IMG/VR virus record: IMGVR_UViG_3300047281_000098
Span: 32,001 to 96,000 of that record
Length of the DNA stretch: 64,000 nucleotides
Source: a virus
Strand: one strand, 5' to 3'
The first letter of the stretch is position 1. Each line of letters begins with the position of its first letter. Positions 1 to 64,000 of this stretch are shown here, piece after piece. The translations under genes and the position numbers were made by a program. A model generated the notes under the pieces. It was not told where the DNA came from. It saw nothing but the letters and a program-made list of their open reading frames with translations, and ran no database searches.

Positions 1-531
1 TGTAACGGCAATCGTTATGTATGGACAAATTCAGAACAGGGCAAGACACCAAATCACCCATGGATTAATCCTAATACTGCTACACTAAAGTCTAAACAAA
101 TTCCTTGCCCAACATGTGATGGTGGTAAGAAGAAAGGTGTGACGGAGGCTGAAAAGAATCCACACACAAGCGCACTAGGTAAAGCATTGTATCGTGACCT
201 AAGCAAAGAGAAGAAGGCAAGTCCTGAACAAGTAGAAAAGAACAAAGCAAACTGGGCGAAGAACCCGCACAACCCTGCTAATAAACAGCAAGGTGTGGCG
301 GAAGACCTAGACGCAAATCAAAAGCGTGTTGGTCAACTTGGACCACAAGAGAAAGCTGAAACAATTAGCCCGGTACTAGGTAGCAATCCAAAGCAACATC
401 CTTTCAAAGGTAAGTTAGTTGGTGCGGATGAAAGCATTGAAGAAGCAACTGACTTGCTAAGCATTCCTGAATGTGATAAAGAAGAAGATCCACTTGATCG
501 TATCAGAGCAATTATGAATCATCGTAGATAA
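1..531 (+). CDS. 5'-truncated modular protein, probable internal head/core-type protein
   Basis: Frame is open from base 1, upstream of the ORF-track start at 139. Contains CPTC and GV(T/A)E module junctions; C-terminal LDRIRAIM resembles the FRKLSGL end of 51446..53971. Confidence 0.5.
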   Translation, partial: CNGNRYVWTNSEQGKTPNHPWINPNTATLKSKQIPCPTCDGGKKKGVTEAEKNPHTSALGKALYRDLSKEKKASPEQVEKNKANWAKNPHNPANKQQGVAEDLDANQKRVGQLGPQEKAETISPVLGSNPKQHPFKGKLVGADESIEEATDLLSIPECDKEEDPLDRIRAIMNHRR

Positions 532-532
532 T

Positions 533-1159
533 ATGGCTAATTATTCTACCCTGGCGTACAAAGCATATCACTGGCTTGCTGACATTCCAAGTAAAATATC
601 TTGGAGTAAAAAGCACGCCTTTACTGAAGTTGATAAAGAACAATTGGCTGAGCTACTTGCCTCTGGTTACTATGTAATATTAACAGGTAATCGTAGCCAT
701 CTAAGCAGCGTGTTAGTATGTTTCTTATCTTGGGTAAAAACAGGAGTATGGGCACAGTACAGTCATGCTCTGATGAATTGTGATAACATCACTGACCCAA
801 GTGATCGTAGTAGCTTTAAGTTTGTTGAGGCAACTTCAGTGGGAGTACATCATTCTACATTTGATGAAATTACTGAATGTGATACTCTATGTGTTCTTAC
901 ACCAAAGAATATATCCAATGTAGAATGGACAGCAATTATTGACGCACTGGTCAAACAAGAAGGTACACCTTACGATGACTTGTTTGATTTGTCTGACACC
1001 ACTCACATAAGTTGTGTGGAATCGGTCCTTGATGCGTTGAAGGCTGCTGATTATGCTGATGATTTTGCTAATCTGGCAGCTATGATAGCTGATACGGGAA
1101 ATCTAGTTCCGCAGATGTACCGAAACTGTACTGACTTTACAGTAACTTTTGAAAAGTAA
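533..1159 (+). CDS. Permuted papain-like (YiiX/YebB, NlpC/P60-type) amidase/peptidase
   Basis: His motif YSHAL precedes G.PYD..F......SCVE.V..A (His before Cys = permuted order). Confidence 0.65.
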   Translation: MANYSTLAYKAYHWLADIPSKISWSKKHAFTEVDKEQLAELLASGYYVILTGNRSHLSSVLVCFLSWVKTGVWAQYSHALMNCDNITDPSDRSSFKFVEATSVGVHHSTFDEITECDTLCVLTPKNISNVEWTAIIDALVKQEGTPYDDLFDLSDTTHISCVESVLDALKAADYADDFANLAAMIADTGNLVPQMYRNCTDFTVTFEK

Positions 1160-1196
1160 ACGGGTAATAAAAAATTATTTAATTTGCCAGATGGAC

Positions 1197-1234
1197 TAAA
1201 TACAGTTGACATTCAGAGTTTATTTCTATATAAT
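1197..1234 (+). promoter_or_regulatory. Tandem late-type (TAAATA 1197) and sigma70 (TTGACA 1206, TATAAT 1229) promoters for the SSB gene
   Basis: Consensus hexamers with 17-nt spacer. Confidence 0.7.
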
Positions 1235-1309
1235 AGACTCTAAGTGCTAGTTATCTCATTCCGAGATAGCGACATTAAACGAAGACCAACTTAAATTTAG
1301 GAAACTATC

Positions 1310-2353
1310 ATGGCAACATCTCTCGCAGACATCCGCGCTCGTATCGCAGCGCAAGAAAACAAATCAGCACCAAAAGCATCAGCAGGTGACAACGCAATTT
1401 ATCCGCATTGGAACATGGAAGAAGGCACTATTGCCGGTCTTCGCTTTTTGCCTGACGCAAATACAATCAACCCTTACTTCTGGGTTGAGCGTAATATCAT
1501 CAAACTTCCATTCAACGGAGTCAAAGGTGACTCAAACAGCAAACGACTTGAAGTACAAGTTCCTTGTGTGGAAATGTACGGACCAGAATATGTTTGTCCT
1601 ATTCTAGCAGAAGTGCGTCCTTGGTACAAGGATGAGTCATTGAAAGAAATGGCTAACAAATACTGGAAAAAGCGTTCGTATTTGTTCCAAGGCTTTGTTC
1701 GTGCTAATCCAATTGGTGAAGACAAAGCACCAGCAAATCCTATTCGTCGCTTTATCATCAGTCCACAAATCTTTACAATCATCAAGTCTAGCTTGATGGA
1801 TCCTGAAATGGAAGAATTGCCAACTGACTACCTTAAAGGTCTTGATTTGAACATCAAGAAATCTTCTAAAGGTGGATACGCTGATTACTCTACTTCAACT
1901 TGGGCACGCAAAGAATCCGCGTTGACTGAAGCAGAAGCAGCAGCAATTGAAACTCATGGATTGTTTGATCTGGCCAGCTTCTTGCCTAAGAAGCCAGGTG
2001 AAGCTGAGTTGCGTATCATCAAGGAAATGTTTGAAGCATCAGTTGATGGTCAACCATATGACTTGGAACGTTGGGGTGCTTACTATCGTCCATGGGGTCT
2101 TGAGGCTCCAGCTGGTGCAGCTAACACTGGTTCACGACCAGCCCCAGCAGCACAGCCTGCTACTATCGCCCGTGCTCCGGCAGCAGCTCCAGTAGCTGAA
2201 TCAGCCCCGCAGGCTCAAGCATGGGAAGACGATGTTAAAGCTGCTGAAGAATCATTCAGCGCCCCAATTGCTGCCCCAGCTAAAGCTGCTGGTAGCGATA
2301 AAGCTACTGACATCCTAGCAATGATCCGCGCACGCCAGACAAAATCTGTCTAA
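1310..2353 (+). CDS. gp32: Single-stranded DNA-binding protein, T4 gp32-like
   Basis: LRFLPD, CP motif, KYWKKRSY, G.DLNIKK..KGGYADYS; Ala/Pro-rich tail; upstream of uvsX. Confidence 0.85.
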   Translation: MATSLADIRARIAAQENKSAPKASAGDNAIYPHWNMEEGTIAGLRFLPDANTINPYFWVERNIIKLPFNGVKGDSNSKRLEVQVPCVEMYGPEYVCPILAEVRPWYKDESLKEMANKYWKKRSYLFQGFVRANPIGEDKAPANPIRRFIISPQIFTIIKSSLMDPEMEELPTDYLKGLDLNIKKSSKGGYADYSTSTWARKESALTEAEAAAIETHGLFDLASFLPKKPGEAELRIIKEMFEASVDGQPYDLERWGAYYRPWGLEAPAGAANTGSRPAPAAQPATIARAPAAAPVAESAPQAQAWEDDVKAAEESFSAPIAAPAKAAGSDKATDILAMIRARQTKSV

Positions 2354-2359
2354 AGTAAC

Positions 2360-2381
2360 CAAGGGGACGCAAGTCCCCTTG
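2360..2381 (+). terminator. Stem-loop/putative terminator
   Basis: CAAGGGGAC-GCAA-GTCCCCTTG right after the stop codon; weak U tract. Confidence 0.6.
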
Positions 2382-2398
2382 TCTTACGGAGAAGTAAT

Positions 2399-2626
2399 AT
2401 GACATTACCTGATGAACGCTATCGTGCCATCAAGCAAGGTAGAAGACTCTTAGAAGAATTGTGTGACCCTGGCAAGACACCTCGTGTTCCTAGCTTGGTT
2501 AGAGACCGAGCAAGAGCCGCACTTAGACATTACCCCAATGACGGGGAATTAGAAAATATCGCTGTAAGCTGTCCGGAGTTACTTGACACGCAACCATTCA
2601 GTGTGTATAATTTCACTAACAAATAA
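2399..2626 (+). CDS. Small conserved protein, BPSL0761-like
   Basis: MTLPDERYRA...VP..VR.RA...LRHYP pattern; GGAG RBS. Confidence 0.5.
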   Translation: MTLPDERYRAIKQGRRLLEELCDPGKTPRVPSLVRDRARAALRHYPNDGELENIAVSCPELLDTQPFSVYNFTNK

Positions 2627-2638
2627 GAAAGAATATAT

Positions 2639-3715
2639 ATGGCAAAACCATTTGACTTATCAAAGTTTCGCAAAGGCGTAACAAAAAGTATTGAAGGTCT
2701 CTCTATTGGATTCAACGATCCAACTGACTGGATCAGCACAGGAAACTATGCGCTCAACTATTTAATCAGCGGTAACTTCAATCACGGTGTACCACTTGGT
2801 AAGGTAACTGTATTCGCAGGCGAATCAGGTGCCGGCAAGTCTTACATCTGTTCCGGTAACTTGATTAAGAACGCACAAGATCAAGGCATCTATGTTATTC
2901 TGATTGACTCAGAAAACGCATTGGATGAGGCTTGGTTACACGCATTGGGTGTCAAGACCACAGACGATAAAATGTTGAAACTCAATATGGCTATGATTGA
3001 TGACGTGGCTCGTGTTATCAGTGACTTTGTTAAAGAATACAAAACTCTGCCAGCCGATGATCGTCCAAAGGTCATGTTCGTTATTGACTCACTTGGCATG
3101 TTGCTTACTCCTACTGATGTGAATCAGTTTGAAGCAGGTGAAATGAAGGGTGACATGGGTCGTAAGCCTAAGGCATTGACCTCTCTTGTTCGTAACTGTG
3201 TGAATATGTTCGGTAGTTTGAACATTGGTATGGTGTGTACTAATCACTCATACGCATCACAAGACCCGTACAATCCTGATGACAAAATCTCGGGCGGCGC
3301 TGGATTCATCTACGCAAGTTCTATCGTTGTAGCTATGAAGAAACTCAAGCTGAAAGAAGACGAAGATGGTTCTAAGGTATCAGAAGTTCTTGGTATTCGT
3401 GCTGGTTGTAAAATCATGAAGACTCGCTACGCAAAGCCCTTTGAAGATATTCAACTTCATATTCCATACTCAACTGGTATGAGCCCATACAGTGGATTCT
3501 TTGATCTGCTTGAGAAAAAGGGAATGATTGCCAAAGAAGGTAACCGTTACACTTACATTGATCTGAATGGTGTTGTTCATAAGTACTTCCGTAAGGAATG
3601 GAACAAGAACGCCAATGGCATTTTTGATCTGGTAATGCTGGAGTATGAAGAAAAGAATAAATCAGTAACTGCGTTGGCTACTGAGGATGAGGAAGAAGAA
3701 GGAGTAACTGAATGA
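2639..3715 (+). CDS. uvsX: RecA-like recombinase UvsX
   Basis: STG, Walker A GESGAGKS, IDSENALD, Walker B VIDSLG, ISGG. Confidence 0.93.
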   Translation: MAKPFDLSKFRKGVTKSIEGLSIGFNDPTDWISTGNYALNYLISGNFNHGVPLGKVTVFAGESGAGKSYICSGNLIKNAQDQGIYVILIDSENALDEAWLHALGVKTTDDKMLKLNMAMIDDVARVISDFVKEYKTLPADDRPKVMFVIDSLGMLLTPTDVNQFEAGEMKGDMGRKPKALTSLVRNCVNMFGSLNIGMVCTNHSYASQDPYNPDDKISGGAGFIYASSIVVAMKKLKLKEDEDGSKVSEVLGIRAGCKIMKTRYAKPFEDIQLHIPYSTGMSPYSGFFDLLEKKGMIAKEGNRYTYIDLNGVVHKYFRKEWNKNANGIFDLVMLEYEEKNKSVTALATEDEEEEGVTE

Positions 3716-3966
3716 GTTTAGACATGATTTCTGAAGTGTGGGAAACATTGCGTTCTCACATTGATGCTAATGATCGTAAAGATGCCGCCGATTCGTTGAT
3801 CAATTTATTGATTGACCACAACTACGAAACAAGTGATATTAAATCTGAATTCAAGGGTGATAAAGATGTCATGGCCGCGCTGAAGTATTATGCTGAACAA
3901 CATGAAGTTGAAGAAGAATACGAAGATGACGGCGACGACGATGAAGACAACAGCGACGACTATTAA
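3712..3966 (+). CDS. Hypothetical protein with acidic tail
   Basis: ATGA-coupled to uvsX and abutting uvsY. Confidence 0.7.
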   Translation: MSLDMISEVWETLRSHIDANDRKDAADSLINLLIDHNYETSDIKSEFKGDKDVMAALKYYAEQHEVEEEYEDDGDDDEDNSDDY

Positions 3967-4425
3967 ATGAATTGGTATACGCAAATATCATCTGACCTCA
4001 GTGTGATACCTGATTTTATATCTCACCACGATGCGCAGTTATATGCTGCTAAGGTAGATGTAAAAATCTCAGGGAACATTGAGAGAAATATTGCTGCGTT
4101 ACCGGGTATCACTGAACGCCTCTTCAACCAACTACAGGAAGTTGAAGCGGTGCTTGAATTTTTAAATCTACAGCTACGAAAACTACGCCGTAAGCATTTT
4201 CAAAAGTATCTGGAAGCGTACAACCGAGCATTGACAAGTCGTGATGCTGAACGATACACAGATGGTGAAGAGGAAGTAGTTGACTTTGAAACACTAATCA
4301 ATTCAGTTGCTTTTTTACGCAATCAGTATCTTGGAGTCATCAAGGGTTTGGAGAGTAAAAACTTTATGCTAGGGCATATTGTTCGTCTCAGGGCTGCTGG
4401 TATGGAAGATATCTCACTTAATTAA
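3967..4425 (+). CDS. uvsY: Recombination mediator UvsY-like
   Basis: Helical 152-aa protein with L..RD.E.Y.DG, next to uvsX. Confidence 0.7.
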   Translation: MNWYTQISSDLSVIPDFISHHDAQLYAAKVDVKISGNIERNIAALPGITERLFNQLQEVEAVLEFLNLQLRKLRRKHFQKYLEAYNRALTSRDAERYTDGEEEVVDFETLINSVAFLRNQYLGVIKGLESKNFMLGHIVRLRAAGMEDISLN

Positions 4426-4442
4426 ATCGGGTAAACCTCATA

Positions 4443-4471
4443 TTGACAAGATATGAGGTTTCCGCTATAAT
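4443..4471 (+). promoter_or_regulatory. sigma70 promoter embedded in an inverted repeat
   Basis: TTGACA 4443, TATAAT 4466, 17-nt spacer. Confidence 0.75.
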
Positions 4472-4496
4472 AGTCGTATCTTAACACAGGTACCAT

Positions 4497-5246
4497 ATGG
4501 CATACTCTCCCCCTAATCTCTCATCCATCAATACTGTTTGGGAAGACCTCTCACTGATAAGGTCTAATCCAGTAATAGACAATCCGTGGGTTCATTCAGG
4601 TCTTAGAAAAGTAGAATCATTTCAATCTACTGAAGATTTACTGGCACTCGCGGTAACTTGGAAACGATTGCGAGACAACAATATCACACACAATGTCAGC
4701 AGCTTAAAAGATGATGAATTATTTAAGTTCGTCATTGAAGAAGACCGCATTCTTGCTAATACAATCAGGGATTATTACAGCAAGAAATTAATGTTGACGG
4801 TTCTGAAGGAAATACCTCTTACTAAATTCAGAAAAGACCTGAACACCTTTATTCATGGGTCTGGGTTAGAGTTCACCGAATCAACTATTCCTCTGGTTTA
4901 CCGTCTACCTGAATTTTATGAATACGATACCGCAATGGATGTATTACGAAGAGACTTGGTCAGCATTCCCTCAACGCAAAGCTTTAGTAAAGGATCCGAC
5001 TCACTTATCCCAGTAAAGTATTTTAAGAGAAAACTAGCAGGTAAAGTGCGACATGAATATTGGCTCAAGACAGCCAAGAATCACAGTGCTATGATTTTAA
5101 TTGATGATGTCAATCCACTTCAGCATATGTGGGACCGTGAATTTGCCAAGGACCATATTGACATTGCTGCCAATTATATAATTACCAAGCGTGATGACTT
5201 TTCCTTTTATACATTGAAGAAATGGCAATTAGTAGTGGTTGACTGA
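4497..5246 (+). CDS. Hypothetical protein
   Basis: 249-aa ORF following a consensus promoter. Confidence 0.7.
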   Translation: MAYSPPNLSSINTVWEDLSLIRSNPVIDNPWVHSGLRKVESFQSTEDLLALAVTWKRLRDNNITHNVSSLKDDELFKFVIEEDRILANTIRDYYSKKLMLTVLKEIPLTKFRKDLNTFIHGSGLEFTESTIPLVYRLPEFYEYDTAMDVLRRDLVSIPSTQSFSKGSDSLIPVKYFKRKLAGKVRHEYWLKTAKNHSAMILIDDVNPLQHMWDREFAKDHIDIAANYIITKRDDFSFYTLKKWQLVVVD

Positions 5247-5294
5247 TAATCCAAAAGGTGTTATAATAGATACTTAAACAGCAACAAGGTCACT

Positions 5295-5531
5295 ATGAAA
5301 TCACTGAAACAGTCACAAAAAGTTCGCATTATCGTATCCGGTGTTGCGATTTACACGACAGTGAAACAGCTTCGCTTTGGTCTGTTTGGGTTCGCAAACC
5401 AAAATCTTGCTGCTAATCAAGCCTTGGATGCTCTTGAATCCATGCGTAATAGCAAGGGTTCAGCGGCTGACAGCACCGTCGGTCTTGCTGGAACTTGGTC
5501 ACAGCTTCAAATTCAATTGGATATTCTTTAA
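5295..5531 (+). CDS. Early hypothetical protein
   Basis: ORF directly after a promoter cassette with AAGG RBS. Confidence 0.7.
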   Translation: MKSLKQSQKVRIIVSGVAIYTTVKQLRFGLFGFANQNLAANQALDALESMRNSKGSAADSTVGLAGTWSQLQIQLDIL

Positions 5532-5599
5532 ATTTCGGTTGACATTAAATCATTTTGGTGATATAATAGACTCATAGACAGCGACAAACAGGACTTAAA

Positions 5600-5845
5600 A
5601 TGAACGAACGCATTAAAGAACTCATTAATCTGAGCGGCATTGAAATTCGGAGAAACTATGATGAAAATGGGTCTACCCCTGCTGAATTACAAAAGTTCGC
5701 CGAGTTGATCGTGAGAGCGTGCGCCGATGCCGCAGACATGGCGTATGATGCCCGGTGTAGTGACGTAGGCGACTATGTTGGAGAGCAGCTTGGTTATGGT
5801 GAAGAACACGGCATCACTGCGTGGCGGCACAGAACCGAAGAATGA
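5600..5845 (+). CDS. Early hypothetical protein (MNERIKEL-type)
   Basis: Promoter cassette plus AGGA RBS. Confidence 0.7.
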   Translation: MNERIKELINLSGIEIRRNYDENGSTPAELQKFAELIVRACADAADMAYDARCSDVGDYVGEQLGYGEEHGITAWRHRTEE

Positions 5846-5924
5846 ATTGTTGGCAAATTTCGGTTGACATTTAATCCGAAATCTGATATAATAGATACTT
5901 AGACAGCAACAAACAGGACTTAAA

Positions 5925-6155
5925 ATGAACATTGGCACTATCATCAAATCGTTTGACTTCCCCGGTAATTTGAACTGCTACATGGTTGGTACAGTGACTA
6001 AAGTAGAAGGTGACTTTATCACTTGTGATACAATCAAGCAAGTATTCGACGGTAAAGCATTGCCCAATGAACAATTCAACAAAGAATTCCGTACAGTAGC
6101 ACAAGGCTCTGGAATGTTTGATGCTACATTTCAACGCATCGTTGAACTGGCATAA
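5925..6155 (+). CDS. Early hypothetical protein, small beta-rich
   Basis: Promoter cassette plus AGGA RBS. Confidence 0.7.
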   Translation: MNIGTIIKSFDFPGNLNCYMVGTVTKVEGDFITCDTIKQVFDGKALPNEQFNKEFRTVAQGSGMFDATFQRIVELA

Positions 6156-6156
6156 T

Positions 6157-6270
6157 ATGTTTCGCAAATTACTTTCAATCCAGTGCGTTGAATGTCAGGA
6201 AGTTCGCGTTTGGTTCTGGCAACGACAATGTTCTTTTTGCGATCCTGGCGAAGGCAAAGTATCGACTTGA
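6157..6270 (+). CDS. 37-aa CxxC-CxxC microprotein (not in ORF track)
   Basis: MFRKLLSIQCVECQEVRVWFWQRQCSFCDPGEGKVST; fills the gap between the previous stop and the next promoter. Confidence 0.5.
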   Translation: MFRKLLSIQCVECQEVRVWFWQRQCSFCDPGEGKVST

Positions 6271-6327
6271 CATTAAATCACTTTTCTGCTATAATAGACT
6301 CTTAACTTACTTACTCTGAGAAATAAA

Positions 6328-6408
6328 ATGAATCAAACTACTAAACAATCTTCTACTGGTGGCGTTATCACTTACACAAAGACCGGATTGATTCACAAAC
6401 AAAAATAA
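6328..6408 (+). CDS. 26-aa microprotein (not in ORF track)
   Basis: MNQTTKQSSTGGVITYTKTGLIHKQK; the only ORF between two promoter cassettes. Confidence 0.55.
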   Translation: MNQTTKQSSTGGVITYTKTGLIHKQK

Positions 6409-6465
6409 AGATTGACGATAAATCATTTTTCTGATATAATAGATACTTAACAACAAGGAATCAAC

Positions 6466-6639
6466 ATGAGTAAAATGAGCGAATTGGATCTGACTATTAC
6501 TGAATACCTGGAAGAAGGTGATAATGTTTATCGTATTGCGTCAGTGCTGAATGTTCCGCTGGAGCAGGTTCAAGAAATTGAAGCACGATTGTTCTCACTT
6601 GAAAATGTGCCATACGAAACTTATATTCATTACGGTTGA
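6466..6639 (+). CDS. 57-aa HTH-like microprotein (not in ORF track)
   Basis: AAGGA RBS; MSKMSELDLTITEYLEEGDNVYRIASVLNVPLEQVQEIE... Confidence 0.65.
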   Translation: MSKMSELDLTITEYLEEGDNVYRIASVLNVPLEQVQEIEARLFSLENVPYETYIHYG

Positions 6640-6699
6640 CATTAAATCATTTTGGTGATATAATAGATACTTAAACAGCAACACATAGAAAGATATAGC

Positions 6700-6972
6700 A
6701 TGAAAATGTCACTCACTGAAATCAATACTTTGATGGTTCAGGGTAATACTATTGTTTCTGAGTTACCAACTAGTGAGGGCCAAGTCTCTCGTGTTATTTT
6801 TGGCAAGAACTTTCAGGGCCTACGCATCCCAGTATTGCGTAAAGCACCATATATGGGACCAGCAAGCATCATGTGTGGTACTAAACTGTATTTTGTCGTG
6901 AAAACTAGTGACAAGTCTTATGAGATTCACAAATCTAAAACTGCTTACATGCGTTTTCAAAAACAAAAGTAA
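6700..6972 (+). CDS. Early hypothetical protein
   Basis: ORF following a promoter cassette. Confidence 0.7.
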   Translation: MKMSLTEINTLMVQGNTIVSELPTSEGQVSRVIFGKNFQGLRIPVLRKAPYMGPASIMCGTKLYFVVKTSDKSYEIHKSKTAYMRFQKQK

Positions 6973-7052
6973 AATAAAGTGCCCAAAACTTGACATTAAA
7001 TCATTTCGGTGATATAATAGATACTTAAACAGCAACACATAGAAAGTTATAA

Positions 7053-8063
7053 ATGGCAACAGTTCGCATTCTCTCTGGCACGTATCGTAATCAGGCAGTT
7101 ATTGACAAAAGCTTTACACTTGTAAAGGGATTTCAGACTTCTAAAACTGGCAGTTATGTGACAGTTCAGAATGATGGACAGTTTGCGATTGATATCGCAG
7201 TTGTTAAAGTTAAAGTAGACAGCATTGAACAAATTGAATTTATTGATGGGGCTCCCGAGTTGACAACTAATATTAAAACAGTTACAGAGACTGATGTAGA
7301 AGCAATGGACCGTATTGCTAGTCGTTTTTCAGTTCTTGATGAAATGTCCAGCGCATGTATCGCAGGTAACATTCGTGCGATGATTGTTACTGGTCCTCCG
7401 GGCGTAGGTAAATCTCACGGTGTTACTTTACAAATGGAAAAAGCATCTATGTTTGACAAAATTTCTGGCAAGCGTCCTCGCTTTCAGATTGTCAAAGGTG
7501 CTATGTCAGGCATTGGTCTGTTCGCAACATTGTACAAATACTCTGATGCTAAAAATGTGCTGGTGTTTGATGACTGTGATGTTTGGGAAGATCAAGACGC
7601 ATTGAACGTGTTGAAAGGTGCTCTTGATTCTGGTAAGACTCGTAGAATTTCTTGGAATAAAGATTCTCGTCTGTTGCGCGAAGAAGGTGTGCCGAATACT
7701 TTCAACTTCAATGGCTCTATCATCTTTATTACCAATCTCAACTTCAATGATCGTCGGTCCAAAAAGATTCAAGCTCACTTGGATGCGCTTCAATCTCGTT
7801 GTCACTATCTTGATCTGACTATCAATACTGAACGCGATAAAATTCTGCGTATCAAACAAGTACACCGCGATGCTGATGGTGGTCTGTTTGCTAGCTATGA
7901 TTTTGATAACAACGAAGGTGATATGATCGTTGAATTCATGGAGCAGAATAAAGATAAATTGCGCGAAGTGTCGATGCGTATGGGACTGAAGATTGCTGAC
8001 TTAGTAAAAATTAGCCCACACAATTGGAAGGTACTTACCCAAGCAACTTGTATGAGAGCATAA
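7053..8063 (+). CDS. AAA+/P-loop ATPase
   Basis: Walker A GPPGVGKS, Walker B LVFDDCD, sensor IIFITN, ALQSR arginine finger. Confidence 0.85.
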   Translation: MATVRILSGTYRNQAVIDKSFTLVKGFQTSKTGSYVTVQNDGQFAIDIAVVKVKVDSIEQIEFIDGAPELTTNIKTVTETDVEAMDRIASRFSVLDEMSSACIAGNIRAMIVTGPPGVGKSHGVTLQMEKASMFDKISGKRPRFQIVKGAMSGIGLFATLYKYSDAKNVLVFDDCDVWEDQDALNVLKGALDSGKTRRISWNKDSRLLREEGVPNTFNFNGSIIFITNLNFNDRRSKKIQAHLDALQSRCHYLDLTINTERDKILRIKQVHRDADGGLFASYDFDNNEGDMIVEFMEQNKDKLREVSMRMGLKIADLVKISPHNWKVLTQATCMRA

Positions 8064-8081
8064 CAATTTCTGTCACACATT

Positions 8082-8106
8082 AAAGGGACTAAGGTCCCTT
8101 TCTTTT
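8082..8106 (+). terminator. Rho-independent terminator
   Basis: AAAGGGAC-TAAG-GTCCCTTT followed by a T-rich tail. Confidence 0.75.
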
Positions 8107-8150
8107 CCTTTATACTTGTATTATTTTTTAGAGTCTGTTATAATCATAGT

Positions 8151-9170
8151 ATGGAATTACAAACATCAGAACATCTAATATATTTTATGAAGCATAATCT
8201 ACGCCTGAGTAGATATGATCAGAGATTCTTAGAAAATTTAGAAATACTAATTCTTCATGAAAATAGAGTTACCACCAATCAAGTAACGCTATTACATAAA
8301 ATAGTCAATACGTATCATAGACAGTTTATTAAATATGACATGTTTATTGAAGCATTAGTAAAGCTTCCGTGGAACGTGCCTCTTGTAACTAGCTCTCCTG
8401 AATATGTTGATACATACATCACAATTGAGGCTGCCGGCGAGGTGATAACGTGTAAAACTCCTTATCATAGAGCCTTTATACAAACTTTTAGTAAATCAAC
8501 TGAGCATTCATTTAAATGGGACAATGATGCGAAAATTTACAGCACATCGTTCAGCACTGGTAATCTAAAATTCATTGTTGATACAACTAAAAAACACTTT
8601 AACAATATACACCTCTGCCCAATAACTACACATCTTCTAGCTGAACTATGCGAATTTGAAGATGTTAAATACTGGACACCCACGCTGGTGTATTCAAATG
8701 GGCTATTGTTTATTGCGGCAATCAATGAAGCATTGTATAATGCGTTATCACATATTGAGTTAGCAGTTGATCCGATAACACTGTCTGAGCTAGTACGGTA
8801 CGGTATCACCATAGATAAATCTGCGTTGGAAAGATGTACTGATGTCATAGCATCTTTCGCCTCACTCTATAGCCCAGTAGTTGAACTAAGTGAGGTACAA
8901 GACATTGTTCCATGGCTACAACAATTAAAATGTGATTGTGTTTATTTCTCCGGCGGCCCTATATTGACAACAGGTAAAGCAGCACTACGTAAGTTGCTAC
9001 ATAGCGTAGATATAGCGTGTCATGAAGTTGGTGACCCAAAGACTGCTGTTGGATCATACTTCTTTCCAGTTATACTGAGATTTAGGGCAGTGTCCGATTT
9101 GTCATATGAGCCATACAAAGTGGCTAAAGTAATTAAATTAGTGGACTCACGTCCTATAACAATAAGGTAA
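8151..9170 (+). CDS. Hypothetical protein upstream of UvsW
   Basis: 339-aa ORF; TTGTAT 8116/TATAAT 8139 promoter ends 6 nt before the ATG. Confidence 0.7.
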   Translation: MELQTSEHLIYFMKHNLRLSRYDQRFLENLEILILHENRVTTNQVTLLHKIVNTYHRQFIKYDMFIEALVKLPWNVPLVTSSPEYVDTYITIEAAGEVITCKTPYHRAFIQTFSKSTEHSFKWDNDAKIYSTSFSTGNLKFIVDTTKKHFNNIHLCPITTHLLAELCEFEDVKYWTPTLVYSNGLLFIAAINEALYNALSHIELAVDPITLSELVRYGITIDKSALERCTDVIASFASLYSPVVELSEVQDIVPWLQQLKCDCVYFSGGPILTTGKAALRKLLHSVDIACHEVGDPKTAVGSYFFPVILRFRAVSDLSYEPYKVAKVIKLVDSRPITIR

Positions 9171-9172
9171 TA

Positions 9173-10630
9173 ATGAAGAAATGTACGATACATATATCTG
9201 ATGAAGTCAATTGTAAGATTTCAGGATTAGAATTAAGTGAACGCAAGGCACTTATGAAATTATTTGAATATGAAATCCCCGGGGCACGATTCTTGCCTGC
9301 GGTCCGTCTAGGTAGATGGAACGGTAAGATGAGTTATTTTAGCCTTGGGGGAAGTACTTTCGTAAATCTCCTGGAAGAAATTATCCCTGTACTTGATCGT
9401 ATTGGATATGACATTGAGTTGGATGATACCAGAGAGTATCGCACTAACTTTGAGTTCTCTCCTTGTACCGAAGACACATTCAAGCACAAGACTTGGCCCG
9501 TTGGTCATCCAGTCGCTGGTACACCTATCGTATTGCGTGATTATCAAATTGAACTAATCAATAACTTTTTAAGTAACCCAGCGTGTCTACAAGAGATTGC
9601 GACAGGCGCCGGTAAGACAATTATGACTGCGGCACTTAGTTACAATATTGAGCCATATGGACGTAGTATTATCATTGTCCCTAACACCAGCTTAGTAACA
9701 CAGACCGAGAAAGATTATATCAACTTGGGGCTTGACGTAGGTGTATACTATGGTGGACGCAAAGAGATTGGCAAGACTCATACAATTTGTACTTGGCAGA
9801 GTTTGAATGTGATGTTGAAGAATACTAAGTCAGGTGAAGCAGAAGTTAGTATTCAAGACTTCTTGGAAGGTGTTGTATGCGTTATTGTTGATGAAGTTCA
9901 CCAAGCAAAAGCAGACGCCCTGAAAACATTGCTGACTACGGTAATGGCTCAGGTTCCTATTCGTTGGGGATTGACAGGTACTATTCCTAAAGCAAAGATG
10001 GAAAGTCAAGCTCTATTCGTTAGTCTTGGTCCAGTTATCAACAAGCTATCAGCAAGCACTTTACAAGAACAAGGTGTACTGGCAAACTGTCATGTCAATG
10101 TTGTACAATTACAAGATAAAGTTGAGTTCCCTAATTATCAAACAGAGTTAAAGCATCTGCTGGAAGACTCTGTTCGTTTAGATACAGTAGCAGGTCTTAT
10201 CAACAAACTGAAAGAAAGCGGCAATACACTGGTTCTAGTTGACCGTGTGAATGCTGGAACTGAATTAGTCAATCGTATCCCTGATGCTGTGTTTATCAGC
10301 GGTGGTACCAAGGCACAAGTAAGACAAGAAGAATATGACAAAGTGTCCGTGGAGTCTGGATTAGTGCTTGTGGCGACATACGGGGTGGCAGCAGTTGGTA
10401 TTAATATTCCTCGCATTTTCAACGTGGTTCTTATTGAACCCGGTAAGTCATTCGTGCGTGTCATTCAAAGTATTGGTCGAGGCATTCGTAAAGCAGAAGA
10501 TAAGGACCATGTTGAAATTTACGACATTACTTCAAGCTGTAAGTTTGCCAAGCGACATTTGACCAAGCGTAAAGAATTCTATAAAGAGGCCAATTACCCG
10601 TTCTCTATACAGAAACTAAATTACAAATAA
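9173..10630 (+). CDS. uvsW: SF2 DNA helicase UvsW-like
   Basis: LRDYQ, ATGAGKT, DEVH, GLTGT, GINIP, QSIGRGIR. Confidence 0.9.
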   Translation: MKKCTIHISDEVNCKISGLELSERKALMKLFEYEIPGARFLPAVRLGRWNGKMSYFSLGGSTFVNLLEEIIPVLDRIGYDIELDDTREYRTNFEFSPCTEDTFKHKTWPVGHPVAGTPIVLRDYQIELINNFLSNPACLQEIATGAGKTIMTAALSYNIEPYGRSIIIVPNTSLVTQTEKDYINLGLDVGVYYGGRKEIGKTHTICTWQSLNVMLKNTKSGEAEVSIQDFLEGVVCVIVDEVHQAKADALKTLLTTVMAQVPIRWGLTGTIPKAKMESQALFVSLGPVINKLSASTLQEQGVLANCHVNVVQLQDKVEFPNYQTELKHLLEDSVRLDTVAGLINKLKESGNTLVLVDRVNAGTELVNRIPDAVFISGGTKAQVRQEEYDKVSVESGLVLVATYGVAAVGINIPRIFNVVLIEPGKSFVRVIQSIGRGIRKAEDKDHVEIYDITSSCKFAKRHLTKRKEFYKEANYPFSIQKLNYK

Positions 10631-10633
10631 AGC

Positions 10634-10662
10634 TTGACATTCCCACAGATATAGACTATAAT
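10634..10662 (+). promoter_or_regulatory. sigma70 promoter
   Basis: TTGACA-N17-TATAAT. Confidence 0.75.
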
Positions 10663-10683
10663 ACATTAACTGAAAGACATCCC

Positions 10684-11184
10684 GTGCGTATATTAACCCT
10701 TGACAACACCTTCTATGATTTAGAAACTCTGCCCGAAGAGATTGATGATTTGCGATTCGCAATCCTAGATAATAGCAATCCACTTAATGTAGACTATCAT
10801 TACATTCCGCTGATCTTTCTTGAATCATTTAACTCGCCGGCACTTGTTTTGAAGATTGGTAAGCATACGATTAAAATGCCAGTTGATTGGCAGATTGTAA
10901 TCGGTGAGAAAGAACACGGTGATCTGGAGACATTACCACTGACAAGTATTAATGATCGTGGATTCAATGCGTTTGAATTCAATCCACTATCATCATTCAG
11001 TCCATCATTTCTTCCCATTGAAATCGTTGATATCTACAATGATGTTACTTGGTTCGCCCCACGACTGAAGAACGGTCAATTTCTGTGTGTACCGATTGAA
11101 GATGGATTGAAACCCAAGTGTGTTTACTTTGTTAAAGAAGTAAGCCGTAATTGTGAAATTGTAGACTACTCCCAAGCTTTTTAA
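10684..11184 (+). CDS. Hypothetical beta-rich protein, possibly a degenerate Hint fold
   Basis: 166-aa ORF after a promoter; residue pattern loosely resembles intein blocks A/B/F without catalytic residues. Confidence 0.6.
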   Translation: MRILTLDNTFYDLETLPEEIDDLRFAILDNSNPLNVDYHYIPLIFLESFNSPALVLKIGKHTIKMPVDWQIVIGEKEHGDLETLPLTSINDRGFNAFEFNPLSSFSPSFLPIEIVDIYNDVTWFAPRLKNGQFLCVPIEDGLKPKCVYFVKEVSRNCEIVDYSQAF

Positions 11185-11185
11185 T

Positions 11186-11617
11186 ATGAACGAAACATTT
11201 TTATTCTTTTCTTATGGTATGCTGACTAACAATGATGTTATGCCTCAGGGTGCTGAAAGACTTGGCCCAGCTGCCTTGCCCGGATTCGAATGGGAAATGT
11301 TATGCTATGCCAATGTGTATGACAAGCCCGGCAACATGGTATTGGGTGTACTTTGGGAAATTGATTACGACATCCTGGATGATCTAGATCACCGAGAAGG
11401 GTACCCCTCATTCTACGGACGAGTATATGCGGATATTATCCATGAAGGCATTCCTAAGCAAGCTTGGGTTTATGTCATGACAGAAGATTATCGCAAAATT
11501 CTTCGTGATACGCCACCGTCGGCTTCGTATGTCAGAACTGTTATCGAAGGATTCGCAACAGATGGCATTACCATGCCAAATTTAAATGTAGCTGAACTTG
11601 GCTACGAAGCATACTAG
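11186..11617 (+). CDS. Gamma-glutamylcyclotransferase (AIG2-like)
   Basis: FFSYGML, V.GVLWEI, LD.REGYP.FY.R, AWVYVM, PS.SY. Confidence 0.85.
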   Translation: MNETFLFFSYGMLTNNDVMPQGAERLGPAALPGFEWEMLCYANVYDKPGNMVLGVLWEIDYDILDDLDHREGYPSFYGRVYADIIHEGIPKQAWVYVMTEDYRKILRDTPPSASYVRTVIEGFATDGITMPNLNVAELGYEAY

Positions 11618-11618
11618 T

Positions 11619-12227
11619 ATGGCAACCAAAGTAACTAAAGTAACTAAATCTAAAACTCCAGCTGATGAAAAATTCGGAAATCAAGATTTTGATTTATTCG
11701 AATCGCTGGCAGCAATGGATAAAAAAGACTATGGATATCTTGAACGCCTGACTGAAGAACAACAAAAAAAGTTTGTTCCATTTATGATGACTCATTGGAT
11801 GAGCGCGGTATCAGGTAGCGGTGATGTAGCTGGATACTATGTTCGCAGTGTGGATCATTATGCGAATACTCATTTGTTCAATGAAGTAGTACAAAAACAT
11901 CCTAAGCTTCAATGGTTGATGCTGTGCGCTTCAAGTCCTAACTTAGGTAAGCAATTTCACAAATGGATTCCCCACCTTAGTGGTAAAGTAAGTTTGTTAA
12001 AAGAGCCAGCAAAGACTAAAGATGTCAAAGAGTACTTTAATAAGATTTATCCCAAGACAAGCGAAGATGCCATCGATGGCGCAGCTAAAGCGTTTGTATC
12101 CGATCATAAACGCAAGTGTCATTTAGCTGAACTATTCCCTAATTTAAAGCAAGCTGATATCGAAACTCTTAATCAACTTATTACAGATGCCGACATTGCT
12201 CAATATGATAAAGACCGCGGAAACTAA
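11619..12227 (+). CDS. Putative clamp-loader small subunit (gp62-like)
   Basis: KKF.PFMM.HWMS...N...HPKLQW.....F.KWI resembles gp62-family spacing. Start moved to ATG 11619. Confidence 0.45.
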   Translation: MATKVTKVTKSKTPADEKFGNQDFDLFESLAAMDKKDYGYLERLTEEQQKKFVPFMMTHWMSAVSGSGDVAGYYVRSVDHYANTHLFNEVVQKHPKLQWLMLCASSPNLGKQFHKWIPHLSGKVSLLKEPAKTKDVKEYFNKIYPKTSEDAIDGAAKAFVSDHKRKCHLAELFPNLKQADIETLNQLITDADIAQYDKDRGN

Positions 12228-12906
12228 TCCAGTAAAATATGAATGTGAATTTTGTAAGAGAGAATTCGCAAAGGAAGCCACGGTATTCAAACATATATGC
12301 CAATACAAACATCGTTGGGTTGAACGCGACAAGAAGGGCAATCGTATTGGATTTCAAGCTTGGCTACAATTCTATACTCGCAACAGCACAAGTAAAAAGA
12401 ATAGGACCGTTGAAGAATTTATCAAAAGTCCGTACTACAACGCATTTGTAAAATTTGGCAATTACTGTGCGGAAATTAATGCGATAAGCGTCAGTAGATT
12501 CATTGATTGGTTACTGAAAGAACAGATAAAAATTGACACCTGGTGTCAAGACAGTGTTTATACAAAGTTTCTGATTGCTTATACCAGAATCGAAGATCCA
12601 ATGGACGCGATTGTTCGCAGCATTGAAACAACTATTAAATTAGCTGAAACAGAATCAATTCAATCACATGATTGTCTACGATATGGAAATGTAAATCGAA
12701 TTTGTTATGCCATTACCGCAGGGAAGATAAGTCCATGGTTGTTGTATCAAAGCGACAGCGGAACAACATTTCTGTCTAATCTAACTTCTGATAATGTTTC
12801 AATGATTCTTGATTATATCAACCCAGAGCAATGGGCTATTAAGTTCAAAAGATACCCAGAAATTGCTGCTGAAGTCAAAGCATTGTTACGAGCAGGTGGC
12901 TATTGA
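12187..12906 (+). CDS. Zinc-finger-containing hypothetical protein
   Basis: N-terminal CEFC.REF......KH.C. Confidence 0.65.
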   Translation: MPTLLNMIKTAETNPVKYECEFCKREFAKEATVFKHICQYKHRWVERDKKGNRIGFQAWLQFYTRNSTSKKNRTVEEFIKSPYYNAFVKFGNYCAEINAISVSRFIDWLLKEQIKIDTWCQDSVYTKFLIAYTRIEDPMDAIVRSIETTIKLAETESIQSHDCLRYGNVNRICYAITAGKISPWLLYQSDSGTTFLSNLTSDNVSMILDYINPEQWAIKFKRYPEIAAEVKALLRAGGY

Positions 12907-12931
12907 CATTTAATCCATAATCTGTTATAAT
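12903..12931 (+). promoter_or_regulatory. sigma70 promoter of the FxLRW array (leaderless)
   Basis: TTGACA 12903, TATAAT 12926; ATG follows 6 nt later with no RBS. Confidence 0.75.
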
Positions 12932-12937
12932 ACAGAT

Positions 12938-13273
12938 ATGAAGACATTATACGACCTTGAAAGTACGGGCTTACATAGTTTTAAGCGAGGTGAACTAACA
13001 TTGTTCACTGCTTATAGGCAGTCTGGCAAAAGTATGCTTAATCAATTGTACGGGACAATTATGACAAAAGGAAACTTTGAGATAACAGATCAGGCCCCAG
13101 TAGATGGAGAGACTTGGTATACTGTTGCGTGTGTCAGTGTCGTATGCGAATGGATGCGTGAGCAACCCAAAGAATTGTGGCACGAACACATTGACCTTAG
13201 GTGGATTCATTATTCAAACAAGTTTGACATACATGAAAAACTCTATACCGTGTTAGCACTGCGATGGAGCTAG
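12938..13273 (+). CDS. FxLRW-family member with N-terminal Walker-A-like fragment
   Basis: RGELTLFTAYRQSGKS at the N-terminus; ends VLALRWS. Confidence 0.75.
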   Translation: MKTLYDLESTGLHSFKRGELTLFTAYRQSGKSMLNQLYGTIMTKGNFEITDQAPVDGETWYTVACVSVVCEWMREQPKELWHEHIDLRWIHYSNKFDIHEKLYTVLALRWS

Positions 13274-13500
13274 AACTAAGTGAAGGTGGAATACACGGTG
13301 CCAGGTATTATATAGTCAGACCCTGGCCATGGGACTCGCACATCACCTGGCTCACAATGGAAGCATGGGCTATTGGAACATTCGGACCAGACGGTGGCTC
13401 TATTTGGAATAATCTTAACTCACGCTGGTATATGAATAATAGCAAATTCTGGTTTCGCACTGAAGCGGATCGTACTTTTTTTATATTAAGATGGCAATGA
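13264..13500 (+). CDS. FxLRW-family mini-protein
   Basis: WAIGTFG...FRTEADRTFFILRWQ. Confidence 0.75.
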   Translation: MELELSEGGIHGARYYIVRPWPWDSHITWLTMEAWAIGTFGPDGGSIWNNLNSRWYMNNSKFWFRTEADRTFFILRWQ

Positions 13501-13697
13501 GAATTCAAAAAGTGTCCAGCAGTGACAACATACATGCTCCTGGCGAATATATGTATAAAATTCATGACCACTGTAAAGATAGCGACACCCTGAGGGGGTG
13601 GAGAGACGAAATCAAGTTGGATTGTCTCATTTACTCCAATGTTGCTTATTTCAATACCGAAACAGATGCTATGTTTTTCATACTGAGATGGCAATGA
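13497..13697 (+). CDS. FxLRW-family mini-protein
   Basis: ATGA overlap; FNTETDAMFFILRWQ. Confidence 0.75.
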   Translation: MRIQKVSSSDNIHAPGEYMYKIHDHCKDSDTLRGWRDEIKLDCLIYSNVAYFNTETDAMFFILRWQ

Positions 13698-13858
13698 CTA
13701 CCAATTACAGTTGGCAGTACAATGGTGCTGCCCCGTTCATAGATATCATGCAATGGTGCGTTGATACTTTTGAAAATGCTAACTGGTCTGCCAACTGGGA
13801 AACTTTTAGTTTCAATAATGAAAAAGATTATGTTTGGTTTGTATTGAGGTGGCAATGA
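13694..13858 (+). CDS. FxLRW-family mini-protein
   Basis: ATGA overlap; WCVDTF...FNNEKDYVWFVLRWQ. Confidence 0.75.
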   Translation: MTTNYSWQYNGAAPFIDIMQWCVDTFENANWSANWETFSFNNEKDYVWFVLRWQ

Positions 13859-14097
13859 GAAAACTAATTCCAAATAATATAACTGTTACTGAACAGATTG
13901 CGATCCATCGTCAGTTTTTTAATATGGTTGGAAAATGGCGTCGTAGTCAGCAGCCTGTTTTAAGAAAGGATGAATACTTGCAGTGTTTGGAAGAGGACAG
14001 CGGTGTTCGGTGCCAATATAGTAGCGGTGGTCAGTTGACAGGATTCGAAGTTATTGATGAAAAGACTTATACCTGGTTTGTGTTGAAATGGACATGA
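13855..14097 (+). CDS. FxLRW-family mini-protein
   Basis: ATGA overlap; DEKTYTWFVLKWT. Confidence 0.75.
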   Translation: MRKLIPNNITVTEQIAIHRQFFNMVGKWRRSQQPVLRKDEYLQCLEEDSGVRCQYSSGGQLTGFEVIDEKTYTWFVLKWT

Positions 14098-14330
14098 ACG
14101 ATACTACAAGTTGGATTACCTTTGGTAAAGACCATTATCATTTAAACAGGGTAATGGAGCAGTGGTGTCACGAACATATCGGGCAAGGTGGATGGGCACA
14201 CGAAACACCAAAGGCTTGGGGATGTATGATGGGCGATAAGATTTGGGTAATGCATAGTATGTTTGGTAACACAACTTTTTGCTTTAAAGAAGAAAAAGAC
14301 TTTATGTGGTTTAAGTTGAGGTGGGCATGA
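14094..14330 (+). CDS. FxLRW-family mini-protein
   Basis: ATGA overlap; WCHEHIG...FKEEKDFMWFKLRWA. Confidence 0.75.
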   Translation: MNDTTSWITFGKDHYHLNRVMEQWCHEHIGQGGWAHETPKAWGCMMGDKIWVMHSMFGNTTFCFKEEKDFMWFKLRWA

Positions 14331-14554
14331 GTTTTATAACAGTTTCGCGTAATTTGAACGCTGATGAGTTAAGAGATTGGTTAGTCACCAATGTTGGAAA
14401 AGAGATCGGCAAGGGAGCTTATGCTAGAAAATGTGGCGACGGATGGGACTTGGATACGACCATTGGTTACAGGGAAATTCCCGCTGTCTTAAAATGGGGC
14501 ATAACCATTGATGACGAAGCATTAGCAGTATTTTTTAAATTGAGGTGGGCATGA
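14327..14554 (+). CDS. FxLRW-family mini-protein
   Basis: ATGA overlap; WLVTNVG...DDEALAVFFKLRWA. Confidence 0.75.
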   Translation: MSFITVSRNLNADELRDWLVTNVGKEIGKGAYARKCGDGWDLDTTIGYREIPAVLKWGITIDDEALAVFFKLRWA

Positions 14555-14865
14555 ATAATAAAACAATTGAAGATTTTGTAATCCGTTACGGTGCCAAAGT
14601 AAATTACGAACAAAGACGCGACTATAATACTTATAATACTATGGGTAGGGCAATGGATTACTATTCATTGGATTACTATGGCAATGGTAACAGCATAGTA
14701 GGCATTGAACTACCTTTAAAGGCATTTGAGCACTTAGTCAACTCGGATAATCAAGCTGATGTAGACTATCAAGCTGGTAAGGAAGAGGCTCGCATTCGTG
14801 CTCGGTATCCATCAGTAGCAGAAGCGTATGCTCAATATAAAATGTTACTTGAACTATGCAGATAA
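14551..14865 (+). CDS. Unrelated hypothetical protein inserted in the array
   Basis: ATGA overlap; lacks the motif and ends YAQYKMLLELCR. Confidence 0.7.
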   Translation: MNNKTIEDFVIRYGAKVNYEQRRDYNTYNTMGRAMDYYSLDYYGNGNSIVGIELPLKAFEHLVNSDNQADVDYQAGKEEARIRARYPSVAEAYAQYKMLLELCR

Positions 14866-15251
14866 TTGAATATATTAAAGACAAGTATCTAACTTGGCGT
14901 ACTGGCCAAGATAAGCAAACACGCGATTGGAATAAGTGGTTGTATGAAACTGTTCTATTTCGTGCTGACACGATTGAAAATATGTTTGTGAACTTTAAAT
15001 ACATACTACCAGTGTCCGTAGAGATATTTGATCTTGAAGAACCGTTTGGATGGGCACTGGGCGATGACATTCGACAGTATATGTATCCTAACCGAGCATT
15101 AGGTGACTGTGCGGTTCATTACTTTGCGCGTGGGTTTCGCCATCAATGGGATGGTCGCTTTCACCTTAATGAAATTAGCGGTGGTGATCAAGTGTTTATA
15201 GCAACTAACAACAGCAAGGATGCTATGATGATAGCATTGAAGTATTCATGA
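14856..15251 (+). CDS. Divergent FxLRW-family member
   Basis: Ends NNSKDAMMIALKYS. Confidence 0.7.
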   Translation: MQIIEYIKDKYLTWRTGQDKQTRDWNKWLYETVLFRADTIENMFVNFKYILPVSVEIFDLEEPFGWALGDDIRQYMYPNRALGDCAVHYFARGFRHQWDGRFHLNEISGGDQVFIATNNSKDAMMIALKYS

Positions 15252-15580
15252 ACGATTTACAAATAGAAATACACAAGCGCACTATGAAGCTGCTATCTAC
15301 TGTAATGGCACAATCTATTATAGGGGTGCAACCTATGCCAAATACTGGTATCTTCAATGTAAGGTTTAGTAAATCTAAATATAAATTCAACCGTGCTAAA
15401 TGGTATGTAGCAGTGTATAACTACAACTATTATTACGAAGTAGTTGAATGGTGTGCTGAACAGTTCGGCCCACATCCCGAGCAACCAGATGCTTGGAGTC
15501 GTTGGGTACACAAATACGAAGATACGATTCACTTCCGTGATGAAAAAGATTATATTTGGTTTACATTGAGGTGGTCATGA
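15248..15580 (+). CDS. FxLRW-family member with N-terminal major-capsid-like GVQPM fragment
   Basis: AQSIIGVQPMPNTGIF at the N-terminus; WCAEQFG; FRDEKDYIWFTLRWS. Confidence 0.75.
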   Translation: MNDLQIEIHKRTMKLLSTVMAQSIIGVQPMPNTGIFNVRFSKSKYKFNRAKWYVAVYNYNYYYEVVEWCAEQFGPHPEQPDAWSRWVHKYEDTIHFRDEKDYIWFTLRWS

Positions 15581-15765
15581 AATTACTGGAAGACTACTCA
15601 GTATCATTGAGCGCAGACAGATGGATCAAAATAAAAGAACAATTAACAAAAGTTGAATCTAATTCATTGGTGTCTATTACTTGGACAGGTCCGTTTGAAA
15701 GAACCAGAATATTACGATTTAAATCTGAGAATGATGCATTGATATTTGTATTGAGGTGGAGCTAA
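15577..15765 (+). CDS. FxLRW-family mini-protein
   Basis: ATGA overlap; FKSENDALIFVLRWS. Confidence 0.75.
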   Translation: MKLLEDYSVSLSADRWIKIKEQLTKVESNSLVSITWTGPFERTRILRFKSENDALIFVLRWS

Positions 15766-16016
15766 TGATTACATATAAAGTACTGTGGACCGAGTTACCA
15801 CATATTAAAGTACCGGTATTACACACGGTAATGTATGCTCACAGTACAGATGGAGTAGACGCAAAATATCAACGAAGTTATAAGGATCATTTAGTAGATG
15901 AGTGGTTAAAAGCAAACTGTCGGGCGCCTTACTATCACTCTACCTATCATACAGAAAAGTTTATACAATTTGAAGATGATGAAGATGCTATGTGGTTTTC
16001 TTTGAGGTGGTCATGA
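15765..16016 (+). CDS. FxLRW-family mini-protein
   Basis: TAATG overlap; WLKANC...FEDDEDAMWFSLRWS. Confidence 0.75.
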   Translation: MITYKVLWTELPHIKVPVLHTVMYAHSTDGVDAKYQRSYKDHLVDEWLKANCRAPYYHSTYHTEKFIQFEDDEDAMWFSLRWS

Positions 16017-16273
16017 TATATAACGAAATAGAACAAGACATTATAAACAGAGCAGGCAAGGAACTATCCAGTGAAATTGACTTCCATGTACTTGCTGATT
16101 TATACTCACAAGACGGCTGGACTGAAGTTAATTTGCCGAGACAGCCCAGAGAAACAGTAGTTGAGATTCTATCCTGGTGTGCGAGTCATAATATTAAGTG
16201 CTATGGCAGAGGGCAACGATGGGTGTTTGAGAAGAAGCAAGACGCCTTGTTCTTTAGTTTGAGGTGGGCATGA
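16013..16273 (+). CDS. FxLRW-family member with N-terminal capsid-like helix
   Basis: IEQDIINRAGKELSSEIDFHVLADL; ends FEKKQDALFFSLRWA. Confidence 0.75.
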   Translation: MIYNEIEQDIINRAGKELSSEIDFHVLADLYSQDGWTEVNLPRQPRETVVEILSWCASHNIKCYGRGQRWVFEKKQDALFFSLRWA

Positions 16274-16449
16274 TTGTTACATTACCATATGATCCAGCAT
16301 GGAAAGCATTAGAATGGGCTAAAGACCATTGTCCTGATTATGTTACTAATGAAGTACACCCCCACAAAGCATGGATTCGCCCGATTCAGATTGACTACTT
16401 CTTTTCGTCCGAGCGAGATGCTGTATTTTTTAGTTTGAGGTGGGTATGA
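16270..16449 (+). CDS. FxLRW-family mini-protein
   Basis: WAKDHC...FSSERDAVFFSLRWV. Confidence 0.75.
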   Translation: MIVTLPYDPAWKALEWAKDHCPDYVTNEVHPHKAWIRPIQIDYFFSSERDAVFFSLRWV

Positions 16450-16691
16450 AATACTTTAGCAGTAGCGGAGGCAACAATAAACCATACTTTGCCCATCGTA
16501 TTAAATTACCCAAAGTGGTTAGTGAAGCATATGACTGGTGCTTAGAGTACCCAGATCAAGATAGACCCTTTAGAAGATTCCATGTAGAATGGGATCATTA
16601 TCCAGAGGGAAAATACGGGCATAAAGGTTATGAAATTATTCAATTTGAGTGGGAAGAAGCCGCCATTATGTTTACATTGAGGTGGTTATGA
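16446..16691 (+). CDS. FxLRW-family mini-protein
   Basis: WCLEY...FEWEEAAIMFTLRWL. Confidence 0.75.
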   Translation: MKYFSSSGGNNKPYFAHRIKLPKVVSEAYDWCLEYPDQDRPFRRFHVEWDHYPEGKYGHKGYEIIQFEWEEAAIMFTLRWL

Positions 16692-16957
16692 GAGTAGAGT
16701 TTAGACAAGGTGTGCCTGACGGATGTGCCCGGTGGCTACGTGAGAATGTTGGACTGGGTAATATTGAGGAAGACAGCAACAACAAGAGAACACGGCAGGG
16801 GATGATTGACATGCCTGAGTATGCTTGGTTCTATGAGCGGGTAGCAATTATACCCGACGATGCCTTGAGTCTGCTTTACGAGTCCATTCATTATGTTCCT
16901 ACTATCACAGTTAAAGATCCCGAGTTGGCTACATTTTTTAGTTTGAGGTGGTTATAA
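16688..16957 (+). CDS. FxLRW-family mini-protein
   Basis: WLRENVG...KDPELATFFSLRWL. Confidence 0.75.
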   Translation: MRVEFRQGVPDGCARWLRENVGLGNIEEDSNNKRTRQGMIDMPEYAWFYERVAIIPDDALSLLYESIHYVPTITVKDPELATFFSLRWL

Positions 16958-17172
16958 TGGTAGACTGGCTTAATGACAGCTCTGACGAAGTTTATTGCGC
17001 TGATTCAGAAGCGTTTGAAAACTTTTTTCATGACTTCTGCCTAAATGGAAAAGCCAAAGGAGCAGAATGGGGTCCTGACTATTGGGAACAACATGGCATT
17101 AAGGTTGTGAACAGTAGAGTAGAATATGATACCCCTGCACATCGCACTATGTTTTTATTGAGGTGGTTATGA
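16957..17172 (+). CDS. FxLRW-family mini-protein
   Basis: TAATG overlap; YDTPAHRTMFLLRWL. Confidence 0.75.
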   Translation: MVDWLNDSSDEVYCADSEAFENFFHDFCLNGKAKGAEWGPDYWEQHGIKVVNSRVEYDTPAHRTMFLLRWL

Positions 17173-17432
17173 AGAAACCTAAACCAAAGAAGCCAAAAGC
17201 TAAAATACCCAAAGGTGCATTGATAGTTGACTACGGCTTGTATCGTGTAATCCTACCTTATAAACACCCGATTGACTTGTATAATAACAAAGAATTAGAT
17301 ATAATATGTGAATGGTGCGATAGAACATTTCCAAAAGATGATTGGAGATGTAGCAGAAGTAGCTGGCCAGGTCATGTCTACTTTTTAAAAGAAAGCTATC
17401 TGACAATGTTTTTATTGATGTGGGCAAAATAA
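17169..17432 (+). CDS. FxLRW-family member with Lys/Pro-rich N-terminus
   Basis: WCDRTF...FLKESYLTMFLLMWAK. Confidence 0.7.
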   Translation: MKKPKPKKPKAKIPKGALIVDYGLYRVILPYKHPIDLYNNKELDIICEWCDRTFPKDDWRCSRSSWPGHVYFLKESYLTMFLLMWAK

Positions 17433-17433
17433 T

Positions 17434-17874
17434 ATGGTTCAGCTAACTAGACCTGTACCGCCAAAACCAAGCATGATACCGTGGCCATATAAGTTGCCTC
17501 GCAATAAATTAGAAAGACAAGAAGATATGGCTAAATGGGAAATACATAAACGAGCAGGCAATCTAGTAGAAGCTGCTTGGTGGCACTGGATGCCAGGGGT
17601 AACAATTAATGTTAAATGGCCTGTTGGTTTAGTATTTGTGCTTGATGAAAAAGATCGTCGGTGGGATTGGACCATGGGAACAACCAAGCAATCATTTGAC
17701 TCGGCGGACCCTAACGACCATTATAGACCTTGGCTTGAAAAGAATGTTGGCAAGCAGGGATGGGATTGGCAATGGGGACTTAGAGATAACAACGCAGCAG
17801 AGAATAGACTTACTATTAAAGTTAGAACTAAACATGCCAAGTGGGCAACAGTCGCCTCACTTCTGTGGGGATAA
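17434..17874 (+). CDS. Divergent FxLRW-family member
   Basis: WLEKNVGKQGWDW...WATVASLLWG. Confidence 0.7.
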   Translation: MVQLTRPVPPKPSMIPWPYKLPRNKLERQEDMAKWEIHKRAGNLVEAAWWHWMPGVTINVKWPVGLVFVLDEKDRRWDWTMGTTKQSFDSADPNDHYRPWLEKNVGKQGWDWQWGLRDNNAAENRLTIKVRTKHAKWATVASLLWG

Positions 17875-17877
17875 GTA

Positions 17878-18099
17878 ATGGATTTTGACTTCAACAAGGA
17901 AAAGCGATTTATCCTTGTCCCTGCTAATCTTGAGTTTTCAAAACTCATGGTCATACTAACTGATATGGACTATTGGAACACACATTACGAAGCACTCAAA
18001 GACTGGTGCGATCTACAACTAGGAACTAATCAAGTTGGGATGACGGTTGAGTTCGACAGTGAGCAGGACCTGATGTTGTTTATATTAAGATGGAGCTAG
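17878..18099 (+). CDS. FxLRW-family mini-protein
   Basis: LKDWC...FDSEQDLMLFILRWS. Confidence 0.75.
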   Translation: MDFDFNKEKRFILVPANLEFSKLMVILTDMDYWNTHYEALKDWCDLQLGTNQVGMTVEFDSEQDLMLFILRWS

Positions 18100-18100
18100 A

Positions 18101-18367
18101 GTGAAACACATATTCAGAAATTTAATTCGCAAAGAGAAATGGACTCTTGTGGAAATTAAGCCGACCAAGGACACAATGTGGTCTTCTGGTGGGGAAGATT
18201 TAAATCGGCAAGACTATATTAAAATGCGGAATTGGTGCGAACAAACTTTTCACAAAGAAGTATTCGCCACTTCATTACAATCAGTACACGGAGTTAGTCC
18301 TGGATTGAAACGATTCATATTCAACAATCCCGCAGATGCCACGATGTTCAGATTGCGTTGGGAATGA
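18101..18367 (+). CDS. FxLRW-family mini-protein
   Basis: WCEQTF...FNNPADATMFRLRWE. Confidence 0.75.
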   Translation: MKHIFRNLIRKEKWTLVEIKPTKDTMWSSGGEDLNRQDYIKMRNWCEQTFHKEVFATSLQSVHGVSPGLKRFIFNNPADATMFRLRWE

Positions 18368-18597
18368 CTAAGACCTCTGTTACAGTTTACGGTGCGTATG
18401 CTCCAATGCTAAAATGGCTAAGTGACAACATAGGCGCGGAGCTTCACAGTATGCCAATTGTTTTTTGGTACGGAAAAGGTTGGTTCATGAAACGCACATC
18501 TGATATTAGAGAAGAAAGAGTTGGACTCAGGGCTGGCTGGTCAGTTGATTTTGATGATGATCAGAATGCGACATGGTTCGCATTAATATGGGGATAA
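18364..18597 (+). CDS. FxLRW-family mini-protein
   Basis: WLSDNIG...FDDDQNATWFALIWG. Confidence 0.75.
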   Translation: MTKTSVTVYGAYAPMLKWLSDNIGAELHSMPIVFWYGKGWFMKRTSDIREERVGLRAGWSVDFDDDQNATWFALIWG

Positions 18598-18598
18598 T

Positions 18599-18874
18599 AT
18601 GGCAATTTTAAATACACACGCACATGGATACTTTAGAGCAGTTGAATACGAGACAATAGAAGTAATAGACATGCCTCGCACCTACGGCGCCAAGAAAGTA
18701 TACACGTATGATTGTAGGGCAAAGTCAGAAGATCCAAGCATTATTGTAAAATGGTGCAGAAGAAACTTTGGGCAGCGAGGTGATGGTTGGGACTTTACTT
18801 TTCACTCAGACCGTGTTACAATAGAGATTACAAAAGACGAGTTTAAGACAATGTACGAAATGTGGAAACTATAA
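18599..18874 (+). CDS. Divergent FxLRW-family member
   Basis: WCRRNFGQRGDGWDF...FKTMYEMWKL. Confidence 0.7.
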   Translation: MAILNTHAHGYFRAVEYETIEVIDMPRTYGAKKVYTYDCRAKSEDPSIIVKWCRRNFGQRGDGWDFTFHSDRVTIEITKDEFKTMYEMWKL

Positions 18875-19419
18875 TGGCAAATAATGTAATGATAGATTTG
18901 GAAACGCTGGACACAAGTCCATTCTGCGTTATCCTCACGATTGGAGCAGTAGTATTCGACCCTAAGGGCAACGGTATCGTTGACAAGATTGATCTGCGAC
19001 CTTCAATTGAAGAACAACTTGATATGGGCAGAGTTATCAACGATGAAACTGTTAAGTGGTGGGGCAATCAAAGTGAGGCGGCGCAACATGAAGCACTAGG
19101 TGATCATGACCGAATTCCCTTCAAGGAAGCAATGGAGAAACTTCATAAATTCTGTTGGAACAAAGGTAACCCCTGGAGTCACGGCGCAGCGTTTGACATT
19201 GTAGCAGTGGAAACATCTTGGGCCAGCTTTAAGATGCAACCACCATGGGACTTTTACAAAGTACGAGACACACGAACATTGTTTGATGTTACTGGAGTGA
19301 ATCTTAAAGACGGTGGTTATGTGACAACTCACAAGGCTTCCGAAGATGCGGCACGTCAGGCATTCATTGTACAGAAGGCGTATAAGATTCTCATTGCCGC
19401 CGGAGTAACCCCTCCGTGA
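18874..19419 (+). CDS. DEDDh 3'-5' exonuclease (DexA/RNase T-like)
   Basis: MIDLETL, HGAAFD, RDTRT, H.A..DA. Start set at the TAATG overlap. Confidence 0.85.
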   Translation: MANNVMIDLETLDTSPFCVILTIGAVVFDPKGNGIVDKIDLRPSIEEQLDMGRVINDETVKWWGNQSEAAQHEALGDHDRIPFKEAMEKLHKFCWNKGNPWSHGAAFDIVAVETSWASFKMQPPWDFYKVRDTRTLFDVTGVNLKDGGYVTTHKASEDAARQAFIVQKAYKILIAAGVTPP

Positions 19420-19423
19420 AATT

Positions 19424-19678
19424 ATGAAGATTAATCCTAAACTTAAACCAGACGAGTTAGCTCTTTTATCAGTAGATTCTGCTAGGAGATATTTTCTATT
19501 AAACGTTAATACCACTAAACTAGCACCGGACGAAGATTCTATACAGCATGAGTTTGCACTGTGGTTAGAAACAGAATACTCCTGTAAAATGTGGCGCCCG
19601 TATAAAGGAGCAACAAGACGGTTGAAATTTAATGATATGGCTAAATTAGTTTGGTTTAAACTCAAATATGAAATTTAA
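19424..19678 (+). CDS. Outlying FxLRW-family member between exonuclease and polymerase
   Basis: WLETEY...FNDMAKLVWFKLKYEI. Confidence 0.65.
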   Translation: MKINPKLKPDELALLSVDSARRYFLLNVNTTKLAPDEDSIQHEFALWLETEYSCKMWRPYKGATRRLKFNDMAKLVWFKLKYEI

Positions 19679-20267
19679 CGGTGACGTTGACATTGATCTA
19701 GGAAACAGGGACTTACTGTTGGAACACATTAAGCATATTCCTGCGGCTATGCGTAATATAACACCTATAAGAAAGCACTCCACTGGAATTCATATCACTG
19801 ATATTCCATATGATCCTATCAATAATATCGCGTCAATTGACTATGCCGCTGCTGAATCGCGCGGGTATTTTAAGCTGGACTTGCTGAATGTTCATGTATA
19901 TGCTAATGTACGTGATGAGTCACATTTAGTAGAATTAATGCGCGAGCCAGATTGGAATCTACTGAATGACAGAGAATTTGTAAGTACGCTTATACATTTA
20001 GGTAATCATTATCAAAGTATACAGCGTATGATTGAGCCTATCAATAGTATTCCCAGACTGGCTATGTTTCTGGCAATGATCAGACCTGCAAAAAAGCATC
20101 TGATAGGCTTGCCATGGAGTGAGGTTGCGAAGACTATTTGGGAGAAAGATAGTGACGGCGGGTATAGCTTTAAGAGAAGTCACGCAGTTGCGTATTCACA
20201 GTTAGTCACTGTACATATGAATCTGTTACAGGAAATGCCTGTTACGAAATTCTTTTCACAAGAGTAA
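19668..20267 (+). CDS. dnaE: Miniature family-C DNA polymerase (DnaE-like catalytic core)
   Basis: DVDID, HSTG, FKLDLL, LAMIRP, YSFKRSHAVAY occur in DnaE order within 199 aa. Confidence 0.8.
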   Translation: MKFNGDVDIDLGNRDLLLEHIKHIPAAMRNITPIRKHSTGIHITDIPYDPINNIASIDYAAAESRGYFKLDLLNVHVYANVRDESHLVELMREPDWNLLNDREFVSTLIHLGNHYQSIQRMIEPINSIPRLAMFLAMIRPAKKHLIGLPWSEVAKTIWEKDSDGGYSFKRSHAVAYSQLVTVHMNLLQEMPVTKFFSQE

Positions 20268-20622
20268 TGGATCTTCTTTTTGATCGACGCTTGCTTAGGT
20301 CTGACATACTACATACGGGGCCGTGTAGTATTACTAAGCTTTTGTTATTGAATGTTCTGATATATGGTCTGAAGATTGCCCAATCTTCTTTTAAAAACAA
20401 GTTGATAGGGATAAGTCTGTTGCTTTCCCACCACCATATATCACCTAATTCTAGAAATTTCTCTTTAACTGCTAAGTCCTGTATAGCACCATAATCATAT
20501 ATAGTGGTAACGACATCATCACGATTCTGAACAATTCCCACGTAGTCTTGGCTGGCGTATGAACAGATTGTGATGAAAGGGTGATTCTCGCTTAGGCGTT
20601 TAAAGAATTCGTTAGGTATCAT
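20242..20622 (-). CDS. Hypothetical protein
   Basis: 126-aa ORF preceded by a minus-strand TAAATA (20642-20647); WWWES.R.IPI. Confidence 0.7.
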   Translation of the reverse strand: MIPNEFFKRLSENHPFITICSYASQDYVGIVQNRDDVVTTIYDYGAIQDLAVKEKFLELGDIWWWESNRLIPINLFLKEDWAIFRPYIRTFNNKSLVILHGPVCSMSDLSKRRSKRRSITLVKRIS

Positions 20623-20727
20623 TGATAATGTGTATTAAGTTTATTTATCTGCGGAAAGAATTCGGGTATTATTCCTGAATGACTAAATATAAGATATGCT
20701 AAATATAACATTAGAAGCGAATAACAA

Positions 20728-21501
20728 ATGTATGCAACCTCAGTTTTCTCCTATATCCCTCGGCAAATTGTCGTTGTCTTATCCGGCAACTCGGTAAGGA
20801 AATATATGCCCGTTTATGCTAAACCACTCACATTACACAAAGGTGTCGACAACCAGCTGCAGTTTCAGTTCCTTAATCAAGAGCAGAAACCTGTTAATAT
20901 CACTGGTGCGGAGATCACATGCCGTATTTTAAACTATCAAGGTAATACTGTGCTTCTTCAGAAAGCACTGACCCTACAATTAGCAGCCACAGGTATTGCT
21001 GCTCTTCAACTAAACGCAGCAGACATTGAGGGTATTGATCCACAAAAATGCTATTACACATTAGAAATTCCAGTTGGTAGTTTCAATTACCCAGTATTCG
21101 TGGATCAGAACGCAGGTGGTCGCGGTGATCTAAACATCGTTAATTCTATTCTACCAAGCTTTGTGCCGTCACAAAGTGTGTCTATTCCTACTGGGCAATT
21201 GTTCCCGAATAACAATTCAAGCGCAAATGCCAATTCAAACGCACTAACATATTTTACCAGTGTTTGGTCAACTGATGATAATCCAATTTCAACTATTCAA
21301 GCAGAATACACTGGGTTTTATGGTAACGTTCAGATTCAAGGTTCCACAATAGTAGACGGTGATTGGTATAACATTGGAAACACGTATGTCTATTCAAACG
21401 TATCCGATACCATTGGATATTCCTTTACTGGATATCATCCATACATCCAAGTACAATTCATCAGTAATATTGGTGATGTTACTAACATTTTAAGAAGATA
21501 G
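20728..21501 (+). CDS. Putative virion structural (baseplate-like) protein
   Basis: Late TAAATA at 20684 and 20700; beta-rich; F.FLNQEQKPVNITG. Confidence 0.5.
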   Translation: MYATSVFSYIPRQIVVVLSGNSVRKYMPVYAKPLTLHKGVDNQLQFQFLNQEQKPVNITGAEITCRILNYQGNTVLLQKALTLQLAATGIAALQLNAADIEGIDPQKCYYTLEIPVGSFNYPVFVDQNAGGRGDLNIVNSILPSFVPSQSVSIPTGQLFPNNNSSANANSNALTYFTSVWSTDDNPISTIQAEYTGFYGNVQIQGSTIVDGDWYNIGNTYVYSNVSDTIGYSFTGYHPYIQVQFISNIGDVTNILRR

Positions 21502-21551
21502 ATCACCGTATCTATTGTATTTTCGTGTTCACTATGTTATAATAGATGAAC

Positions 21552-22532
21552 ATGTTTGATATTCTATCTATATTACCTGGCAAGAAAAAAACAACGAGTA
21601 GCGGCTGGACAAGTTTCAACGCTGTTTGTTGTAGCCATCTTGGACACAAGTCCGATCGCCGTATGCGCGGCGGTATTAAGTTTGACGGTCAATCCAAATG
21701 GACCATGAACTGTTTCAATTGTAGATACTCATGTAATTTTGTATTAGGCAAATCAATAAGCCCAAAAACTAGACAGCTTCTTATTTGGTGCGGTATTGAC
21801 AGTGAACAGATTCAACGATGGAGTCTGGAGAGTTTACAACATAAAGACTTACTGGACTTTTCAGGTGACGTTCTACCTCGTAAAAAAGTAAAATTCAAAG
21901 AGCAGGAATTGCCAACTGATGCTGAATTAATAAACGTAAACAACCCTGATCATAAGATATACACTGACTATTTGATCAAACGACATATTGATCCTAATGA
22001 ATATCCGTTTATGGTAACTCCGCATATTCAGGGTAGAAATAACAATCGCATAATTGTACCGTATACTTATAAAAATAAGATCGTTGGACATACTAGTAGA
22101 TACCTAGATAATAAATTACCAAAGTATATCAATTCTCAACAGCACGGATATGTATTCGGATTTGACTTTCAAAAACCTGAATGGAATATATGTCTGGTAG
22201 TTGAGGGTATATTTGATGCGCTGAGTTTGAATGCGTGCGCTACAATGCATAACACAATCAATGACGATCAAGCACAGGTATTAGCACAGTTAAACAAACA
22301 GATAATAGTAGTACCGGATAGAGACCGTGCCGGATTAGAAATATGTAGTCGTGCGTTAGAGTTAGGATATAGTATTAGCTTACCAAATTGGCACGTTGAT
22401 GTAAAGGATGTTAACGATGCGATAATCCGTTACGGAAAGCTTCCAACGCTAATGAGTATATTACAAGCAGCCACGATGTCTAAAATTAAAATCGAAATGC
22501 AAAGGAAAAAAATTGAAAAAACAAGAATCTAA
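21552..22532 (+). CDS. gp61: DNA primase (gp61-like)
   Basis: N-terminal Zn motif (CC...CFNC); TOPRIM VVEGIFDA, PDRDRAG, KDVND. Promoter TATAAT 21538 favours the second ATG. Confidence 0.85.
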   Translation: MFDILSILPGKKKTTSSGWTSFNAVCCSHLGHKSDRRMRGGIKFDGQSKWTMNCFNCRYSCNFVLGKSISPKTRQLLIWCGIDSEQIQRWSLESLQHKDLLDFSGDVLPRKKVKFKEQELPTDAELINVNNPDHKIYTDYLIKRHIDPNEYPFMVTPHIQGRNNNRIIVPYTYKNKIVGHTSRYLDNKLPKYINSQQHGYVFGFDFQKPEWNICLVVEGIFDALSLNACATMHNTINDDQAQVLAQLNKQIIVVPDRDRAGLEICSRALELGYSISLPNWHVDVKDVNDAIIRYGKLPTLMSILQAATMSKIKIEMQRKKIEKTRI

Positions 22533-23952
22533 GAAACAACTTGAATATACTCCTGATGTTCAGAAATTATTTTTGCGAATGATGATAACTAACTCGGAGT
22601 TATACACCCGTGTTATGAACATTATGAACAGCGAGAATTTTGACAGATCGCTGCGCCCAGTGGCAGAAATGTTTAAAGAACATACTGACAAGTATAAGAT
22701 TTTACCTGATGCCACTCAGATTAAAGCAACAACCGGGATTGATATTGAACCGGTGCCTGAATTAAGTGACGGACATTTTGAATGGTTCTTTGATGAGTTT
22801 GAAGCATTCACTAAGCGACAGGAACTTGAGCGTGCGATTCTTAAAGCAGCAGACTTGCTTGAGAAGGGTGATTTTTCTCCTGTGGAAAAGCTAATCAAGG
22901 ACGCAGTTCAAATTAGCCTACAGAAAGACATGGGGACTGACTACTTTGCTGACCCCGCACATCGTATCAATAAGTATTTTAACTCAGGTGGTCAAGTATC
23001 AACTGGCTGGCCACAGATGGATCGTATTTTGTACGGTGGCATGAGTCGCGGCGAACTTAATATCTTTGCAGGTGGCTCTGGTTCTGGTAAGTCACTGGTC
23101 ATGATGAATTTGGCATTGAATTGGCTACAAGTTGGATTGAGCGGAGTTTATATTACACTAGAACTTTCAGAAGAACTAACCTCACTGCGTACTGATGCGA
23201 TGTTAACCAGTATGGGAACTAAAGATATTCGTAAGGATATTGACAATACTGCTTTAAAGGTAGCATTGATAGGGAAGAAGTCTGGTAAGTATCGTGTCAA
23301 GGGACTACCTGCGCAAAGTAATGTCAATGATATTCGTGCTTATCTGAAAGAAGTTCAAATTCAAACTGGTATCAAGATCGACTTTGTTATGGTCGATTAT
23401 CTTGACTTGGTTATGCCAGTATCTGTTAAAGTTAACCCCAACGACCAGTTTATTAAAGACAAATATGTAGCTGAAGAATTGCGAAATTTAAGCAAAGAAT
23501 TAGGCGTGTTGTTAGTTACAGCATCACAGTTGAATCGTTCAGCAGTTGATGAAATTGAGTTTGATCATAGTCACATTGCAGGTGGTATCTCTAAGATTAA
23601 TACAGCGGATAACGTGTTCGGTATCTTCACAAGCCGTAGTATGCGTGAACGTGGTAAGTATCAGATTCAATGTATGAAGTCGCGTAGTTCAACAGGTGTT
23701 GGTATGAAAGTTGATTTGGAATACAACATTGAAACGATGCGTATTACTGACGATGACCCTGAGGGATATGCGGATCAGCAAGCAAAATATACTCCTAAAC
23801 CTAGTCCTAATGATTTAATGACTAGGATGAAGCCTACTCCATACACTGATATTTCTCAACTATCAGATAATTCAGAACCACTGACCAAGAAAATAGTGGC
23901 AAATGTTCAGGGTAGTAAACTAAATGCGCTACTGAATAGTTTAAAGAAATAA
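22513..23952 (+). CDS. gp41: Replicative DnaB-like helicase (gp41-like)
   Basis: STGW, GGSGSGKS, LELSE, VDYLD, TASQLNR, KSRSS. Confidence 0.92.
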   Translation: MKKQESKKQLEYTPDVQKLFLRMMITNSELYTRVMNIMNSENFDRSLRPVAEMFKEHTDKYKILPDATQIKATTGIDIEPVPELSDGHFEWFFDEFEAFTKRQELERAILKAADLLEKGDFSPVEKLIKDAVQISLQKDMGTDYFADPAHRINKYFNSGGQVSTGWPQMDRILYGGMSRGELNIFAGGSGSGKSLVMMNLALNWLQVGLSGVYITLELSEELTSLRTDAMLTSMGTKDIRKDIDNTALKVALIGKKSGKYRVKGLPAQSNVNDIRAYLKEVQIQTGIKIDFVMVDYLDLVMPVSVKVNPNDQFIKDKYVAEELRNLSKELGVLLVTASQLNRSAVDEIEFDHSHIAGGISKINTADNVFGIFTSRSMRERGKYQIQCMKSRSSTGVGMKVDLEYNIETMRITDDDPEGYADQQAKYTPKPSPNDLMTRMKPTPYTDISQLSDNSEPLTKKIVANVQGSKLNALLNSLKK

Positions 23953-23975
23953 ACAAAGCAAAGCATAAATACTTG

Positions 23976-24224
23976 ATGCAAACAAATACTCGCAGCCTTC
24001 TGGAAGAATTAGAGTCTATTAGTCATAATCGTGATACAACTCACATTATAGAAAGTAGAGCTAATAATATTATTACCAGTGCTATTAATTTATTAGAATT
24101 AATGAATAAGCACTATACGGAAGAGCAATGTCAAATCCTGGAAAGAAAACTACTAGGTGCTATAAAAAGCAGAGACCAAAGTAGATTTGCAAAATCTTTA
24201 AGGAAAAATAGTGAAACTGAATGA
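23976..24224 (+). CDS. Late hypothetical protein
   Basis: TAAATA 23966, then 4 nt, then ATG. Confidence 0.7.
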   Translation: MQTNTRSLLEELESISHNRDTTHIIESRANNIITSAINLLELMNKHYTEEQCQILERKLLGAIKSRDQSRFAKSLRKNSETE

Positions 24225-25467
24225 ACTAAAACACCCTAGCGCACTAAATGAAGACCTTAGTGATTGGATAGGAACTCACGGAGCAGCGGCTGTAAAAGGC
24301 GGAATAGATAAATTTAAAGGTAATGCTGAAGGTAGCTTGAGTACTGTTGACCGAATGGCAAGAGATGGATTCATTAAAGATTTCATCGGGCGCGCATCTG
24401 CTAACATCAAAAGTGCAATTGCTAGCGGAATAGTTATCCCCCCAGTAGCAGGTCAATCTGCGCCTGTGGCAGGTCAAACAGCAACAGCAGCCCCAGAGAC
24501 TCCTGAACAAAAACGTATTAGATTACAAAAGACGCAACAGCAAACGCTTGATAAGTCCAGTGGTCAATTCAGTAAGCTGCCAAACCCTGTCTCGGCACAA
24601 GCCGAGACTCCTGAACAAAAACGTATTAGATTACAAAAGACGCAACAGCAATCACAAGCTGGTGCCAGTGGACAATTCAGTAAGTTACCGGCAAATCAAG
24701 TAGCAACGCAATCCGCTAATATCAGGACAGCAAAACAATTAGCCGCAGCTCCACAAACAACTGTAAAGCCAGTTGCTGTACCCGTACAAACCCCCGGTGA
24801 GAAAAGAGCAGCAAGACTGGCCACTGCTACAGCCGCATTAAGGGAATCATCAACATATAGCAAATTAAATGTTGTGTTTGAATCAATGATGGAAGCAGGC
24901 AACGCCACTAGCAGTGTTAGCAGCTACTTACAAAAAATGTTTACTCAGTACATGCACGGAGTTGATACATCATCACAATCTGCGAAAATCAAAGAATTGA
25001 GTGATGCTGTTGAACAATCATATTCAATGACAGACGGTGGAAAAGCAGCTATTGCTCCTCTTACACAACTAGCAAACTTAGGATTTGCGCTATCGCATAG
25101 CAACAAAGGCAGAGATGCAGCCGCTGCCCCGGCCACTGCGGCAGAACAGCCTGGTTTTTTGAGTGGACTAACACAGGGTGCTAGTTCAGCACAGGGTATA
25201 GCACCCGTAGCTGACGGCACCGCATATGCTAAAGCAAAAGCAGCAGTGACTGTTCTTGATAAAAAAGGTAAACAGCGAATAGGATCGTTAATACAGAAAT
25301 CTCTTGCGACTCCTAATGCGGCATTGGCGCCAGCAGCAGACCGGGCTAGTGCTGAAGCTGCTATGCGTGCTAGACGGGCACCGGTTGTACCGCAGTCTCC
25401 CGCGCAGCGTCGAGGCGGTATGCAGGTCGCCGAACAAAAAATAGTGAAAAAATGGGGCGAAGAATAA
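24211..25467 (+). CDS. Ala/Gln-rich putative internal head protein
   Basis: N-terminal MKLNEL...LNE; internal duplication; low complexity. Confidence 0.55.
   Translation: MKLNELKHPSALNEDLSDWIGTHGAAAVKGGIDKFKGNAEGSLSTVDRMARDGFIKDFIGRASANIKSAIASGIVIPPVAGQSAPVAGQTATAAPETPEQKRIRLQKTQQQTLDKSSGQFSKLPNPVSAQAETPEQKRIRLQKTQQQSQAGASGQFSKLPANQVATQSANIRTAKQLAAAPQTTVKPVAVPVQTPGEKRAARLATATAALRESSTYSKLNVVFESMMEAGNATSSVSSYLQKMFTQYMHGVDTSSQSAKIKELSDAVEQSYSMTDGGKAAIAPLTQLANLGFALSHSNKGRDAAAAPATAAEQPGFLSGLTQGASSAQGIAPVADGTAYAKAKAAVTVLDKKGKQRIGSLIQKSLATPNAALAPAADRASAEAAMRARRAPVVPQSPAQRRGGMQVAEQKIVKKWGEE
24496..24651 (+). repeat. Intragenic direct repeat, 108-nt period
   Basis: 48 identical nt encoding ETPEQKRIRLQKTQQQ at 24496 and 24604. 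Confidence 0.9.
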
Positions 25468-25468
25468 C

Positions 25469-26620
25469 ATGATTGATTCACTATCAACACTTACTAAGAA
25501 ACTTGATAACATTGCGTCTATTATAGTAGAAGCAAAAGGCCATCTAGACCACCCAGAAGATTTGATTTTCTTGGGAGGGGGCGCTGGGGCCACTCAAGCA
25601 CTTAATGCTATTATAGCAACAGCAAAAAATCCTAATACAGTTACTATCAAGTGGGATGGTTATCCCGCACTAATATTTGGTCGTGATTTCAACGGCAAGT
25701 TTAGTATTATGGACAAGCACATGTTCAATAAGAAAGACGGCTCTGGAAGAGCCGTCTATAGCCCTGAACAATTTAGACAGTATGATATAGCCAGAGGTGT
25801 TGATCGCAGTGATTTACATCGTTTAATCAATGAGATTTGGCCCGGATTAGAAAAAGCATCAAGTTCTGCCAAGGGATACTATTGGGGCGACTTATTATTC
25901 AGTCAACCACTAGTGGATAAGAACGGTGTGTTCACTTTTAAAGCAAATCCTAATGGTATTACTTATACAGTAGACACAAGCAGTGATGTAGGTAAGTTAA
26001 TGTCCGGAAAGACTGCCGGAATAGCAGTTCACCAACAACTTGCCCCTGAATCAGCAAGTACCGACTTTGCCACTACACTGAACGGGACAATAGGTAATTT
26101 AAAGAATAATTCTGATGTGGCAATTGTTCCTAGCGCAATGCCTAATACTCCAAAGATTAAATTAGATGCTGGATTAGTAAAGAATGTAAAAAGTGCTATT
26201 GCAAAATACGGAGCCGATGTTGATCAGTTGATAAATTCAGCTCCACAAGCAAAGAATACCTTTAATCAGCTATTCACTGTGTATATTAATAAGAAAATTG
26301 TATCAGGTAACTTAGAGAATCTAGTCGAAGACTTCATGGGATTCTTTAAAACTAGACCTATGTCAGATGATATGGCATACAAGCTATCTGAGCACTTTCA
26401 CATTAATCAAAAAGGCATCATTGGGGCATTTACTATCTGGATAGCATTATATCAGCTAAAGATGAGTATTGTTAATCAGTTGAATGAAGCTGCTAAGGCA
26501 TCCCCTGTCAAAGGATATCTACAAGATGGATCTGAAACACATGAGGGTTTCGTGTCTAATGGTCTGAAATTCGTAGATAGGATGGGATTTAGTCGTCAAA
26601 ATTTAGCCGGTAGGGCATAG
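25469..26620 (+). CDS. Ligase-superfamily nucleotidyltransferase-like protein (DUF6267-like)
   Basis: HLDHPEDL, motif I TIKWDG, EGFV, LKFVDR..FS..N. Confidence 0.6.
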   Translation: MIDSLSTLTKKLDNIASIIVEAKGHLDHPEDLIFLGGGAGATQALNAIIATAKNPNTVTIKWDGYPALIFGRDFNGKFSIMDKHMFNKKDGSGRAVYSPEQFRQYDIARGVDRSDLHRLINEIWPGLEKASSSAKGYYWGDLLFSQPLVDKNGVFTFKANPNGITYTVDTSSDVGKLMSGKTAGIAVHQQLAPESASTDFATTLNGTIGNLKNNSDVAIVPSAMPNTPKIKLDAGLVKNVKSAIAKYGADVDQLINSAPQAKNTFNQLFTVYINKKIVSGNLENLVEDFMGFFKTRPMSDDMAYKLSEHFHINQKGIIGAFTIWIALYQLKMSIVNQLNEAAKASPVKGYLQDGSETHEGFVSNGLKFVDRMGFSRQNLAGRA

Positions 26621-26713
26621 ATAATCCACAATTTTTTGTTCCTGGCATAAATACATTTAGAGCAACACATTATTCATAGTGAATAATAGCTCACATACTA
26701 AAGGAAATATATT

Positions 26714-27193
26714 ATGTCAGGATTTACACGTACACACGGCGATTCACAACCAGTATTCGCTATCGACACATTGAACGGCCCAGTTGCTTCAACTGCTTCT
26801 GCTGACGGTACAACTACAAACTTCATCGGTCCAGCAATGGACTTCTTCAGCTTTGATCTAGGTGCTGCTCCAACTGCTCAGTTAGGCGTATCTGGTGCTA
26901 TTGCTGCTGTTCTACAAAGCTTAGAGCAATTGTCAACTGTTATGATCTATTCAGTATCAGCTACTGCTAATACTACTAACATGTCAGTTGGTCTATATCC
27001 AGTTGGCGCATACGGCGAAACAGCTTTAGGTACTGCTGCGTTCAACATCCAAACAGCAATTCGTGCTTTGGGTACTGTTAACACATACAGCTTAGCTGGA
27101 GCAGTTTGTTCAGGCGCTGCTACTACTGCTACTGCTCAAGACGGTTCAAACGCTGGTTTCAGATTAGCTTCTACTGTTACTTCAGCTTCTTAA
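26714..27193 (+). CDS. Abundant virion protein (decoration-like)
   Basis: Late TAAATA 26648, hairpin leader, AAGGA RBS, strongly biased codons, own terminator. Confidence 0.55.
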   Translation: MSGFTRTHGDSQPVFAIDTLNGPVASTASADGTTTNFIGPAMDFFSFDLGAAPTAQLGVSGAIAAVLQSLEQLSTVMIYSVSATANTTNMSVGLYPVGAYGETALGTAAFNIQTAIRALGTVNTYSLAGAVCSGAATTATAQDGSNAGFRLASTVTSAS

Positions 27194-27209
27194 TCAATTA
27201 CTGATTAGC

Positions 27210-27241
27210 AAAAGCCCTAAGATTTTTCTTGGGGCTTTTTT
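27210..27241 (+). terminator. Rho-independent terminator
   Basis: AAAAGCCCTAAGA...TCTTGGGGCTTTTTT. Confidence 0.8.
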
Positions 27242-27258
27242 ACGGCTCTAAATAGAGT

Positions 27259-27717
27259 ATGAGCTTTACTATTACATGTTACACGCTGTTTGATATCACC
27301 CCGACAGGAGTAATCAATAGACAGCGACCAGGCCCTGATCAGGATATGAATATGTGGCTTCATAAAAGAAACACACAATGTAATTTTGATACAGTGATCC
27401 AATCAGTTTCTCTTAGGTCTCAACCTGAAGTCACTCGTCTTCCAGAAAAAATACAAATACGATTTGATGAGTTTGATAAGTTTGGATTTTTGTTTGAACA
27501 ACAAGAAGATGAATTGTACAATTGTTGGTCATTTGATTTTGAGATACAACATCCAAGTGTGTTCGACAATGGAATCACTGAATTAGGAGCATTATATAGT
27601 GATTGCGATAATGTTCCAATGATCAAATGTAGTACTACATGGGATAAGTTACCCTCATTTCTAGATACATCTGATGAGTTGCGTAATATATATTTTAAGG
27701 TATCAAAGTATGAATAA
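27259..27717 (+). CDS. Late hypothetical protein
   Basis: TAAATA 27249, then 4 nt, then ATG. Confidence 0.7.
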   Translation: MSFTITCYTLFDITPTGVINRQRPGPDQDMNMWLHKRNTQCNFDTVIQSVSLRSQPEVTRLPEKIQIRFDEFDKFGFLFEQQEDELYNCWSFDFEIQHPSVFDNGITELGALYSDCDNVPMIKCSTTWDKLPSFLDTSDELRNIYFKVSKYE

Positions 27718-28216
27718 CAAAAAAATGGCAGTCGTCGAGAAAGCCATAAAACACGGCATGCTCTCTGATATGAGAAATATCATCATTTATCAAGAGCCAG
27801 ACGGTACTTATCAACTTTTCAATAAGTACACCATACTCAGAATAGCTTCTGGTGAGTTCGTTGTCGGAAGTAATACTGTTACTAAACATACAACATTTTA
27901 TAATCTACAAAACGCAGCTGCCTGGTGTATTTTTGATGTGCAGGATAAAGTGCGTGAATCATCACGAATAGCTGAGTTAGATTACAGACTAAGTAGCATT
28001 GACATTGATATAGCAATTCATAACAAACTATTCAAAAAGAGCAAGAATACAGAAGAAAAATTGATATATATTGCTAAGCTTGATGATGATAGATTGAAGA
28101 AGACATTGATCACCGATGAACTTCATATGTATTTGACTGATTCAAAAAGATGGCAAACAAAGCGATTTGATCAAAAACCAGACAATAATATAAGAAAGAT
28201 AAATACTACATACTAG
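27710..28216 (+). CDS. Hypothetical protein
   Basis: Probable start at the ATG overlapping the previous stop; coiled-coil-like C-terminus. Confidence 0.6.
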   Translation: MNNKKMAVVEKAIKHGMLSDMRNIIIYQEPDGTYQLFNKYTILRIASGEFVVGSNTVTKHTTFYNLQNAAAWCIFDVQDKVRESSRIAELDYRLSSIDIDIAIHNKLFKKSKNTEEKLIYIAKLDDDRLKKTLITDELHMYLTDSKRWQTKRFDQKPDNNIRKINTTY

Positions 28217-28230
28217 TTTTGGAACACACT

Positions 28231-28935
28231 ATGAAATTAACTGAATTTAACAACACCACTCTTGCTACTGCTAAAAAAGCATTAACAGAAAATTACAACT
28301 TACCATTTAATGTAGGTAATCTCTCACCTTCAGCTACTAATGCCATGCTACAAAAAGTTCGTGGTTTAATATCTGAGACCAGAGAATCGTCTGACTTCTA
28401 TTCAAGTCAGAACAATCCTGCATACATGAAACTTATGTTCATGAGTCAGGCATTGACTAATCAGATGAACGAATTCAGATCACGGGCATCTACTCGTATT
28501 GTAGTAGAAAACGAAGAAGTTGAGAAATCACAAGTAGTTTTAGCTGCTCAGGATATGGTAGATAGCATTCAAAAAATGCTTGAACAAGTAAGCGATATGT
28601 TAGTAAAAGAAATGCCTGCACTAGTTGATAGCATTCAAAGTGAAATTGGTGTTAATGAAAGTGAACAGTTTAGTTCTCAAGCTGGTGAAGCATTGACTTC
28701 ATTAACTGCTGCTCTAACTCAATCAAAGACCGGGCTTCAAGGCGCATTAGGTGTTGTCACTGGACAAGGCGGCATGGAATCTCCAGCGGCATTTGGTGAT
28801 GAAGATATGGGCGATGCTGAAATGGCCCCTCCTGAAGAAGACATCGAAGACTCGTTCCCACCTGAAGAAGAAGACCTAGCTCCTGAAGAAGAACTTGGTG
28901 CTCCCGTTGCTGATGTTGGTCGCGCAAGAAGATAA
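28231..28935 (+). CDS. Putative prohead core/scaffold-like protein
   Basis: Late TAAATA 28200; MKLTEF start; helical with acidic tail ending GRARR. Confidence 0.5.
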   Translation: MKLTEFNNTTLATAKKALTENYNLPFNVGNLSPSATNAMLQKVRGLISETRESSDFYSSQNNPAYMKLMFMSQALTNQMNEFRSRASTRIVVENEEVEKSQVVLAAQDMVDSIQKMLEQVSDMLVKEMPALVDSIQSEIGVNESEQFSSQAGEALTSLTAALTQSKTGLQGALGVVTGQGGMESPAAFGDEDMGDAEMAPPEEDIEDSFPPEEEDLAPEEELGAPVADVGRARR

Positions 28936-28937
28936 CA

Positions 28938-29261
28938 ATGTTACTTCACGAGTTTACTGGTCCAAATGATGTAGCCGTTCAATTAGTCGGGGCTATGAGC
29001 CAACTAAAAAGTAGTATTGATGACGGACAAGCAAAAAATGATTGGACAGTTGATGAGTTACTCAGTTACCTTAAGGGAAATGATATACACATTGACAAGT
29101 CTGACTTGTTTAATATGATTAAAAAGCCACCTCTTCAAAATATGATTTCCAATATCCAAGGTGAAGAGGTTGTCTTTAAGGGACAAGAGACAATTGCTGC
29201 TCCTGACCAAGATCAAAACAAGAAAATTGTCAAAGCAATGGCACACAGTGCAGCAAAATGA
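28938..29261 (+). CDS. Hypothetical late protein
   Basis: MLLHEF start; coupled to neighbouring genes. Confidence 0.65.
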   Translation: MLLHEFTGPNDVAVQLVGAMSQLKSSIDDGQAKNDWTVDELLSYLKGNDIHIDKSDLFNMIKKPPLQNMISNIQGEEVVFKGQETIAAPDQDQNKKIVKAMAHSAAK

Positions 29262-29578
29262 TAACTATCACTGATAAAGCAGCAGCGAAAGTAAAACAAA
29301 CAATCGCTAAGCGAGGCAAAGGATTAGGACTCAAAGTTGGAGTCAGGACGACCGGATGTTCCGGTCTTGCCTATGTGCTTGAATTTGTTGATGTCACACT
29401 ACCAGATGATATAGTAGTTGACTGTAGCGGATGTAATTTATACATTGACCCCAAAAGTTGTGCTTATGTTCAGGGTATGGTAATAGATTATGTTCGAAAC
29501 GGACTCAATGAAGGGTTTGAGTTCAGCAACCCAAATGAGCGTGATCGCTGCGGTTGCGGAGAGAGTTTTAGAGTATAG
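29258..29578 (+). CDS. iscA: A-type Fe-S cluster carrier IscA/HesB
   Basis: ITITDKAA, TTGCSGLAY, F.F.NPN....CGCGESF. Confidence 0.93.
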   Translation: MITITDKAAAKVKQTIAKRGKGLGLKVGVRTTGCSGLAYVLEFVDVTLPDDIVVDCSGCNLYIDPKSCAYVQGMVIDYVRNGLNEGFEFSNPNERDRCGCGESFRV

Positions 29579-29628
29579 TTATCCGAATTAATTGACAGTT
29601 ATACTATAATCAACTATAATTGACTATA

Positions 29629-30318
29629 ATGTATATTCCAAATAAATTCAACTATGTTGCGCTTCCTCGCGAAACTATCGCAGACGGTACACGTAAATAT
29701 GCTACCCCTGACGGCGAGAAGCTTCCTAGTGTTACTACAATTCTCGGCGCAACTACGCCTGAAGAAAAGAAATTGGTGCTACAGAACTGGCGTAAGAGAG
29801 TAGGTGCTGCGAAGGCACAAGAGATTACTACTGAAGCTGCCGGGCGCGGCACCCGGATGCACAAGTATCTTGAAGACTATATTAAAACAGGCGTACTGTC
29901 TGCTCCCGGTAGTAACCCTTATAGTATTCAAAGTAATTCAATGGCAAAGACTATCATTGACCAAGGGCTTGTAAATTGTAATGAATATTGGGGGACAGAA
30001 ATTCCAGTATATTTTCCTAAAATTTACGCAGGAATGACCGACTTAGCAGGAGTTCATTCCAATGGTGAATCAATTATGGATCATAAGCAAACGAATAAGC
30101 CAAAGAAGAGAGAATGGATCGATGATTATTTCATTCAGCTTTGTGCTTATGCCGCTGCCCATAATGAATTACATGGAACAAAGATTCGCAAAGGAGTTAT
30201 CTTTATGTGCGATCCTACATGCGCCTATCAAGAATTTATTATAGAGGGTGCTGAATTTGACAAGTACTCGGACATGTGGTGGAAACGAGTTGAAGAATAC
30301 TATACAAAGTTTCTATAG
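29629..30318 (+). CDS. PD-(D/E)xK exonuclease
   Basis: LPSVTTIL, RGT.MH, E, YAG.TD, DHKQ, QL.AYA. sigma70 promoter at 29592-29620. Confidence 0.85.
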   Translation: MYIPNKFNYVALPRETIADGTRKYATPDGEKLPSVTTILGATTPEEKKLVLQNWRKRVGAAKAQEITTEAAGRGTRMHKYLEDYIKTGVLSAPGSNPYSIQSNSMAKTIIDQGLVNCNEYWGTEIPVYFPKIYAGMTDLAGVHSNGESIMDHKQTNKPKKREWIDDYFIQLCAYAAAHNELHGTKIRKGVIFMCDPTCAYQEFIIEGAEFDKYSDMWWKRVEEYYTKFL

Positions 30319-30363
30319 CCCAAAGTTTCTGTAACAGATAAATAAGTATGAGGAATCATACTT

Positions 30364-33285
30364 ATGGCAATTATCCAAATTTCAAAATTACAACAGCGTT
30401 CAGGCAATCTAGTAGACTTACCACAATTAGATGACGCTGAATTTGGGTGGGCATCTGATTCCAAACGACTGTTCATCGGTAAATCTACCCCTAATGAAAA
30501 TATTGAGGTTCTAACTTCATACTCAAATATTAGCTTTAGTCAAATAAATGGTAGTATTGGTAATTTAAATATAACTGCTGCTTCAGCCGGGCAAGTACTA
30601 AGTTATGATGGTACTAATTGGATCAATTATACTGGCACAGGCTTAGCTGGATCAGGTAATTTACAGTTAGGTAATGTCTCGAATGTTCGGATAGCAGGCG
30701 GTGCTATTGGGTATGTATTACAAACAGACGGGCAAGGTAATTTATCTTGGACACCTAAAACTACAGTTACTGCTACTATAAAGGGATTAAGTGCTGCCAC
30801 TCCGGTTGTTATGACTGTTGACGCCAACACTCCGTATACTAACGCAACACAAGTAACTATTTCAGGAGCTACTGGAGCCGGCAATACCATTGTTAATGGA
30901 TTAAGCTTTTATGTTAAAGTAGCTACAAATTTCCCAACTACTGGCAATGTATCACTTTACACTGATGCTACTCTGCTGACTGCCCTAGTAGGCACCGGTA
31001 TTGTGTACACAGCAAATTCTGGTATCGCAGTGTCAACTATTAGCGGATCAGGTACTAGTGCTGCCGGCGGCGCATCAACATCAATTCAATATAATAATGG
31101 TGGTATCATCACAGGTTCAGCAAACTTAACGTTTGATTTTACCACTAATTTATTTACTGTATCTGGTAATGCTAATGCGGGGAATATTAACACCTCAGGA
31201 GTTGTTACCTCAAGTAGAGTTATCTCAAATATAGCAACCGGTACAGCGCCACTAACTATAACAAGTTCAACTCTTGTGCCTAACTTATATGTTGCACGAG
31301 CGAATGTAGCTGATTTCGAAGTTGTTACTACCCGAACAACCGGTACATTTTACCCAACTTTTGTCAGCGGAAATACTACTGCGAATTATTCGCAATCATC
31401 TAATGCTAATTTATCTTTCAATGTAGCCACTGGCGCACTAGCTGCTACTCTATTGACAGGTACATTAACAACAGTAGCACAGCCAAACATTACAAGCGTA
31501 GGTACTTTGACATCAGTAGATGTTACTGGTATTGCTACAGTAGGAGATATTCAAAAGACTGGTACAGCCGGTGACACACTGAGTATTTTTGGCGCAGGAA
31601 ATACAAATGTTAACGGGGCAGGTGGCATCATTCAAGTTTTTGCGGGTGATGGTAACGGTACAGGAACGGGCGGTGCTCTATCACTGAACGCCGGTACAGC
31701 AAATTCTAGTGGTAACGCAGCAGGTGGTATGACCGAACTTAGGGCAGGAGAAGGATATGGTCAAGGTCAAGGCGGTACGGTAGGTATCTATTCAGGTGCG
31801 TCTGCTAATACATATGGTGCTACAGGTGGTAATATCACAATTACTGGTGGTACATATGACGGCGCCGGTGGTGATATGTCTATCACTGGCGGGCAGGCTG
31901 CTGGACTAAATCATATTGGTGGTGACATTACTGTTATAGCGGGCGCATCTACTGGTACTGGCACTTCAGGAAAAATAGTATTTCAGACATCAACAGTAGG
32001 TAGCACCGGAAACGTTGTACAAACATTATCTGATAGAGTTATCATTGATGGCACGCAGATGAATGTTAGATTCACGACTGCCTCATCATCAACTACAACA
32101 GGAGCCTTAGAAGTTGCAGGTGGAGTAGGAGTTGTTGGGAATGTCTATGCAGGCGCTTTCTACGGAGCAGCTACTGGATTGACTTCAATCCCCGGTGCTA
32201 ATGTCTCAGGTACTGTCCCACTTGCTACTACAGCAGGTACAGTAACAACTGCTGCCCAACCAAATATTACATCAGTTGGTACTTTAACTGCTCTGTCAGT
32301 GACAGGTAACATCTCAGGTGCCAACATAACTGGTACGCATTATGGTGCAGCTACTGGATTAACTTCAATCCCTGGTGCAAATGTAACTGGTACTGTCCCA
32401 CTTGCTACAAGTGCTACTACAGCAGGAACAGTAACAACTGCGGCGCAGCCAAACATCACTAGTACAGGTACTTTAACTGCTCTTGTGGTAACCGGTAACA
32501 TTACATCAGGTAATGCTAACTTAGGTAACTTGTTAATTGCTAACTTCCATCAAGGAACTTTAACAACTGCTGCCCAGCCAAATATCACTTCCGTCGGGAC
32601 GTTGACAAGTTTAAGCGTCAACGGAACAACAACTGGTGTAGCATTCACTGCTAATACAGGTGTATTTACAGGTAATGGATCTGGATTGACATCAATCACC
32701 GGTGCGAATGTAACTGGCACTGTGGCTAATGCGACATACGCAGTAAGTTCAGGTACGGCAGGAACAGTAACAACTGCTGCTCAGCCAAATATCACTTCTG
32801 TTGGAACATTAAGTTCATTAACTACTACTATAATAACATCCGGAGCTAATACAACCGCAGGAACTATTACTGGTAATTGGGGACTAAGCGCAGGATCTAA
32901 GCTGACAGCTACTTATGCTGACTTGGCTGAGTATTACACTGCTGACCAGTTCTATGCCCCGGGTACCGTGTTGGCGTTTGGTGGAAGTCAAGAAGTAACA
33001 ATAGCCAAAGATTCAACCAATAAGGTAGCTGGCGTAGTGTCTACTAATCCTGCGTATGTAATGAACTCTCTCTGTAAGGGTGAATTTATTGTCGCATTAG
33101 CTCTACAAGGAAGAGTCCCGTGTAAGGTTCGCGGAACTATCGCTAAAGGTGATATGTTAGTAAGTGGCGGTGACGGCTACGCCAGACCGGCAACGACTCC
33201 ATTAATGGGAACTGTTATCGGAAAAGCATTAGAAAATTTCTCAGGATCAGATGGCATCATAGAAGTCGCAGTGGGAAGATTATAA
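30364..33285 (+). CDS. Tail fibre/spike with TAAQPNITS repeats and C-terminal chaperone/autoproteolytic-like domain
   Basis: MAIIQISKLQQRSG N-terminus; Gly/Thr repeats; C-terminal YADLAEYY...GVVSTNPAY.MN...AL.GRVPCKV. Confidence 0.75.
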   Translation: MAIIQISKLQQRSGNLVDLPQLDDAEFGWASDSKRLFIGKSTPNENIEVLTSYSNISFSQINGSIGNLNITAASAGQVLSYDGTNWINYTGTGLAGSGNLQLGNVSNVRIAGGAIGYVLQTDGQGNLSWTPKTTVTATIKGLSAATPVVMTVDANTPYTNATQVTISGATGAGNTIVNGLSFYVKVATNFPTTGNVSLYTDATLLTALVGTGIVYTANSGIAVSTISGSGTSAAGGASTSIQYNNGGIITGSANLTFDFTTNLFTVSGNANAGNINTSGVVTSSRVISNIATGTAPLTITSSTLVPNLYVARANVADFEVVTTRTTGTFYPTFVSGNTTANYSQSSNANLSFNVATGALAATLLTGTLTTVAQPNITSVGTLTSVDVTGIATVGDIQKTGTAGDTLSIFGAGNTNVNGAGGIIQVFAGDGNGTGTGGALSLNAGTANSSGNAAGGMTELRAGEGYGQGQGGTVGIYSGASANTYGATGGNITITGGTYDGAGGDMSITGGQAAGLNHIGGDITVIAGASTGTGTSGKIVFQTSTVGSTGNVVQTLSDRVIIDGTQMNVRFTTASSSTTTGALEVAGGVGVVGNVYAGAFYGAATGLTSIPGANVSGTVPLATTAGTVTTAAQPNITSVGTLTALSVTGNISGANITGTHYGAATGLTSIPGANVTGTVPLATSATTAGTVTTAAQPNITSTGTLTALVVTGNITSGNANLGNLLIANFHQGTLTTAAQPNITSVGTLTSLSVNGTTTGVAFTANTGVFTGNGSGLTSITGANVTGTVANATYAVSSGTAGTVTTAAQPNITSVGTLSSLTTTIITSGANTTAGTITGNWGLSAGSKLTATYADLAEYYTADQFYAPGTVLAFGGSQEVTIAKDSTNKVAGVVSTNPAYVMNSLCKGEFIVALALQGRVPCKVRGTIAKGDMLVSGGDGYARPATTPLMGTVIGKALENFSGSDGIIEVAVGRL

Positions 33286-33408
33286 TTATATACAGTCTTA
33301 TTCCAAAAGAAGTAAGATAAATAAACTCATACACTCTCATTCGGAGAGTTTATGCTGTAACCCACAGCGTAGTGACTAGAACTCACTAATACTTCAAAGG
33401 AAAATCAA

Positions 33409-34587
33409 ATGGGACGTCCACTAAAAATCGCCAAGGCACAATTCATTGGCATCATCACTGCTACCACAGCAACAACAAACGTAGTAACTTTTTCACCTGC
33501 GACTAGTAGTACAGCAACATTTACAATAGGCATGCCGATTGTATCAGCTACTTCTGTTGGTAATATTGTCGCAGGAACAACATACTGGGTTCTAACTTTA
33601 CCTAGTACAACATCAATGACTCTTAGTGAAACTTCATTAGATGCCAATCGTGATCGCACATCATTTCCATTGTCAACAACGACTGTTCAAACAGTCCCGT
33701 TCACTGTTGGTGCAGTTGATACAGGATTCAACAACCCAAACGGATTATCAAATACGTATGGCGTAGTGGGTGGAAACACAGGTATCGTTGGTAATCAAGT
33801 GTTGGCTCGCATTGCTATCGGTGTCGCTGGAATTGGTACTATCGAAAGTACATCAGGAAATACTAAAGTATACGGTATTGGTACTGACTTTGCAAATACA
33901 GCAGCGGCCGGATCATCAATCTTCAGTACTACTTCAGGTTTACTAGGTTTCTCAGCTTCTGTCGCAGCTTCAATCAGTGTTACAGCAACTACTATTACAA
34001 CAAATGTTGTTACTGTTTCTGACAATACTGGTTTAGTATTGAACAAACCAATCGTATTCAGCGAAAGTATTGGTAATATCATTGCTGGTACAGTGTACTA
34101 TGTGAAGTCAATCAACATCGACGGTGTATCTATCACTATCTCAGCAACTTCAGGCGGTGCAGTATTTGTATTGGCAACTGCTGCTAGTATTACATGTACT
34201 GCTCTTCAAGATACTGTTACTCTAGTTGCTATTTCTCCTGCAACAGTAACAACTACTGATTGGGTTCATGCTAAAGACGAAGCTGGATATCTTATTCGTC
34301 AAAAAGGTCGTAGCAAGTTCTTAGTTGAAGGTCTTACTACCGGGTTGATCGGTCCTTGCTTTACTGCTAATGTTGCTAATGCTGCTCTAACTGCCAACAC
34401 AATGAGCATTACTGCTACTGACGCTGGATCAGCTACAATCTACATTGATCGTTTATCTGATCACAATGCTGATGGATTTGGTAATGTAACTACTGCGTTA
34501 CCGTATACAGTAACATTCAATACTGCGCAAGTTGCGAATGCTAATCCTGGTCAGCCTTACCCAATCATAACTATCAACGCGGCATAA
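33409..34587 (+). CDS. Virion structural protein
   Basis: Late TAAATA 33318; MGRPLK start; Thr-rich beta domains. Confidence 0.55.
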   Translation: MGRPLKIAKAQFIGIITATTATTNVVTFSPATSSTATFTIGMPIVSATSVGNIVAGTTYWVLTLPSTTSMTLSETSLDANRDRTSFPLSTTTVQTVPFTVGAVDTGFNNPNGLSNTYGVVGGNTGIVGNQVLARIAIGVAGIGTIESTSGNTKVYGIGTDFANTAAAGSSIFSTTSGLLGFSASVAASISVTATTITTNVVTVSDNTGLVLNKPIVFSESIGNIIAGTVYYVKSINIDGVSITISATSGGAVFVLATAASITCTALQDTVTLVAISPATVTTTDWVHAKDEAGYLIRQKGRSKFLVEGLTTGLIGPCFTANVANAALTANTMSITATDAGSATIYIDRLSDHNADGFGNVTTALPYTVTFNTAQVANANPGQPYPIITINAA

Positions 34588-34588
34588 T

Positions 34589-35053
34589 ATGGCGTCATCG
34601 TACCATACAGTATCAACACCAGCGGTATTAGATATATCGCTGATGATTGCTGCGGAAGATGACCCTAAGCAACGAGCCTTCTTGATTGTTTTAAACTCAA
34701 TCAATTTGGCTTTGGAAGCAAATACGGTTACAGTTAAGGATATAAGCTTTAAACTAGAAACACATTTGCTTGCCTACAATCAGAGTACAAAGAACAGCGA
34801 GGAAATTATTAATAAAGGCAAAGGTGCTTGGAAAGTTATCGCATGGGTGATTGGTATTGCTCAAGTGGGTTGTTTAGCAGCATGGATTCAACTAAGAACT
34901 GATTTGACTGAATTGACTACTAATTCCAGAAATACTCAGATAGCTGATGTAAAAGTAAACGCAAGACTTGATGCTCTTGAAGGGAATAAAACAAAAGCAG
35001 CAGAATCAATTGTGTCTACTCCCTCTACGACACATATAATTCGAACTAAGTAA
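34589..35053 (+). CDS. Membrane protein (one TM helix plus coiled coil), possibly lysis-related
   Basis: Hydrophobic segment WKVIAWVIGIAQVGCLAAWI. Confidence 0.5.
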   Translation: MASSYHTVSTPAVLDISLMIAAEDDPKQRAFLIVLNSINLALEANTVTVKDISFKLETHLLAYNQSTKNSEEIINKGKGAWKVIAWVIGIAQVGCLAAWIQLRTDLTELTTNSRNTQIADVKVNARLDALEGNKTKAAESIVSTPSTTHIIRTK

Positions 35054-35078
35054 AAAAAGCCCATTAGGGCTTTTTTTT
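35052..35078. terminator. Bidirectional terminator between convergent genes
   Basis: A7-GCCC-ATTA-GGGC-T8. Confidence 0.8.
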
Positions 35079-35480
35079 CGTCAACGCATTCAGTTTTTCC
35101 TGTACTATATCGAAATTAACTGTGCTAAGTAATCCGGGATGCAGAGGTTTAGGATATTGATTATCTCCTACCCAGGCATAGCCACAATGTTCACTATTCA
35201 GGATAGGAGTAAATTCTTCTTCTACTTCACAGAAGAAGGTATTGTAAGTAAATGAATGATTTACAAATTTCTGAATAGGGATTAGCTTACCTAATTTAGG
35301 AAAATACCCTAATTCTTCTTCGCATTCACGAGTAACGCCATCTAGCAGAGTTTCATCACGGTTGACTTTGCCACCTGGCAATCCCCAATTGTATGGATTT
35401 CTAGAATCAGTGCGGAGTAGATATAGATATCGTCCGGTGTTACTACTATAAAAAAATACTCCGGCTGAATTATTACGCAT
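35064..35480 (-). CDS. NUDIX hydrolase
   Basis: WGLPGGKVNRDETLLDGVTRECEEELG Nudix box; LNSEH..YAW; LHPG. Confidence 0.9.
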   Translation of the reverse strand: MRNNSAGVFFYSSNTGRYLYLLRTDSRNPYNWGLPGGKVNRDETLLDGVTRECEEELGYFPKLGKLIPIQKFVNHSFTYNTFFCEVEEEFTPILNSEHCGYAWVGDNQYPKPLHPGLLSTVNFDIVQEKLNALTKKKP

Positions 35481-35515
35481 ATAATGATTTATCACATTAT
35501 ATGCGTCACTGAATA

Positions 35516-36886
35516 TTAAATTACAATGCTATAGTCACCTTGATCATACCAACCTTCCCAAGATTTCATCCAAGATTGATCGGTGTATCTATATTGGACA
35601 GCAGTGGCCAAGTTAGTAACGTATTGAACAATTGTATCTGCGTTGCTATCAAAACTAACGAACCATTGCCCTGTAATTGAATTATATTCAATTATATCAT
35701 TAGCATACGCAATGACCCCACCCCAAGAAATTGTTGTATCACCTAGGTGTCCAATATTATCTACTATCAAATAGCGTCTGCCATGAACCGGAGCAGGTAA
35801 CCCTGCATTGGGACCAGTAACTAATGGGTTAATCACACTATCAACTGGTTCTAATGTATTTTGTGGTAACGTGTCAATGTCAATTGTATAAGTTAGCAAT
35901 CTATCATCAGCTGGATCAAGAACTATAGTACCTACTATGTCAGTGTCCATATATGGATTTTGTAACCAAATTTGTGAAATTCCCGGGCGAATAGTACCGT
36001 ATACATTCAGTACACTTGACCAATATACTGAGGTATCAGGACTAGGAGGGATAGTTAAATCATCATTACCTGGATAAAAATCTTGATTAGCAGGAAGTAT
36101 TTGTAGTGTGTTGCCAACTAATAGTAAGTTATATCCATATGGGGTTATCTTTTGTCTAGTACCTAATAACAAATCATCATCTTTAATATCAGACAGCGCA
36201 GTTTTTTGAAATATAGAAGCAATGATTTTTTCAACAACTCCTAATTTTTTAAGTTTAGCCGGAGAGCTTAACCAGACTGGCATATAGAATTTCCAACTCA
36301 GCACATCAATTGGATTAGCAGTTCCCTGTGGTATAGTCTTTGATGAAAATGTTAATCCATCTTGATATACAACGCTCAACGAAGTCCAGTCAATAAAATT
36401 GTCAGTACTTTGGATTTCCAGCGCCGGGTTGAATAATGTACCCAATTGCTCTATTAGTTCAAGTTTTTGATTGTAGTTAGTAGTCCAAAACTCTACATTA
36501 AGTCTGAGCGTATACGGCACTGGCATTAATCGTTCAACAGTAAACGCTTGTCCTTGAGTAGTTTCGTATTCTTGAGTTTCACTATTATATGCACGTTGTC
36601 GCACATTAATCTTGTCAATAAAAGTAGGACTCTGTGTTCTTCGCTGATCATATTCTAATCCGCTAATATAGAATGTGATCATAGGGGCACTAGGTAAATT
36701 GCTGGCACTGTTGTTAGCAATAATAGTAGCAGCTTGTCTACTTGAATCACCGTACATAACAGGGACTCTAACAATGATATCATTACCGGCTGGATCTTTG
36801 CCCCGTGTAACTTCCCAGTTACTGAAAATTTTTGCGAATTGAATCAGAAATCTGCGTATCTGATTATCATAGAAGTATGCTGCCAA
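35516..36886 (-). CDS. Tail terminator/sheath stabiliser gp15-like, with C-terminal extension
   Basis: YFYD.QIRR, VPVMYG, YDQRR, MPVPY.L, EQL..LFNP. Confidence 0.75.
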   Translation of the reverse strand: MAAYFYDNQIRRFLIQFAKIFSNWEVTRGKDPAGNDIIVRVPVMYGDSSRQAATIIANNSASNLPSAPMITFYISGLEYDQRRTQSPTFIDKINVRQRAYNSETQEYETTQGQAFTVERLMPVPYTLRLNVEFWTTNYNQKLELIEQLGTLFNPALEIQSTDNFIDWTSLSVVYQDGLTFSSKTIPQGTANPIDVLSWKFYMPVWLSSPAKLKKLGVVEKIIASIFQKTALSDIKDDDLLLGTRQKITPYGYNLLLVGNTLQILPANQDFYPGNDDLTIPPSPDTSVYWSSVLNVYGTIRPGISQIWLQNPYMDTDIVGTIVLDPADDRLLTYTIDIDTLPQNTLEPVDSVINPLVTGPNAGLPAPVHGRRYLIVDNIGHLGDTTISWGGVIAYANDIIEYNSITGQWFVSFDSNADTIVQYVTNLATAVQYRYTDQSWMKSWEGWYDQGDYSIVI

Positions 36887-36897
36887 AATGATTTCCT

Positions 36898-38547
36898 TTA
36901 AATTACGGGAGGGAACGGGTCCGGAGCTACAGTCAATATAGTTGACAGTGCTTGTCTCTGAGGAATAGATGTTCCATCTGTTAACAATGTGGTTGCTGAG
37001 TTATTTATAAATGTAGATTGCTGTGCGCCATCTGTACTAGTAAATCCGGTATCTGTTCTTACGTTTGATGATATTCTAATCCATATTCTACCGTCCCAAC
37101 GATATAGCAATTGAGGTAGATAATCAGTGCGTAGGAAGTAGTCACCTATTGCCGGTGTGACTGGGAATGCTATGCCTGTGCCCACAGGTAATCCATTAGG
37201 TGCTGCTTCTGTTCCTGTCAAATAACCAACTGTATAGCCAAATGATCGAGGACTATATCTTGAAATAAATTGAAATGCAGGGTCAACATCTGATCTAAAG
37301 TCCATTAAACTAGTCACGGCCCAATCTATTCCTTCTTGTGCCGGATCTTGATCTGTAGTAGCATACATATTATCAGCAGTGCCATATGGACCAGAGACCG
37401 ATCCCAAACTTTGAACTGATAGTATAGTATCACCCTCTACTGGACCTGATCCGCTTCCAATTGATGTAGGGTCTAGTGTGATAGTTTCTAAACTCATTTG
37501 TAGGAAAGCTGCGATAGCACTATTATTTGTATTAGCTGGTAATCTAATAACAGGACTAGCTGTTTTATACTTAGGAGATCGCATCATTACTATAATGCCT
37601 CCACCTAAGGTGAATGAATTTGTATTGATATCTGTCGGCGGGGCCGGCTGATTAAATTTACCAGACTCTATGCCGTATGTAGGTACTACATACAGATTAC
37701 TATTATCATATCCTGATTTAGGTAGCAATCTTGCTGCTTCAACTAAAATAGCATCATTAACTGCGATATTTTTATTATAAGTTGATAATATATCTTTTAA
37801 ATTTTGATTTGTATCGGGTGCCCAATATACTGTATTAGGCGGAGCAATACCAATAGGTACTGCTTGAGTAGAGGTATAATTAGTATCACCGTAAGTAATT
37901 ACGTATCCTGCAGGATACGCCTCAGTAGCATTCCAATTACCCAAGTAGTTGTCTTGATTAATTGGAGCAGTAAGAATCTGTGAGAATTCTTGACTATCAA
38001 CTAATGGTTCGCATTTGATACGCCACAAATGAGGATACCAAGTTGCCGAAAAGCCCTCAGAGGCATAATTACTATCAGTAATCTGATAATATCTGCGCAA
38101 TGAAGTAGGTATGGTCTCATTTAATGGATTATAATCTAATAGGTGAGGGAGTTCAAATACATCACCTACCATTAGTTTTCGACCAATCAAGTCTATCATG
38201 TCATTATAATGAACAGTAATAAACAGGATGTCATTATTTAAAAATAAACCAAATTGACTCAAATCAAAGTCAAGATTTTGAACATTGTAATGACCACGTA
38301 TTCTGAATATATCTGGTGCGTATGTTCTGTCACGATTTTCCAGAAAAAGCAAATCTTGTATGTTAGTTGGATTCAATTGATCATACTGAGGCTGAGTTGC
38401 ATCAATCGACGGGCCCTGATCAGTAGGACCCAAGTACTTGTGAACATACAAATCTGTTGCCCCAATGGTAAACATTTCTGATATTGTTCTATCAAAAAAT
38501 CTATAATCATTTGATTTTTGCGGTTTGTATAAACTTAATCTAGGCAT
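36898..38547 (-). CDS. Neck/head-closure protein gp14-like, extended
   Basis: DLLFLENRDR.Y, LSQFGLF, GD.FELPHL; adjacent to gp15-like; minus-strand TAAATA 38567. Confidence 0.65.
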   Translation of the reverse strand: MPRLSLYKPQKSNDYRFFDRTISEMFTIGATDLYVHKYLGPTDQGPSIDATQPQYDQLNPTNIQDLLFLENRDRTYAPDIFRIRGHYNVQNLDFDLSQFGLFLNNDILFITVHYNDMIDLIGRKLMVGDVFELPHLLDYNPLNETIPTSLRRYYQITDSNYASEGFSATWYPHLWRIKCEPLVDSQEFSQILTAPINQDNYLGNWNATEAYPAGYVITYGDTNYTSTQAVPIGIAPPNTVYWAPDTNQNLKDILSTYNKNIAVNDAILVEAARLLPKSGYDNSNLYVVPTYGIESGKFNQPAPPTDINTNSFTLGGGIIVMMRSPKYKTASPVIRLPANTNNSAIAAFLQMSLETITLDPTSIGSGSGPVEGDTILSVQSLGSVSGPYGTADNMYATTDQDPAQEGIDWAVTSLMDFRSDVDPAFQFISRYSPRSFGYTVGYLTGTEAAPNGLPVGTGIAFPVTPAIGDYFLRTDYLPQLLYRWDGRIWIRISSNVRTDTGFTSTDGAQQSTFINNSATTLLTDGTSIPQRQALSTILTVAPDPFPPVI

Positions 38548-38597
38548 ATATGTGGTCTTATACGAGTATTTATCATTTACACACTAGCTTATAAAGG

Positions 38598-38626
38598 TTG
38601 ACAATTAATCCATAATCTGATATAAT
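38598..38626 (+). promoter_or_regulatory. sigma70 promoter, same family as the 5.2-7.0 kb cassettes
   Basis: TTGACA-N17-TATAATAGACTCAACAGCAA. Confidence 0.8.
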
Positions 38627-38650
38627 AGACTCAACAGCAAGAAAGACTTT

Positions 38651-38842
38651 ATGAAGATTTTCAATTCTTTTACCGTGAGCTATGTCGTTGTAGAAACCAA
38701 TTTTGGCGATTTTAAAGTTGAAAAAAACGGATATATTACTCGTTGGGATGAAGAACTACACTCATATGTTTGGGTCGATGAGGGAAAATTTAACAGTGAT
38801 GAGCTTGAATCCATACGACAAAGAGGCTTGACACAAATTTGA
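38651..38842 (+). CDS. Early hypothetical protein
   Basis: ORF between two sigma70 promoters. Confidence 0.65.
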   Translation: MKIFNSFTVSYVVVETNFGDFKVEKNGYITRWDEELHSYVWVDEGKFNSDELESIRQRGLTQI

Positions 38843-38892
38843 TAATCTGCTATAATAGCAGCTATGACTAATTATAACCCCCGGAGCGCATA

Positions 38893-40095
38893 ATGGCAAC
38901 TCGTAAACCCAAAGTAACCGAAGATCACTCAGCAGTTAAAGCGTTGAATCCGCGTGATGCTGAAACAAAATATCTAGGCGAAGAGCCACTGTTCGCAGAA
39001 CAGCCCGTACCTGAATATCGTAATTCAGCAATTGCCCGCGGGCTTATGTGGTATCACAGATTTTACGGACGCAAAGATGCTCGTGATATGCTTGCTGCTT
39101 ATTTAGAGACACACGGACGCACCGCAGATGCTAAGATCATGCGCAAAGTAGTTGACCAAGAATTTATGCTCCCCACATTCGCTTGGCTCTCTCGCATGAC
39201 ACTACGTGGACTGGAATTGACTGAACACGAAATGATGACGATGGAAAATGAAATCACACGATTGCTTGACACCATCAATAAGCCTGAAGTCAAGGAAGTA
39301 AGTCGTTTTACTACAGCAGCCAAGACTACAGAAGAAGTAGCAGTTACTCGTAACAATGTTCAAGAGACCATGCGCGAAAAAGCTCGGGAAGCTGCTGGTG
39401 AACTTGAAGGTCTTATTGATGAATTTCACGGACTGTCATCCCCTACAAAGCACACTCTTCGTCCGATTGATGAAGTAGCCAAAAAGAATGTGCTGCCGCA
39501 ACATATCAGTATGCTCACCGAAGTTTGGCAAAAGAAACTTGCTGAAATGGAAGAAGTACTAGTTGGTAAAGATGCGCAGCTAGTAGAAGGTTACTCCCAC
39601 TATAGCAAACAACAGATCAAAAATACAATCAAATTTATTGAACTGGTGCTCAGTGATTTGAGTAGCTATATCAGTGTTAAGAAGTCTGCTAAAGCTCCGC
39701 GTGCTCGTAAAGCTGTTCCAGTAGAAAAGATTGTAGCAAAACTTCAATATCTGAAAACATTTAAAGATGCCGCTGCTAAGATTGACTTAGTAAGTGTTCA
39801 TCCTATCAAAATTCACGGAGCAAGTGAAGCATGGGTATATGATACTGCTAAGCGTAAACTTCATCACTACATTGCCGATGAATACTCAAAAACATTCACT
39901 GTTAAAGGCAATACGCTATTAGGATTTGACACCGCACAAAGTGAAGTCAAAACTCTACGCAAGCCCGGAGAACAATTGAAGGAAGTTATGGGAAGCAAGC
40001 CTGTTGCTCGTAAGTACTTCAAAGATATCAAGTCAGTAGCAACTATTCCAAACGGTAGATTCAATGCTGCTATGATAATTTTGAAAGCATTCTAA
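38893..40095 (+). CDS. Hypothetical protein (basic, 400 aa)
   Basis: Promoter 38828-38856; GGAG RBS; long ORF with phage-like codon usage. Confidence 0.75.
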   Translation: MATRKPKVTEDHSAVKALNPRDAETKYLGEEPLFAEQPVPEYRNSAIARGLMWYHRFYGRKDARDMLAAYLETHGRTADAKIMRKVVDQEFMLPTFAWLSRMTLRGLELTEHEMMTMENEITRLLDTINKPEVKEVSRFTTAAKTTEEVAVTRNNVQETMREKAREAAGELEGLIDEFHGLSSPTKHTLRPIDEVAKKNVLPQHISMLTEVWQKKLAEMEEVLVGKDAQLVEGYSHYSKQQIKNTIKFIELVLSDLSSYISVKKSAKAPRARKAVPVEKIVAKLQYLKTFKDAAAKIDLVSVHPIKIHGASEAWVYDTAKRKLHHYIADEYSKTFTVKGNTLLGFDTAQSEVKTLRKPGEQLKEVMGSKPVARKYFKDIKSVATIPNGRFNAAMIILKAF

Positions 40096-40673
40096 TGAAT
40101 GCATTATTTGAGTTCGAGAACAGCAACAAAGCCGTAGCAAAAAATCTTGGATATGTTGGTGCCCCTGTAACAAAGCTCAAAGCTGGTAGAGATAGTGATA
40201 GTTGGTATACTCCAGGAGAGTATATTGAGAGTGCCAGATTCGCCCTCGGTACAATCGATTTGGACCCATTCAGCAGCGCACTAGCTAATGAGATAGTTGG
40301 TGCTACCAAGTATCACAGTGAGGACGACAGTTCATTGAACGTTGACTGGAAAGCTAGAACAGTATGGATGAATCCACCGTACGGGCCACTATGCGGTGCC
40401 GCGGTTGATAAATTCATTGAACAGTTCACGGCTAAGAATTTTGTCGAAGGCATCATACTAGTCAATAACTCTACAGATACTAAATGGTTCAAGCGCCTAT
40501 CAGAACACGCATCTGCTTGGTGCTTCACCGACCACAGAATTGGGTTTAACGCACCCGATGGCAAATCACTTGGCGGCAACACCCGCGGTCAGGTATTCAT
40601 CTACTTCGGGCCTAATGTTCAGAAGTTTAAACAACAGTTCGATGAACACGGACTGGTCCTACAGAAAGCATAA
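40095..40673 (+). CDS. Phage DNA N6-adenine methyltransferase
   Basis: WYTP, IDLDP, VWMNPPYG, TDTKWF, RI.F. Confidence 0.88.
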   Translation: MNALFEFENSNKAVAKNLGYVGAPVTKLKAGRDSDSWYTPGEYIESARFALGTIDLDPFSSALANEIVGATKYHSEDDSSLNVDWKARTVWMNPPYGPLCGAAVDKFIEQFTAKNFVEGIILVNNSTDTKWFKRLSEHASAWCFTDHRIGFNAPDGKSLGGNTRGQVFIYFGPNVQKFKQQFDEHGLVLQKA

Positions 40674-40674
40674 T

Positions 40675-41115
40675 ATGACAAAACAAATCGACCTAAACAA
40701 ATACAAAGACTTCGTTGAAGCAGTCACAAGTAAGGAAAGTAACGACCTTACAACGTTTATGAGTCGTCTAGATGAACTAGATGCTAACTTTGATGAGGTA
40801 ACTGTCAGTCACGGACCTGATGTTAATATCCCTCTATTGATCACTGCTTGCTTTGGCCTCGCTGCTGAAGCCGGTGAGTTTATTGAAGTGCCCAAGAAAA
40901 TCATTTTTCAGGGTAAGCGACTGTCCGAAGCCGAAGTCTATCACATGAAACGTGAACTCGGTGACGTATTTTGGTATTGGATGAATGCGTGTCGTGCGCT
41001 GAATCTTGATCCCAATGATGTAATTGACGAAAATGTACGCAAGCTAGAATCTCGTTATCCCGGTGGCTCATTTGATGCTCACTATTCTGAAAATCGTAAA
41101 GAAGGCGATATTTAA
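40675..41115 (+). CDS. mazG: MazG-like nucleotide pyrophosphohydrolase
   Basis: GLAAEAGEF.E..KK, ELGDVFWY, N..KL..RYP. True start at ATG 40675. Confidence 0.88.
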   Translation: MTKQIDLNKYKDFVEAVTSKESNDLTTFMSRLDELDANFDEVTVSHGPDVNIPLLITACFGLAAEAGEFIEVPKKIIFQGKRLSEAEVYHMKRELGDVFWYWMNACRALNLDPNDVIDENVRKLESRYPGGSFDAHYSENRKEGDI

Positions 41116-41117
41116 AT

Positions 41118-41700
41118 AATAGGGCTTCGGCCCTATTTCCGTTATTGGCTTATAGGTAGCACCACCTCGAAGTGTGCCATTAATCCGTCCCCGACCCGCG
41201 TTGTGACGGTAGTTAAGATGAATGCCAACATCATATTTATGGGACTACCCTTCGGGATGCCTAAACGCCTGCTCCATAGCAGTTCACGTTTCCTATATCT
41301 TAATGGTTGAGATAGAGTAATCTACTAGAAGCATTGCCGCGTCAAAGTAATAGCGATAGAGGGCGCGGGCTGGTTAAATCTTCCTAATGAACAATGATTT
41401 AACAACAGCGAATACGGCAAATTCCCTCACGGGTCAGTGAGACATAGACAATCCTCCACTATAATTTTTGAATTCATTATCGCACCCGTACCAGGGCCTC
41501 AAGAATGGATATTTTTGGTGAGTAGGTATTTTATATCTACTCGCCTATGCCTAAGAATGAATAGAGATTAGTACCCACTGAAGTTTTAGTTGAATGAATT
41601 GTATTACTAAGACCGAACTTAGTTGAGCAAAGCGAAGACTAAGAGAAGGGCTGATGACCGAGGTCATCCTTATACTGAGTTTTATATTAAATGAGTAACT
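41118..41700 (+). ncRNA. Candidate large structured non-coding element (ncRNA or origin)
   Basis: Longest intergenic gap in the window; more than 10 hairpins, two cUUCGg loops, and G-U pairs favouring the + strand. Confidence 0.45.
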
Positions 41701-41744
41701 TCGGATACAAATCATAAATACTCTATACACTCTGGGAATTATAT

Positions 41745-42509
41745 ATGGCACTAGGAATGACTCTTGACGAACTTAAACAAACAATGTTTGCTAATCTTGG
41801 CTACAGGCTTGGTGCCGGCATTATTGATTTAGAACTAGACCCTGAACACTATGAAGCAGCGTATCAGTATGCCATCAAAGTATATCGTCAACGGGCGCAG
41901 AATGCCACTGAAGAAACTTACACGTTATTTTCCACTGAAAAGAATATGGATATATACACATTACCTGAACAGTTTATCAATGTTCGTTCGTTATTCAGAC
42001 GCACCGTTGGTTTAGATACAGGTCCAGGAGCATCATCATTTGATCCGTTCAGCAGTGCTATTCTCAACACCTACTTATTGAACTATAATGTCTCTGGTGG
42101 TCTAGCTACATATGATCTTTATGCTGGTTATGTTGAGTTGGCTGCTCGTATGTTTGGTGGTTATGTTGTCTACACCTTTAATCCTGTTACTAAAGTACTG
42201 CGCATTGTTCGTGATCCTAAGAGTACAGGAGAAAAGATTCTTATTTGGGCTGACGTATTGAAGCCAGAAGAAGTTCTGCTACAAGACCCGGGTTCAGGTG
42301 TATGGATTGCTGATTGGACTCTTGCGATCCTTAAGGGTATCATCGGCGATGCTCGTGAGAAGTTCGCAAGCATAGCGGGGCCAGGCGGTGGAACTTCATT
42401 GAACGGTTCAGCTATGAAAGCAGACGGCGAAAAAATGCAGGCAGCATTGCTAGAAGACTTAAAACGCTTTGTTGACTACTCGCAGCCACTGACATGGGTA
42501 CAAGGCTAA
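41745..42509 (+). CDS. Neck protein gp13-like
   Basis: YRLGAG.IDLEL, A..K.IIG.AR.KF..I.GPGGG.SLNG; late TAAATA 41715. Confidence 0.8.
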   Translation: MALGMTLDELKQTMFANLGYRLGAGIIDLELDPEHYEAAYQYAIKVYRQRAQNATEETYTLFSTEKNMDIYTLPEQFINVRSLFRRTVGLDTGPGASSFDPFSSAILNTYLLNYNVSGGLATYDLYAGYVELAARMFGGYVVYTFNPVTKVLRIVRDPKSTGEKILIWADVLKPEEVLLQDPGSGVWIADWTLAILKGIIGDAREKFASIAGPGGGTSLNGSAMKADGEKMQAALLEDLKRFVDYSQPLTWVQG

Positions 42510-42892
42510 TGAAATCCTCTGAATTTATCATAGAATCAGCACAGCGCGTAGGCCCTGTCTATCACGGGACCAGTGGTTCTTTTACTAATTTCAATGATGC
42601 TACATTGGGAACTAGTTCAGGTGACCCTAACACAGTATTAGGGCATTTCTTCACATCTTCAAAAGAAGAAGCACTTATGTATGGTAAAAATATCATCGCT
42701 GCTCAATTAGTACTACGTAATCCATATGAAGCTACTATGGATGAGTTGGTTAGTTTGGATGAAGAAGACTATCGAACAATGCGTGAAGAACTGATTGAAG
42801 ATGGATACGACAGTATTATTGCTCTGCATGATGAGGGTGCTGACGTGTGGTATGTTGTATTCTCTAATACCCAAATTAAAATAATACAATAA
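42509..42892 (+). CDS. ADP-ribosyltransferase-fold protein, probably capsid-packaged
   Basis: MKSSEFIIES start; VYHGT, G.FFT, A..YG, L.L.NP, GYDSII, YVVF...QIK. Confidence 0.6.
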   Translation: MKSSEFIIESAQRVGPVYHGTSGSFTNFNDATLGTSSGDPNTVLGHFFTSSKEEALMYGKNIIAAQLVLRNPYEATMDELVSLDEEDYRTMREELIEDGYDSIIALHDEGADVWYVVFSNTQIKIIQ

Positions 42893-42959
42893 CATTAACC
42901 TAAAATACTTTATTTTGTGACAGTTTTGTGATATACTAAGTATAATACAGGAGTTACAT

Positions 42960-43595
42960 ATGATTATTAGCGTGTCAGGATTTATAGGTTCTGGTAAAGA
43001 TACAGTCGCAGATTATCTCACTACATTTCACGGGTACAAGAAATTAAGTTTTGCCTCGTCATTAAAAGACGCTGTTGCGGCAGTCTTTGGGTGGGAAAGA
43101 GATTTACTTGAAGGTATTACTAAGCATAGCAGAGAGTGGCGAGACCAAGTTGATCCATGGTGGGCCGACAGATTGAATGTACCCCATCTTACCCCGCGTT
43201 GGGTTCTACAATACTGGGGCACAGAAGTTTGTCGTCATGGATTTCACGATGATATCTGGGTTGCTAGTCTTGAAAATAGAGTACGACAAAGTAAAGATAA
43301 TATCGTCATCACTGACTGTCGGTTTAAGAATGAAATTATCGCAGTCAAGAACGCAGGCGGAACAACACTGAGAGTTACACGAGGATTGTTGCCTGAATGG
43401 TATGACGATGCCATTGCTTATAATTTAGGACCTAATAACAATTCTCATTGGGCACTAGGCAAAGCAAGTTTAGATAAATTGCGCATTCATGCCAGCGAAT
43501 ATAGCAGCGTTGGGTTAGAGTATGATTATCAAGTTGATAACAACAACACAATTGATACACTACATAGAACGGTAGAATCAATAATCAACCGCTAG
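42960..43595 (+). CDS. Deoxynucleoside monophosphate kinase (gp1-like)
   Basis: GFIGSGKDT, SFA..LKD, TPR.VLQ.WGTE, ITDCRF.NE, H.SE. Confidence 0.9.
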   Translation: MIISVSGFIGSGKDTVADYLTTFHGYKKLSFASSLKDAVAAVFGWERDLLEGITKHSREWRDQVDPWWADRLNVPHLTPRWVLQYWGTEVCRHGFHDDIWVASLENRVRQSKDNIVITDCRFKNEIIAVKNAGGTTLRVTRGLLPEWYDDAIAYNLGPNNNSHWALGKASLDKLRIHASEYSSVGLEYDYQVDNNNTIDTLHRTVESIINR

Positions 43596-43925
43596 GTCGC
43601 CTCTTTTCCAATTAACTTCCTTACGTTTTACAACCTCAATACAGTTCAGACATATACTTTTTAGATTGGATAACTCTATGTTATCCAATTTACCATCTAT
43701 GTGAAAGACAGTGATCTGTGAGGGGTATGAACTATGAAAGCCGCATAAGTCACATATAGATTTTTTCTTGTATCTACTTTTTTGCCAATTTGGTTTTCTA
43801 GGCTTTGCTTTAGATTTTTTCCTACCACACTCATCGCAATAACTTCGATAGTGTGGTATTCCTATGCGGTGATAGTTTATAGCACACATATTTTTATTAC
43901 ATTGATTGCATATCGGTCTTATCAT
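43578..43925 (-). CDS. Zn-binding HNH-like protein
   Basis: CxxC pairs; V.HIDG...N....NL..ICLNC; minus-strand TAAATA 5 nt before the ATG. Confidence 0.65.
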   Translation of the reverse strand: MIRPICNQCNKNMCAINYHRIGIPHYRSYCDECGRKKSKAKPRKPNWQKSRYKKKSICDLCGFHSSYPSQITVFHIDGKLDNIELSNLKSICLNCIEVVKRKEVNWKRGDLAVDY

Positions 43926-44044
43926 ATGAGTATTTAACAAAAAACCTTCGAAGGCACGGTAATGAGTACTTTTTGAAAGATAAAACTAAATACTATTATG
44001 CATTTAGGTTGTAAACCTCATAATCTTACTAAAGGAAAAATAAA

Positions 44045-47000
44045 ATGGCATTAACATCACCAGGCGTAGAAGTAACAATCACAGACCAGAGCCAATACTT
44101 ACCGGCTCCGGGTGGATCAGTTCCACTTGTTATATTAGCTACTGCACAAAACAAAGCAGACGCATCTGGTACAGGAGTTGCAGCTGCAACTACTGCTGCT
44201 AATGCAGGGAAATTATATCAGATAACAAGTCAACGCGATTTGGTAAATCTATATGGTTCACCGTTCTTCTACTCAACAACTAACGGAACACCTATTCAAG
44301 GATATGAATTAAATGAATACGGTCTATTAGCTGCTTACTCAACATTAGGTGTTACTAATCGTTGTTATGTATTACGTGCTGATATTGACTTGGCTAGTTT
44401 AGTTGGTCAAACAGGTCGTCCAGTTGGATTTCCAGAAAATAATACTTACTGGTTAGATACTACTAGCAGCACTTGGGGCATATATGTATTCAATCAAACT
44501 ACTGGTAAATTTTCGTTACAAACTCCTATTGTCATTACTAACCCTGATGATTTAACAGGTGGGGTACCTAATTCAACTATAGGAAATATTGGTAATTATG
44601 CGGTTAACGCATTGGAAACTGCATATTCATTCGAGTCCGATGCATCAAATAGAGAATTCTTCTATAAATCTTCTTTCAATGTTTGGGTACCATTAGGCGG
44701 TACGGCATGGAAGAAAGATGTGCCTACAGTATCAGGAACAACATCAAATCCTGTACTAAGTCCGGGCACATTTACTATCAATTTAAATGGAATATATATT
44801 ACTACAATAACAGTTCCAGTATTTCCTAACAATAATGTATATGGTGTAGCAGCAGCAATAAATAATTTAAATTGGTTTCAATTAACTGCTAGTGTACGAA
44901 ATAATAAATTGTGTATTTTTTCATCACAAAATAGTAATTTGTCCGGGGCAATGACTCTTTCTCAAACAGGTACTGTGTTAGATGAACTTGGTATAGTAGC
45001 AAAAACATATTATCAAGCAGGTGTTGAATTTGGTACTGCAGCGCAAATGCCATTATGGACTTCTAGTCAAGCCCAACCGCACCCAACTGGGTCTGTATGG
45101 ATAAAGGTTGGTCAATCTGGTAACGGTTTAGCACCAGTTGTTGCTAATTTTAATGCAGTAACTAATATTTGGCAAAATAAAAACGTGTCATTGGCAACCT
45201 CAGATGCTCAGGTTAATTCCAATTTAGATGCTACTGGTGGTAAATTAATTCCTGCCGGATCTATCTATGCTCAATATGATCCTAGTTACGTAACAGCACC
45301 TCTATATCTATGGGAAAGAATCGCTACTGGGCCTACTGTTGTGACAGGAAGTGTATCAAATCCTGTACTTAACAGCGGTCCGTACGTGATGACTGTACAA
45401 ACATCAGTGCCAGGATCTCCGACTTTATCATCAGTGTATTCTGTAACAGTACCTGACAACACAGACGCTAGTGGATTTGTAACTGCTTGGACTGCGACAA
45501 ATATATTATATACTACTGCCTCAGTAACTACTGACGGTGCTATTCAGATAACTCATACTGATGGTGGATCAATTAATCTTTCTGATCTAGTAGCTGGTGT
45601 ATCTAACGGATTGTTATCCGCAGTTGGATTCAATATCAATAGTACTGCTGGATGTAAATACGGGCCAACTGTATCAATTAATTTCTCAGACGTTCCTCAG
45701 CTATCAACAACTGGTGTGGGAACAAATGGTCTGTTTAATATTATATCTGAATATTCAGCATATGTTGTATCATTTGGTGGAGTTGGCTCTACTGGTGGTA
45801 GTGGATATGCAGTAGGTGATAATATTACTATTTCAGGCGCAGTGCTTGGTGGTACTACACCTACAAATGATCTAGTTATCAAAGTAACTAGTGTAAGTAT
45901 TACAAATGCTATAACTTCAGTGATGTATGTATCAGGATCTACTCCTAATAATTACGCAACAGAATTGAGCAATTGGAGATCATTTACTTATACAGCAAAT
46001 GAAGGTTCACCAGTAGCTGCGCCTGTCAATGATACAAATTGGTTCTTCAGTGTTGTTGATCAAGTTGATATTATGGTACAAAAAGGCGGTGTGTGGATTG
46101 GTTACGGTCAAACGTCATACGATAGTTCAGGTTTCCCTGCTGCTACTGGTGTTAATGCCACTGATCCTAACGGACCAATCATTGCTGCTACTGCTCCTAC
46201 TACCCAAAGTGATGGTACAGCATTGGTATACGGTGATTTATGGATGAGTACAAGTGACTTGGAACTATATCCTCTACTATCTCGTTGGGAAGCAATCGAT
46301 TCTTTGACCAATGGTTGGGTTCTTTTAGACAATTCAGATCAAGTAAGTTCATCTGGTGTTGTATTTGCGGATGCTCGTTGGGCAACTTCAGGCACAGTAA
46401 GTCCTACTGATGATCCTATCGCAACTATCCCTACATTGCTACAAAGCAATTATCTAGATTTAGATGCTCCTACTGCTACGCTATATCCACAAGGTATGTT
46501 GTTGTTTAACACACGCCGCTCAGGTTATAACGTTAAGCAATACAAAGCTAATTACTTCAATTCAACTGACTTCGCTGGTGATACATTACCAGTTCAAAAA
46601 GCAGCTTGGGTCACGATAAGTGGTAATCAAGCAAATGGTTCTCCGTATATGGGTCGTAAAGCTCAACGTGCAGTAGTTGTTCAAGCAATGAATGCTGTTG
46701 TTGCTACTAACATGGCAATACGTGATGAAGACAATGCGTTTAACTTAATGGCAGCTCCTAATTATCCTGAACTACAGCCTAACATGGTTGTGTTGAATAA
46801 TGATCGTGGTGATACTGGATACATATTAGGTGACACCCCAATGCGTTTACCTGACGATGCTACTGCTATTCAAGCATGGGCTACTAACGCAGCAGGTGCT
46901 ACATCAACCGGCGAAGATGGTTGCGTAACTCGTGATACTTATTTAGGATTGTTCTACCCAAGTGGTATCACTAACGATTTATCAGGTAATTTAGTTGCAG

Positions 47001-47593
47001 TTCCAGCTTCACACATGATGCTAAGAACATTCATCCGTAGTGATAATGTTTCTTATCCTTGGTTAGCAGCAGCAGGTACTCGTCGTGGTACTATTGATAA
47101 TGCGACTAACATTGGTTATCTAGATGGTCAAACAGGTGAATTCCAGACAATTAAAACTCGTATAGGTATTCGTGACGTTCTATATACTAACTTCATTAAC
47201 CCAATGGTGTTCTTCACTGGAGTTGGACTATTGAATTACGGTAATAAAACAAGCTTTAATTCATCAAGCGCATTAGACAGAGTTAACGTTGCTCGTTTAG
47301 TAGCTTACATACGTAGACAACTAACATTAGCTGCTCGTCCATTCGTGTTCGAACCAAATGATGCGTTGACTCGTCAACAAATCGCTGGTGTTGTTCAAAC
47401 ATTGATGGTAGACTTGGTTGCTAAACGTGGTCTATATGATTATCTAGTAGTATGTGATGATTCAAATAATACTCCTGCTAGAATTGATCGCAATGAGCTT
47501 TGGATTGACGTTGCTATTGAGCCCGTCAAGGCAGCTGAATTCATCTACATCCCTGTTCGTATATTGAACACAGGTGAATTGTCAGGCAAATAA
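44045..47593 (+). CDS. gp18: Contractile tail sheath protein (gp18-like) with large internal insertion
   Basis: L.SPGVEV...D.S N-terminus; PWLAAAG.RRG, INP, GNKT, ALDRVNVARL, FEPND..TR, VVCD.SNNTP..IDRNEL, P.KAAEFI. Confidence 0.93.
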   Translation: MALTSPGVEVTITDQSQYLPAPGGSVPLVILATAQNKADASGTGVAAATTAANAGKLYQITSQRDLVNLYGSPFFYSTTNGTPIQGYELNEYGLLAAYSTLGVTNRCYVLRADIDLASLVGQTGRPVGFPENNTYWLDTTSSTWGIYVFNQTTGKFSLQTPIVITNPDDLTGGVPNSTIGNIGNYAVNALETAYSFESDASNREFFYKSSFNVWVPLGGTAWKKDVPTVSGTTSNPVLSPGTFTINLNGIYITTITVPVFPNNNVYGVAAAINNLNWFQLTASVRNNKLCIFSSQNSNLSGAMTLSQTGTVLDELGIVAKTYYQAGVEFGTAAQMPLWTSSQAQPHPTGSVWIKVGQSGNGLAPVVANFNAVTNIWQNKNVSLATSDAQVNSNLDATGGKLIPAGSIYAQYDPSYVTAPLYLWERIATGPTVVTGSVSNPVLNSGPYVMTVQTSVPGSPTLSSVYSVTVPDNTDASGFVTAWTATNILYTTASVTTDGAIQITHTDGGSINLSDLVAGVSNGLLSAVGFNINSTAGCKYGPTVSINFSDVPQLSTTGVGTNGLFNIISEYSAYVVSFGGVGSTGGSGYAVGDNITISGAVLGGTTPTNDLVIKVTSVSITNAITSVMYVSGSTPNNYATELSNWRSFTYTANEGSPVAAPVNDTNWFFSVVDQVDIMVQKGGVWIGYGQTSYDSSGFPAATGVNATDPNGPIIAATAPTTQSDGTALVYGDLWMSTSDLELYPLLSRWEAIDSLTNGWVLLDNSDQVSSSGVVFADARWATSGTVSPTDDPIATIPTLLQSNYLDLDAPTATLYPQGMLLFNTRRSGYNVKQYKANYFNSTDFAGDTLPVQKAAWVTISGNQANGSPYMGRKAQRAVVVQAMNAVVATNMAIRDEDNAFNLMAAPNYPELQPNMVVLNNDRGDTGYILGDTPMRLPDDATAIQAWATNAAGATSTGEDGCVTRDTYLGLFYPSGITNDLSGNLVAVPASHMMLRTFIRSDNVSYPWLAAAGTRRGTIDNATNIGYLDGQTGEFQTIKTRIGIRDVLYTNFINPMVFFTGVGLLNYGNKTSFNSSSALDRVNVARLVAYIRRQLTLAARPFVFEPNDALTRQQIAGVVQTLMVDLVAKRGLYDYLVVCDDSNNTPARIDRNELWIDVAIEPVKAAEFIYIPVRILNTGELSGK

Positions 47594-47595
47594 TA

Positions 47596-47627
47596 AAATA
47601 AGACTCCCTTAACTGGGAGTCTATTTT
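47596..47627 (+). terminator. Rho-independent terminator
   Basis: AGACTCCC-TTAACT-GGGAGTCT-ATTTT. Confidence 0.7.
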
Positions 47628-47659
47628 AATGATAAATAATACTAACAGGAGAATTTTAT

Positions 47660-48286
47660 ATGGCAACAGCCTCACAATCATTATTTAATATGACCGTCGC
47701 AGCAGATAATGCTGGTGGCAATCAAGGTCTATTAATGCCAAAACTACAGTTCAGATTCAGAGTTAACTTCTTGAATTTTGGAGTGGGTTCGGCACTAGAA
47801 CTTACTAAACAAGTTATCGACTGCTCACGTCCTAATCTTTCATTCGCTGAAATCACATTACCAGTTTATAACTCAACAATGTATTTGGCAGGTAAGCATA
47901 CATGGGCTCCGATGTCAGTTAACATCAGAGATGACGCGGCAGGTGGCGTTTCTAAATCAGTTGGTGCTCAACTACAGAAGCAATTAGACTTTGTTGAACA
48001 AGCAAGCGCAGCATCAGGCCAAGATTACAAATTTCAAACTAACATTGAAATTTTAGACGGTGGTAACGGTACATTAGTTCCTACTGTATTAGAAACTTGG
48101 GAATTATACGGATGCTTCTTAGTATCTGCTAATTACAATACATTGAACTACGGTACATCTGATGTAGTAACTATTGGTCTATCAATTCGTTATGATAACG
48201 CAATTCAGTCCCCATTAGGTGGCGGAGTTGGTACATCAGTTGGTCGTGCTCTAGGTGGCGCATCAGTTACTGGTATCGGTCAATAA
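47660..48286 (+). CDS. gp19: Tail tube protein (gp19-like)
   Basis: Follows the sheath; PKLQFRFRV.F, AGKHTW, WELYGCF, I.YDNA. Confidence 0.85.
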   Translation: MATASQSLFNMTVAADNAGGNQGLLMPKLQFRFRVNFLNFGVGSALELTKQVIDCSRPNLSFAEITLPVYNSTMYLAGKHTWAPMSVNIRDDAAGGVSKSVGAQLQKQLDFVEQASAASGQDYKFQTNIEILDGGNGTLVPTVLETWELYGCFLVSANYNTLNYGTSDVVTIGLSIRYDNAIQSPLGGGVGTSVGRALGGASVTGIGQ

Positions 48287-48294
48287 CATAGTAC

Positions 48295-49449
48295 ATGGCT
48301 GGATTTTTTCAAAATCTGCTAACTGACACTGCCGGATCATTATTCGGCAGTGATTACCTGCGTGACTTTCAACACGCCGCAAAAACATTTAGACCTAATT
48401 CTTTTCAGAATGCGCCTAAATTCAAGTTTCTATTCCATGTCTATTTTGACATAAATCCTCAGGCAATGGCATCAGTCGGTATGACTTCAAGTCCTAATTT
48501 AGGATTAGATGTAAAGACAATAAAACTTCCTAGTTATACTTTTGCCACTCATGAGCTTAATCAATACAATCGTAAGCGTATTGTACAAACAAAAATAAAA
48601 TACGATCCAGTTGATATAGCATTTCATGATGATCAAGGTAATGCCATACGTAATATGTGGTATGCTTATTATACGTATTACTATAAAGATGCTACTAAAG
48701 TAAACACAGGCGGTCCTGGCTCAAGTCAAATAGCCCCGGATGCGTCTTATGTTAATAGAAATATATACGACCCATCGATAACAGGTAATGATAACTGGGG
48801 TTTTTCAGGCGAGCCTGCTCAGTCAGCAACTGCTCAAGTTAAAGCTCCGTTCTTTAATAATATAACTGTGTTTAGTATAAATCAGCATAAATTTGCTGCT
48901 TATACATTAATAAATCCTATTATAACACGATTTGGTCATGATACTCATAGTTATGCTGAAGGTTCCGGTACGATGGAGAATACAATGACTCTTGACTATG
49001 AAACTGTAAAATACTATGAAGGTGCGATAGATGGTACTAAGCCTGGTAATAAAGTAACAGGTTTTGGTGACAATGCCTCATATGACTTAACTGCTAGTCC
49101 AATTACTAAGCCAGGTTCACAGGCATCTATATTAGGTCAAGGCGGATTAGTTGACGCAGTTGGCGGATTTATAAATGACTTAACTCCTGATGCCAATGGT
49201 GAGATTAGCGGCGGAGCATTATTTAATGCTGCTATAAATGCCGGTACAGCATATAATACATTTAAAAATGTAGATTTGAAACAAATAGCCAAGACTGAAG
49301 TTCTAGCTGGTATCACTAATCAAGTTCAACAAACACCAAATAGAAGCGTATCGTTCTCTTTCCCTACTTTTGCTGGCTCGCCTAGTACAACAGGAACTGC
49401 TGGTTCACCGTCAGCGACCCCTCAAAAAACACCCGGTACAAACGGATAA
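48295..49449 (+). CDS. Tail-tube-like baseplate/tube initiator protein
   Basis: PKFKFLFHV.F, VK..KLP, NQYNRKR, Y.P..I.FHDD, M.L.YE. Confidence 0.65.
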   Translation: MAGFFQNLLTDTAGSLFGSDYLRDFQHAAKTFRPNSFQNAPKFKFLFHVYFDINPQAMASVGMTSSPNLGLDVKTIKLPSYTFATHELNQYNRKRIVQTKIKYDPVDIAFHDDQGNAIRNMWYAYYTYYYKDATKVNTGGPGSSQIAPDASYVNRNIYDPSITGNDNWGFSGEPAQSATAQVKAPFFNNITVFSINQHKFAAYTLINPIITRFGHDTHSYAEGSGTMENTMTLDYETVKYYEGAIDGTKPGNKVTGFGDNASYDLTASPITKPGSQASILGQGGLVDAVGGFINDLTPDANGEISGGALFNAAINAGTAYNTFKNVDLKQIAKTEVLAGITNQVQQTPNRSVSFSFPTFAGSPSTTGTAGSPSATPQKTPGTNG

Positions 49450-49501
49450 AGTAATGCTCACTGTGATACTATTGTATAAATAGTAGATAGGGGTACATTA
49501 A

Positions 49502-49861
49502 ATGGCACGCATAATAGATTCACGCACATCACTTGATAAAACAGTCAGAATATTTGATTCTTTCTACGCATTTGATTTGGTTGTCAACGGAGATTCGTAT
49601 GACATTGTATATGGTTATTTCAAATCTGTAAGTAGCAGCATAAATGTAGCAGCTAATTTTACTGCTGTTCTATTTAGAATTTCACAAGAGACCAAGATAC
49701 CGGTACTAGATTTATTAGGTTATATCAAGGGTACAACGAAGTTGGAAATGAATCAAGTAATATGTTACTATCTTAACAGTTTCAAATCTAAAACTTCTCT
49801 ATACGGAGTAAGCGTTGTACCACAAGCCAATCAGCCCGTAGCAAGAAACATAGTTCAATAA
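49502..49861 (+). CDS. Late hypothetical protein
   Basis: Perfect TATAAATA at 49475. Confidence 0.7.
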   Translation: MARIIDSRTSLDKTVRIFDSFYAFDLVVNGDSYDIVYGYFKSVSSSINVAANFTAVLFRISQETKIPVLDLLGYIKGTTKLEMNQVICYYLNSFKSKTSLYGVSVVPQANQPVARNIVQ

Positions 49862-49862
49862 T

Positions 49863-50297
49863 ATGGCACGGTTTGCTACAGGGATTTTCACTCCAAAGAA
49901 TCCAGCAAAATATGTAGGTAAGCATTTGCCACGCTATCGTAGTTCATGGGAATTAGTCTTTATGACTTTTCTAGATCAGAATTCTAATATCATGCAATGG
50001 GCAAGCGAATCAATCGCAATTCAATATCGCCATCCTCTTACTGGTAAGATTGCGAACTATATCCCTGATTTTCTAGTACTATATCAAAACAAAAGCGGCA
50101 GACAACTAGCTGAAATTGTTGAAGTAAAACCTAAATCACAAACTGCTATAACTGAAGCAAAATCTAAGCATGATAAACTTCATGTGGTGGTGAATACTGC
50201 TAAGTGGCGGGCAGCCGCAGCATATTGTAAGCAACATGGGATGACTTTCCGAATAGTAACTGAGATGGATATTTTTCACCAGCCTAAAGGTAAGTAA
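49863..50297 (+). CDS. gp4: Head completion nuclease gp4-like (TnsA-like)
   Basis: PKNP.KY.G, YRSSWE, W.SE, Y.PDF, EVKP..QT, N.AKW.AA, F...TE. Confidence 0.88.
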   Translation: MARFATGIFTPKNPAKYVGKHLPRYRSSWELVFMTFLDQNSNIMQWASESIAIQYRHPLTGKIANYIPDFLVLYQNKSGRQLAEIVEVKPKSQTAITEAKSKHDKLHVVVNTAKWRAAAAYCKQHGMTFRIVTEMDIFHQPKGK

Positions 50298-50304
50298 ATA
50301 CAGT

Positions 50305-50787
50305 ATGACAAAAAAATTATCCGAACTGTTTGACTTATCACCTGATATCATGGAAAGTCTATCAATGCCTATTCCCGACGATGCTGAGATAATCACAACT
50401 GGTGCACTGACTAATCTGGAAAAGATTGAAAATGCTCTACCTCAAGTTAGAGGACTGGAATCAAGTGACATAGAACTTGACGAAATAGCAAAAATGGCTA
50501 TTGACAGTTACAAAGACTTGTCTGAGTTAGGTATGCAGGTTGATAGCAGATTCTCCAGTGAGATATTTGGCGTTGCTGCTACTATGTTAGGCCATGCGCT
50601 TACTGCTAAGACAGCTAAACTAACTAAAAAGATTAAAATGATTGAGCTACAGTTGAAGAAAGCTGCGCTGGATCAAAAAGCAAGTTCTAATGTTGAAGAA
50701 TTAGAAGCTACTCCTCTAGGTGATGTAAAAAGTTTAGACAGAAATGAATTACTCAAGATGTTAGCTGTCAAATCATCTGCCGAATGA
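50305..50787 (+). CDS. Helical late protein, possible terminase small subunit
   Basis: Helical/coiled-coil 160 aa ending DRNELLK; located in the late cluster. Confidence 0.4.
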   Translation: MTKKLSELFDLSPDIMESLSMPIPDDAEIITTGALTNLEKIENALPQVRGLESSDIELDEIAKMAIDSYKDLSELGMQVDSRFSSEIFGVAATMLGHALTAKTAKLTKKIKMIELQLKKAALDQKASSNVEELEATPLGDVKSLDRNELLKMLAVKSSAE

Positions 50788-50812
50788 TAAATAAGATAAT
50801 GAGGAATATTCA

Positions 50813-51430
50813 ATGAAAAGTTTAAAACATTTTATCACCGAATCGGTGAGAAGTTACAAATACACCATCAAGATTGCCGGTGATGTGGATAAGAACTTTA
50901 TTGAGATGTTTAAGTACAATCTCAATAAGTTTGACCCAATTAAAGTCGGTGATCCTGTCAACACACCTATTCAAAAAAGCCCGTACGGTTTTCCTGAATT
51001 GAAGAATGAGCAAATAACTATCATTAAGGCGGAGTTTAGATACCCTGCTACTGAGCCAATGATACAGCAAATCGCACAGTTACTTGGTTATAATATCAAT
51101 ATGGTTCGTGTTGTTACCACTGATTTTGATGATAGCATCAATAGCGAAGCTGAAGGATATTCTAATCAAGTTGAACACACTCCGTTGCTAAATCATCCTG
51201 AATTGGAAGATAATGGTAAAGATGCTGCTAAAGCATATGGTGATTCATACTTAGACAGTATTAAGAAACAGTCAGAGGGTTCAAAAATTGATATCCCTTA
51301 TGAAGGTAAAAAAACTCCGGATTCGTTTGATCCATTCAAACAGCCAATTCAAGACAAACTTGGTGCTCTTAGCCCAATGAGTAAAATGACACGAGCTCCA
51401 AAACCACAAACAGGCGCATCGGCTAAATAA
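50813..51430 (+). CDS. Putative head protein
   Basis: Late TAAATA 50788; MKSLKHFITES start. Confidence 0.55.
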   Translation: MKSLKHFITESVRSYKYTIKIAGDVDKNFIEMFKYNLNKFDPIKVGDPVNTPIQKSPYGFPELKNEQITIIKAEFRYPATEPMIQQIAQLLGYNINMVRVVTTDFDDSINSEAEGYSNQVEHTPLLNHPELEDNGKDAAKAYGDSYLDSIKKQSEGSKIDIPYEGKKTPDSFDPFKQPIQDKLGALSPMSKMTRAPKPQTGASAK

Positions 51431-51445
51431 TAAAAGGAATATGAT

Positions 51446-53971
51446 ATGAATATGAATATGTTAGATTTAATGAACAAGCTTACACAGCTTCAAGCCGCTG
51501 ACCTTACTGAAGCTAAGGCAGAAACTACTCACAAAGGTGGCACTAAGACTACTGATGACAAGGGTACTACTCATAAAGGCCGTTACGGCAACGAGTATCA
51601 AGGTGATAGTGATGATGAAGAGCGTGATTCAGTTACTGGTAAGAAGAAAAAAGCTCCTAAAGTAATGCCATCTGATGGTGAAAAACGTGGGCGCGGCCGT
51701 CCTGCTAAAGCTGGTTCAGAAGGTGATGGCAAGAAATATGCTAATGCTGCTGCTCTACAAAGCTTTATCGTTGGTAACAAGCCAAGTAAAGCTGTTGAAA
51801 AACTTCCAAAGACAAAGAGCAACAAGACTCTTAAAGACTGGATCGAAAATCTAGATAACGCAATTAATGAAGGTGAAGAAGTAACAATTGCTCCGGCAAC
51901 TGCTACTAATACACAAGTTATCAAACAAGGTCAGAACACATTGGGAACTGTTAGTAACCCTCAGTTAGCACAACAAATCAAGCAAAGCATTGGCAAGGGC
52001 GAAATGACTCTAGCTGGTAATACACTTGGTGAAGATGCTCAAGGAAAAACAGCACGCATTTTCTTCAACAAAGACTTAGGTGAATATACAGTTCGTTTCT
52101 ATCAAAACGGTAAGCACATGGCTGACGCTGATTACTTCACTGATGATAAAGAAGATGCTCGTTCTACTGCTAAGGCATCCTGTGAAGAGCAAGGTGAAGA
52201 AGAAGTTACAGAGCGTTCAACTAGTATGTACAATGAAGCTAAGAAAGCCAAGCCAGACTTTCTAGATGTTGATAAAGACAAGAACAAAAAAGAACCATTC
52301 AAAAAAGCTGTTAAAGATAAAGCAGCTAAAACAGTTGAAGAAGCTAAGAAAGCCAAGCCAGATTTTCTCGATGTAGACAAAGACGGTGACAAGAAAGAGC
52401 CATTCAATAAAGCTGTTAAAGACAAAGAAGCTAAAACAGTTGAAGAAGCCAAGAAGCCAAGCGCAGGTATGACTGCTAAGGAAAAATCAGCAGTAGTTAC
52501 TAAAGCTAAAGCAGGTAAAGATATCGGTAAGCCGGGTAAGGGCTTTGAGAAAGTTGCTGCTAAAGCTGCTAAAGAATACGGTTCAAAAGAAAAGGGCCAA
52601 AAAGTAGCCGCCGCAGCAATGTGGAAAGGCCAAGCTAAGAAAGTTTCAGAAAGCAAAATGTCTAATCTAGATGCTGATCTTAAAGATAAAAACTTCTCTG
52701 ATGCTGACTTTAAAAAGCAATATGGTAAGACCAAGGCTGAAATGAGAGCATCTATGAAAGACAAGCCTGATGCTAAAAAGAAAGTTGCTGAAAGCGTATT
52801 GAATGATTCTACTGGTGCTACTTTAGATCATATCTGTAAAACATTCAGCCGTGAAGTAGCCGACTTTAAACAAACTGGTGATATGGATGAAGATTTATTC
52901 CAAGCTCTATATGACTATTATTTTGATGACATGCCATATGGTGTTAAAAAAGCAAGAAGCGGTGATCCATATGAATGGGTATCTGATCGTTTCCAAGAAG
53001 ACATGCCATTAGAAGAAGGTACAAGAGAAGATTTCACTACTCACGGTATGGATAGTCAGCCATCAAAAGTAATGCCAATGCCAGCTAAGCCCGCTCAAAC
53101 TCCATGGAGCAGAGATCCTATTGCTGCGTTAACTGATCGTGCGTATGACAAGTTTGCCAGCAAACCAAAGACCCCTCAGTTTGAAAGCTGGAACACTCAG
53201 TTAGATTCATTGTTAAATGAAGACATCACTGAAGGCATGACTGTATCTATTAGCAAAGGTCAACAAGGATCTCCTGATTCAGTAAGTATCAATGCTCAAG
53301 ACGCAGAAGCTGACCAATTACTTGCTCTAGTTAAAAGCGCAGGATTAGGTTTATTTGGTGGTGATGAAGCACAAACTCCAGGCGGAATGAATATGTCATC
53401 GGCTACTGGTGGAGAAGCAGGCGCTGTTGATGTTGAAGTAGTTGATGATCATGATGATATGTTATCTCTTATTCGCAAAATGACAGGTCAAGCTCCTGCT
53501 CAACAAGCATCAAGTGAAGATTATGCTGATGAAGAAGGTACTGAAGAGCACGCTGAAGAAGTATGCGGTGACTGTGGTCATAGTGAATGCGAATGCGAAA
53601 CTGAAGAAGTTGTTGACGAAACAGAAACAGACGATCAGCGCGAATTTGAAGTTTCTGAAGACGACAATGTAGCACAAGCAGGCGCTCAAGAAGCTGGTGA
53701 AGATTCAGCATTAGCTTCAGCAGCCGGTCAAGCTCAGAGCGCAGAAGAAGACGAGCCTGAAGAAGAGGAAGCAGAACTTGAAGAATCATTTGCTAATAGT
53801 GAAGATGACAAGTTTCAAACTGATATCGACTTTATGACTAATGTTATCACTGGTGGACTGAATAGACAGAAACGTAATCAATCAGTTGGTAATCCAATAA
53901 CGATTGCTTCTACTCCAATGAAAGAATCCGCAGATTTGCTTTCAGACTTTAGAAAACTAAGCGGTCTGTAA
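51446..53971 (+). CDS. Large modular charged protein, putative internal head/core polyprotein
   Basis: AT-hook KRGRGRP, DxDxDG repeats, many (L/I/V)xE(A/S/G/D) junctions, acidic C-terminus. Confidence 0.6.
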   Translation: MNMNMLDLMNKLTQLQAADLTEAKAETTHKGGTKTTDDKGTTHKGRYGNEYQGDSDDEERDSVTGKKKKAPKVMPSDGEKRGRGRPAKAGSEGDGKKYANAAALQSFIVGNKPSKAVEKLPKTKSNKTLKDWIENLDNAINEGEEVTIAPATATNTQVIKQGQNTLGTVSNPQLAQQIKQSIGKGEMTLAGNTLGEDAQGKTARIFFNKDLGEYTVRFYQNGKHMADADYFTDDKEDARSTAKASCEEQGEEEVTERSTSMYNEAKKAKPDFLDVDKDKNKKEPFKKAVKDKAAKTVEEAKKAKPDFLDVDKDGDKKEPFNKAVKDKEAKTVEEAKKPSAGMTAKEKSAVVTKAKAGKDIGKPGKGFEKVAAKAAKEYGSKEKGQKVAAAAMWKGQAKKVSESKMSNLDADLKDKNFSDADFKKQYGKTKAEMRASMKDKPDAKKKVAESVLNDSTGATLDHICKTFSREVADFKQTGDMDEDLFQALYDYYFDDMPYGVKKARSGDPYEWVSDRFQEDMPLEEGTREDFTTHGMDSQPSKVMPMPAKPAQTPWSRDPIAALTDRAYDKFASKPKTPQFESWNTQLDSLLNEDITEGMTVSISKGQQGSPDSVSINAQDAEADQLLALVKSAGLGLFGGDEAQTPGGMNMSSATGGEAGAVDVEVVDDHDDMLSLIRKMTGQAPAQQASSEDYADEEGTEEHAEEVCGDCGHSECECETEEVVDETETDDQREFEVSEDDNVAQAGAQEAGEDSALASAAGQAQSAEEDEPEEEEAELEESFANSEDDKFQTDIDFMTNVITGGLNRQKRNQSVGNPITIASTPMKESADLLSDFRKLSGL
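52235..52444 (+). repeat. Tandem 105-nt (35-aa) repeat x2
   Basis: EAKKAKPDFLDVDKD..KKEPF.KAVKDK.AKTVE occurs twice. Confidence 0.9.
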
Positions 53972-53986
53972 GATCATTTAACACAT

Positions 53987-54015
53987 AAAATACTCGGGCA
54001 ACCGGGTATTTTTTT
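53987..54015 (+). terminator. Rho-independent terminator
   Basis: AAAATACTCGG-GCAA-CCGGGTATTTTTTT. Confidence 0.8.
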
Positions 54016-54066
54016 GGCTATCACTTTATACACAAACGATAAATACTTGATAAGAAAGTAAAACCC

Positions 54067-57000
54067 ATGGCACAAAATAATATTGACTTCGGAACATTTC
54101 CGGATGATCCTAGCGCAGACGCGATACGAACAGCATTTCAAAAAGTTCAAGACAACTTTGATCAAGTATTTGCTGTAACTACCGGAGCATCAGTTACTTC
54201 AGTAAATAAGACGCCCGGGGTAGGCATTACTGTTAGTTCTCCGATCGGAGATGTAGTTGTCAGTGCTAATATCGCATGTGTTCAAGTTAGTACCAGCTCA
54301 CTAAGTATAGGACGCGGCAGTAACGGTGGAACATCAACTTCAATCACTGCGTCAAGTCAAATTTTAGTAATTGACATTAATCCAACTAATGTATTCTCAA
54401 ACAGTTTTGCAGCAGTCGGAGGCGGTTTAGCAAATATTACTGGAAAATTAACAGTAGCTGCTAATGCTCAACCAAACATTACATCAGTTGGTACTTTGAC
54501 TACTTTAGCAGTATCAGGCAATATCTCGGCTGGAAATGTTGCTGCGACCACATTTACTGGTAATTTTACTGGTAATGCCACAACAGCGGGTACAGTAACC
54601 ACTGCTGCGCAGCCAAACATAACATCAGTTGGTACATTAACATCATTAGTAGTAACCGGTAACATCACATCAGGCAATGCTAATTTAGGCAATTTAGCAC
54701 GTGCTAACTTTATTCAAGGGACATTAACCACTGCTGCGCAGCCAAACATCACAAGTACAGGTACACTGTCTTCGTTAGCAGTAACTGGTAACGTAACAAG
54801 TGGAAATGCTAACTTAGGTAACTTGTTAATTGCTAACTTCCATCAAGGAACATTAACAACGGCTGCTCAACCAAATATTACATCAGTTGGTACTTTAACT
54901 GCTTTAGCTGTTACGGGAAATGTCACTTCAGGTAATGCTAACTTAGGTAACTTGTCAATTGCTAACTTCATTCAAGGAACATTAACAACTGCTGCTCAGC
55001 CAAATATCACGTCTGTTGGAACATTAAGTTCTTTGGCAGTAACAGGTAACATTTCAGGTGCTAATCTAACTGGAACTCATTATGGCGCAGCAACCGGACT
55101 AACAGCAATTCCGGGTGCTAATGTAACTGGTACAGTAGCTAATGCGACATACGCAGTAAGCTCAGGCACGGCCGGTAGTGCTACTACTGCAGGTACGGTA
55201 ACAACGGCTGCTCAACCAAATATTACATCAGTTGGTACGTTAACTGCTTTAGCTGTTACGGGAAATGTCACTTCAGGTAATGCTAACTTAGGTAACTTGT
55301 CAATTGCTAACTTCATTCAAGGAACATTAACAACTGCTGCTCAGCCAAACATCACTTCAACAGGTACTTTAACTGCGTTAGCAGTAACTGGTAATATTTC
55401 TGGTGCGAATATCACAGGTACTCATTACGGTGCAGCTACTGGACTAACAGCAATTCCGGGTGCTAATGTAACTGGTACAGTAGCTAATGCGACATACGCA
55501 GTAAGCGCGGGGACAGCGGGTACAGTAACAACTGCTGCTCAGCCAAACATCACTAGTACAGGAACTTTAACTGCTCTTGCAGTAACTGGAAACATTACAT
55601 CAGGTAACGCCAACTTAGGTAACTTGTTAATTGCTAACTTCATTCAAGGAACATTAACAACTGCTGCGCAGCCAAACATCACAAGTACAGGTACACTGTC
55701 TTCGTTGGCAGTAACTGGTAACATTTCGGCTGGTAATGTTTCTGCTACGACTTTTACAGGGGCGTTCACTGGAAATTCAACTACAGCAGGTACAGTAACA
55801 ACTGCTGCGCAACCAAATATTACATCAGTTGGTACGTTGACTTCTCTAGCAGTTTCAGGTAATATTACGTCGGGAAATGTTTCAGCAACAACTTTCACCG
55901 GTGCGTTAACTGGTCTTGCTTCAAGTGCGACAGTAGCTGCTTCAGCAAACGCCGTAGCAGGGGCGAATGTAAGCGGGCAAGTAGCAAACGCATTAGTAGC
56001 CGGCACTGTGTATACTGCGGCACAACCAAACATCACTAGTACAGGTACTTTAACTTCGTTATCAGTGACCGGCAATATATCCGCAGCAAACGTAAATGCA
56101 GCTACATTTGGAGCACATAACGGAACAGTCGGAGCATCTACTCCTAACACAGTGGCAGCAACTTCGATAACAGCTACGACAACAATAGCTGCTACTGGTA
56201 ACTTGTCAGGTGCTAATATAAACACCGCTGGTGTTCTATCTGTCACGGGTAACGCTAATGTCGGTAATTTAGGTACTGCTGGATTAATCGTTGCAACTGG
56301 TAATATCACCGGTGGAAATTTAGTTACTGCTGGAAATTTATCAGTTACTGGTAATGCAATTATTACTGGAAATCTATCAGCCGCAGTATTCACGGGCGCT
56401 GGAACTGGGCTTACTTTCTTGCCAGGTGCTAATGTATCTGGCACAGTAGCTAATGCGACATACGCAGTAAGTTCAGGTACAGCAGGTAGTGCTACTACAG
56501 CGGGTACAGTAACAACTGCGGCACAACCAAACATCACTTCAACTGGTACTTTAACTGCGTTAGCAGTCACTGGCAATATCTCCGGTGCTAACATCAATGG
56601 TACTTTCTATGGCGCAGCAACTGGACTAACTTCAATCCCGGGCGCGAATGTAACTGGTACTGTACCACTTGCTGCAAGTGCTACTACAGCGGGTACAGTA
56701 ACAACTGCGGCACAACCAAACATCACTTCAACTGGTACTTTAACTGCGTTAGCAGTCACTGGCAATATCTCCGGTGCTAACATCACAGGTACTCATTACG
56801 GAGCAGCTACTGGATTAACTTCAATCCCTGGCGCGAATGTATCTGGTACAGTAGCCAATGCGACATACGCAGTAAGTTCAGGTACAGCGGGTACAGTAAC
56901 AACTGCAGCACAACCAAACATCACATCAGTTGGTATATTAACATCATTAGCAGTAACCGGCAATATATCAGGTGCTAATGTAACTGGTACACATTATGGG

Positions 57001-60000
57001 GCAGCTACTGGATTGACTTCAATTCCTGGCGCGAATGTATCTGGTACAGTGGCAAATGCGACATACGCAGTAAGTTCAGGTACAGCGGGTACAGTAACAA
57101 CTGCGGCACAGCCAAATATTACAAGCACTGGTACGTTGACATCATTAGCAGTCACTGGTAACATCTCTTCAGGAAATGTTTCAGCAACAACTTTCACCGG
57201 TGCGTTAACTGGTCTTGCTTCAAGTGCGACAGTAGCAGCTAGTGCGAATGCGGTAGCAGGCGTTAATGTAAGCGGGCAAGTAGCAAACGCATTAGTAGCC
57301 GGCACTGTGTATACTGCGGCACAACCAAACATCACTAGTACAGGTACTTTAACCTCATTAACTGTTACTGGTAATATTAATTCAGGCAATGTATCAGGTG
57401 GTAACTTAGTAAGTGCTACTTATCTACAAGGGACGTTAACTACTGCTGCTCAACCAAACATCACAAGTACAGGTACATTAACTTCATTAGCAGTTACTGG
57501 TAACATTTCAGGTGCCAATCTAACTGGTACTCATTATGGCGCAGCTACTGGACTAACTGCTATTCCAGGCGCGAATGTAACTGGTACAGTGGCAAATGCG
57601 ACATACGCAGTAAGTTCAGGTACAGCAGGTACAGCAGGTACTGTAACAACTGCTGCGCAGCCAAATATTACAAGTACAGGTACATTAACTTCATTAGCAG
57701 TAACAGGTAATATTACTTCAGGCAATGCTAATTTAGGCAATGCTGTCACTGCTAACTTCTTTGTAGGTAGCGGCCAGTATCTTACTAATTTAAATGCAGG
57801 TACTAATATTGTCAACGGAAATAGTAATGTAGTTGTCAGTCCAAATAGTAATATCACATTTGGAGTGGCCGGGGTGGCTGGTTTAGCAGTAGTTACGAGT
57901 ACCGGTGCTAATATTAATGGTTATTTAACAGTAACAGGTAATGTAAGTGCCGGTAATGTTTCTGGTACACGATTTACTGGTTTACTTGCTGGATCATTGC
58001 TAACTAACGCTCAGCCAAACATTACTTCAGTTGGAACATTAAGTTCATTAACAGTTAGTGGAATATCTAATTTAAGTGAAGTTGGTAACATAAAAATTTC
58101 AGGTGGTAGTTTAAATACTTACTTGACAACTGACGGCACAGGCAATCTTACTTGGACATCAGGTGCGTTTAGTCCAGTAGCCGGTTCAAATACACAGGTT
58201 CAATTCAATAATAATGGTTTATTTGGTGCCAGTGCTAATCTAACATTCAACGGTAATTTATTGTCATTAGTTGGTAATATGACTGCTGGTAACGTGACTG
58301 GTGCAAATCTGATGAGCGCCAATTATGTCACTGGTACACTAACAACAGCAGCACAGCCAAATATTACATCAGTGGGATCACTGACTAATCTAATTGTATC
58401 TGGTAATATTAACTCTGGTAATGTTGCCGGCGGCAACTTAGTAAGTGCTACTTATCTACAAGGTACAGTAACAACTGCGGCTCAGCCAAATATTACTAGT
58501 ACAGGTACGTTAAGTTCATTGGCAGTAACGGGAAATGTATCAAGTGGTAACGCTAACTTAGGTAACTTGTTAATTGCTAATTTCTATCAAGGAACTTTAA
58601 CAACTGCTGCCCAGCCAAATATCACGTCTGTTGGAACATTAAGTTCATTAGCAGTAACAGCTAATATTCAAGCTGGTAACTTATATTCATCTGGCGTATT
58701 GCAAGTAACAGCTAATGCTAATGTTGGTAATTTAGGCACTGTTGGATTAATATCAGCAACTGGTAATATAACCGGTGGTAACTTATCAACTGCAGGCGCG
58801 CTGTTAGTAACAGGTAATGCTACTGTTGGTAATATTAGTGCTACAACACATACAGGCGGAACTGTCAATGTAACAGGTAATATCACTGGTGGTAACTTAA
58901 TCACTGGTGGTCTTGCATCAGTAACAGGTAATATCACTGGTGGGAACGTAATCACTGGTGGACGCGCAACCGCAACAGGTAATGTCACTGGTGGAAATTT
59001 AGTAACGTCAGGTGCACTAAGTGTTACTGGTAACGCTAATGTAGGTAATTTAGGTACTACTGGATTAATTACTGCGTCTGGTAATATTACTGGTGGTAAT
59101 ATTATAACATCTGGTTCAATATCAGTAACAGGCAACGCCTCAGTTGGTAACCTGAGCACTGTTGGGCTAGTAGTTGGAACAGGCAATATAACATCCAATG
59201 CGAATGTTGTAACAAACAATATTTTAGGCAGAACGACTGGGGTGACAATTACTGCTGTTGGTATTGATCAAAACATCTCACTAGTCCCAACAGGCACTGG
59301 GTCAGTTGATGTCGCAAGCAAAAATATTACTAGTTTAGCAGAGCCTGTTAATGCAACAGACGCTGCTACTAAAGCATATGTAGATGCAGTTGCATCTAAC
59401 TTAATTGTCAAAGCGGCATGTCAGTTAGCAACTACAGTAGCACTTGTCGCAAACTACAATAATGGAACAAGTGGTGTTAATGCGACATTAACTGCTACTA
59501 CTAATGTAGTATTGCCAAATATTGATAGTTATCCTGACACTCAAGTAGGATATCGTATTCTTGTCAAGAATCAAGCAACTACTCAACAAAACGGTATTTA
59601 TGTTGTTACTAGTTTAGGTGAAGCAGGAATTTCTCCTTGGATACTTACCCGGGCAACAGATTTTGACGGTAACAACCCTCTTTCAGAAATAACAGCAGGT
59701 GATTTTACTTTCATTCAAGAAGGTACTACTCAAGCAAATTCGGGATGGGCTGAGACCGCAGTAGGTACAGGTCTGCCGGGTGAATATATCATCGTAGGAA
59801 CTGACCCGATAACATTTACTCAGTTTTCAGGCGCCGGAACGTACACTGCTGGCACAGGATTATCATTAATTGGTACTCAGTTCAGTATAGCAAATACTAC
59901 AATAACTCCAGCTTCATATGGTGGTTCTACTGCTATTCCTACTTTCACTGTAAATCAACAAGGTCAGTTAACAGCAGCAGGTACAGCAGCAGTCATTGCC

Positions 60001-63000
60001 CCGGCAGGAACGTTAACAGGTGCTACATTAAATTCAACAGTGGTGACTTCAAGCTTAACATCAGTTGGAACACTAGGTTCATTGACAGTAACTGCTAATA
60101 TAAGTGCTGGCAATGTTAACTCTAAATTCTTTGGGGCGCTTAACGGAACTGTTGGAGCAACAACAGCTAACACAGGTAACTTCACAACAGTTGCTGGTAC
60201 TACAATAACAGGAACAGGAAATGTCACCGGCGCAAACTTAGTTACGGGCGGCGTGCTAACAGTAACCGGAAATGCTAACGTTGGTAATCTAGGCACCACA
60301 ACTGCTATTATATCTACTGCCAACATAACAACTATAAACGCAGCAACTATCAATGCGAATACTGTAATAAATGTAACTTCGTCAACTGAAGCAACAAGCA
60401 CAACAACTGGTTCTATTAAGACTGCCGGCGGCATTGGTGTTGTAGGGAACGCTGTGATCGGCAACACATTGTATGTAGGCAATGGTGCAGCGGCAACAAC
60501 ATTTATCAACCCTGTTATCATTGCTAAAGACACTGGAGCTACTTATGTTCAAGCAGCACTGATCAATAATTCGAACACCGGATCATCTGATTGGGTAGCA
60601 TACGGGGATACAGGTACTGATTCTCAATCTTTTGTGGATATAGGATTTACTAGCAGCGCATTCAATGACCCTGCGTATACTATCACAGGTACAAATGATG
60701 GATACGTATTCGCTCAAGGCGACACTGCTAATGTCAATGGTGGAAATTTAGTATTCGCAACTGGCTCACAAGGTACAACAAAAGACTTAGTATTCGCAAC
60801 CGGTGGCTTCTTAGTCGCTAATGAGAAAATGCGTTTCATACATGCAACTGGTCAATTCTATATTGAACCTACTACTGCTGCTTCAAGTACGATAACAGGC
60901 GCATTACGTGTAGCAGGCGGAGCAGGTATTGGTGGTAACGCATACGTTGGTGGACTTTTAGCAGTCACTGGCAATATCTCCGGTGCTAACATCAATGGTA
61001 CTTTCTATGGCGCAGCAACTGGACTAACTTCAATCCCGGGCGCGAATGTAACTGGTACTGTACCACTTGCTGCAAGTGCTACTTCAGCTACCACAGCAGG
61101 AACAGTAACAACTGCTGCTCAACCAAATATCACTTCAACTGGTACTTTAACTGCTCTAGCAGTAACCGGCAATATATCAGGTGCTAACGTAACCGGTACT
61201 CATTATGGCGCAGCTACTGGACTAACAGCTATCCCAGGTGCTAACGTAACTGGTACTGTTCCGCTTGCTAATGTTGCATCATTCGATTCAATCACTACAG
61301 TGGCAACCGGCGTCGTATATGCCCAGTTCTCTAATACTGTTTCAGGCACTGCGATTGCATATGCTAACTCTGTTTATACTGCTAATATAGCCAATGGATC
61401 ATTTACAGCAACAAGATTCGTTGGTGCGTTAACTGGTCTTGCTTCAAGTGCAACAGTAGCTGCTTCTGCAAATGCAGTGGCAGGCGCCAACGTAAGTGGA
61501 CAAGTAGCAAACGCATTAGTTGCGGGTACTGTTTATACTGCTGCCCAACCAAATATCACAAGTACAGGAACTTTGACTGCTTTAGCAGTAACAGGTAACA
61601 TCTCAGGTGCTAACATCAATGGTACTTTCTATGGCGCAGCAACTGGACTAACTTCAATCCCGGGTGCGAATGTCTCTGGTACTGTACCACTTGCTACTAC
61701 AGCAGGTACAGTAACAACTGCTGCTCAACCAAATATCACATCAGTTGGTACTTTAACTTCGTTAGTAGTAACTGGTAATGTCACATCAGGTAATGCTAAT
61801 TTAGGTAATTTACTAATTGCTAACTTCATTCAAGGGACATTAACAACTGCTGCTCAACCAAATATCACATCAGTTGGTACTTTAACTTCGTTAGTAGTAA
61901 CTGGTAACATCGACGGGGCTAACATAACAGGTACTCATTATGGGGCAGCTACTGGATTAACTTCAATCCCGGGTGCTAATGTATCTGGTACAGTAGCCAA
62001 TGCGACATACGCAGTAAGTTCAGGTACAGCAGGTACAGTAACAACTGCCGCACAATCAAATATTACTTCAGTTGGAACTCTGACGAGTTTAAGTGTTAAT
62101 GGTGGCATAACTGCAATTAATATCACTGCTAATACAGGTGTATTTACGGGTAACGGCTCTAGTTTATCAGCGATAGCAGGTGGAAATGTAACTGGTCAAG
62201 TTGCTAATGCGCTAGTAGCGGGTACAGTTTATACTGCGGCACAACCAAATATTACATCAGTTGGAACTCTAACTTCATTAAGTGTATCAGGTAATGTTAA
62301 TGGTGTTCGTGCTACTTTCACAGCGACGGCGGCTCCAACTACTGATATGGTTTCCATAACTAATGCAGGCCAAGCAGTAGCAACAGTAGGTGTAAGTGGA
62401 TTACAAGTGACTTATGTGGGCGGTGCTGCAGCAATTGAAGCATCGGCTAGTAGAATTGATCTGACTCCGGGTGGAACTACTGGTGGTATTTGGAATGGAC
62501 ATAGAATTGTAGCAACAGCATCAACTACTGGGGTCGCAGTGAATGCGATTAAAGTTGATACTAAAGCAGCAGGATTAGGCACAAGTTCAGTTATCTATTC
62601 CGGTACTGGGTGGGATAGTATTGTCAACTACAATGGCACCACTGTTATAAATGGAACAGGACAAGTAGTTGCTGGTCAAATAACTGGACAAGTAGCAAAC
62701 GCATTGGTGGCAAGTACAGTTTATACTGCTGCGCAACCAAATATTACTTCAGTTGGAACTTTAACTGCTCTAGCAGTAACCGGCAATATATCAGGTGCTA
62801 ACATAACAGGTACTCATTATGGCGCAGCAACTGGATTAACTTCAATCCCGGGTGCGAATGTAACTGGTACTGTTGCTAATGCGACATACGCAGTAAGTGC
62901 AGGTACAGCAGGTAGTGCTACTACAGCAGGTACAGTAACAACTGCTGCGCAACCAAATATTACTTCTATAGGCACGTTGACTTCATTGAGTTCATCAGGT

Positions 63001-63351
63001 AACATCTCAGGTGCTAATGTAGCAGCTACCACATATACTATTCATGGAGTAACTACTGGGATTTCAGCAGCAGGATCGACTCAAGGTACTGGTACTGTAT
63101 TAACTAAGCAGATAAATATTGTTCCTACAGTAGCCGCGGGACAAGGTGTTGTATTGCCCGTTGCTGTAGCAGGTATGATTATCTTTATTACTAATACCAG
63201 TGCTAATACATTATTAGCGTATCCTGCATCAGGTGGAACAATAAATACATTGGCGTTGAATGGAGCATTATCAATGCCAGCTGGTTCTACTTTACAGTAC
63301 TTGGCACCTACTACTACTCAGTGGTACACGGTTGGGGCAACATACGCTTAA
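54067..63351 (+). CDS. Giant (3094-aa) repetitive tail fibre
   Basis: N-terminal I.FGT.PDD..AD.IRTAF.K; dozens of TAAQPNITS(V/T)GTL repeats; internal EP..ATDAATK.YVD / RILVKNQ...QNGIYVV fibre module. Confidence 0.8.
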   Translation: MAQNNIDFGTFPDDPSADAIRTAFQKVQDNFDQVFAVTTGASVTSVNKTPGVGITVSSPIGDVVVSANIACVQVSTSSLSIGRGSNGGTSTSITASSQILVIDINPTNVFSNSFAAVGGGLANITGKLTVAANAQPNITSVGTLTTLAVSGNISAGNVAATTFTGNFTGNATTAGTVTTAAQPNITSVGTLTSLVVTGNITSGNANLGNLARANFIQGTLTTAAQPNITSTGTLSSLAVTGNVTSGNANLGNLLIANFHQGTLTTAAQPNITSVGTLTALAVTGNVTSGNANLGNLSIANFIQGTLTTAAQPNITSVGTLSSLAVTGNISGANLTGTHYGAATGLTAIPGANVTGTVANATYAVSSGTAGSATTAGTVTTAAQPNITSVGTLTALAVTGNVTSGNANLGNLSIANFIQGTLTTAAQPNITSTGTLTALAVTGNISGANITGTHYGAATGLTAIPGANVTGTVANATYAVSAGTAGTVTTAAQPNITSTGTLTALAVTGNITSGNANLGNLLIANFIQGTLTTAAQPNITSTGTLSSLAVTGNISAGNVSATTFTGAFTGNSTTAGTVTTAAQPNITSVGTLTSLAVSGNITSGNVSATTFTGALTGLASSATVAASANAVAGANVSGQVANALVAGTVYTAAQPNITSTGTLTSLSVTGNISAANVNAATFGAHNGTVGASTPNTVAATSITATTTIAATGNLSGANINTAGVLSVTGNANVGNLGTAGLIVATGNITGGNLVTAGNLSVTGNAIITGNLSAAVFTGAGTGLTFLPGANVSGTVANATYAVSSGTAGSATTAGTVTTAAQPNITSTGTLTALAVTGNISGANINGTFYGAATGLTSIPGANVTGTVPLAASATTAGTVTTAAQPNITSTGTLTALAVTGNISGANITGTHYGAATGLTSIPGANVSGTVANATYAVSSGTAGTVTTAAQPNITSVGILTSLAVTGNISGANVTGTHYGAATGLTSIPGANVSGTVANATYAVSSGTAGTVTTAAQPNITSTGTLTSLAVTGNISSGNVSATTFTGALTGLASSATVAASANAVAGVNVSGQVANALVAGTVYTAAQPNITSTGTLTSLTVTGNINSGNVSGGNLVSATYLQGTLTTAAQPNITSTGTLTSLAVTGNISGANLTGTHYGAATGLTAIPGANVTGTVANATYAVSSGTAGTAGTVTTAAQPNITSTGTLTSLAVTGNITSGNANLGNAVTANFFVGSGQYLTNLNAGTNIVNGNSNVVVSPNSNITFGVAGVAGLAVVTSTGANINGYLTVTGNVSAGNVSGTRFTGLLAGSLLTNAQPNITSVGTLSSLTVSGISNLSEVGNIKISGGSLNTYLTTDGTGNLTWTSGAFSPVAGSNTQVQFNNNGLFGASANLTFNGNLLSLVGNMTAGNVTGANLMSANYVTGTLTTAAQPNITSVGSLTNLIVSGNINSGNVAGGNLVSATYLQGTVTTAAQPNITSTGTLSSLAVTGNVSSGNANLGNLLIANFYQGTLTTAAQPNITSVGTLSSLAVTANIQAGNLYSSGVLQVTANANVGNLGTVGLISATGNITGGNLSTAGALLVTGNATVGNISATTHTGGTVNVTGNITGGNLITGGLASVTGNITGGNVITGGRATATGNVTGGNLVTSGALSVTGNANVGNLGTTGLITASGNITGGNIITSGSISVTGNASVGNLSTVGLVVGTGNITSNANVVTNNILGRTTGVTITAVGIDQNISLVPTGTGSVDVASKNITSLAEPVNATDAATKAYVDAVASNLIVKAACQLATTVALVANYNNGTSGVNATLTATTNVVLPNIDSYPDTQVGYRILVKNQATTQQNGIYVVTSLGEAGISPWILTRATDFDGNNPLSEITAGDFTFIQEGTTQANSGWAETAVGTGLPGEYIIVGTDPITFTQFSGAGTYTAGTGLSLIGTQFSIANTTITPASYGGSTAIPTFTVNQQGQLTAAGTAAVIAPAGTLTGATLNSTVVTSSLTSVGTLGSLTVTANISAGNVNSKFFGALNGTVGATTANTGNFTTVAGTTITGTGNVTGANLVTGGVLTVTGNANVGNLGTTTAIISTANITTINAATINANTVINVTSSTEATSTTTGSIKTAGGIGVVGNAVIGNTLYVGNGAAATTFINPVIIAKDTGATYVQAALINNSNTGSSDWVAYGDTGTDSQSFVDIGFTSSAFNDPAYTITGTNDGYVFAQGDTANVNGGNLVFATGSQGTTKDLVFATGGFLVANEKMRFIHATGQFYIEPTTAASSTITGALRVAGGAGIGGNAYVGGLLAVTGNISGANINGTFYGAATGLTSIPGANVTGTVPLAASATSATTAGTVTTAAQPNITSTGTLTALAVTGNISGANVTGTHYGAATGLTAIPGANVTGTVPLANVASFDSITTVATGVVYAQFSNTVSGTAIAYANSVYTANIANGSFTATRFVGALTGLASSATVAASANAVAGANVSGQVANALVAGTVYTAAQPNITSTGTLTALAVTGNISGANINGTFYGAATGLTSIPGANVSGTVPLATTAGTVTTAAQPNITSVGTLTSLVVTGNVTSGNANLGNLLIANFIQGTLTTAAQPNITSVGTLTSLVVTGNIDGANITGTHYGAATGLTSIPGANVSGTVANATYAVSSGTAGTVTTAAQSNITSVGTLTSLSVNGGITAINITANTGVFTGNGSSLSAIAGGNVTGQVANALVAGTVYTAAQPNITSVGTLTSLSVSGNVNGVRATFTATAAPTTDMVSITNAGQAVATVGVSGLQVTYVGGAAAIEASASRIDLTPGGTTGGIWNGHRIVATASTTGVAVNAIKVDTKAAGLGTSSVIYSGTGWDSIVNYNGTTVINGTGQVVAGQITGQVANALVASTVYTAAQPNITSVGTLTALAVTGNISGANITGTHYGAATGLTSIPGANVTGTVANATYAVSAGTAGSATTAGTVTTAAQPNITSIGTLTSLSSSGNISGANVAATTYTIHGVTTGISAAGSTQGTGTVLTKQINIVPTVAAGQGVVLPVAVAGMIIFITNTSANTLLAYPASGGTINTLALNGALSMPAGSTLQYLAPTTTQWYTVGATYA

Positions 63352-63363
63352 TAGAAAGATAAA

Positions 63364-63984
63364 ATGATAACATTAGAACTACTAGCGGCAATATGCCCTA
63401 ATACTAAAAGAACAGTTTTAGAAAAATATGTTGATTCTTTAAATGAAGTTGCTGAATATTATGATATGACTAAGAATCCAGCAAGACTTGCTAGTTTTTT
63501 AGCACAAGTAGCACACGAAAGTGGAGGATTTAACGCAGTGAAAGAAGGATTAAATTACTCTGCTCCCGGTTTACGGGCTACTTTTGGTAAATATTTTCCA
63601 ACAAACGAAATGGCCATGAGTTACGCAAGAAAACCAGAGTCAATTGCTAATAGAGTATATGCGAATCGCATGGGCAACGGGTCAGAAGAATCAGGTGATG
63701 GCTATAAATTTTGTGGTCGAGGCCTAATTCAACTAACTGGGCGCGATAACTACACCAAGTTTGCTAACGATCTAAGTATGAGTATTGAAGAAACTGTTGA
63801 CTATTTACAAACTCCTGAGGGAGCATGTGCTAGCGCCGGGTGGTTTTGGGATAATAATAACTTAAATTCATATTGTGATAGAAATGATTTTACGGGTTTA
63901 ACTAAACGAATCAACGGCGGCATTAATGGTCTAGCAGATAGAAAACATCATTTTGACATAGCGTTAAATATGTTACAAGGATAA
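63364..63984 (+). CDS. Glycoside hydrolase family 19 endolysin
   Basis: FLAQ.AHES, E.LNYS, GDGYKF.GRGLIQLTG..NY, SAGWFW, TKRINGG.NGL.DR. Confidence 0.92.
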   Translation: MITLELLAAICPNTKRTVLEKYVDSLNEVAEYYDMTKNPARLASFLAQVAHESGGFNAVKEGLNYSAPGLRATFGKYFPTNEMAMSYARKPESIANRVYANRMGNGSEESGDGYKFCGRGLIQLTGRDNYTKFANDLSMSIEETVDYLQTPEGACASAGWFWDNNNLNSYCDRNDFTGLTKRINGGINGLADRKHHFDIALNMLQG

Positions 63985-64000
63985 ACATGTCACAACCAAT

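Follow-up and report, generated by a model that had tools for sequence, protein, structure and literature searches.

In the Gol/Lit/EF-Tu exclusion associated with prophage e14, a short linear segment of the phage T4 capsid protein gp23 acts outside the folded capsid protein (PMC3014915). This segment, Gol, comprises 29 residues within the first quarter of gp23, and nowhere else is that protein so conserved. It binds to domains II-III of EF-Tu, inhibits the GTPase of this factor and renders it susceptible to cleavage by Lit; the free Gol peptide activates Lit (PMC3014915). The N-terminus of gp23 is also reported to direct fusion proteins to GroEL (Snyder and Tarkowski 2005, as cited in PMC3012670); in this case, a property passes from an N-terminal capsid piece to the foreign protein that follows it in the fusion. 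Defence systems are often triggered by capsid proteins (PMC9712102, PMC13728456). A protein's partners can also be titrated by its fragments, as in the case of dominant-negative and inhibitory fragments (PMC9245647, PMC10769210). Some small early phage proteins, such as the antitoxin mimic Gp145 of ICP1, counter defence by mimicry; they are proposed to bind a component of host immunity because they resemble its natural ligand (PMC13728456).

The gene presented here is found in a window of 64,000 nucleotides, which is the whole stretch of viral DNA that was analysed. It codes for a protein of 110 residues in which a capsid-derived head precedes a C-terminal domain ending in F-x-L-R-W. It is important to compare this protein with the systems described above. 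Gol corresponds to the same capsid stretch, since the profile of the protein family is aligned with residues 95-131 of gp23, a range in which residues 100-128 are included. However, the stretch in the window belongs to a separate phage mini-protein, probably an early one, in which it is mounted on a folded carrier. The major capsid proteins (MCPs) of Pfam PF07068 (Gp23) share with it the head, which is homologous to the N-terminal ~55 positions of the profile, but the window protein is without the HK97 fold, the A-domain and the propeptide, and its remainder is unrelated. The fusions targeted to GroEL were engineered, whereas the mini-proteins are natural. In comparison with the laboratory fragments, the fragment in the window would be naturally evolved, mounted on a carrier and encoded in the same genome as its parent. 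The known anti-defence mimics copy host molecules or DNA, and none is reported to copy the phage's own trigger protein. The internal proteins of T4 are likewise small, and in both cases an N-terminal peptide could address the protein to the prohead core; in contrast, the head in the window copies the MCP and is not a capsid-targeting sequence, and the promoter is of the early type. A capsid-targeting sequence, a tag of ~10 aa ending in L/I-x-E, was considered for residues 1-13 (MNDLQIEIHKRTM) and rejected, as this segment does not contain the motif and its sole Glu is preceded by Q-I. No literature on capsid decoys or mimics, or on phage copies of their own trigger peptides, was found, and the November 2026 review of phage counter-defences (PMC13728456) mentions no capsid decoy. 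Likewise, neither a description of the LRW domain family nor a paper containing the sequence strings was found in the literature.

The window comprises bases 32001-96000 of a 105-kb viral fragment from IMG/VR. This fragment is estimated to be ~30% complete, and the full genome should therefore be of about 350 kb. A tail-sheath stabilizer of the T4 gp15 type, a sheath protein, a DnaB-like helicase and an ORF of 3094 aa are encoded in the window, which is why the phage is regarded as a jumbo T4-like myovirus. The 3094-aa product comes from a single ORF (54067-63351, plus strand) situated among structural genes. No match to PF07068 was found in the 105-kb fragment, and the record's own capsid gene is outside it; for this reason, the capsid proteins of related records were used for comparison. 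The related IMG/VR records, which include the complete genome G001 (364 kb, with terminal repeats), are the source of the lineage MCPs of ~400 aa (e.g. L082).

The positions of the features are collected in Table 1. The gene is the tenth member of a coupled array of LRW mini-genes and belongs to the 'KYKFSR...FxLRW' subfamily, with which it shares the C-terminal W-C-x-x-x-F-G helix and the terminal F-x-L-R-W. Its start ATG overlaps the stop of the preceding gene (ATGA). At the other end, the protein finishes with FTLRWS, encoded by TTG AGG TGG TCA TGA, and the ATG of the next gene (15577-15579) overlaps the stop (TCATGA). As in the array family, the codons of the LRW motif form at the same time the Shine-Dalgarno-like ribosome-binding site of the next gene. 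Residues 1-12 of the protein are conserved in L003 and P0003. The two genes located directly upstream, at 14551-14865 and 14856-15251 (both plus strand), end in LELCR and ALKYS and not in LRW, and no family match was found for them.

Table 1. Positions of the features discussed in the text; coordinates refer to the window unless another record is named
Feature	Position	Strand	Basis or remark
Perfect sigma-70 consensus promoter (TTGACA, 17 nt spacer, TG, TATAAT)	12903..12931	+	12/12 matches, extended -10
Array of ~23 coupled mini-genes, nearly all ending F-x-L-R-W	12938..18874	+	ORF list
First array gene, Walker-A-like head DLESTGLHSFKRGELTLFTAYRQSGKS (RecA/DnaB-type ATPases)	12938-13273	+	Pfam AAA_25 E 0.024
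Whole gene, 110 aa + stop	15248..15580	+	ORF list and sequence
Capsid-derived head, residues 14-40, KLLSTVMAQSIIGVQPMPNTGIFNVRF	15287..15367	+	homologous to T4 gp23 ~101-128, lineage MCP 71-104
GVQPM core, residues 26-30	15323..15337	+	exact in 59/120 homologues
C-terminal LRW-type carrier domain, residues 44-110 (67 aa), beta-alpha-beta-beta-alpha	15377..15577	+	alignments A1, A2; AF2
LRW codons TTGAGGTGG (15566-15574), doubling as SD-like GAGGTG for next gene	15566..15579	+	direct sequence reading
TATAAATA late-promoter-like sites	37002-37009, 49475-49482	-, +	structural-gene region
Reductase/polymerase-string heads (proteins P0123, P0093, P0103, P0144, P0204, P0206, P0088, P0099, P0116, and a locus of L094)	L094:1501-1872	-	

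The ORF is a genuine gene, and its product belongs to a widespread family of phage mini-proteins (~70-150 aa) which occurs in uncultured jumbo T4-like phages of ~350 kb. These proteins are built of a flexible head of ~40-55 aa followed by a C-domain of ~67 aa, and about half of them have the capsid head. The C-domain contains 16-20 invariant positions (alignments A1, A2), which include K44, Y45, F47, R49, W52, W68 and C69 as well as G74, R85, W86, F96, L107 and W109. In all clusters (150 or more at 50% identity) it is located at the extreme C-terminus, in proteins of 39-156 aa, and is never fused to a known domain. The AF2 model, calculated with an alignment of 83 rows, gives the C-domain a pLDDT of 87-94. 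In front of it, the model has a helix at residues 3-22 and an unstructured section at residues 23-52 with a pLDDT of ~54. Because this flexible stretch precedes a confident C-domain, the head looks like a displayed linear peptide in the model.

The C-domain has no family in Pfam or PHROGs and, in a Foldseek search of the PDB, nothing at E≤0.001. The best row of the wide VIA-align comparison, with a Z of 5.7, is the N-terminal domain of Pol II (residues 38-97, rmsd 1.8 over 50 residues). The next rows are ACT, KH and RRM-like at a Z of 4-5; the two-layer alpha/beta arrangement is a widespread one, and no convincing structural relative emerged from these comparisons. The matches in the ESM Atlas are unnamed viral clusters only. 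Megablast and tblastn searches of cultured phages with the window gene gave nothing useful, and the C-domain was not found in cultured phages by tblastn of the homologue P0002 against 50,697 phage records.

The original prediction held that a segment of the gp23 family is joined at the N-terminus to an FxLRW domain, and this is what is found in the window protein. The T4 segment which it gave is also correct, as residues 100-128 of gp23 in the T4 record are RRAIPNLIAFDICGVQPMNSPTGQVFALR. The window ORF was aligned by BLASTP with the MCP of a related complete phage at E 3e-4 over residues 14-43. The copy in the window is worn: it keeps TVMAQSIIGVQPM and IFNVRF, while the upstream P-x-IR...P half is lost, and only 9 of 39 residues are identical to the MCP segment without gaps. 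The window protein by itself has no match in Pfam at E≤1, no family in PHROGs and no BLASTP alignment with T4 gp23. Its closest relative (89% identical) keeps the core, and the NTG of the window protein, which has been likened to the PTG of T4, is DSS in that relative.

Although the window protein taken alone is a weak case, the statistics at the level of the family settle it. A search of 5.8 billion proteins returned 255 homologues at E≤0.01, from 60 to 190 aa in length, many of which carry a precomputed match to PF07068 (Gp23). In Pfam, 23 of 32 homologues match this family at E≤1, with a best E of 6.3e-13, and small ORFs in the relatives exceed the gathering cut-off, which the window protein does not reach. 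A comparison with gp23 profiles was one of the two checks by which the original prediction could have been refuted, and in addition to the Pfam result, the family profile was aligned with T4 gp23 by hhalign over 37 columns (gp23 residues 95-131) with 95% probability and E 2.9e-8. Residues 9-58 of P0002 have 46% identity to gp23 of Aeromonas T4-like phages (E 2e-5), and gp23 genes were its sole matches among the 50,697 phage records. In an unbiased search, 171 heads of the family were compared with every G001 ORF that reaches 250 aa (146 ORFs). It gave 69 matches at E≤0.01, compared with 0.6 for shuffled heads, and 65 of the 171 heads match the G001 MCP, the best with E 5.6e-16. The lineage capsid segment ILPVIRRVMPTVIANELVGVQPMTGPVGQIHTLRVRY and heads such as IMPIIRQVTPTLLANSILGVQPMTGPVGEIFTMKANY are up to 59% identical over 39 aa.

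The conservation of GVQPM was the second check, and the motif is kept in about half of the homologues, the exact form being present in 59 of 120 and a near-exact one in 65. Neither check refuted the original prediction. In the 41 head-bearing members of alignment A3, the G, V and Q are invariant and the P and M are at least 90% conserved. By these comparisons the capsid likeness of the head is homology and not chance. The idea of a chance resemblance of a short motif, for which the missing Pfam match and the missing alignment of the window protein with T4 gp23 could be cited, is refuted by the Gp23 matches, the tblastn and hhalign results, the shuffled control of the head search and the match of the window protein to the MCP, and has practically no probability left.

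The section of the capsid protein represented in the longest heads begins at the predicted mature start of the capsid protein, just past an L-A-E site of the T4 protease type. It extends through the first strand of the P-domain, corresponding to T4 gp23 ~83-131, and includes both the Gol region and GVQPM. The matches of the relatives' heads to the Gp23 profile are confined to positions ~2-61 of 376. In T4 gp23, residues 66-105 form a flexible N-arm, and L106 is the first ordered residue of the P-domain (PMC9546572). V19 of the window protein is aligned with L106, and its residues 14-40 represent the last part of the N-arm together with the first ordered strand. The N-arm faces the scaffolding core in proheads and later makes contacts between capsomers; the head-length mutations A94V and G97S lie in it, as does the portal contact M98, while residues 106-131 belong to the subunit's own P-domain and are not an interface (PMC9546572). 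Thus, the capture of a capsid epitope, as originally predicted, stands in so far as the head is a true, diverged copy, but what was copied is more than an epitope, namely the mature N-arm with the first P-domain strand.

The window protein has the conserved segment of the N-arm and first strand with GVQPM, but at 110 aa it does not contain the full-length HK97 fold of the 376-position profile. Since only a fragment of the MCP is present, the gene product is not a capsid protein. It is also homologous to the Gol peptide, which is taken here to occupy residues 100-128 of gp23; in the window copy, this homology covers the central and C-terminal parts only.

The capture of the segment turned out to be ancient, a refinement of the original prediction. 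The heads in four head-MCP pairs, two of them from the same genome, were compared with the lineage capsid segment of the G001 MCP. They share 17-23 of 44 residues with it, and the nucleotide identity is 44-48%. At the third codon position the identity to the capsid gene is 18-30%, that is, random, and about one third of the identical residues use identical codons. The pooled pN/pS values of the head and the C-domain are 0.34 and 0.22, from ten pairs at five loci that are few, not independent and near saturation at synonymous sites. The random third positions together with a pN/pS of ~0.3 point to selection on the head at the level of the protein. As judged from these sequence comparisons, the capture is ancient, and it is the amino acids and not the DNA that selection has kept. 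Accounts at the level of DNA, whether a recent capture or gene conversion with the capsid gene, as well as a homing-site or recombination decoy or a repair template, were rejected on the same random third positions and few identical codons.

The sigma-70 consensus promoter directly precedes the first gene of the array. No T4-type late promoter (TATAAATA) was found in the array, and the whole 64-kb window has only 2 such sites, compared with 6.2 expected by chance. Because of the perfect promoter and the array free of T4-type late promoters, we infer that the gene is expressed early, together with ~22 coupled paralogues under a single sigma-70 promoter and well ahead of the capsid protein. One of the two late-promoter-like sites precedes the gp15-like gene by ~115 nt, and the other is located among tail genes.

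Similar arrangements are observed in G001, which has ~29 small ORFs ending in LRW. They are found mostly in two arrays, at 51.4-57.3 kb (plus strand) and 200.3-204.2 kb (minus strand), and a few LRW genes are isolated, including a capsid-headed one at 13.5 kb (plus strand). Capsid or reductase-like heads are present in 3 of the LRW ORFs of this genome. A pair of its KYKFSR-subfamily genes (200856-201209 and 201472-801) is separated by ~260 bp, with one LRW gene between. The array gene of the window at 13264-13500 (plus strand), which starts with MELELSEGG, shares ELELSEG(R/G) with LRW genes of relatives. A marginal likeness (E 0.08) was seen between this gene and EQELSEGRV in a 521-aa protein of the GP88 family (PF17338) in G001, and a second LRW protein matches elsewhere in the same 521-aa protein, also marginally (E 0.015). 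The loci concerned, besides the window gene, are G001 54643 (plus strand) and L114:5988-7550 (minus strand).

The explanation we favour, although it is on balance doubtful, is that the head would be a protein-level mimic which competes for whatever reads new capsid protein. In such a mechanism, the head would be a look-alike of a linear peptide, shown on a stable carrier domain. It would occupy the partner that reads the nearly immutable stretch on fresh, unassembled capsid protein. The readers on record for T4 are EF-Tu, which then becomes the substrate of the suicide protease Lit, and GroEL; in other hosts the reader may be another capsid-sensing defence. Bound without the rest of the capsid protein, the head could blunt or pre-empt this reading and would be an antagonist decoy. 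A decoy for capsid sensors was one of the two functions suggested in the original prediction. The homology, the selection at the protein level, the display-like anatomy, the early timing and the known readers of the stretch are all consistent with this proposal. Several considerations stand against it. By analogy with the free Gol peptide, which activates Lit, one would expect activation, and not blocking, from a peptide that copies an activating ligand. A decoy produced early cannot exceed the capsid protein or EF-Tu in number, and could only saturate a scarce sensor. In addition, the head is dispensable for the family, and the copy in the window is eroded, as its few identities to the MCP segment and the absence of a Pfam match indicate.

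The dispensability of the head is seen from the phylogeny. On the tree of the C-domain, which has 183 rows but only 68 columns and is poorly resolved, the head type changes 74 times, compared with 97 for shuffled labels and a minimum possible of 4. On the well-supported (starred) branches alone, the capsid head must have been gained or lost at least 9 times, and 18 of the 183 members are almost headless. The same capsid head is found in relatives on at least two further LRW paralogue subfamilies, which makes at least three in all. As far as this tree can be read, the head is facultative and is often exchanged on a constant C-domain. These observations could also mean that the head in the window is a decaying or neutral remnant, the C-domain being the functional part and the heads coming and going by cassette shuffling. 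The worn state of the window copy, without the P-x-IR...P half, and the few invariant positions of the head in comparison with those of the C-domain would agree with this. However, GVQPM with its flanking residues has been retained in the window, in the relative of 89% identity and in about half of the family, and the head persists although the family is only 50-60% identical overall. The pN/pS value of the head, even with saturated synonymous sites, and the recurrence of the same head on three subfamilies argue in the same direction, and we consider a remnant unlikely.

A role in the phage's own head morphogenesis could also be imagined, in which the look-alike of the N-arm binds the scaffolding core, the portal or the capsomers. 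The head has the extent of the mature N-arm, starting near the predicted L-x-E maturation site and finishing with the first strand of the P-domain, which would be suitable for this, and its T4 counterpart is the section described above that faces the scaffolding core and holds the head-length mutations and the portal contact. In such a role, the mini-protein would either be loaded into proheads as an injected internal protein or time and modulate assembly. This is nevertheless improbable, as the promoter is of the early type and the array lacks T4-type late promoters; in addition, residues 1-13 are without a capsid-targeting motif. Furthermore, other heads apparently copying non-structural enzymes would be left unexplained.

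The head might instead be an address tag which takes the LRW domain to EF-Tu, the ribosome or GroEL, where the C-domain would act, for example in a takeover of host translation or folding. The inhibition of the EF-Tu GTPase by Gol, the targeting of fusion proteins to GroEL by the gp23 N-terminus, and the position of the C-domain as the most conserved part of the protein are compatible with such a function. On the other hand, the same C-domain is present in headless members and in members with unrelated heads, and no fold or family from Pfam, PHROGs, Foldseek or VIA-align assigns an activity to it. An address tag is for these reasons quite improbable.

A further alternative is a weapon against rival T4-like phages, an early dominant-negative capsid fragment that would disrupt the formation of heads in related phages that co-infect or superinfect the same cell. 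Inhibition of rival capsid assembly was the other function suggested in the original prediction. No stretch of T4-type capsid proteins is more conserved than the one copied, and a fragment of it would therefore act broadly, protein fragments being capable of dominant-negative action. However, the phage's own segment would be poisoned too, the MCP segment being identical across three related genomes, and residues 106-131 of gp23 are not an interface. We regard this alternative as very unlikely.

Returning to the proposal that the head mimics a capsid segment, it is necessary to consider the heads which are not derived from the same section of the capsid protein. Many members have short strings equal to signature motifs of further core proteins of the complete relative, either instead of the capsid stretch or next to it, and the evidence for these is weaker. 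Some heads contain TNLCKEI-LP and others, independently, TNPCGEI-L, to be compared with YQSNLCCEILLPT in the reductase of the complete relative. These strings of the reductase loop occur in the class I (NLCxEIxLP) and class II (NPCGEIxL) forms. The strings KMLLNSVYG and D-I-D/N-S-L-YP correspond to RKILLNSAYG and VDINSLYPS of the relative's polymerase, that is, to motif B (K-x3-NS-x-YG) and motif A (D-x-x-S-L-YP) of polymerase B. Heads with GGFKKGEM-IISAGRQTGKS resemble the P-loop of the helicase, and heads with GAFYAPYIP resemble AAFYCPYIPLM of the capsid protein. Several non-capsid strings sometimes follow in a row within 60 residues, and some are found alongside GVQPM or FYAPYIP.

In the search with 171 heads, one head matches the G001 reductase (E 1.2e-5) and three match the C-terminal motif of the capsid protein (E≤0.01), while no match at E≤0.01 was found to the polymerase or the helicase among the 146 ORFs. 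The matches of the non-capsid heads in Pfam are all sub-threshold (DnaB_C 0.18, AAA_14 0.0044, Ribonuc_red_lgC 0.0099), and the assignment of these heads therefore rests on the short motifs and the one reductase match. The P-loop type of head is present in ~20 members of the KYKFSR subfamily, and its profile finds the DnaB-like helicase of the window (22513-23949, residues 193-216) with E 3e-4. Taken together, the heads with such strings, which may be described as collages of immutable motifs, are a strong lead and not a result. Another array member, the ORF at 16013-16273 (plus strand), starts with IYNEIEQDII...SSEIDFHVL, which has a weak likeness (BLASTP E 1.0) to the spine helix ITAEIDQEIL of the capsid protein. 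The strand RWVFEKKQDA of its C-domain resembles RWTFEAAQDA of the capsid protein (E 0.004).

The mimicry proposal could be extended to an early system of motif display, in which mini-proteins with one carrier would present the least mutable core peptides of the phage itself and would blind the sensors of the host. This wider proposal must be considered unlikely at present. The set displayed would comprise the N-arm/Gol stretch, the C-terminal strand and the spine helix of the capsid protein, and also the thiyl-radical loop of the reductase, motifs A and B of polymerase B and the P-loop of the helicase. The gene in the window would be one such cassette.

Bacterial defences often sense phage proteins that are hard to change, above all the capsid protein, and the known route by which phages escape is point mutation. 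To our knowledge, the Gol stretch is the only T4 capsid peptide with a biochemically defined reader (EF-Tu and Lit). If the mimicry proposal is true, there would be a second route of escape, a dedicated early mini-protein that copies the very stretch which is read. It would also provide a testable handle on what reads nascent capsid protein in cells, and on the 25-year question of why Gol is the most conserved part of gp23. If the motif display is true, phages would have a general means of countering pattern recognition in bacterial immunity. Whatever the function may be, the LRW mini-proteins form a large unannotated family (at least 150 clusters at 50% identity) that is restricted to uncultured jumbo phages. 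Their gene architecture is also unusual: the C-terminal domain stays the same, while peptides conserved in core proteins serve again as interchangeable heads in front of it.

Follow-up and report, generated by a model that had tools for sequence, protein, structure and literature searches.

Family C DNA polymerases are the replicases of bacteria and usually have more than 1,000 residues. A minimal form has been described, by computational prediction, in the jumbo phages of group 2.2, the "minimal split DNA polymerase III alpha" of Iyer, Anantharaman, Krishnan, Burroughs and Aravind (2021, Viruses 13:63, PMC7824862). According to these authors, the split enzyme sits beside a family B polymerase and may help to synthesise one strand, or may serve in repair (PMC7824862). 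The DnaE of group 3.2 jumbo phages is described in the same study as host-like, single-chain and PHP-containing, and as serving as the replicase (PMC7824862). The genome papers of phages CBB and Atu_ph07 list gp43 homologues and noticed the N-terminal half of the split enzyme as a 'truncated' Pol III alpha, the CBB authors giving 172 aa against 1120 aa. The split phage polymerase treated in a 2026 preprint is another enzyme, from chimalliviruses. A literature search found no biochemical or experimental study on any member of the split minimal Pol III alpha.

The present copy comes from an uncultured phage, represented by a 105-kb IMG/VR record (IMGVR_UViG_3300047281_000098) that is estimated to be about 30% complete. 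The window, i.e. the whole stretch of DNA analysed, is 64,000 nucleotides long and covers positions 32,001 to 96,000 of this record; coordinates given below are those of the window unless stated otherwise. The ORF of interest (19668..20267, + strand) has an ATG start and an intact frame of 199 codons, and encodes the C-terminal half of a split minimal DNA polymerase III alpha. The reading preferred here, to which a probability of roughly 0.8 is assigned, is that this protein forms the C-terminal subunit of a minimal family-C nucleotidyltransferase that is made of two subunits and is specific to the T4-related jumbo phages of group 2.2, and that the heterodimer would act as an accessory polymerase. 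As the system has been published by Iyer et al. (2021), the present copy is a new member and does not represent a new class.

Five motifs occur in order along the C-terminal half: GDVDID (residues 5-10), KHSTG (36-40), FKLDLL (68-73), LAMIRP (135-140) and YSFKRSHAVAY (166-176). The sequence-only reading, which was made without database searches, had matched them to the motifs of E. coli DnaE, and the match is confirmed by the profile and structure comparisons that follow. PHROG 11778 ('DNA polymerase') matches the protein end to end (E 5e-55; residues 4-190 on profile positions 6-194 of 197). Pfam gives no real match to it, the best being GLOD4_N at E 0.078, and because of this many GenBank records call the homologue hypothetical or a 'putative membrane protein'. 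A phmmer search with the single sequence against the PDB also gave no match. A family profile was made from the alignment of 74 full-length representatives, which came from an unindexed search of 1.84 billion proteins, and this profile matches the E. coli, Thermus and M. tuberculosis DnaE chains in the PDB with E-values of 9.5e-6 to 1e-4. Relative to E. coli DnaE (sequence from the MG1655 record), residues 54-140 align with 538-641, the profile placing K69/D71 on K553/D555 and R139-P140 on R639-P640. Residues 151-180 align with 739-769, so that F168-K-R-S-H172...Y176 corresponds to F756-N-K-S-H760...Y764. In the profile alignment D6, D8 and D10 fall on D401, D403 and D405, a stretch that is weak in score by itself; a plain pairwise alignment shows a two-position slip within the D-x-D-x-D repeat. 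By segment-wise local alignment, K36-H-S-T-G40 corresponds to K510-H-A-G-G514.

Structure prediction of the protein alone, a check proposed in the sequence-only reading, gave an AlphaFold2 model with a mean pLDDT of 94.3; over the last 10 residues, which vary among homologues, the pLDDT is 66. When the model was compared with 48,161 PDB chains, without the Foldseek pre-filter, the top seven matches were all family-C enzymes, including PolC 3f2b (Z 9.4), M. tuberculosis DnaE1 5lew (Z 9.3), Thermus DnaE 2hpi (Z 9.2) and E. coli 5m1s (Z 7.6). The structural alignments with PolC and DnaE take in 195-196 of the 199 residues at Z 7.6-9.6, against Z 3.0-3.7 for the best unrelated chain. With Foldseek alone the top 15 matches are all Pol III alpha, at weak E-values (best 1.8e-3). 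The C-terminal half is homologous to the palm and fingers of DnaE, and the likeness is far beyond chance.

In the structure alignment the C-terminal half corresponds to E. coli DnaE residues ~397-798, much of which has been lost. Residues 22-35 replace E. coli 419-509, nearly the whole thumb. With large deletions, residues 76-199 (about 124 residues) cover E. coli 561 to about 798, in place of fingers of roughly 350 residues; the domain borders follow those reported by Lamers et al. 2006. Searches for PF02811 (PHP), PF14579 (HHH_6) and PF17657 (DNA_pol3_finger) gave no match in the 105-kb record (~30% complete) or in three complete relatives, namely Phosso, vB_Pa-PAC2 (PAC2) and G002, a 329-kb IMG/VR genome rated 100% complete; control genomes were matched in each of these searches. 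There is no room for OB and tau-binding regions, because the enzyme has only 367 aa in total, and inspection of the alignment by eye revealed no conserved clamp-binding tail at the C-terminus. The absence of the PHP and HhH regions and of large parts of the thumb and fingers, as described in the sequence-only reading, is therefore upheld.

These losses bear on what the enzyme might do. The loss of the thumb, with no HhH, OB or clamp-binding part found that could hold primer-template DNA, counts against reading it as a template-dependent polymerase. An unlikely alternative is that the heterodimer has given up template copying and is a nucleotidyltransferase that would use the chemistry of its Pol-beta-like palm to add untemplated tails, to make a signalling or modified nucleotide, or to act in phage-host conflict. 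Enzymes of the Pol-beta fold include many non-polymerase transferases, and with the thumb gone and neither an HhH nor a Pfam fingers match, most of the parts with which DnaE holds the DNA duplex are missing. However, what has been retained outside the palm is the most conserved core of the DnaE fingers, with RP and FxKSH..AY near-invariant. In addition, all 199 residues superpose on PolC/DnaE, whereas other transferases of the Pol-beta fold stay below Z 3. Both points speak against this alternative.

The remainder of the palm is encoded elsewhere. A search of the whole 105-kb record with PF07733, following the suggestion that other DnaE pieces be sought, found one match (G000:C1:100709-100939). 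It lies in a 168-aa ORF (L003:1225-1731) at G000:C1:100433-100939, equivalent to window position 68433-68939, which is outside the window and 4.4 kb past its end. The start of this ORF is 48,765 bp downstream of that of the C-terminal half. The PF07733 match scores 33.5 bits against a cut-off of 23.9, and covers profile positions 20-94 of 260; the protein belongs to PHROG 11127 (E 1e-38). It carries a GVGRGSS loop, the DnaE counterpart of which holds the phosphates of the incoming nucleotide, and its C-terminus reads ...WGVGRGSSVASFVLFLIGIHKINSLYYDLSIDEFLK (...EFLK), followed by a stop. By hhalign, its residues 124-168 are placed on E. coli DnaE 349-393 (...GPGRGSGAGS...FERFLN). The first half of the palm (E. 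coli ~280-393) is accordingly on a separate protein, the N-terminal half of the enzyme, and the C-terminal half begins at about E. coli 397-399, some five residues past the end of the other, with DxD from residue 6.

Since the N-terminal half ends at E. coli 393 and the C-terminal half takes over from the PDFDVD strand, the palm itself is interrupted, at a point between its GS loop and the metal-binding strand. The family assignment of the N-terminal half is based on Pfam, PHROG and hhalign. When folded alone, this protein has a pLDDT of 68.8, residues 133-168 being poorly ordered (pLDDT <50), and the lone model compares with DnaE 280-362 at Z 3.6, a value insignificant by itself. The identity of the protein and the split are established by these comparisons. 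Of the 'split or miniaturised Pol C replicase' put forward in the sequence-only reading, the split stands, the other half being 48.8 kb downstream, but a whole stand-alone minimal DnaE does not, as the 199-aa protein is without the N-terminal palm half and the GS loop. Likewise, a length of one sixth of DnaE does not hold for the enzyme; because its N-terminal half is a separate 168-aa gene, the two chains make up about 367 aa, or roughly a third.

The same arrangement is found in relatives. N-terminal halves from five other genomes all end in ...EFLK or ...EFLN and then a stop, and five larger relatives have exactly one PF07733 match each (profile ~19-104), which ends at the stop codon and is the N-terminal half. 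By tblastn the C-terminal half was found in 96 phage records, 93 of which cover at least 80% of the query, and the N-terminal half in 94, with nearly identical tallies by genus. These records include the PA5oct group, the RaK2/121Q/GAP32/CBB group, Atu_ph07, Phosso, XacN1 and Vibrio 2.275.O. No N-terminal half occurs within ~6 kb on either side of the C-terminal half in 82 loci, and the distance between the two genes, in genomes for which both positions are known, is 36 to ~224 kb. Judged from these gene sequences, the split is the rule across the whole clade.

Binding of the two chains as a heterodimer is predicted. The modelled complex of the N- and C-terminal halves scores 0.88, compared with 0.01 for the best control; this mark is reached by 58 of 80 solved complexes and by 2 of 110 mismatched pairs. 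At least 95% of contacts recur between runs, and the partner has a pLDDT of at least 86. In the predicted interface, residues 125-142 of the N-terminal half (the GS loop and its helix) lie on residues 1-13 of the C-terminal half (the DxD strand). As the halves together are one domain that has been solved as a single chain, this pass may reflect the likeness to solved DnaE. The disorder of residues 133-168 in the N-terminal half when it is folded alone agrees with docking of the two chains. A natural fusion (P0282, 375 aa) joins the two halves through a 9-residue linker (...NIKEFIK-DNKEGIYNI-ADFDID...). It is the sole fused form found, and because it is a singleton on a 2,415-bp metagenomic ENA contig, it is counted as supportive only; a scan of viral contigs for it found no locus. 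A word-indexed search for longer relatives, either fused or full-length, found none, which is weak evidence given that the unindexed search did yield one fusion. Taken from the models and the fusion, the two halves probably form one palm domain, and one enzyme.

The family is large. In metagenomes, at least 4,068 clusters of the C-terminal half at 90% identity were found by word-indexed search, and ~8,000 clusters of the N-terminal half at the same level; the unindexed search of 1.84 billion proteins gave 374 clusters of the C-terminal half at 50% identity. The sequence-only reading had considered that the homologues might be full-length and this copy decaying, but lengths among the 120 matches listed of the 4,068 clusters are about 189-206 aa. 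It had also asked whether the catalytic aspartates vary among relatives. In the 74 representatives, which are only 30-55% identical to the present protein, D6, D8 and D71 are invariant, as are K69 and P140, and D10, H37, G40, R139, K169 and H172 are conserved in at least 90%. Comparison with two close environmental relatives gave dN/dS values of 0.11 (dS 0.13) and 0.05 (dS 1.6, near saturation). By this measure the C-terminal half is under strong purifying selection.

Split inteins are known in DnaE, and the pair of genes could in principle be the decaying remnant of a captured full-length dnaE or, like the DnaE of cyanobacteria, two pieces that a split intein brings together, but this is hardly credible. 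The thousands of same-length homologues, the invariant catalytic residues and the low dN/dS (0.05-0.11) argue against a remnant, in spite of the CBB authors having read the N-terminal half as 'truncated'. As for an intein, the N-terminal half ends in ...EFLK and the C-terminal half has five residues before DxD; there is no room at the break for intein halves of ~100 and 35 aa, and so no intein is involved.

The genes around both halves have a replication context. Just downstream of the C-terminal half, on the opposite strand, is a convergent gene for a 126-aa protein (20242..20622, - strand; PHROG 11637, E 1e-30), the 3' end of which overlaps that of the C-terminal half by 26 nt. This gene has no Pfam match and no Atlas lead, and it is in the same position in 69 of 69 related viral loci with enough flanking sequence, as well as in Phosso and PAC2. 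It is followed by a virion-protein-like gene, a DnaG-type (Toprim) primase (21546..22532, + strand; Pfam Toprim_2 and DNAG_N) and a DnaB-like replicative helicase (22513..23952, + strand; Pfam DnaB_C, E 3e-17), an order also seen in Phosso and PAC2. Synteny with the C-terminal half extends to the primase in 53 of 60 loci and to DnaB in 48 of 54. Here, as in PAC2, the genes that come after the N-terminal half are a small conserved ORF, a GroES/gp31-like gene and an RFC-like clamp loader. With primase and DnaB beside one half and the clamp loader beside the other, the replication context has been kept, and the neighbourhoods are replication modules in all relatives, which is a further point against a transferase that does not copy templates.

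Upstream of the C-terminal half, an ORF of 84 aa (19424..19678, + strand), ending ...FKLKYEI, has a stop that overlaps the start of the C-terminal half by 11 nt. It is preceded by a gene for a DEDD-type 3'-5' exonuclease, Rv2179c-like and 185 aa long (18862..19419, + strand; PF16473, E 1e-32; PHROG 255 'exonuclease'), the best phage matches of which are in small siphoviruses. Promoter-like sites in 18500-21000 are not above the expectation from shuffled sequence, and none indicates a promoter of its own for the C-terminal half. Of 66 related loci, 35 have the exonuclease gene on the same strand no more than 2 kb upstream of the C-terminal half, and in 22 the two genes directly abut. This linkage is confined to the subclade in which the C-terminal half is at least ~57% identical; more distant relatives, Phosso and PAC2 lack the gene at this position. 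That the exonuclease is an obligatory partner was rejected as a general rule, given its siphovirus matches and the fact that about half of the related loci do not have it here. In the closest subclade the adjacent exonuclease may proofread for the split polymerase and is a candidate partner; because the gene is missing there in more distant relatives, such a partnership is a clade-specific proposal only.

The accessory genes had been described in the sequence-only reading as T4-like, a setting in which a family-B gp43 would be expected. A search with PF00136 (family B polymerase) gave no match in the 105-kb record, or in three incomplete relatives (74%, 56% and 40% complete). Taken at face value, this would fit the split enzyme being the main replicase, in place of the gp43-type polymerase, but such a role is very improbable. 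The record being ~30% complete, the absence of a family B polymerase from it says little, and the complete relatives Phosso, vB_Pa-PAC2 and G002 each have one (900-1013 aa, or in two ORFs) alongside both mini Pol III halves. The gp43 homologues in the CBB and Atu_ph07 papers point the same way, as does the coexistence of the two polymerases reported across group 2.2 by Iyer et al. (PMC7824862). The proposed search for a family-B polymerase was thus negative in the record itself and positive in the complete relatives, and a replacement of gp43 is not sustained. With a complete family B replicase of their own, the relatives have no obvious need for another, a circumstance that would also suit the non-templating transferase considered above.

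Under the preferred reading of an accessory polymerase, the N-terminal half (168 aa, beside clamp-loader genes) would give the first half of a Pol-beta-like palm, including the GVGRGSS loop. The C-terminal half would give the rest of the palm, with the metal-binding residues D6, D8 and D71, and a cut-down fingers core (R139-P140, F168-K-R-S-H172). Since the break falls exactly between E. coli 393 (...ERFLN) and the PDFDVD strand, the two chains would have to dock non-covalently into one active site. The resulting heterodimer would be an active, poorly processive, template-dependent DNA polymerase at or near a T4-type replisome, and would assist the family B replicase rather than replace it. 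Possible roles are the extension of primers from the neighbouring DnaG-type primase, gap filling, or repair.

A more elaborate version of this scheme is tentative, and is held at somewhat below even odds. In it, the heterodimer of 168 + 199 aa would be a working template-dependent polymerase, paired in the subclade with the adjacent stand-alone DEDD exonuclease, so that the three pieces would be an analogue of the alpha-epsilon core. Such an enzyme would be a living model of the minimal or ancestral catalytic module of Pol III, used as a second, specialised polymerase at a T4-type fork, with the takeover of RNA primers from the DnaG-type primase as a possible job, as Bacillus DnaE does for PolC. 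If active, the enzyme would be by far the smallest family-C polymerase, without a thumb and with no clamp-binding part found. A conserved and widespread version in two chains and ~367 residues would then define the smallest working part of a family C polymerase, and would bear on the origin of Pol III and on what makes giant T4-like phages retain another polymerase in addition to their family B replicase.

Compared with bacterial DnaE and PolC (2hnh, 2hpi, 3e0d, 5lew, 3f2b), the split enzyme shares the Pol-beta-like palm with GS loop, the three Asp, and RP plus F-x-K-S-H..A-Y, but it has ~367 aa in two chains, whereas the bacterial proteins have at least 1,160 aa in one. The latter combine an N-terminal PHP domain, the complete palm, the thumb and full fingers in a single chain, whereas the C-terminal half starts five residues before DxD. 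It ends at about E. coli 798; the HhH, beta-clamp-binding and OB parts of DnaE lie in the C-terminal region. The cyanobacterial split-intein DnaE (dnaE-n / dnaE-c) likewise derives a family C polymerase from two distant genes. The cyanobacterial halves carry intein parts and are spliced, at a different site, into one full-length chain; the phage break, in contrast, is inside the palm, where an intein has no room. The full-length DnaE-type enzymes of group 3.2 (e.g. Bacillus phage G; PHROG 405, matched weakly by each half, at E 3e-4 and 4e-5) also have a phage-encoded family C core. The present enzyme differs in being minimal and split and, unlike them, is accompanied in relatives by a family B polymerase.

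The closest system is the split Pol III alpha of Iyer et al. (PHROGs 11778 and 11127; PA5oct, RaK2, 121Q, GAP32, CBB, Atu_ph07, Phosso), which has the same two-gene architecture, split point, lengths and conserved residues as the present copy, and also has in common with it the distant placement of the genes and their replication-gene neighbourhoods. The nearest isolates with the enzyme are 38-46% identical to the present copy, which comes from an uncultured phage (an IMG/VR fragment) and belongs to a large environmental subclade at 54-97% identity. This subclade differs in having, in many members, the DEDD exonuclease directly upstream of the C-terminal half, with the extra 84-aa ORF inserted in the present case. 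To the published picture are added the fused form, the exactly conserved break point and the size of the environmental family, together with two neighbours of the C-terminal half, the exonuclease specific to the subclade and the universal convergent gene.

The C-terminal half of the split minimal DNA polymerase III alpha (mini Pol III), a 199-aa ORF, is preceded on the plus strand by a long series of tightly coupled short ORFs (window 12938–19678), presumably an early array. Many of these ORFs share F-x-L-R-W as their C-terminal end. At the end of this stretch, an 84-aa ORF ending in ...FKLKYEI has a stop that overlaps the start of the C-half, which may therefore be transcribed together with the array. 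A stand-alone DEDD 3'-5' exonuclease of the Rv2179c-like type is encoded at 18862–19419 (plus strand), and may be a proofreading partner of mini Pol III. In the closest environmental subclade, many members carry the DEDD exonuclease immediately upstream of the C-half; here, the extra 84-aa ORF stands between the two.

On the other side, a functionally uncharacterised gene encoding 126 aa (PHROG 11637; window 20242–20622, minus strand) is placed tail-to-tail with the C-half, the 3' ends of the two genes sharing 26 nt. This gene occupies the same position in all 69 related viral loci with enough flanking sequence, as well as in the complete relatives Phosso and vB_Pa-PAC2, and its identity to the relatives (39–78%) is often above that of the C-half itself. 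It had no match in Pfam, and gave no lead in the Atlas search. Much further downstream, the tail sheath gene (window 44045–47593) and the tube genes precede a 3,094-aa ORF (54067–63351, plus strand), which has no more than a weak PHROG match, to the tail-fibre family PHROG 6942.

The N-terminal half lies outside the window, at 100433–100939 of the whole 105-kb record (1225–1731 of the extracted stretch L003). Its first ~70 residues resemble nothing in DnaE, the PDB or Pfam. The predicted complex has them packed on the sheet of the C-half, with contacts between N-half residues 3–11, 28–32 and 61–74 and C-half residues 20–23, 43–51 and 65–68, and might, in this model, stand in for contacts of the missing DnaE domains. 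The two halves are naturally joined, via a 9-residue linker, in P0282, a 375-aa protein that is the single example found of such a fusion and is encoded on a metagenome contig in ENA that is 2,415 bp long.

Downstream of the N-half are a GroES/gp31-like gene (L003:2171–2539), which falls in the 'head morphogenesis' family PHROG 931, and a gene for a clamp-loader ATPase of RFC-like type (L003:2837–3229), and vB_Pa-PAC2 displays the same gene order. The family B polymerase of that phage matches in two separate open frames, one of 825 aa and one of 379 aa, with a distance of about 2.5 kb between them (record positions 202949–206726; stretches L004/L008), which suggests that polB is split or interrupted in the PA5oct group.
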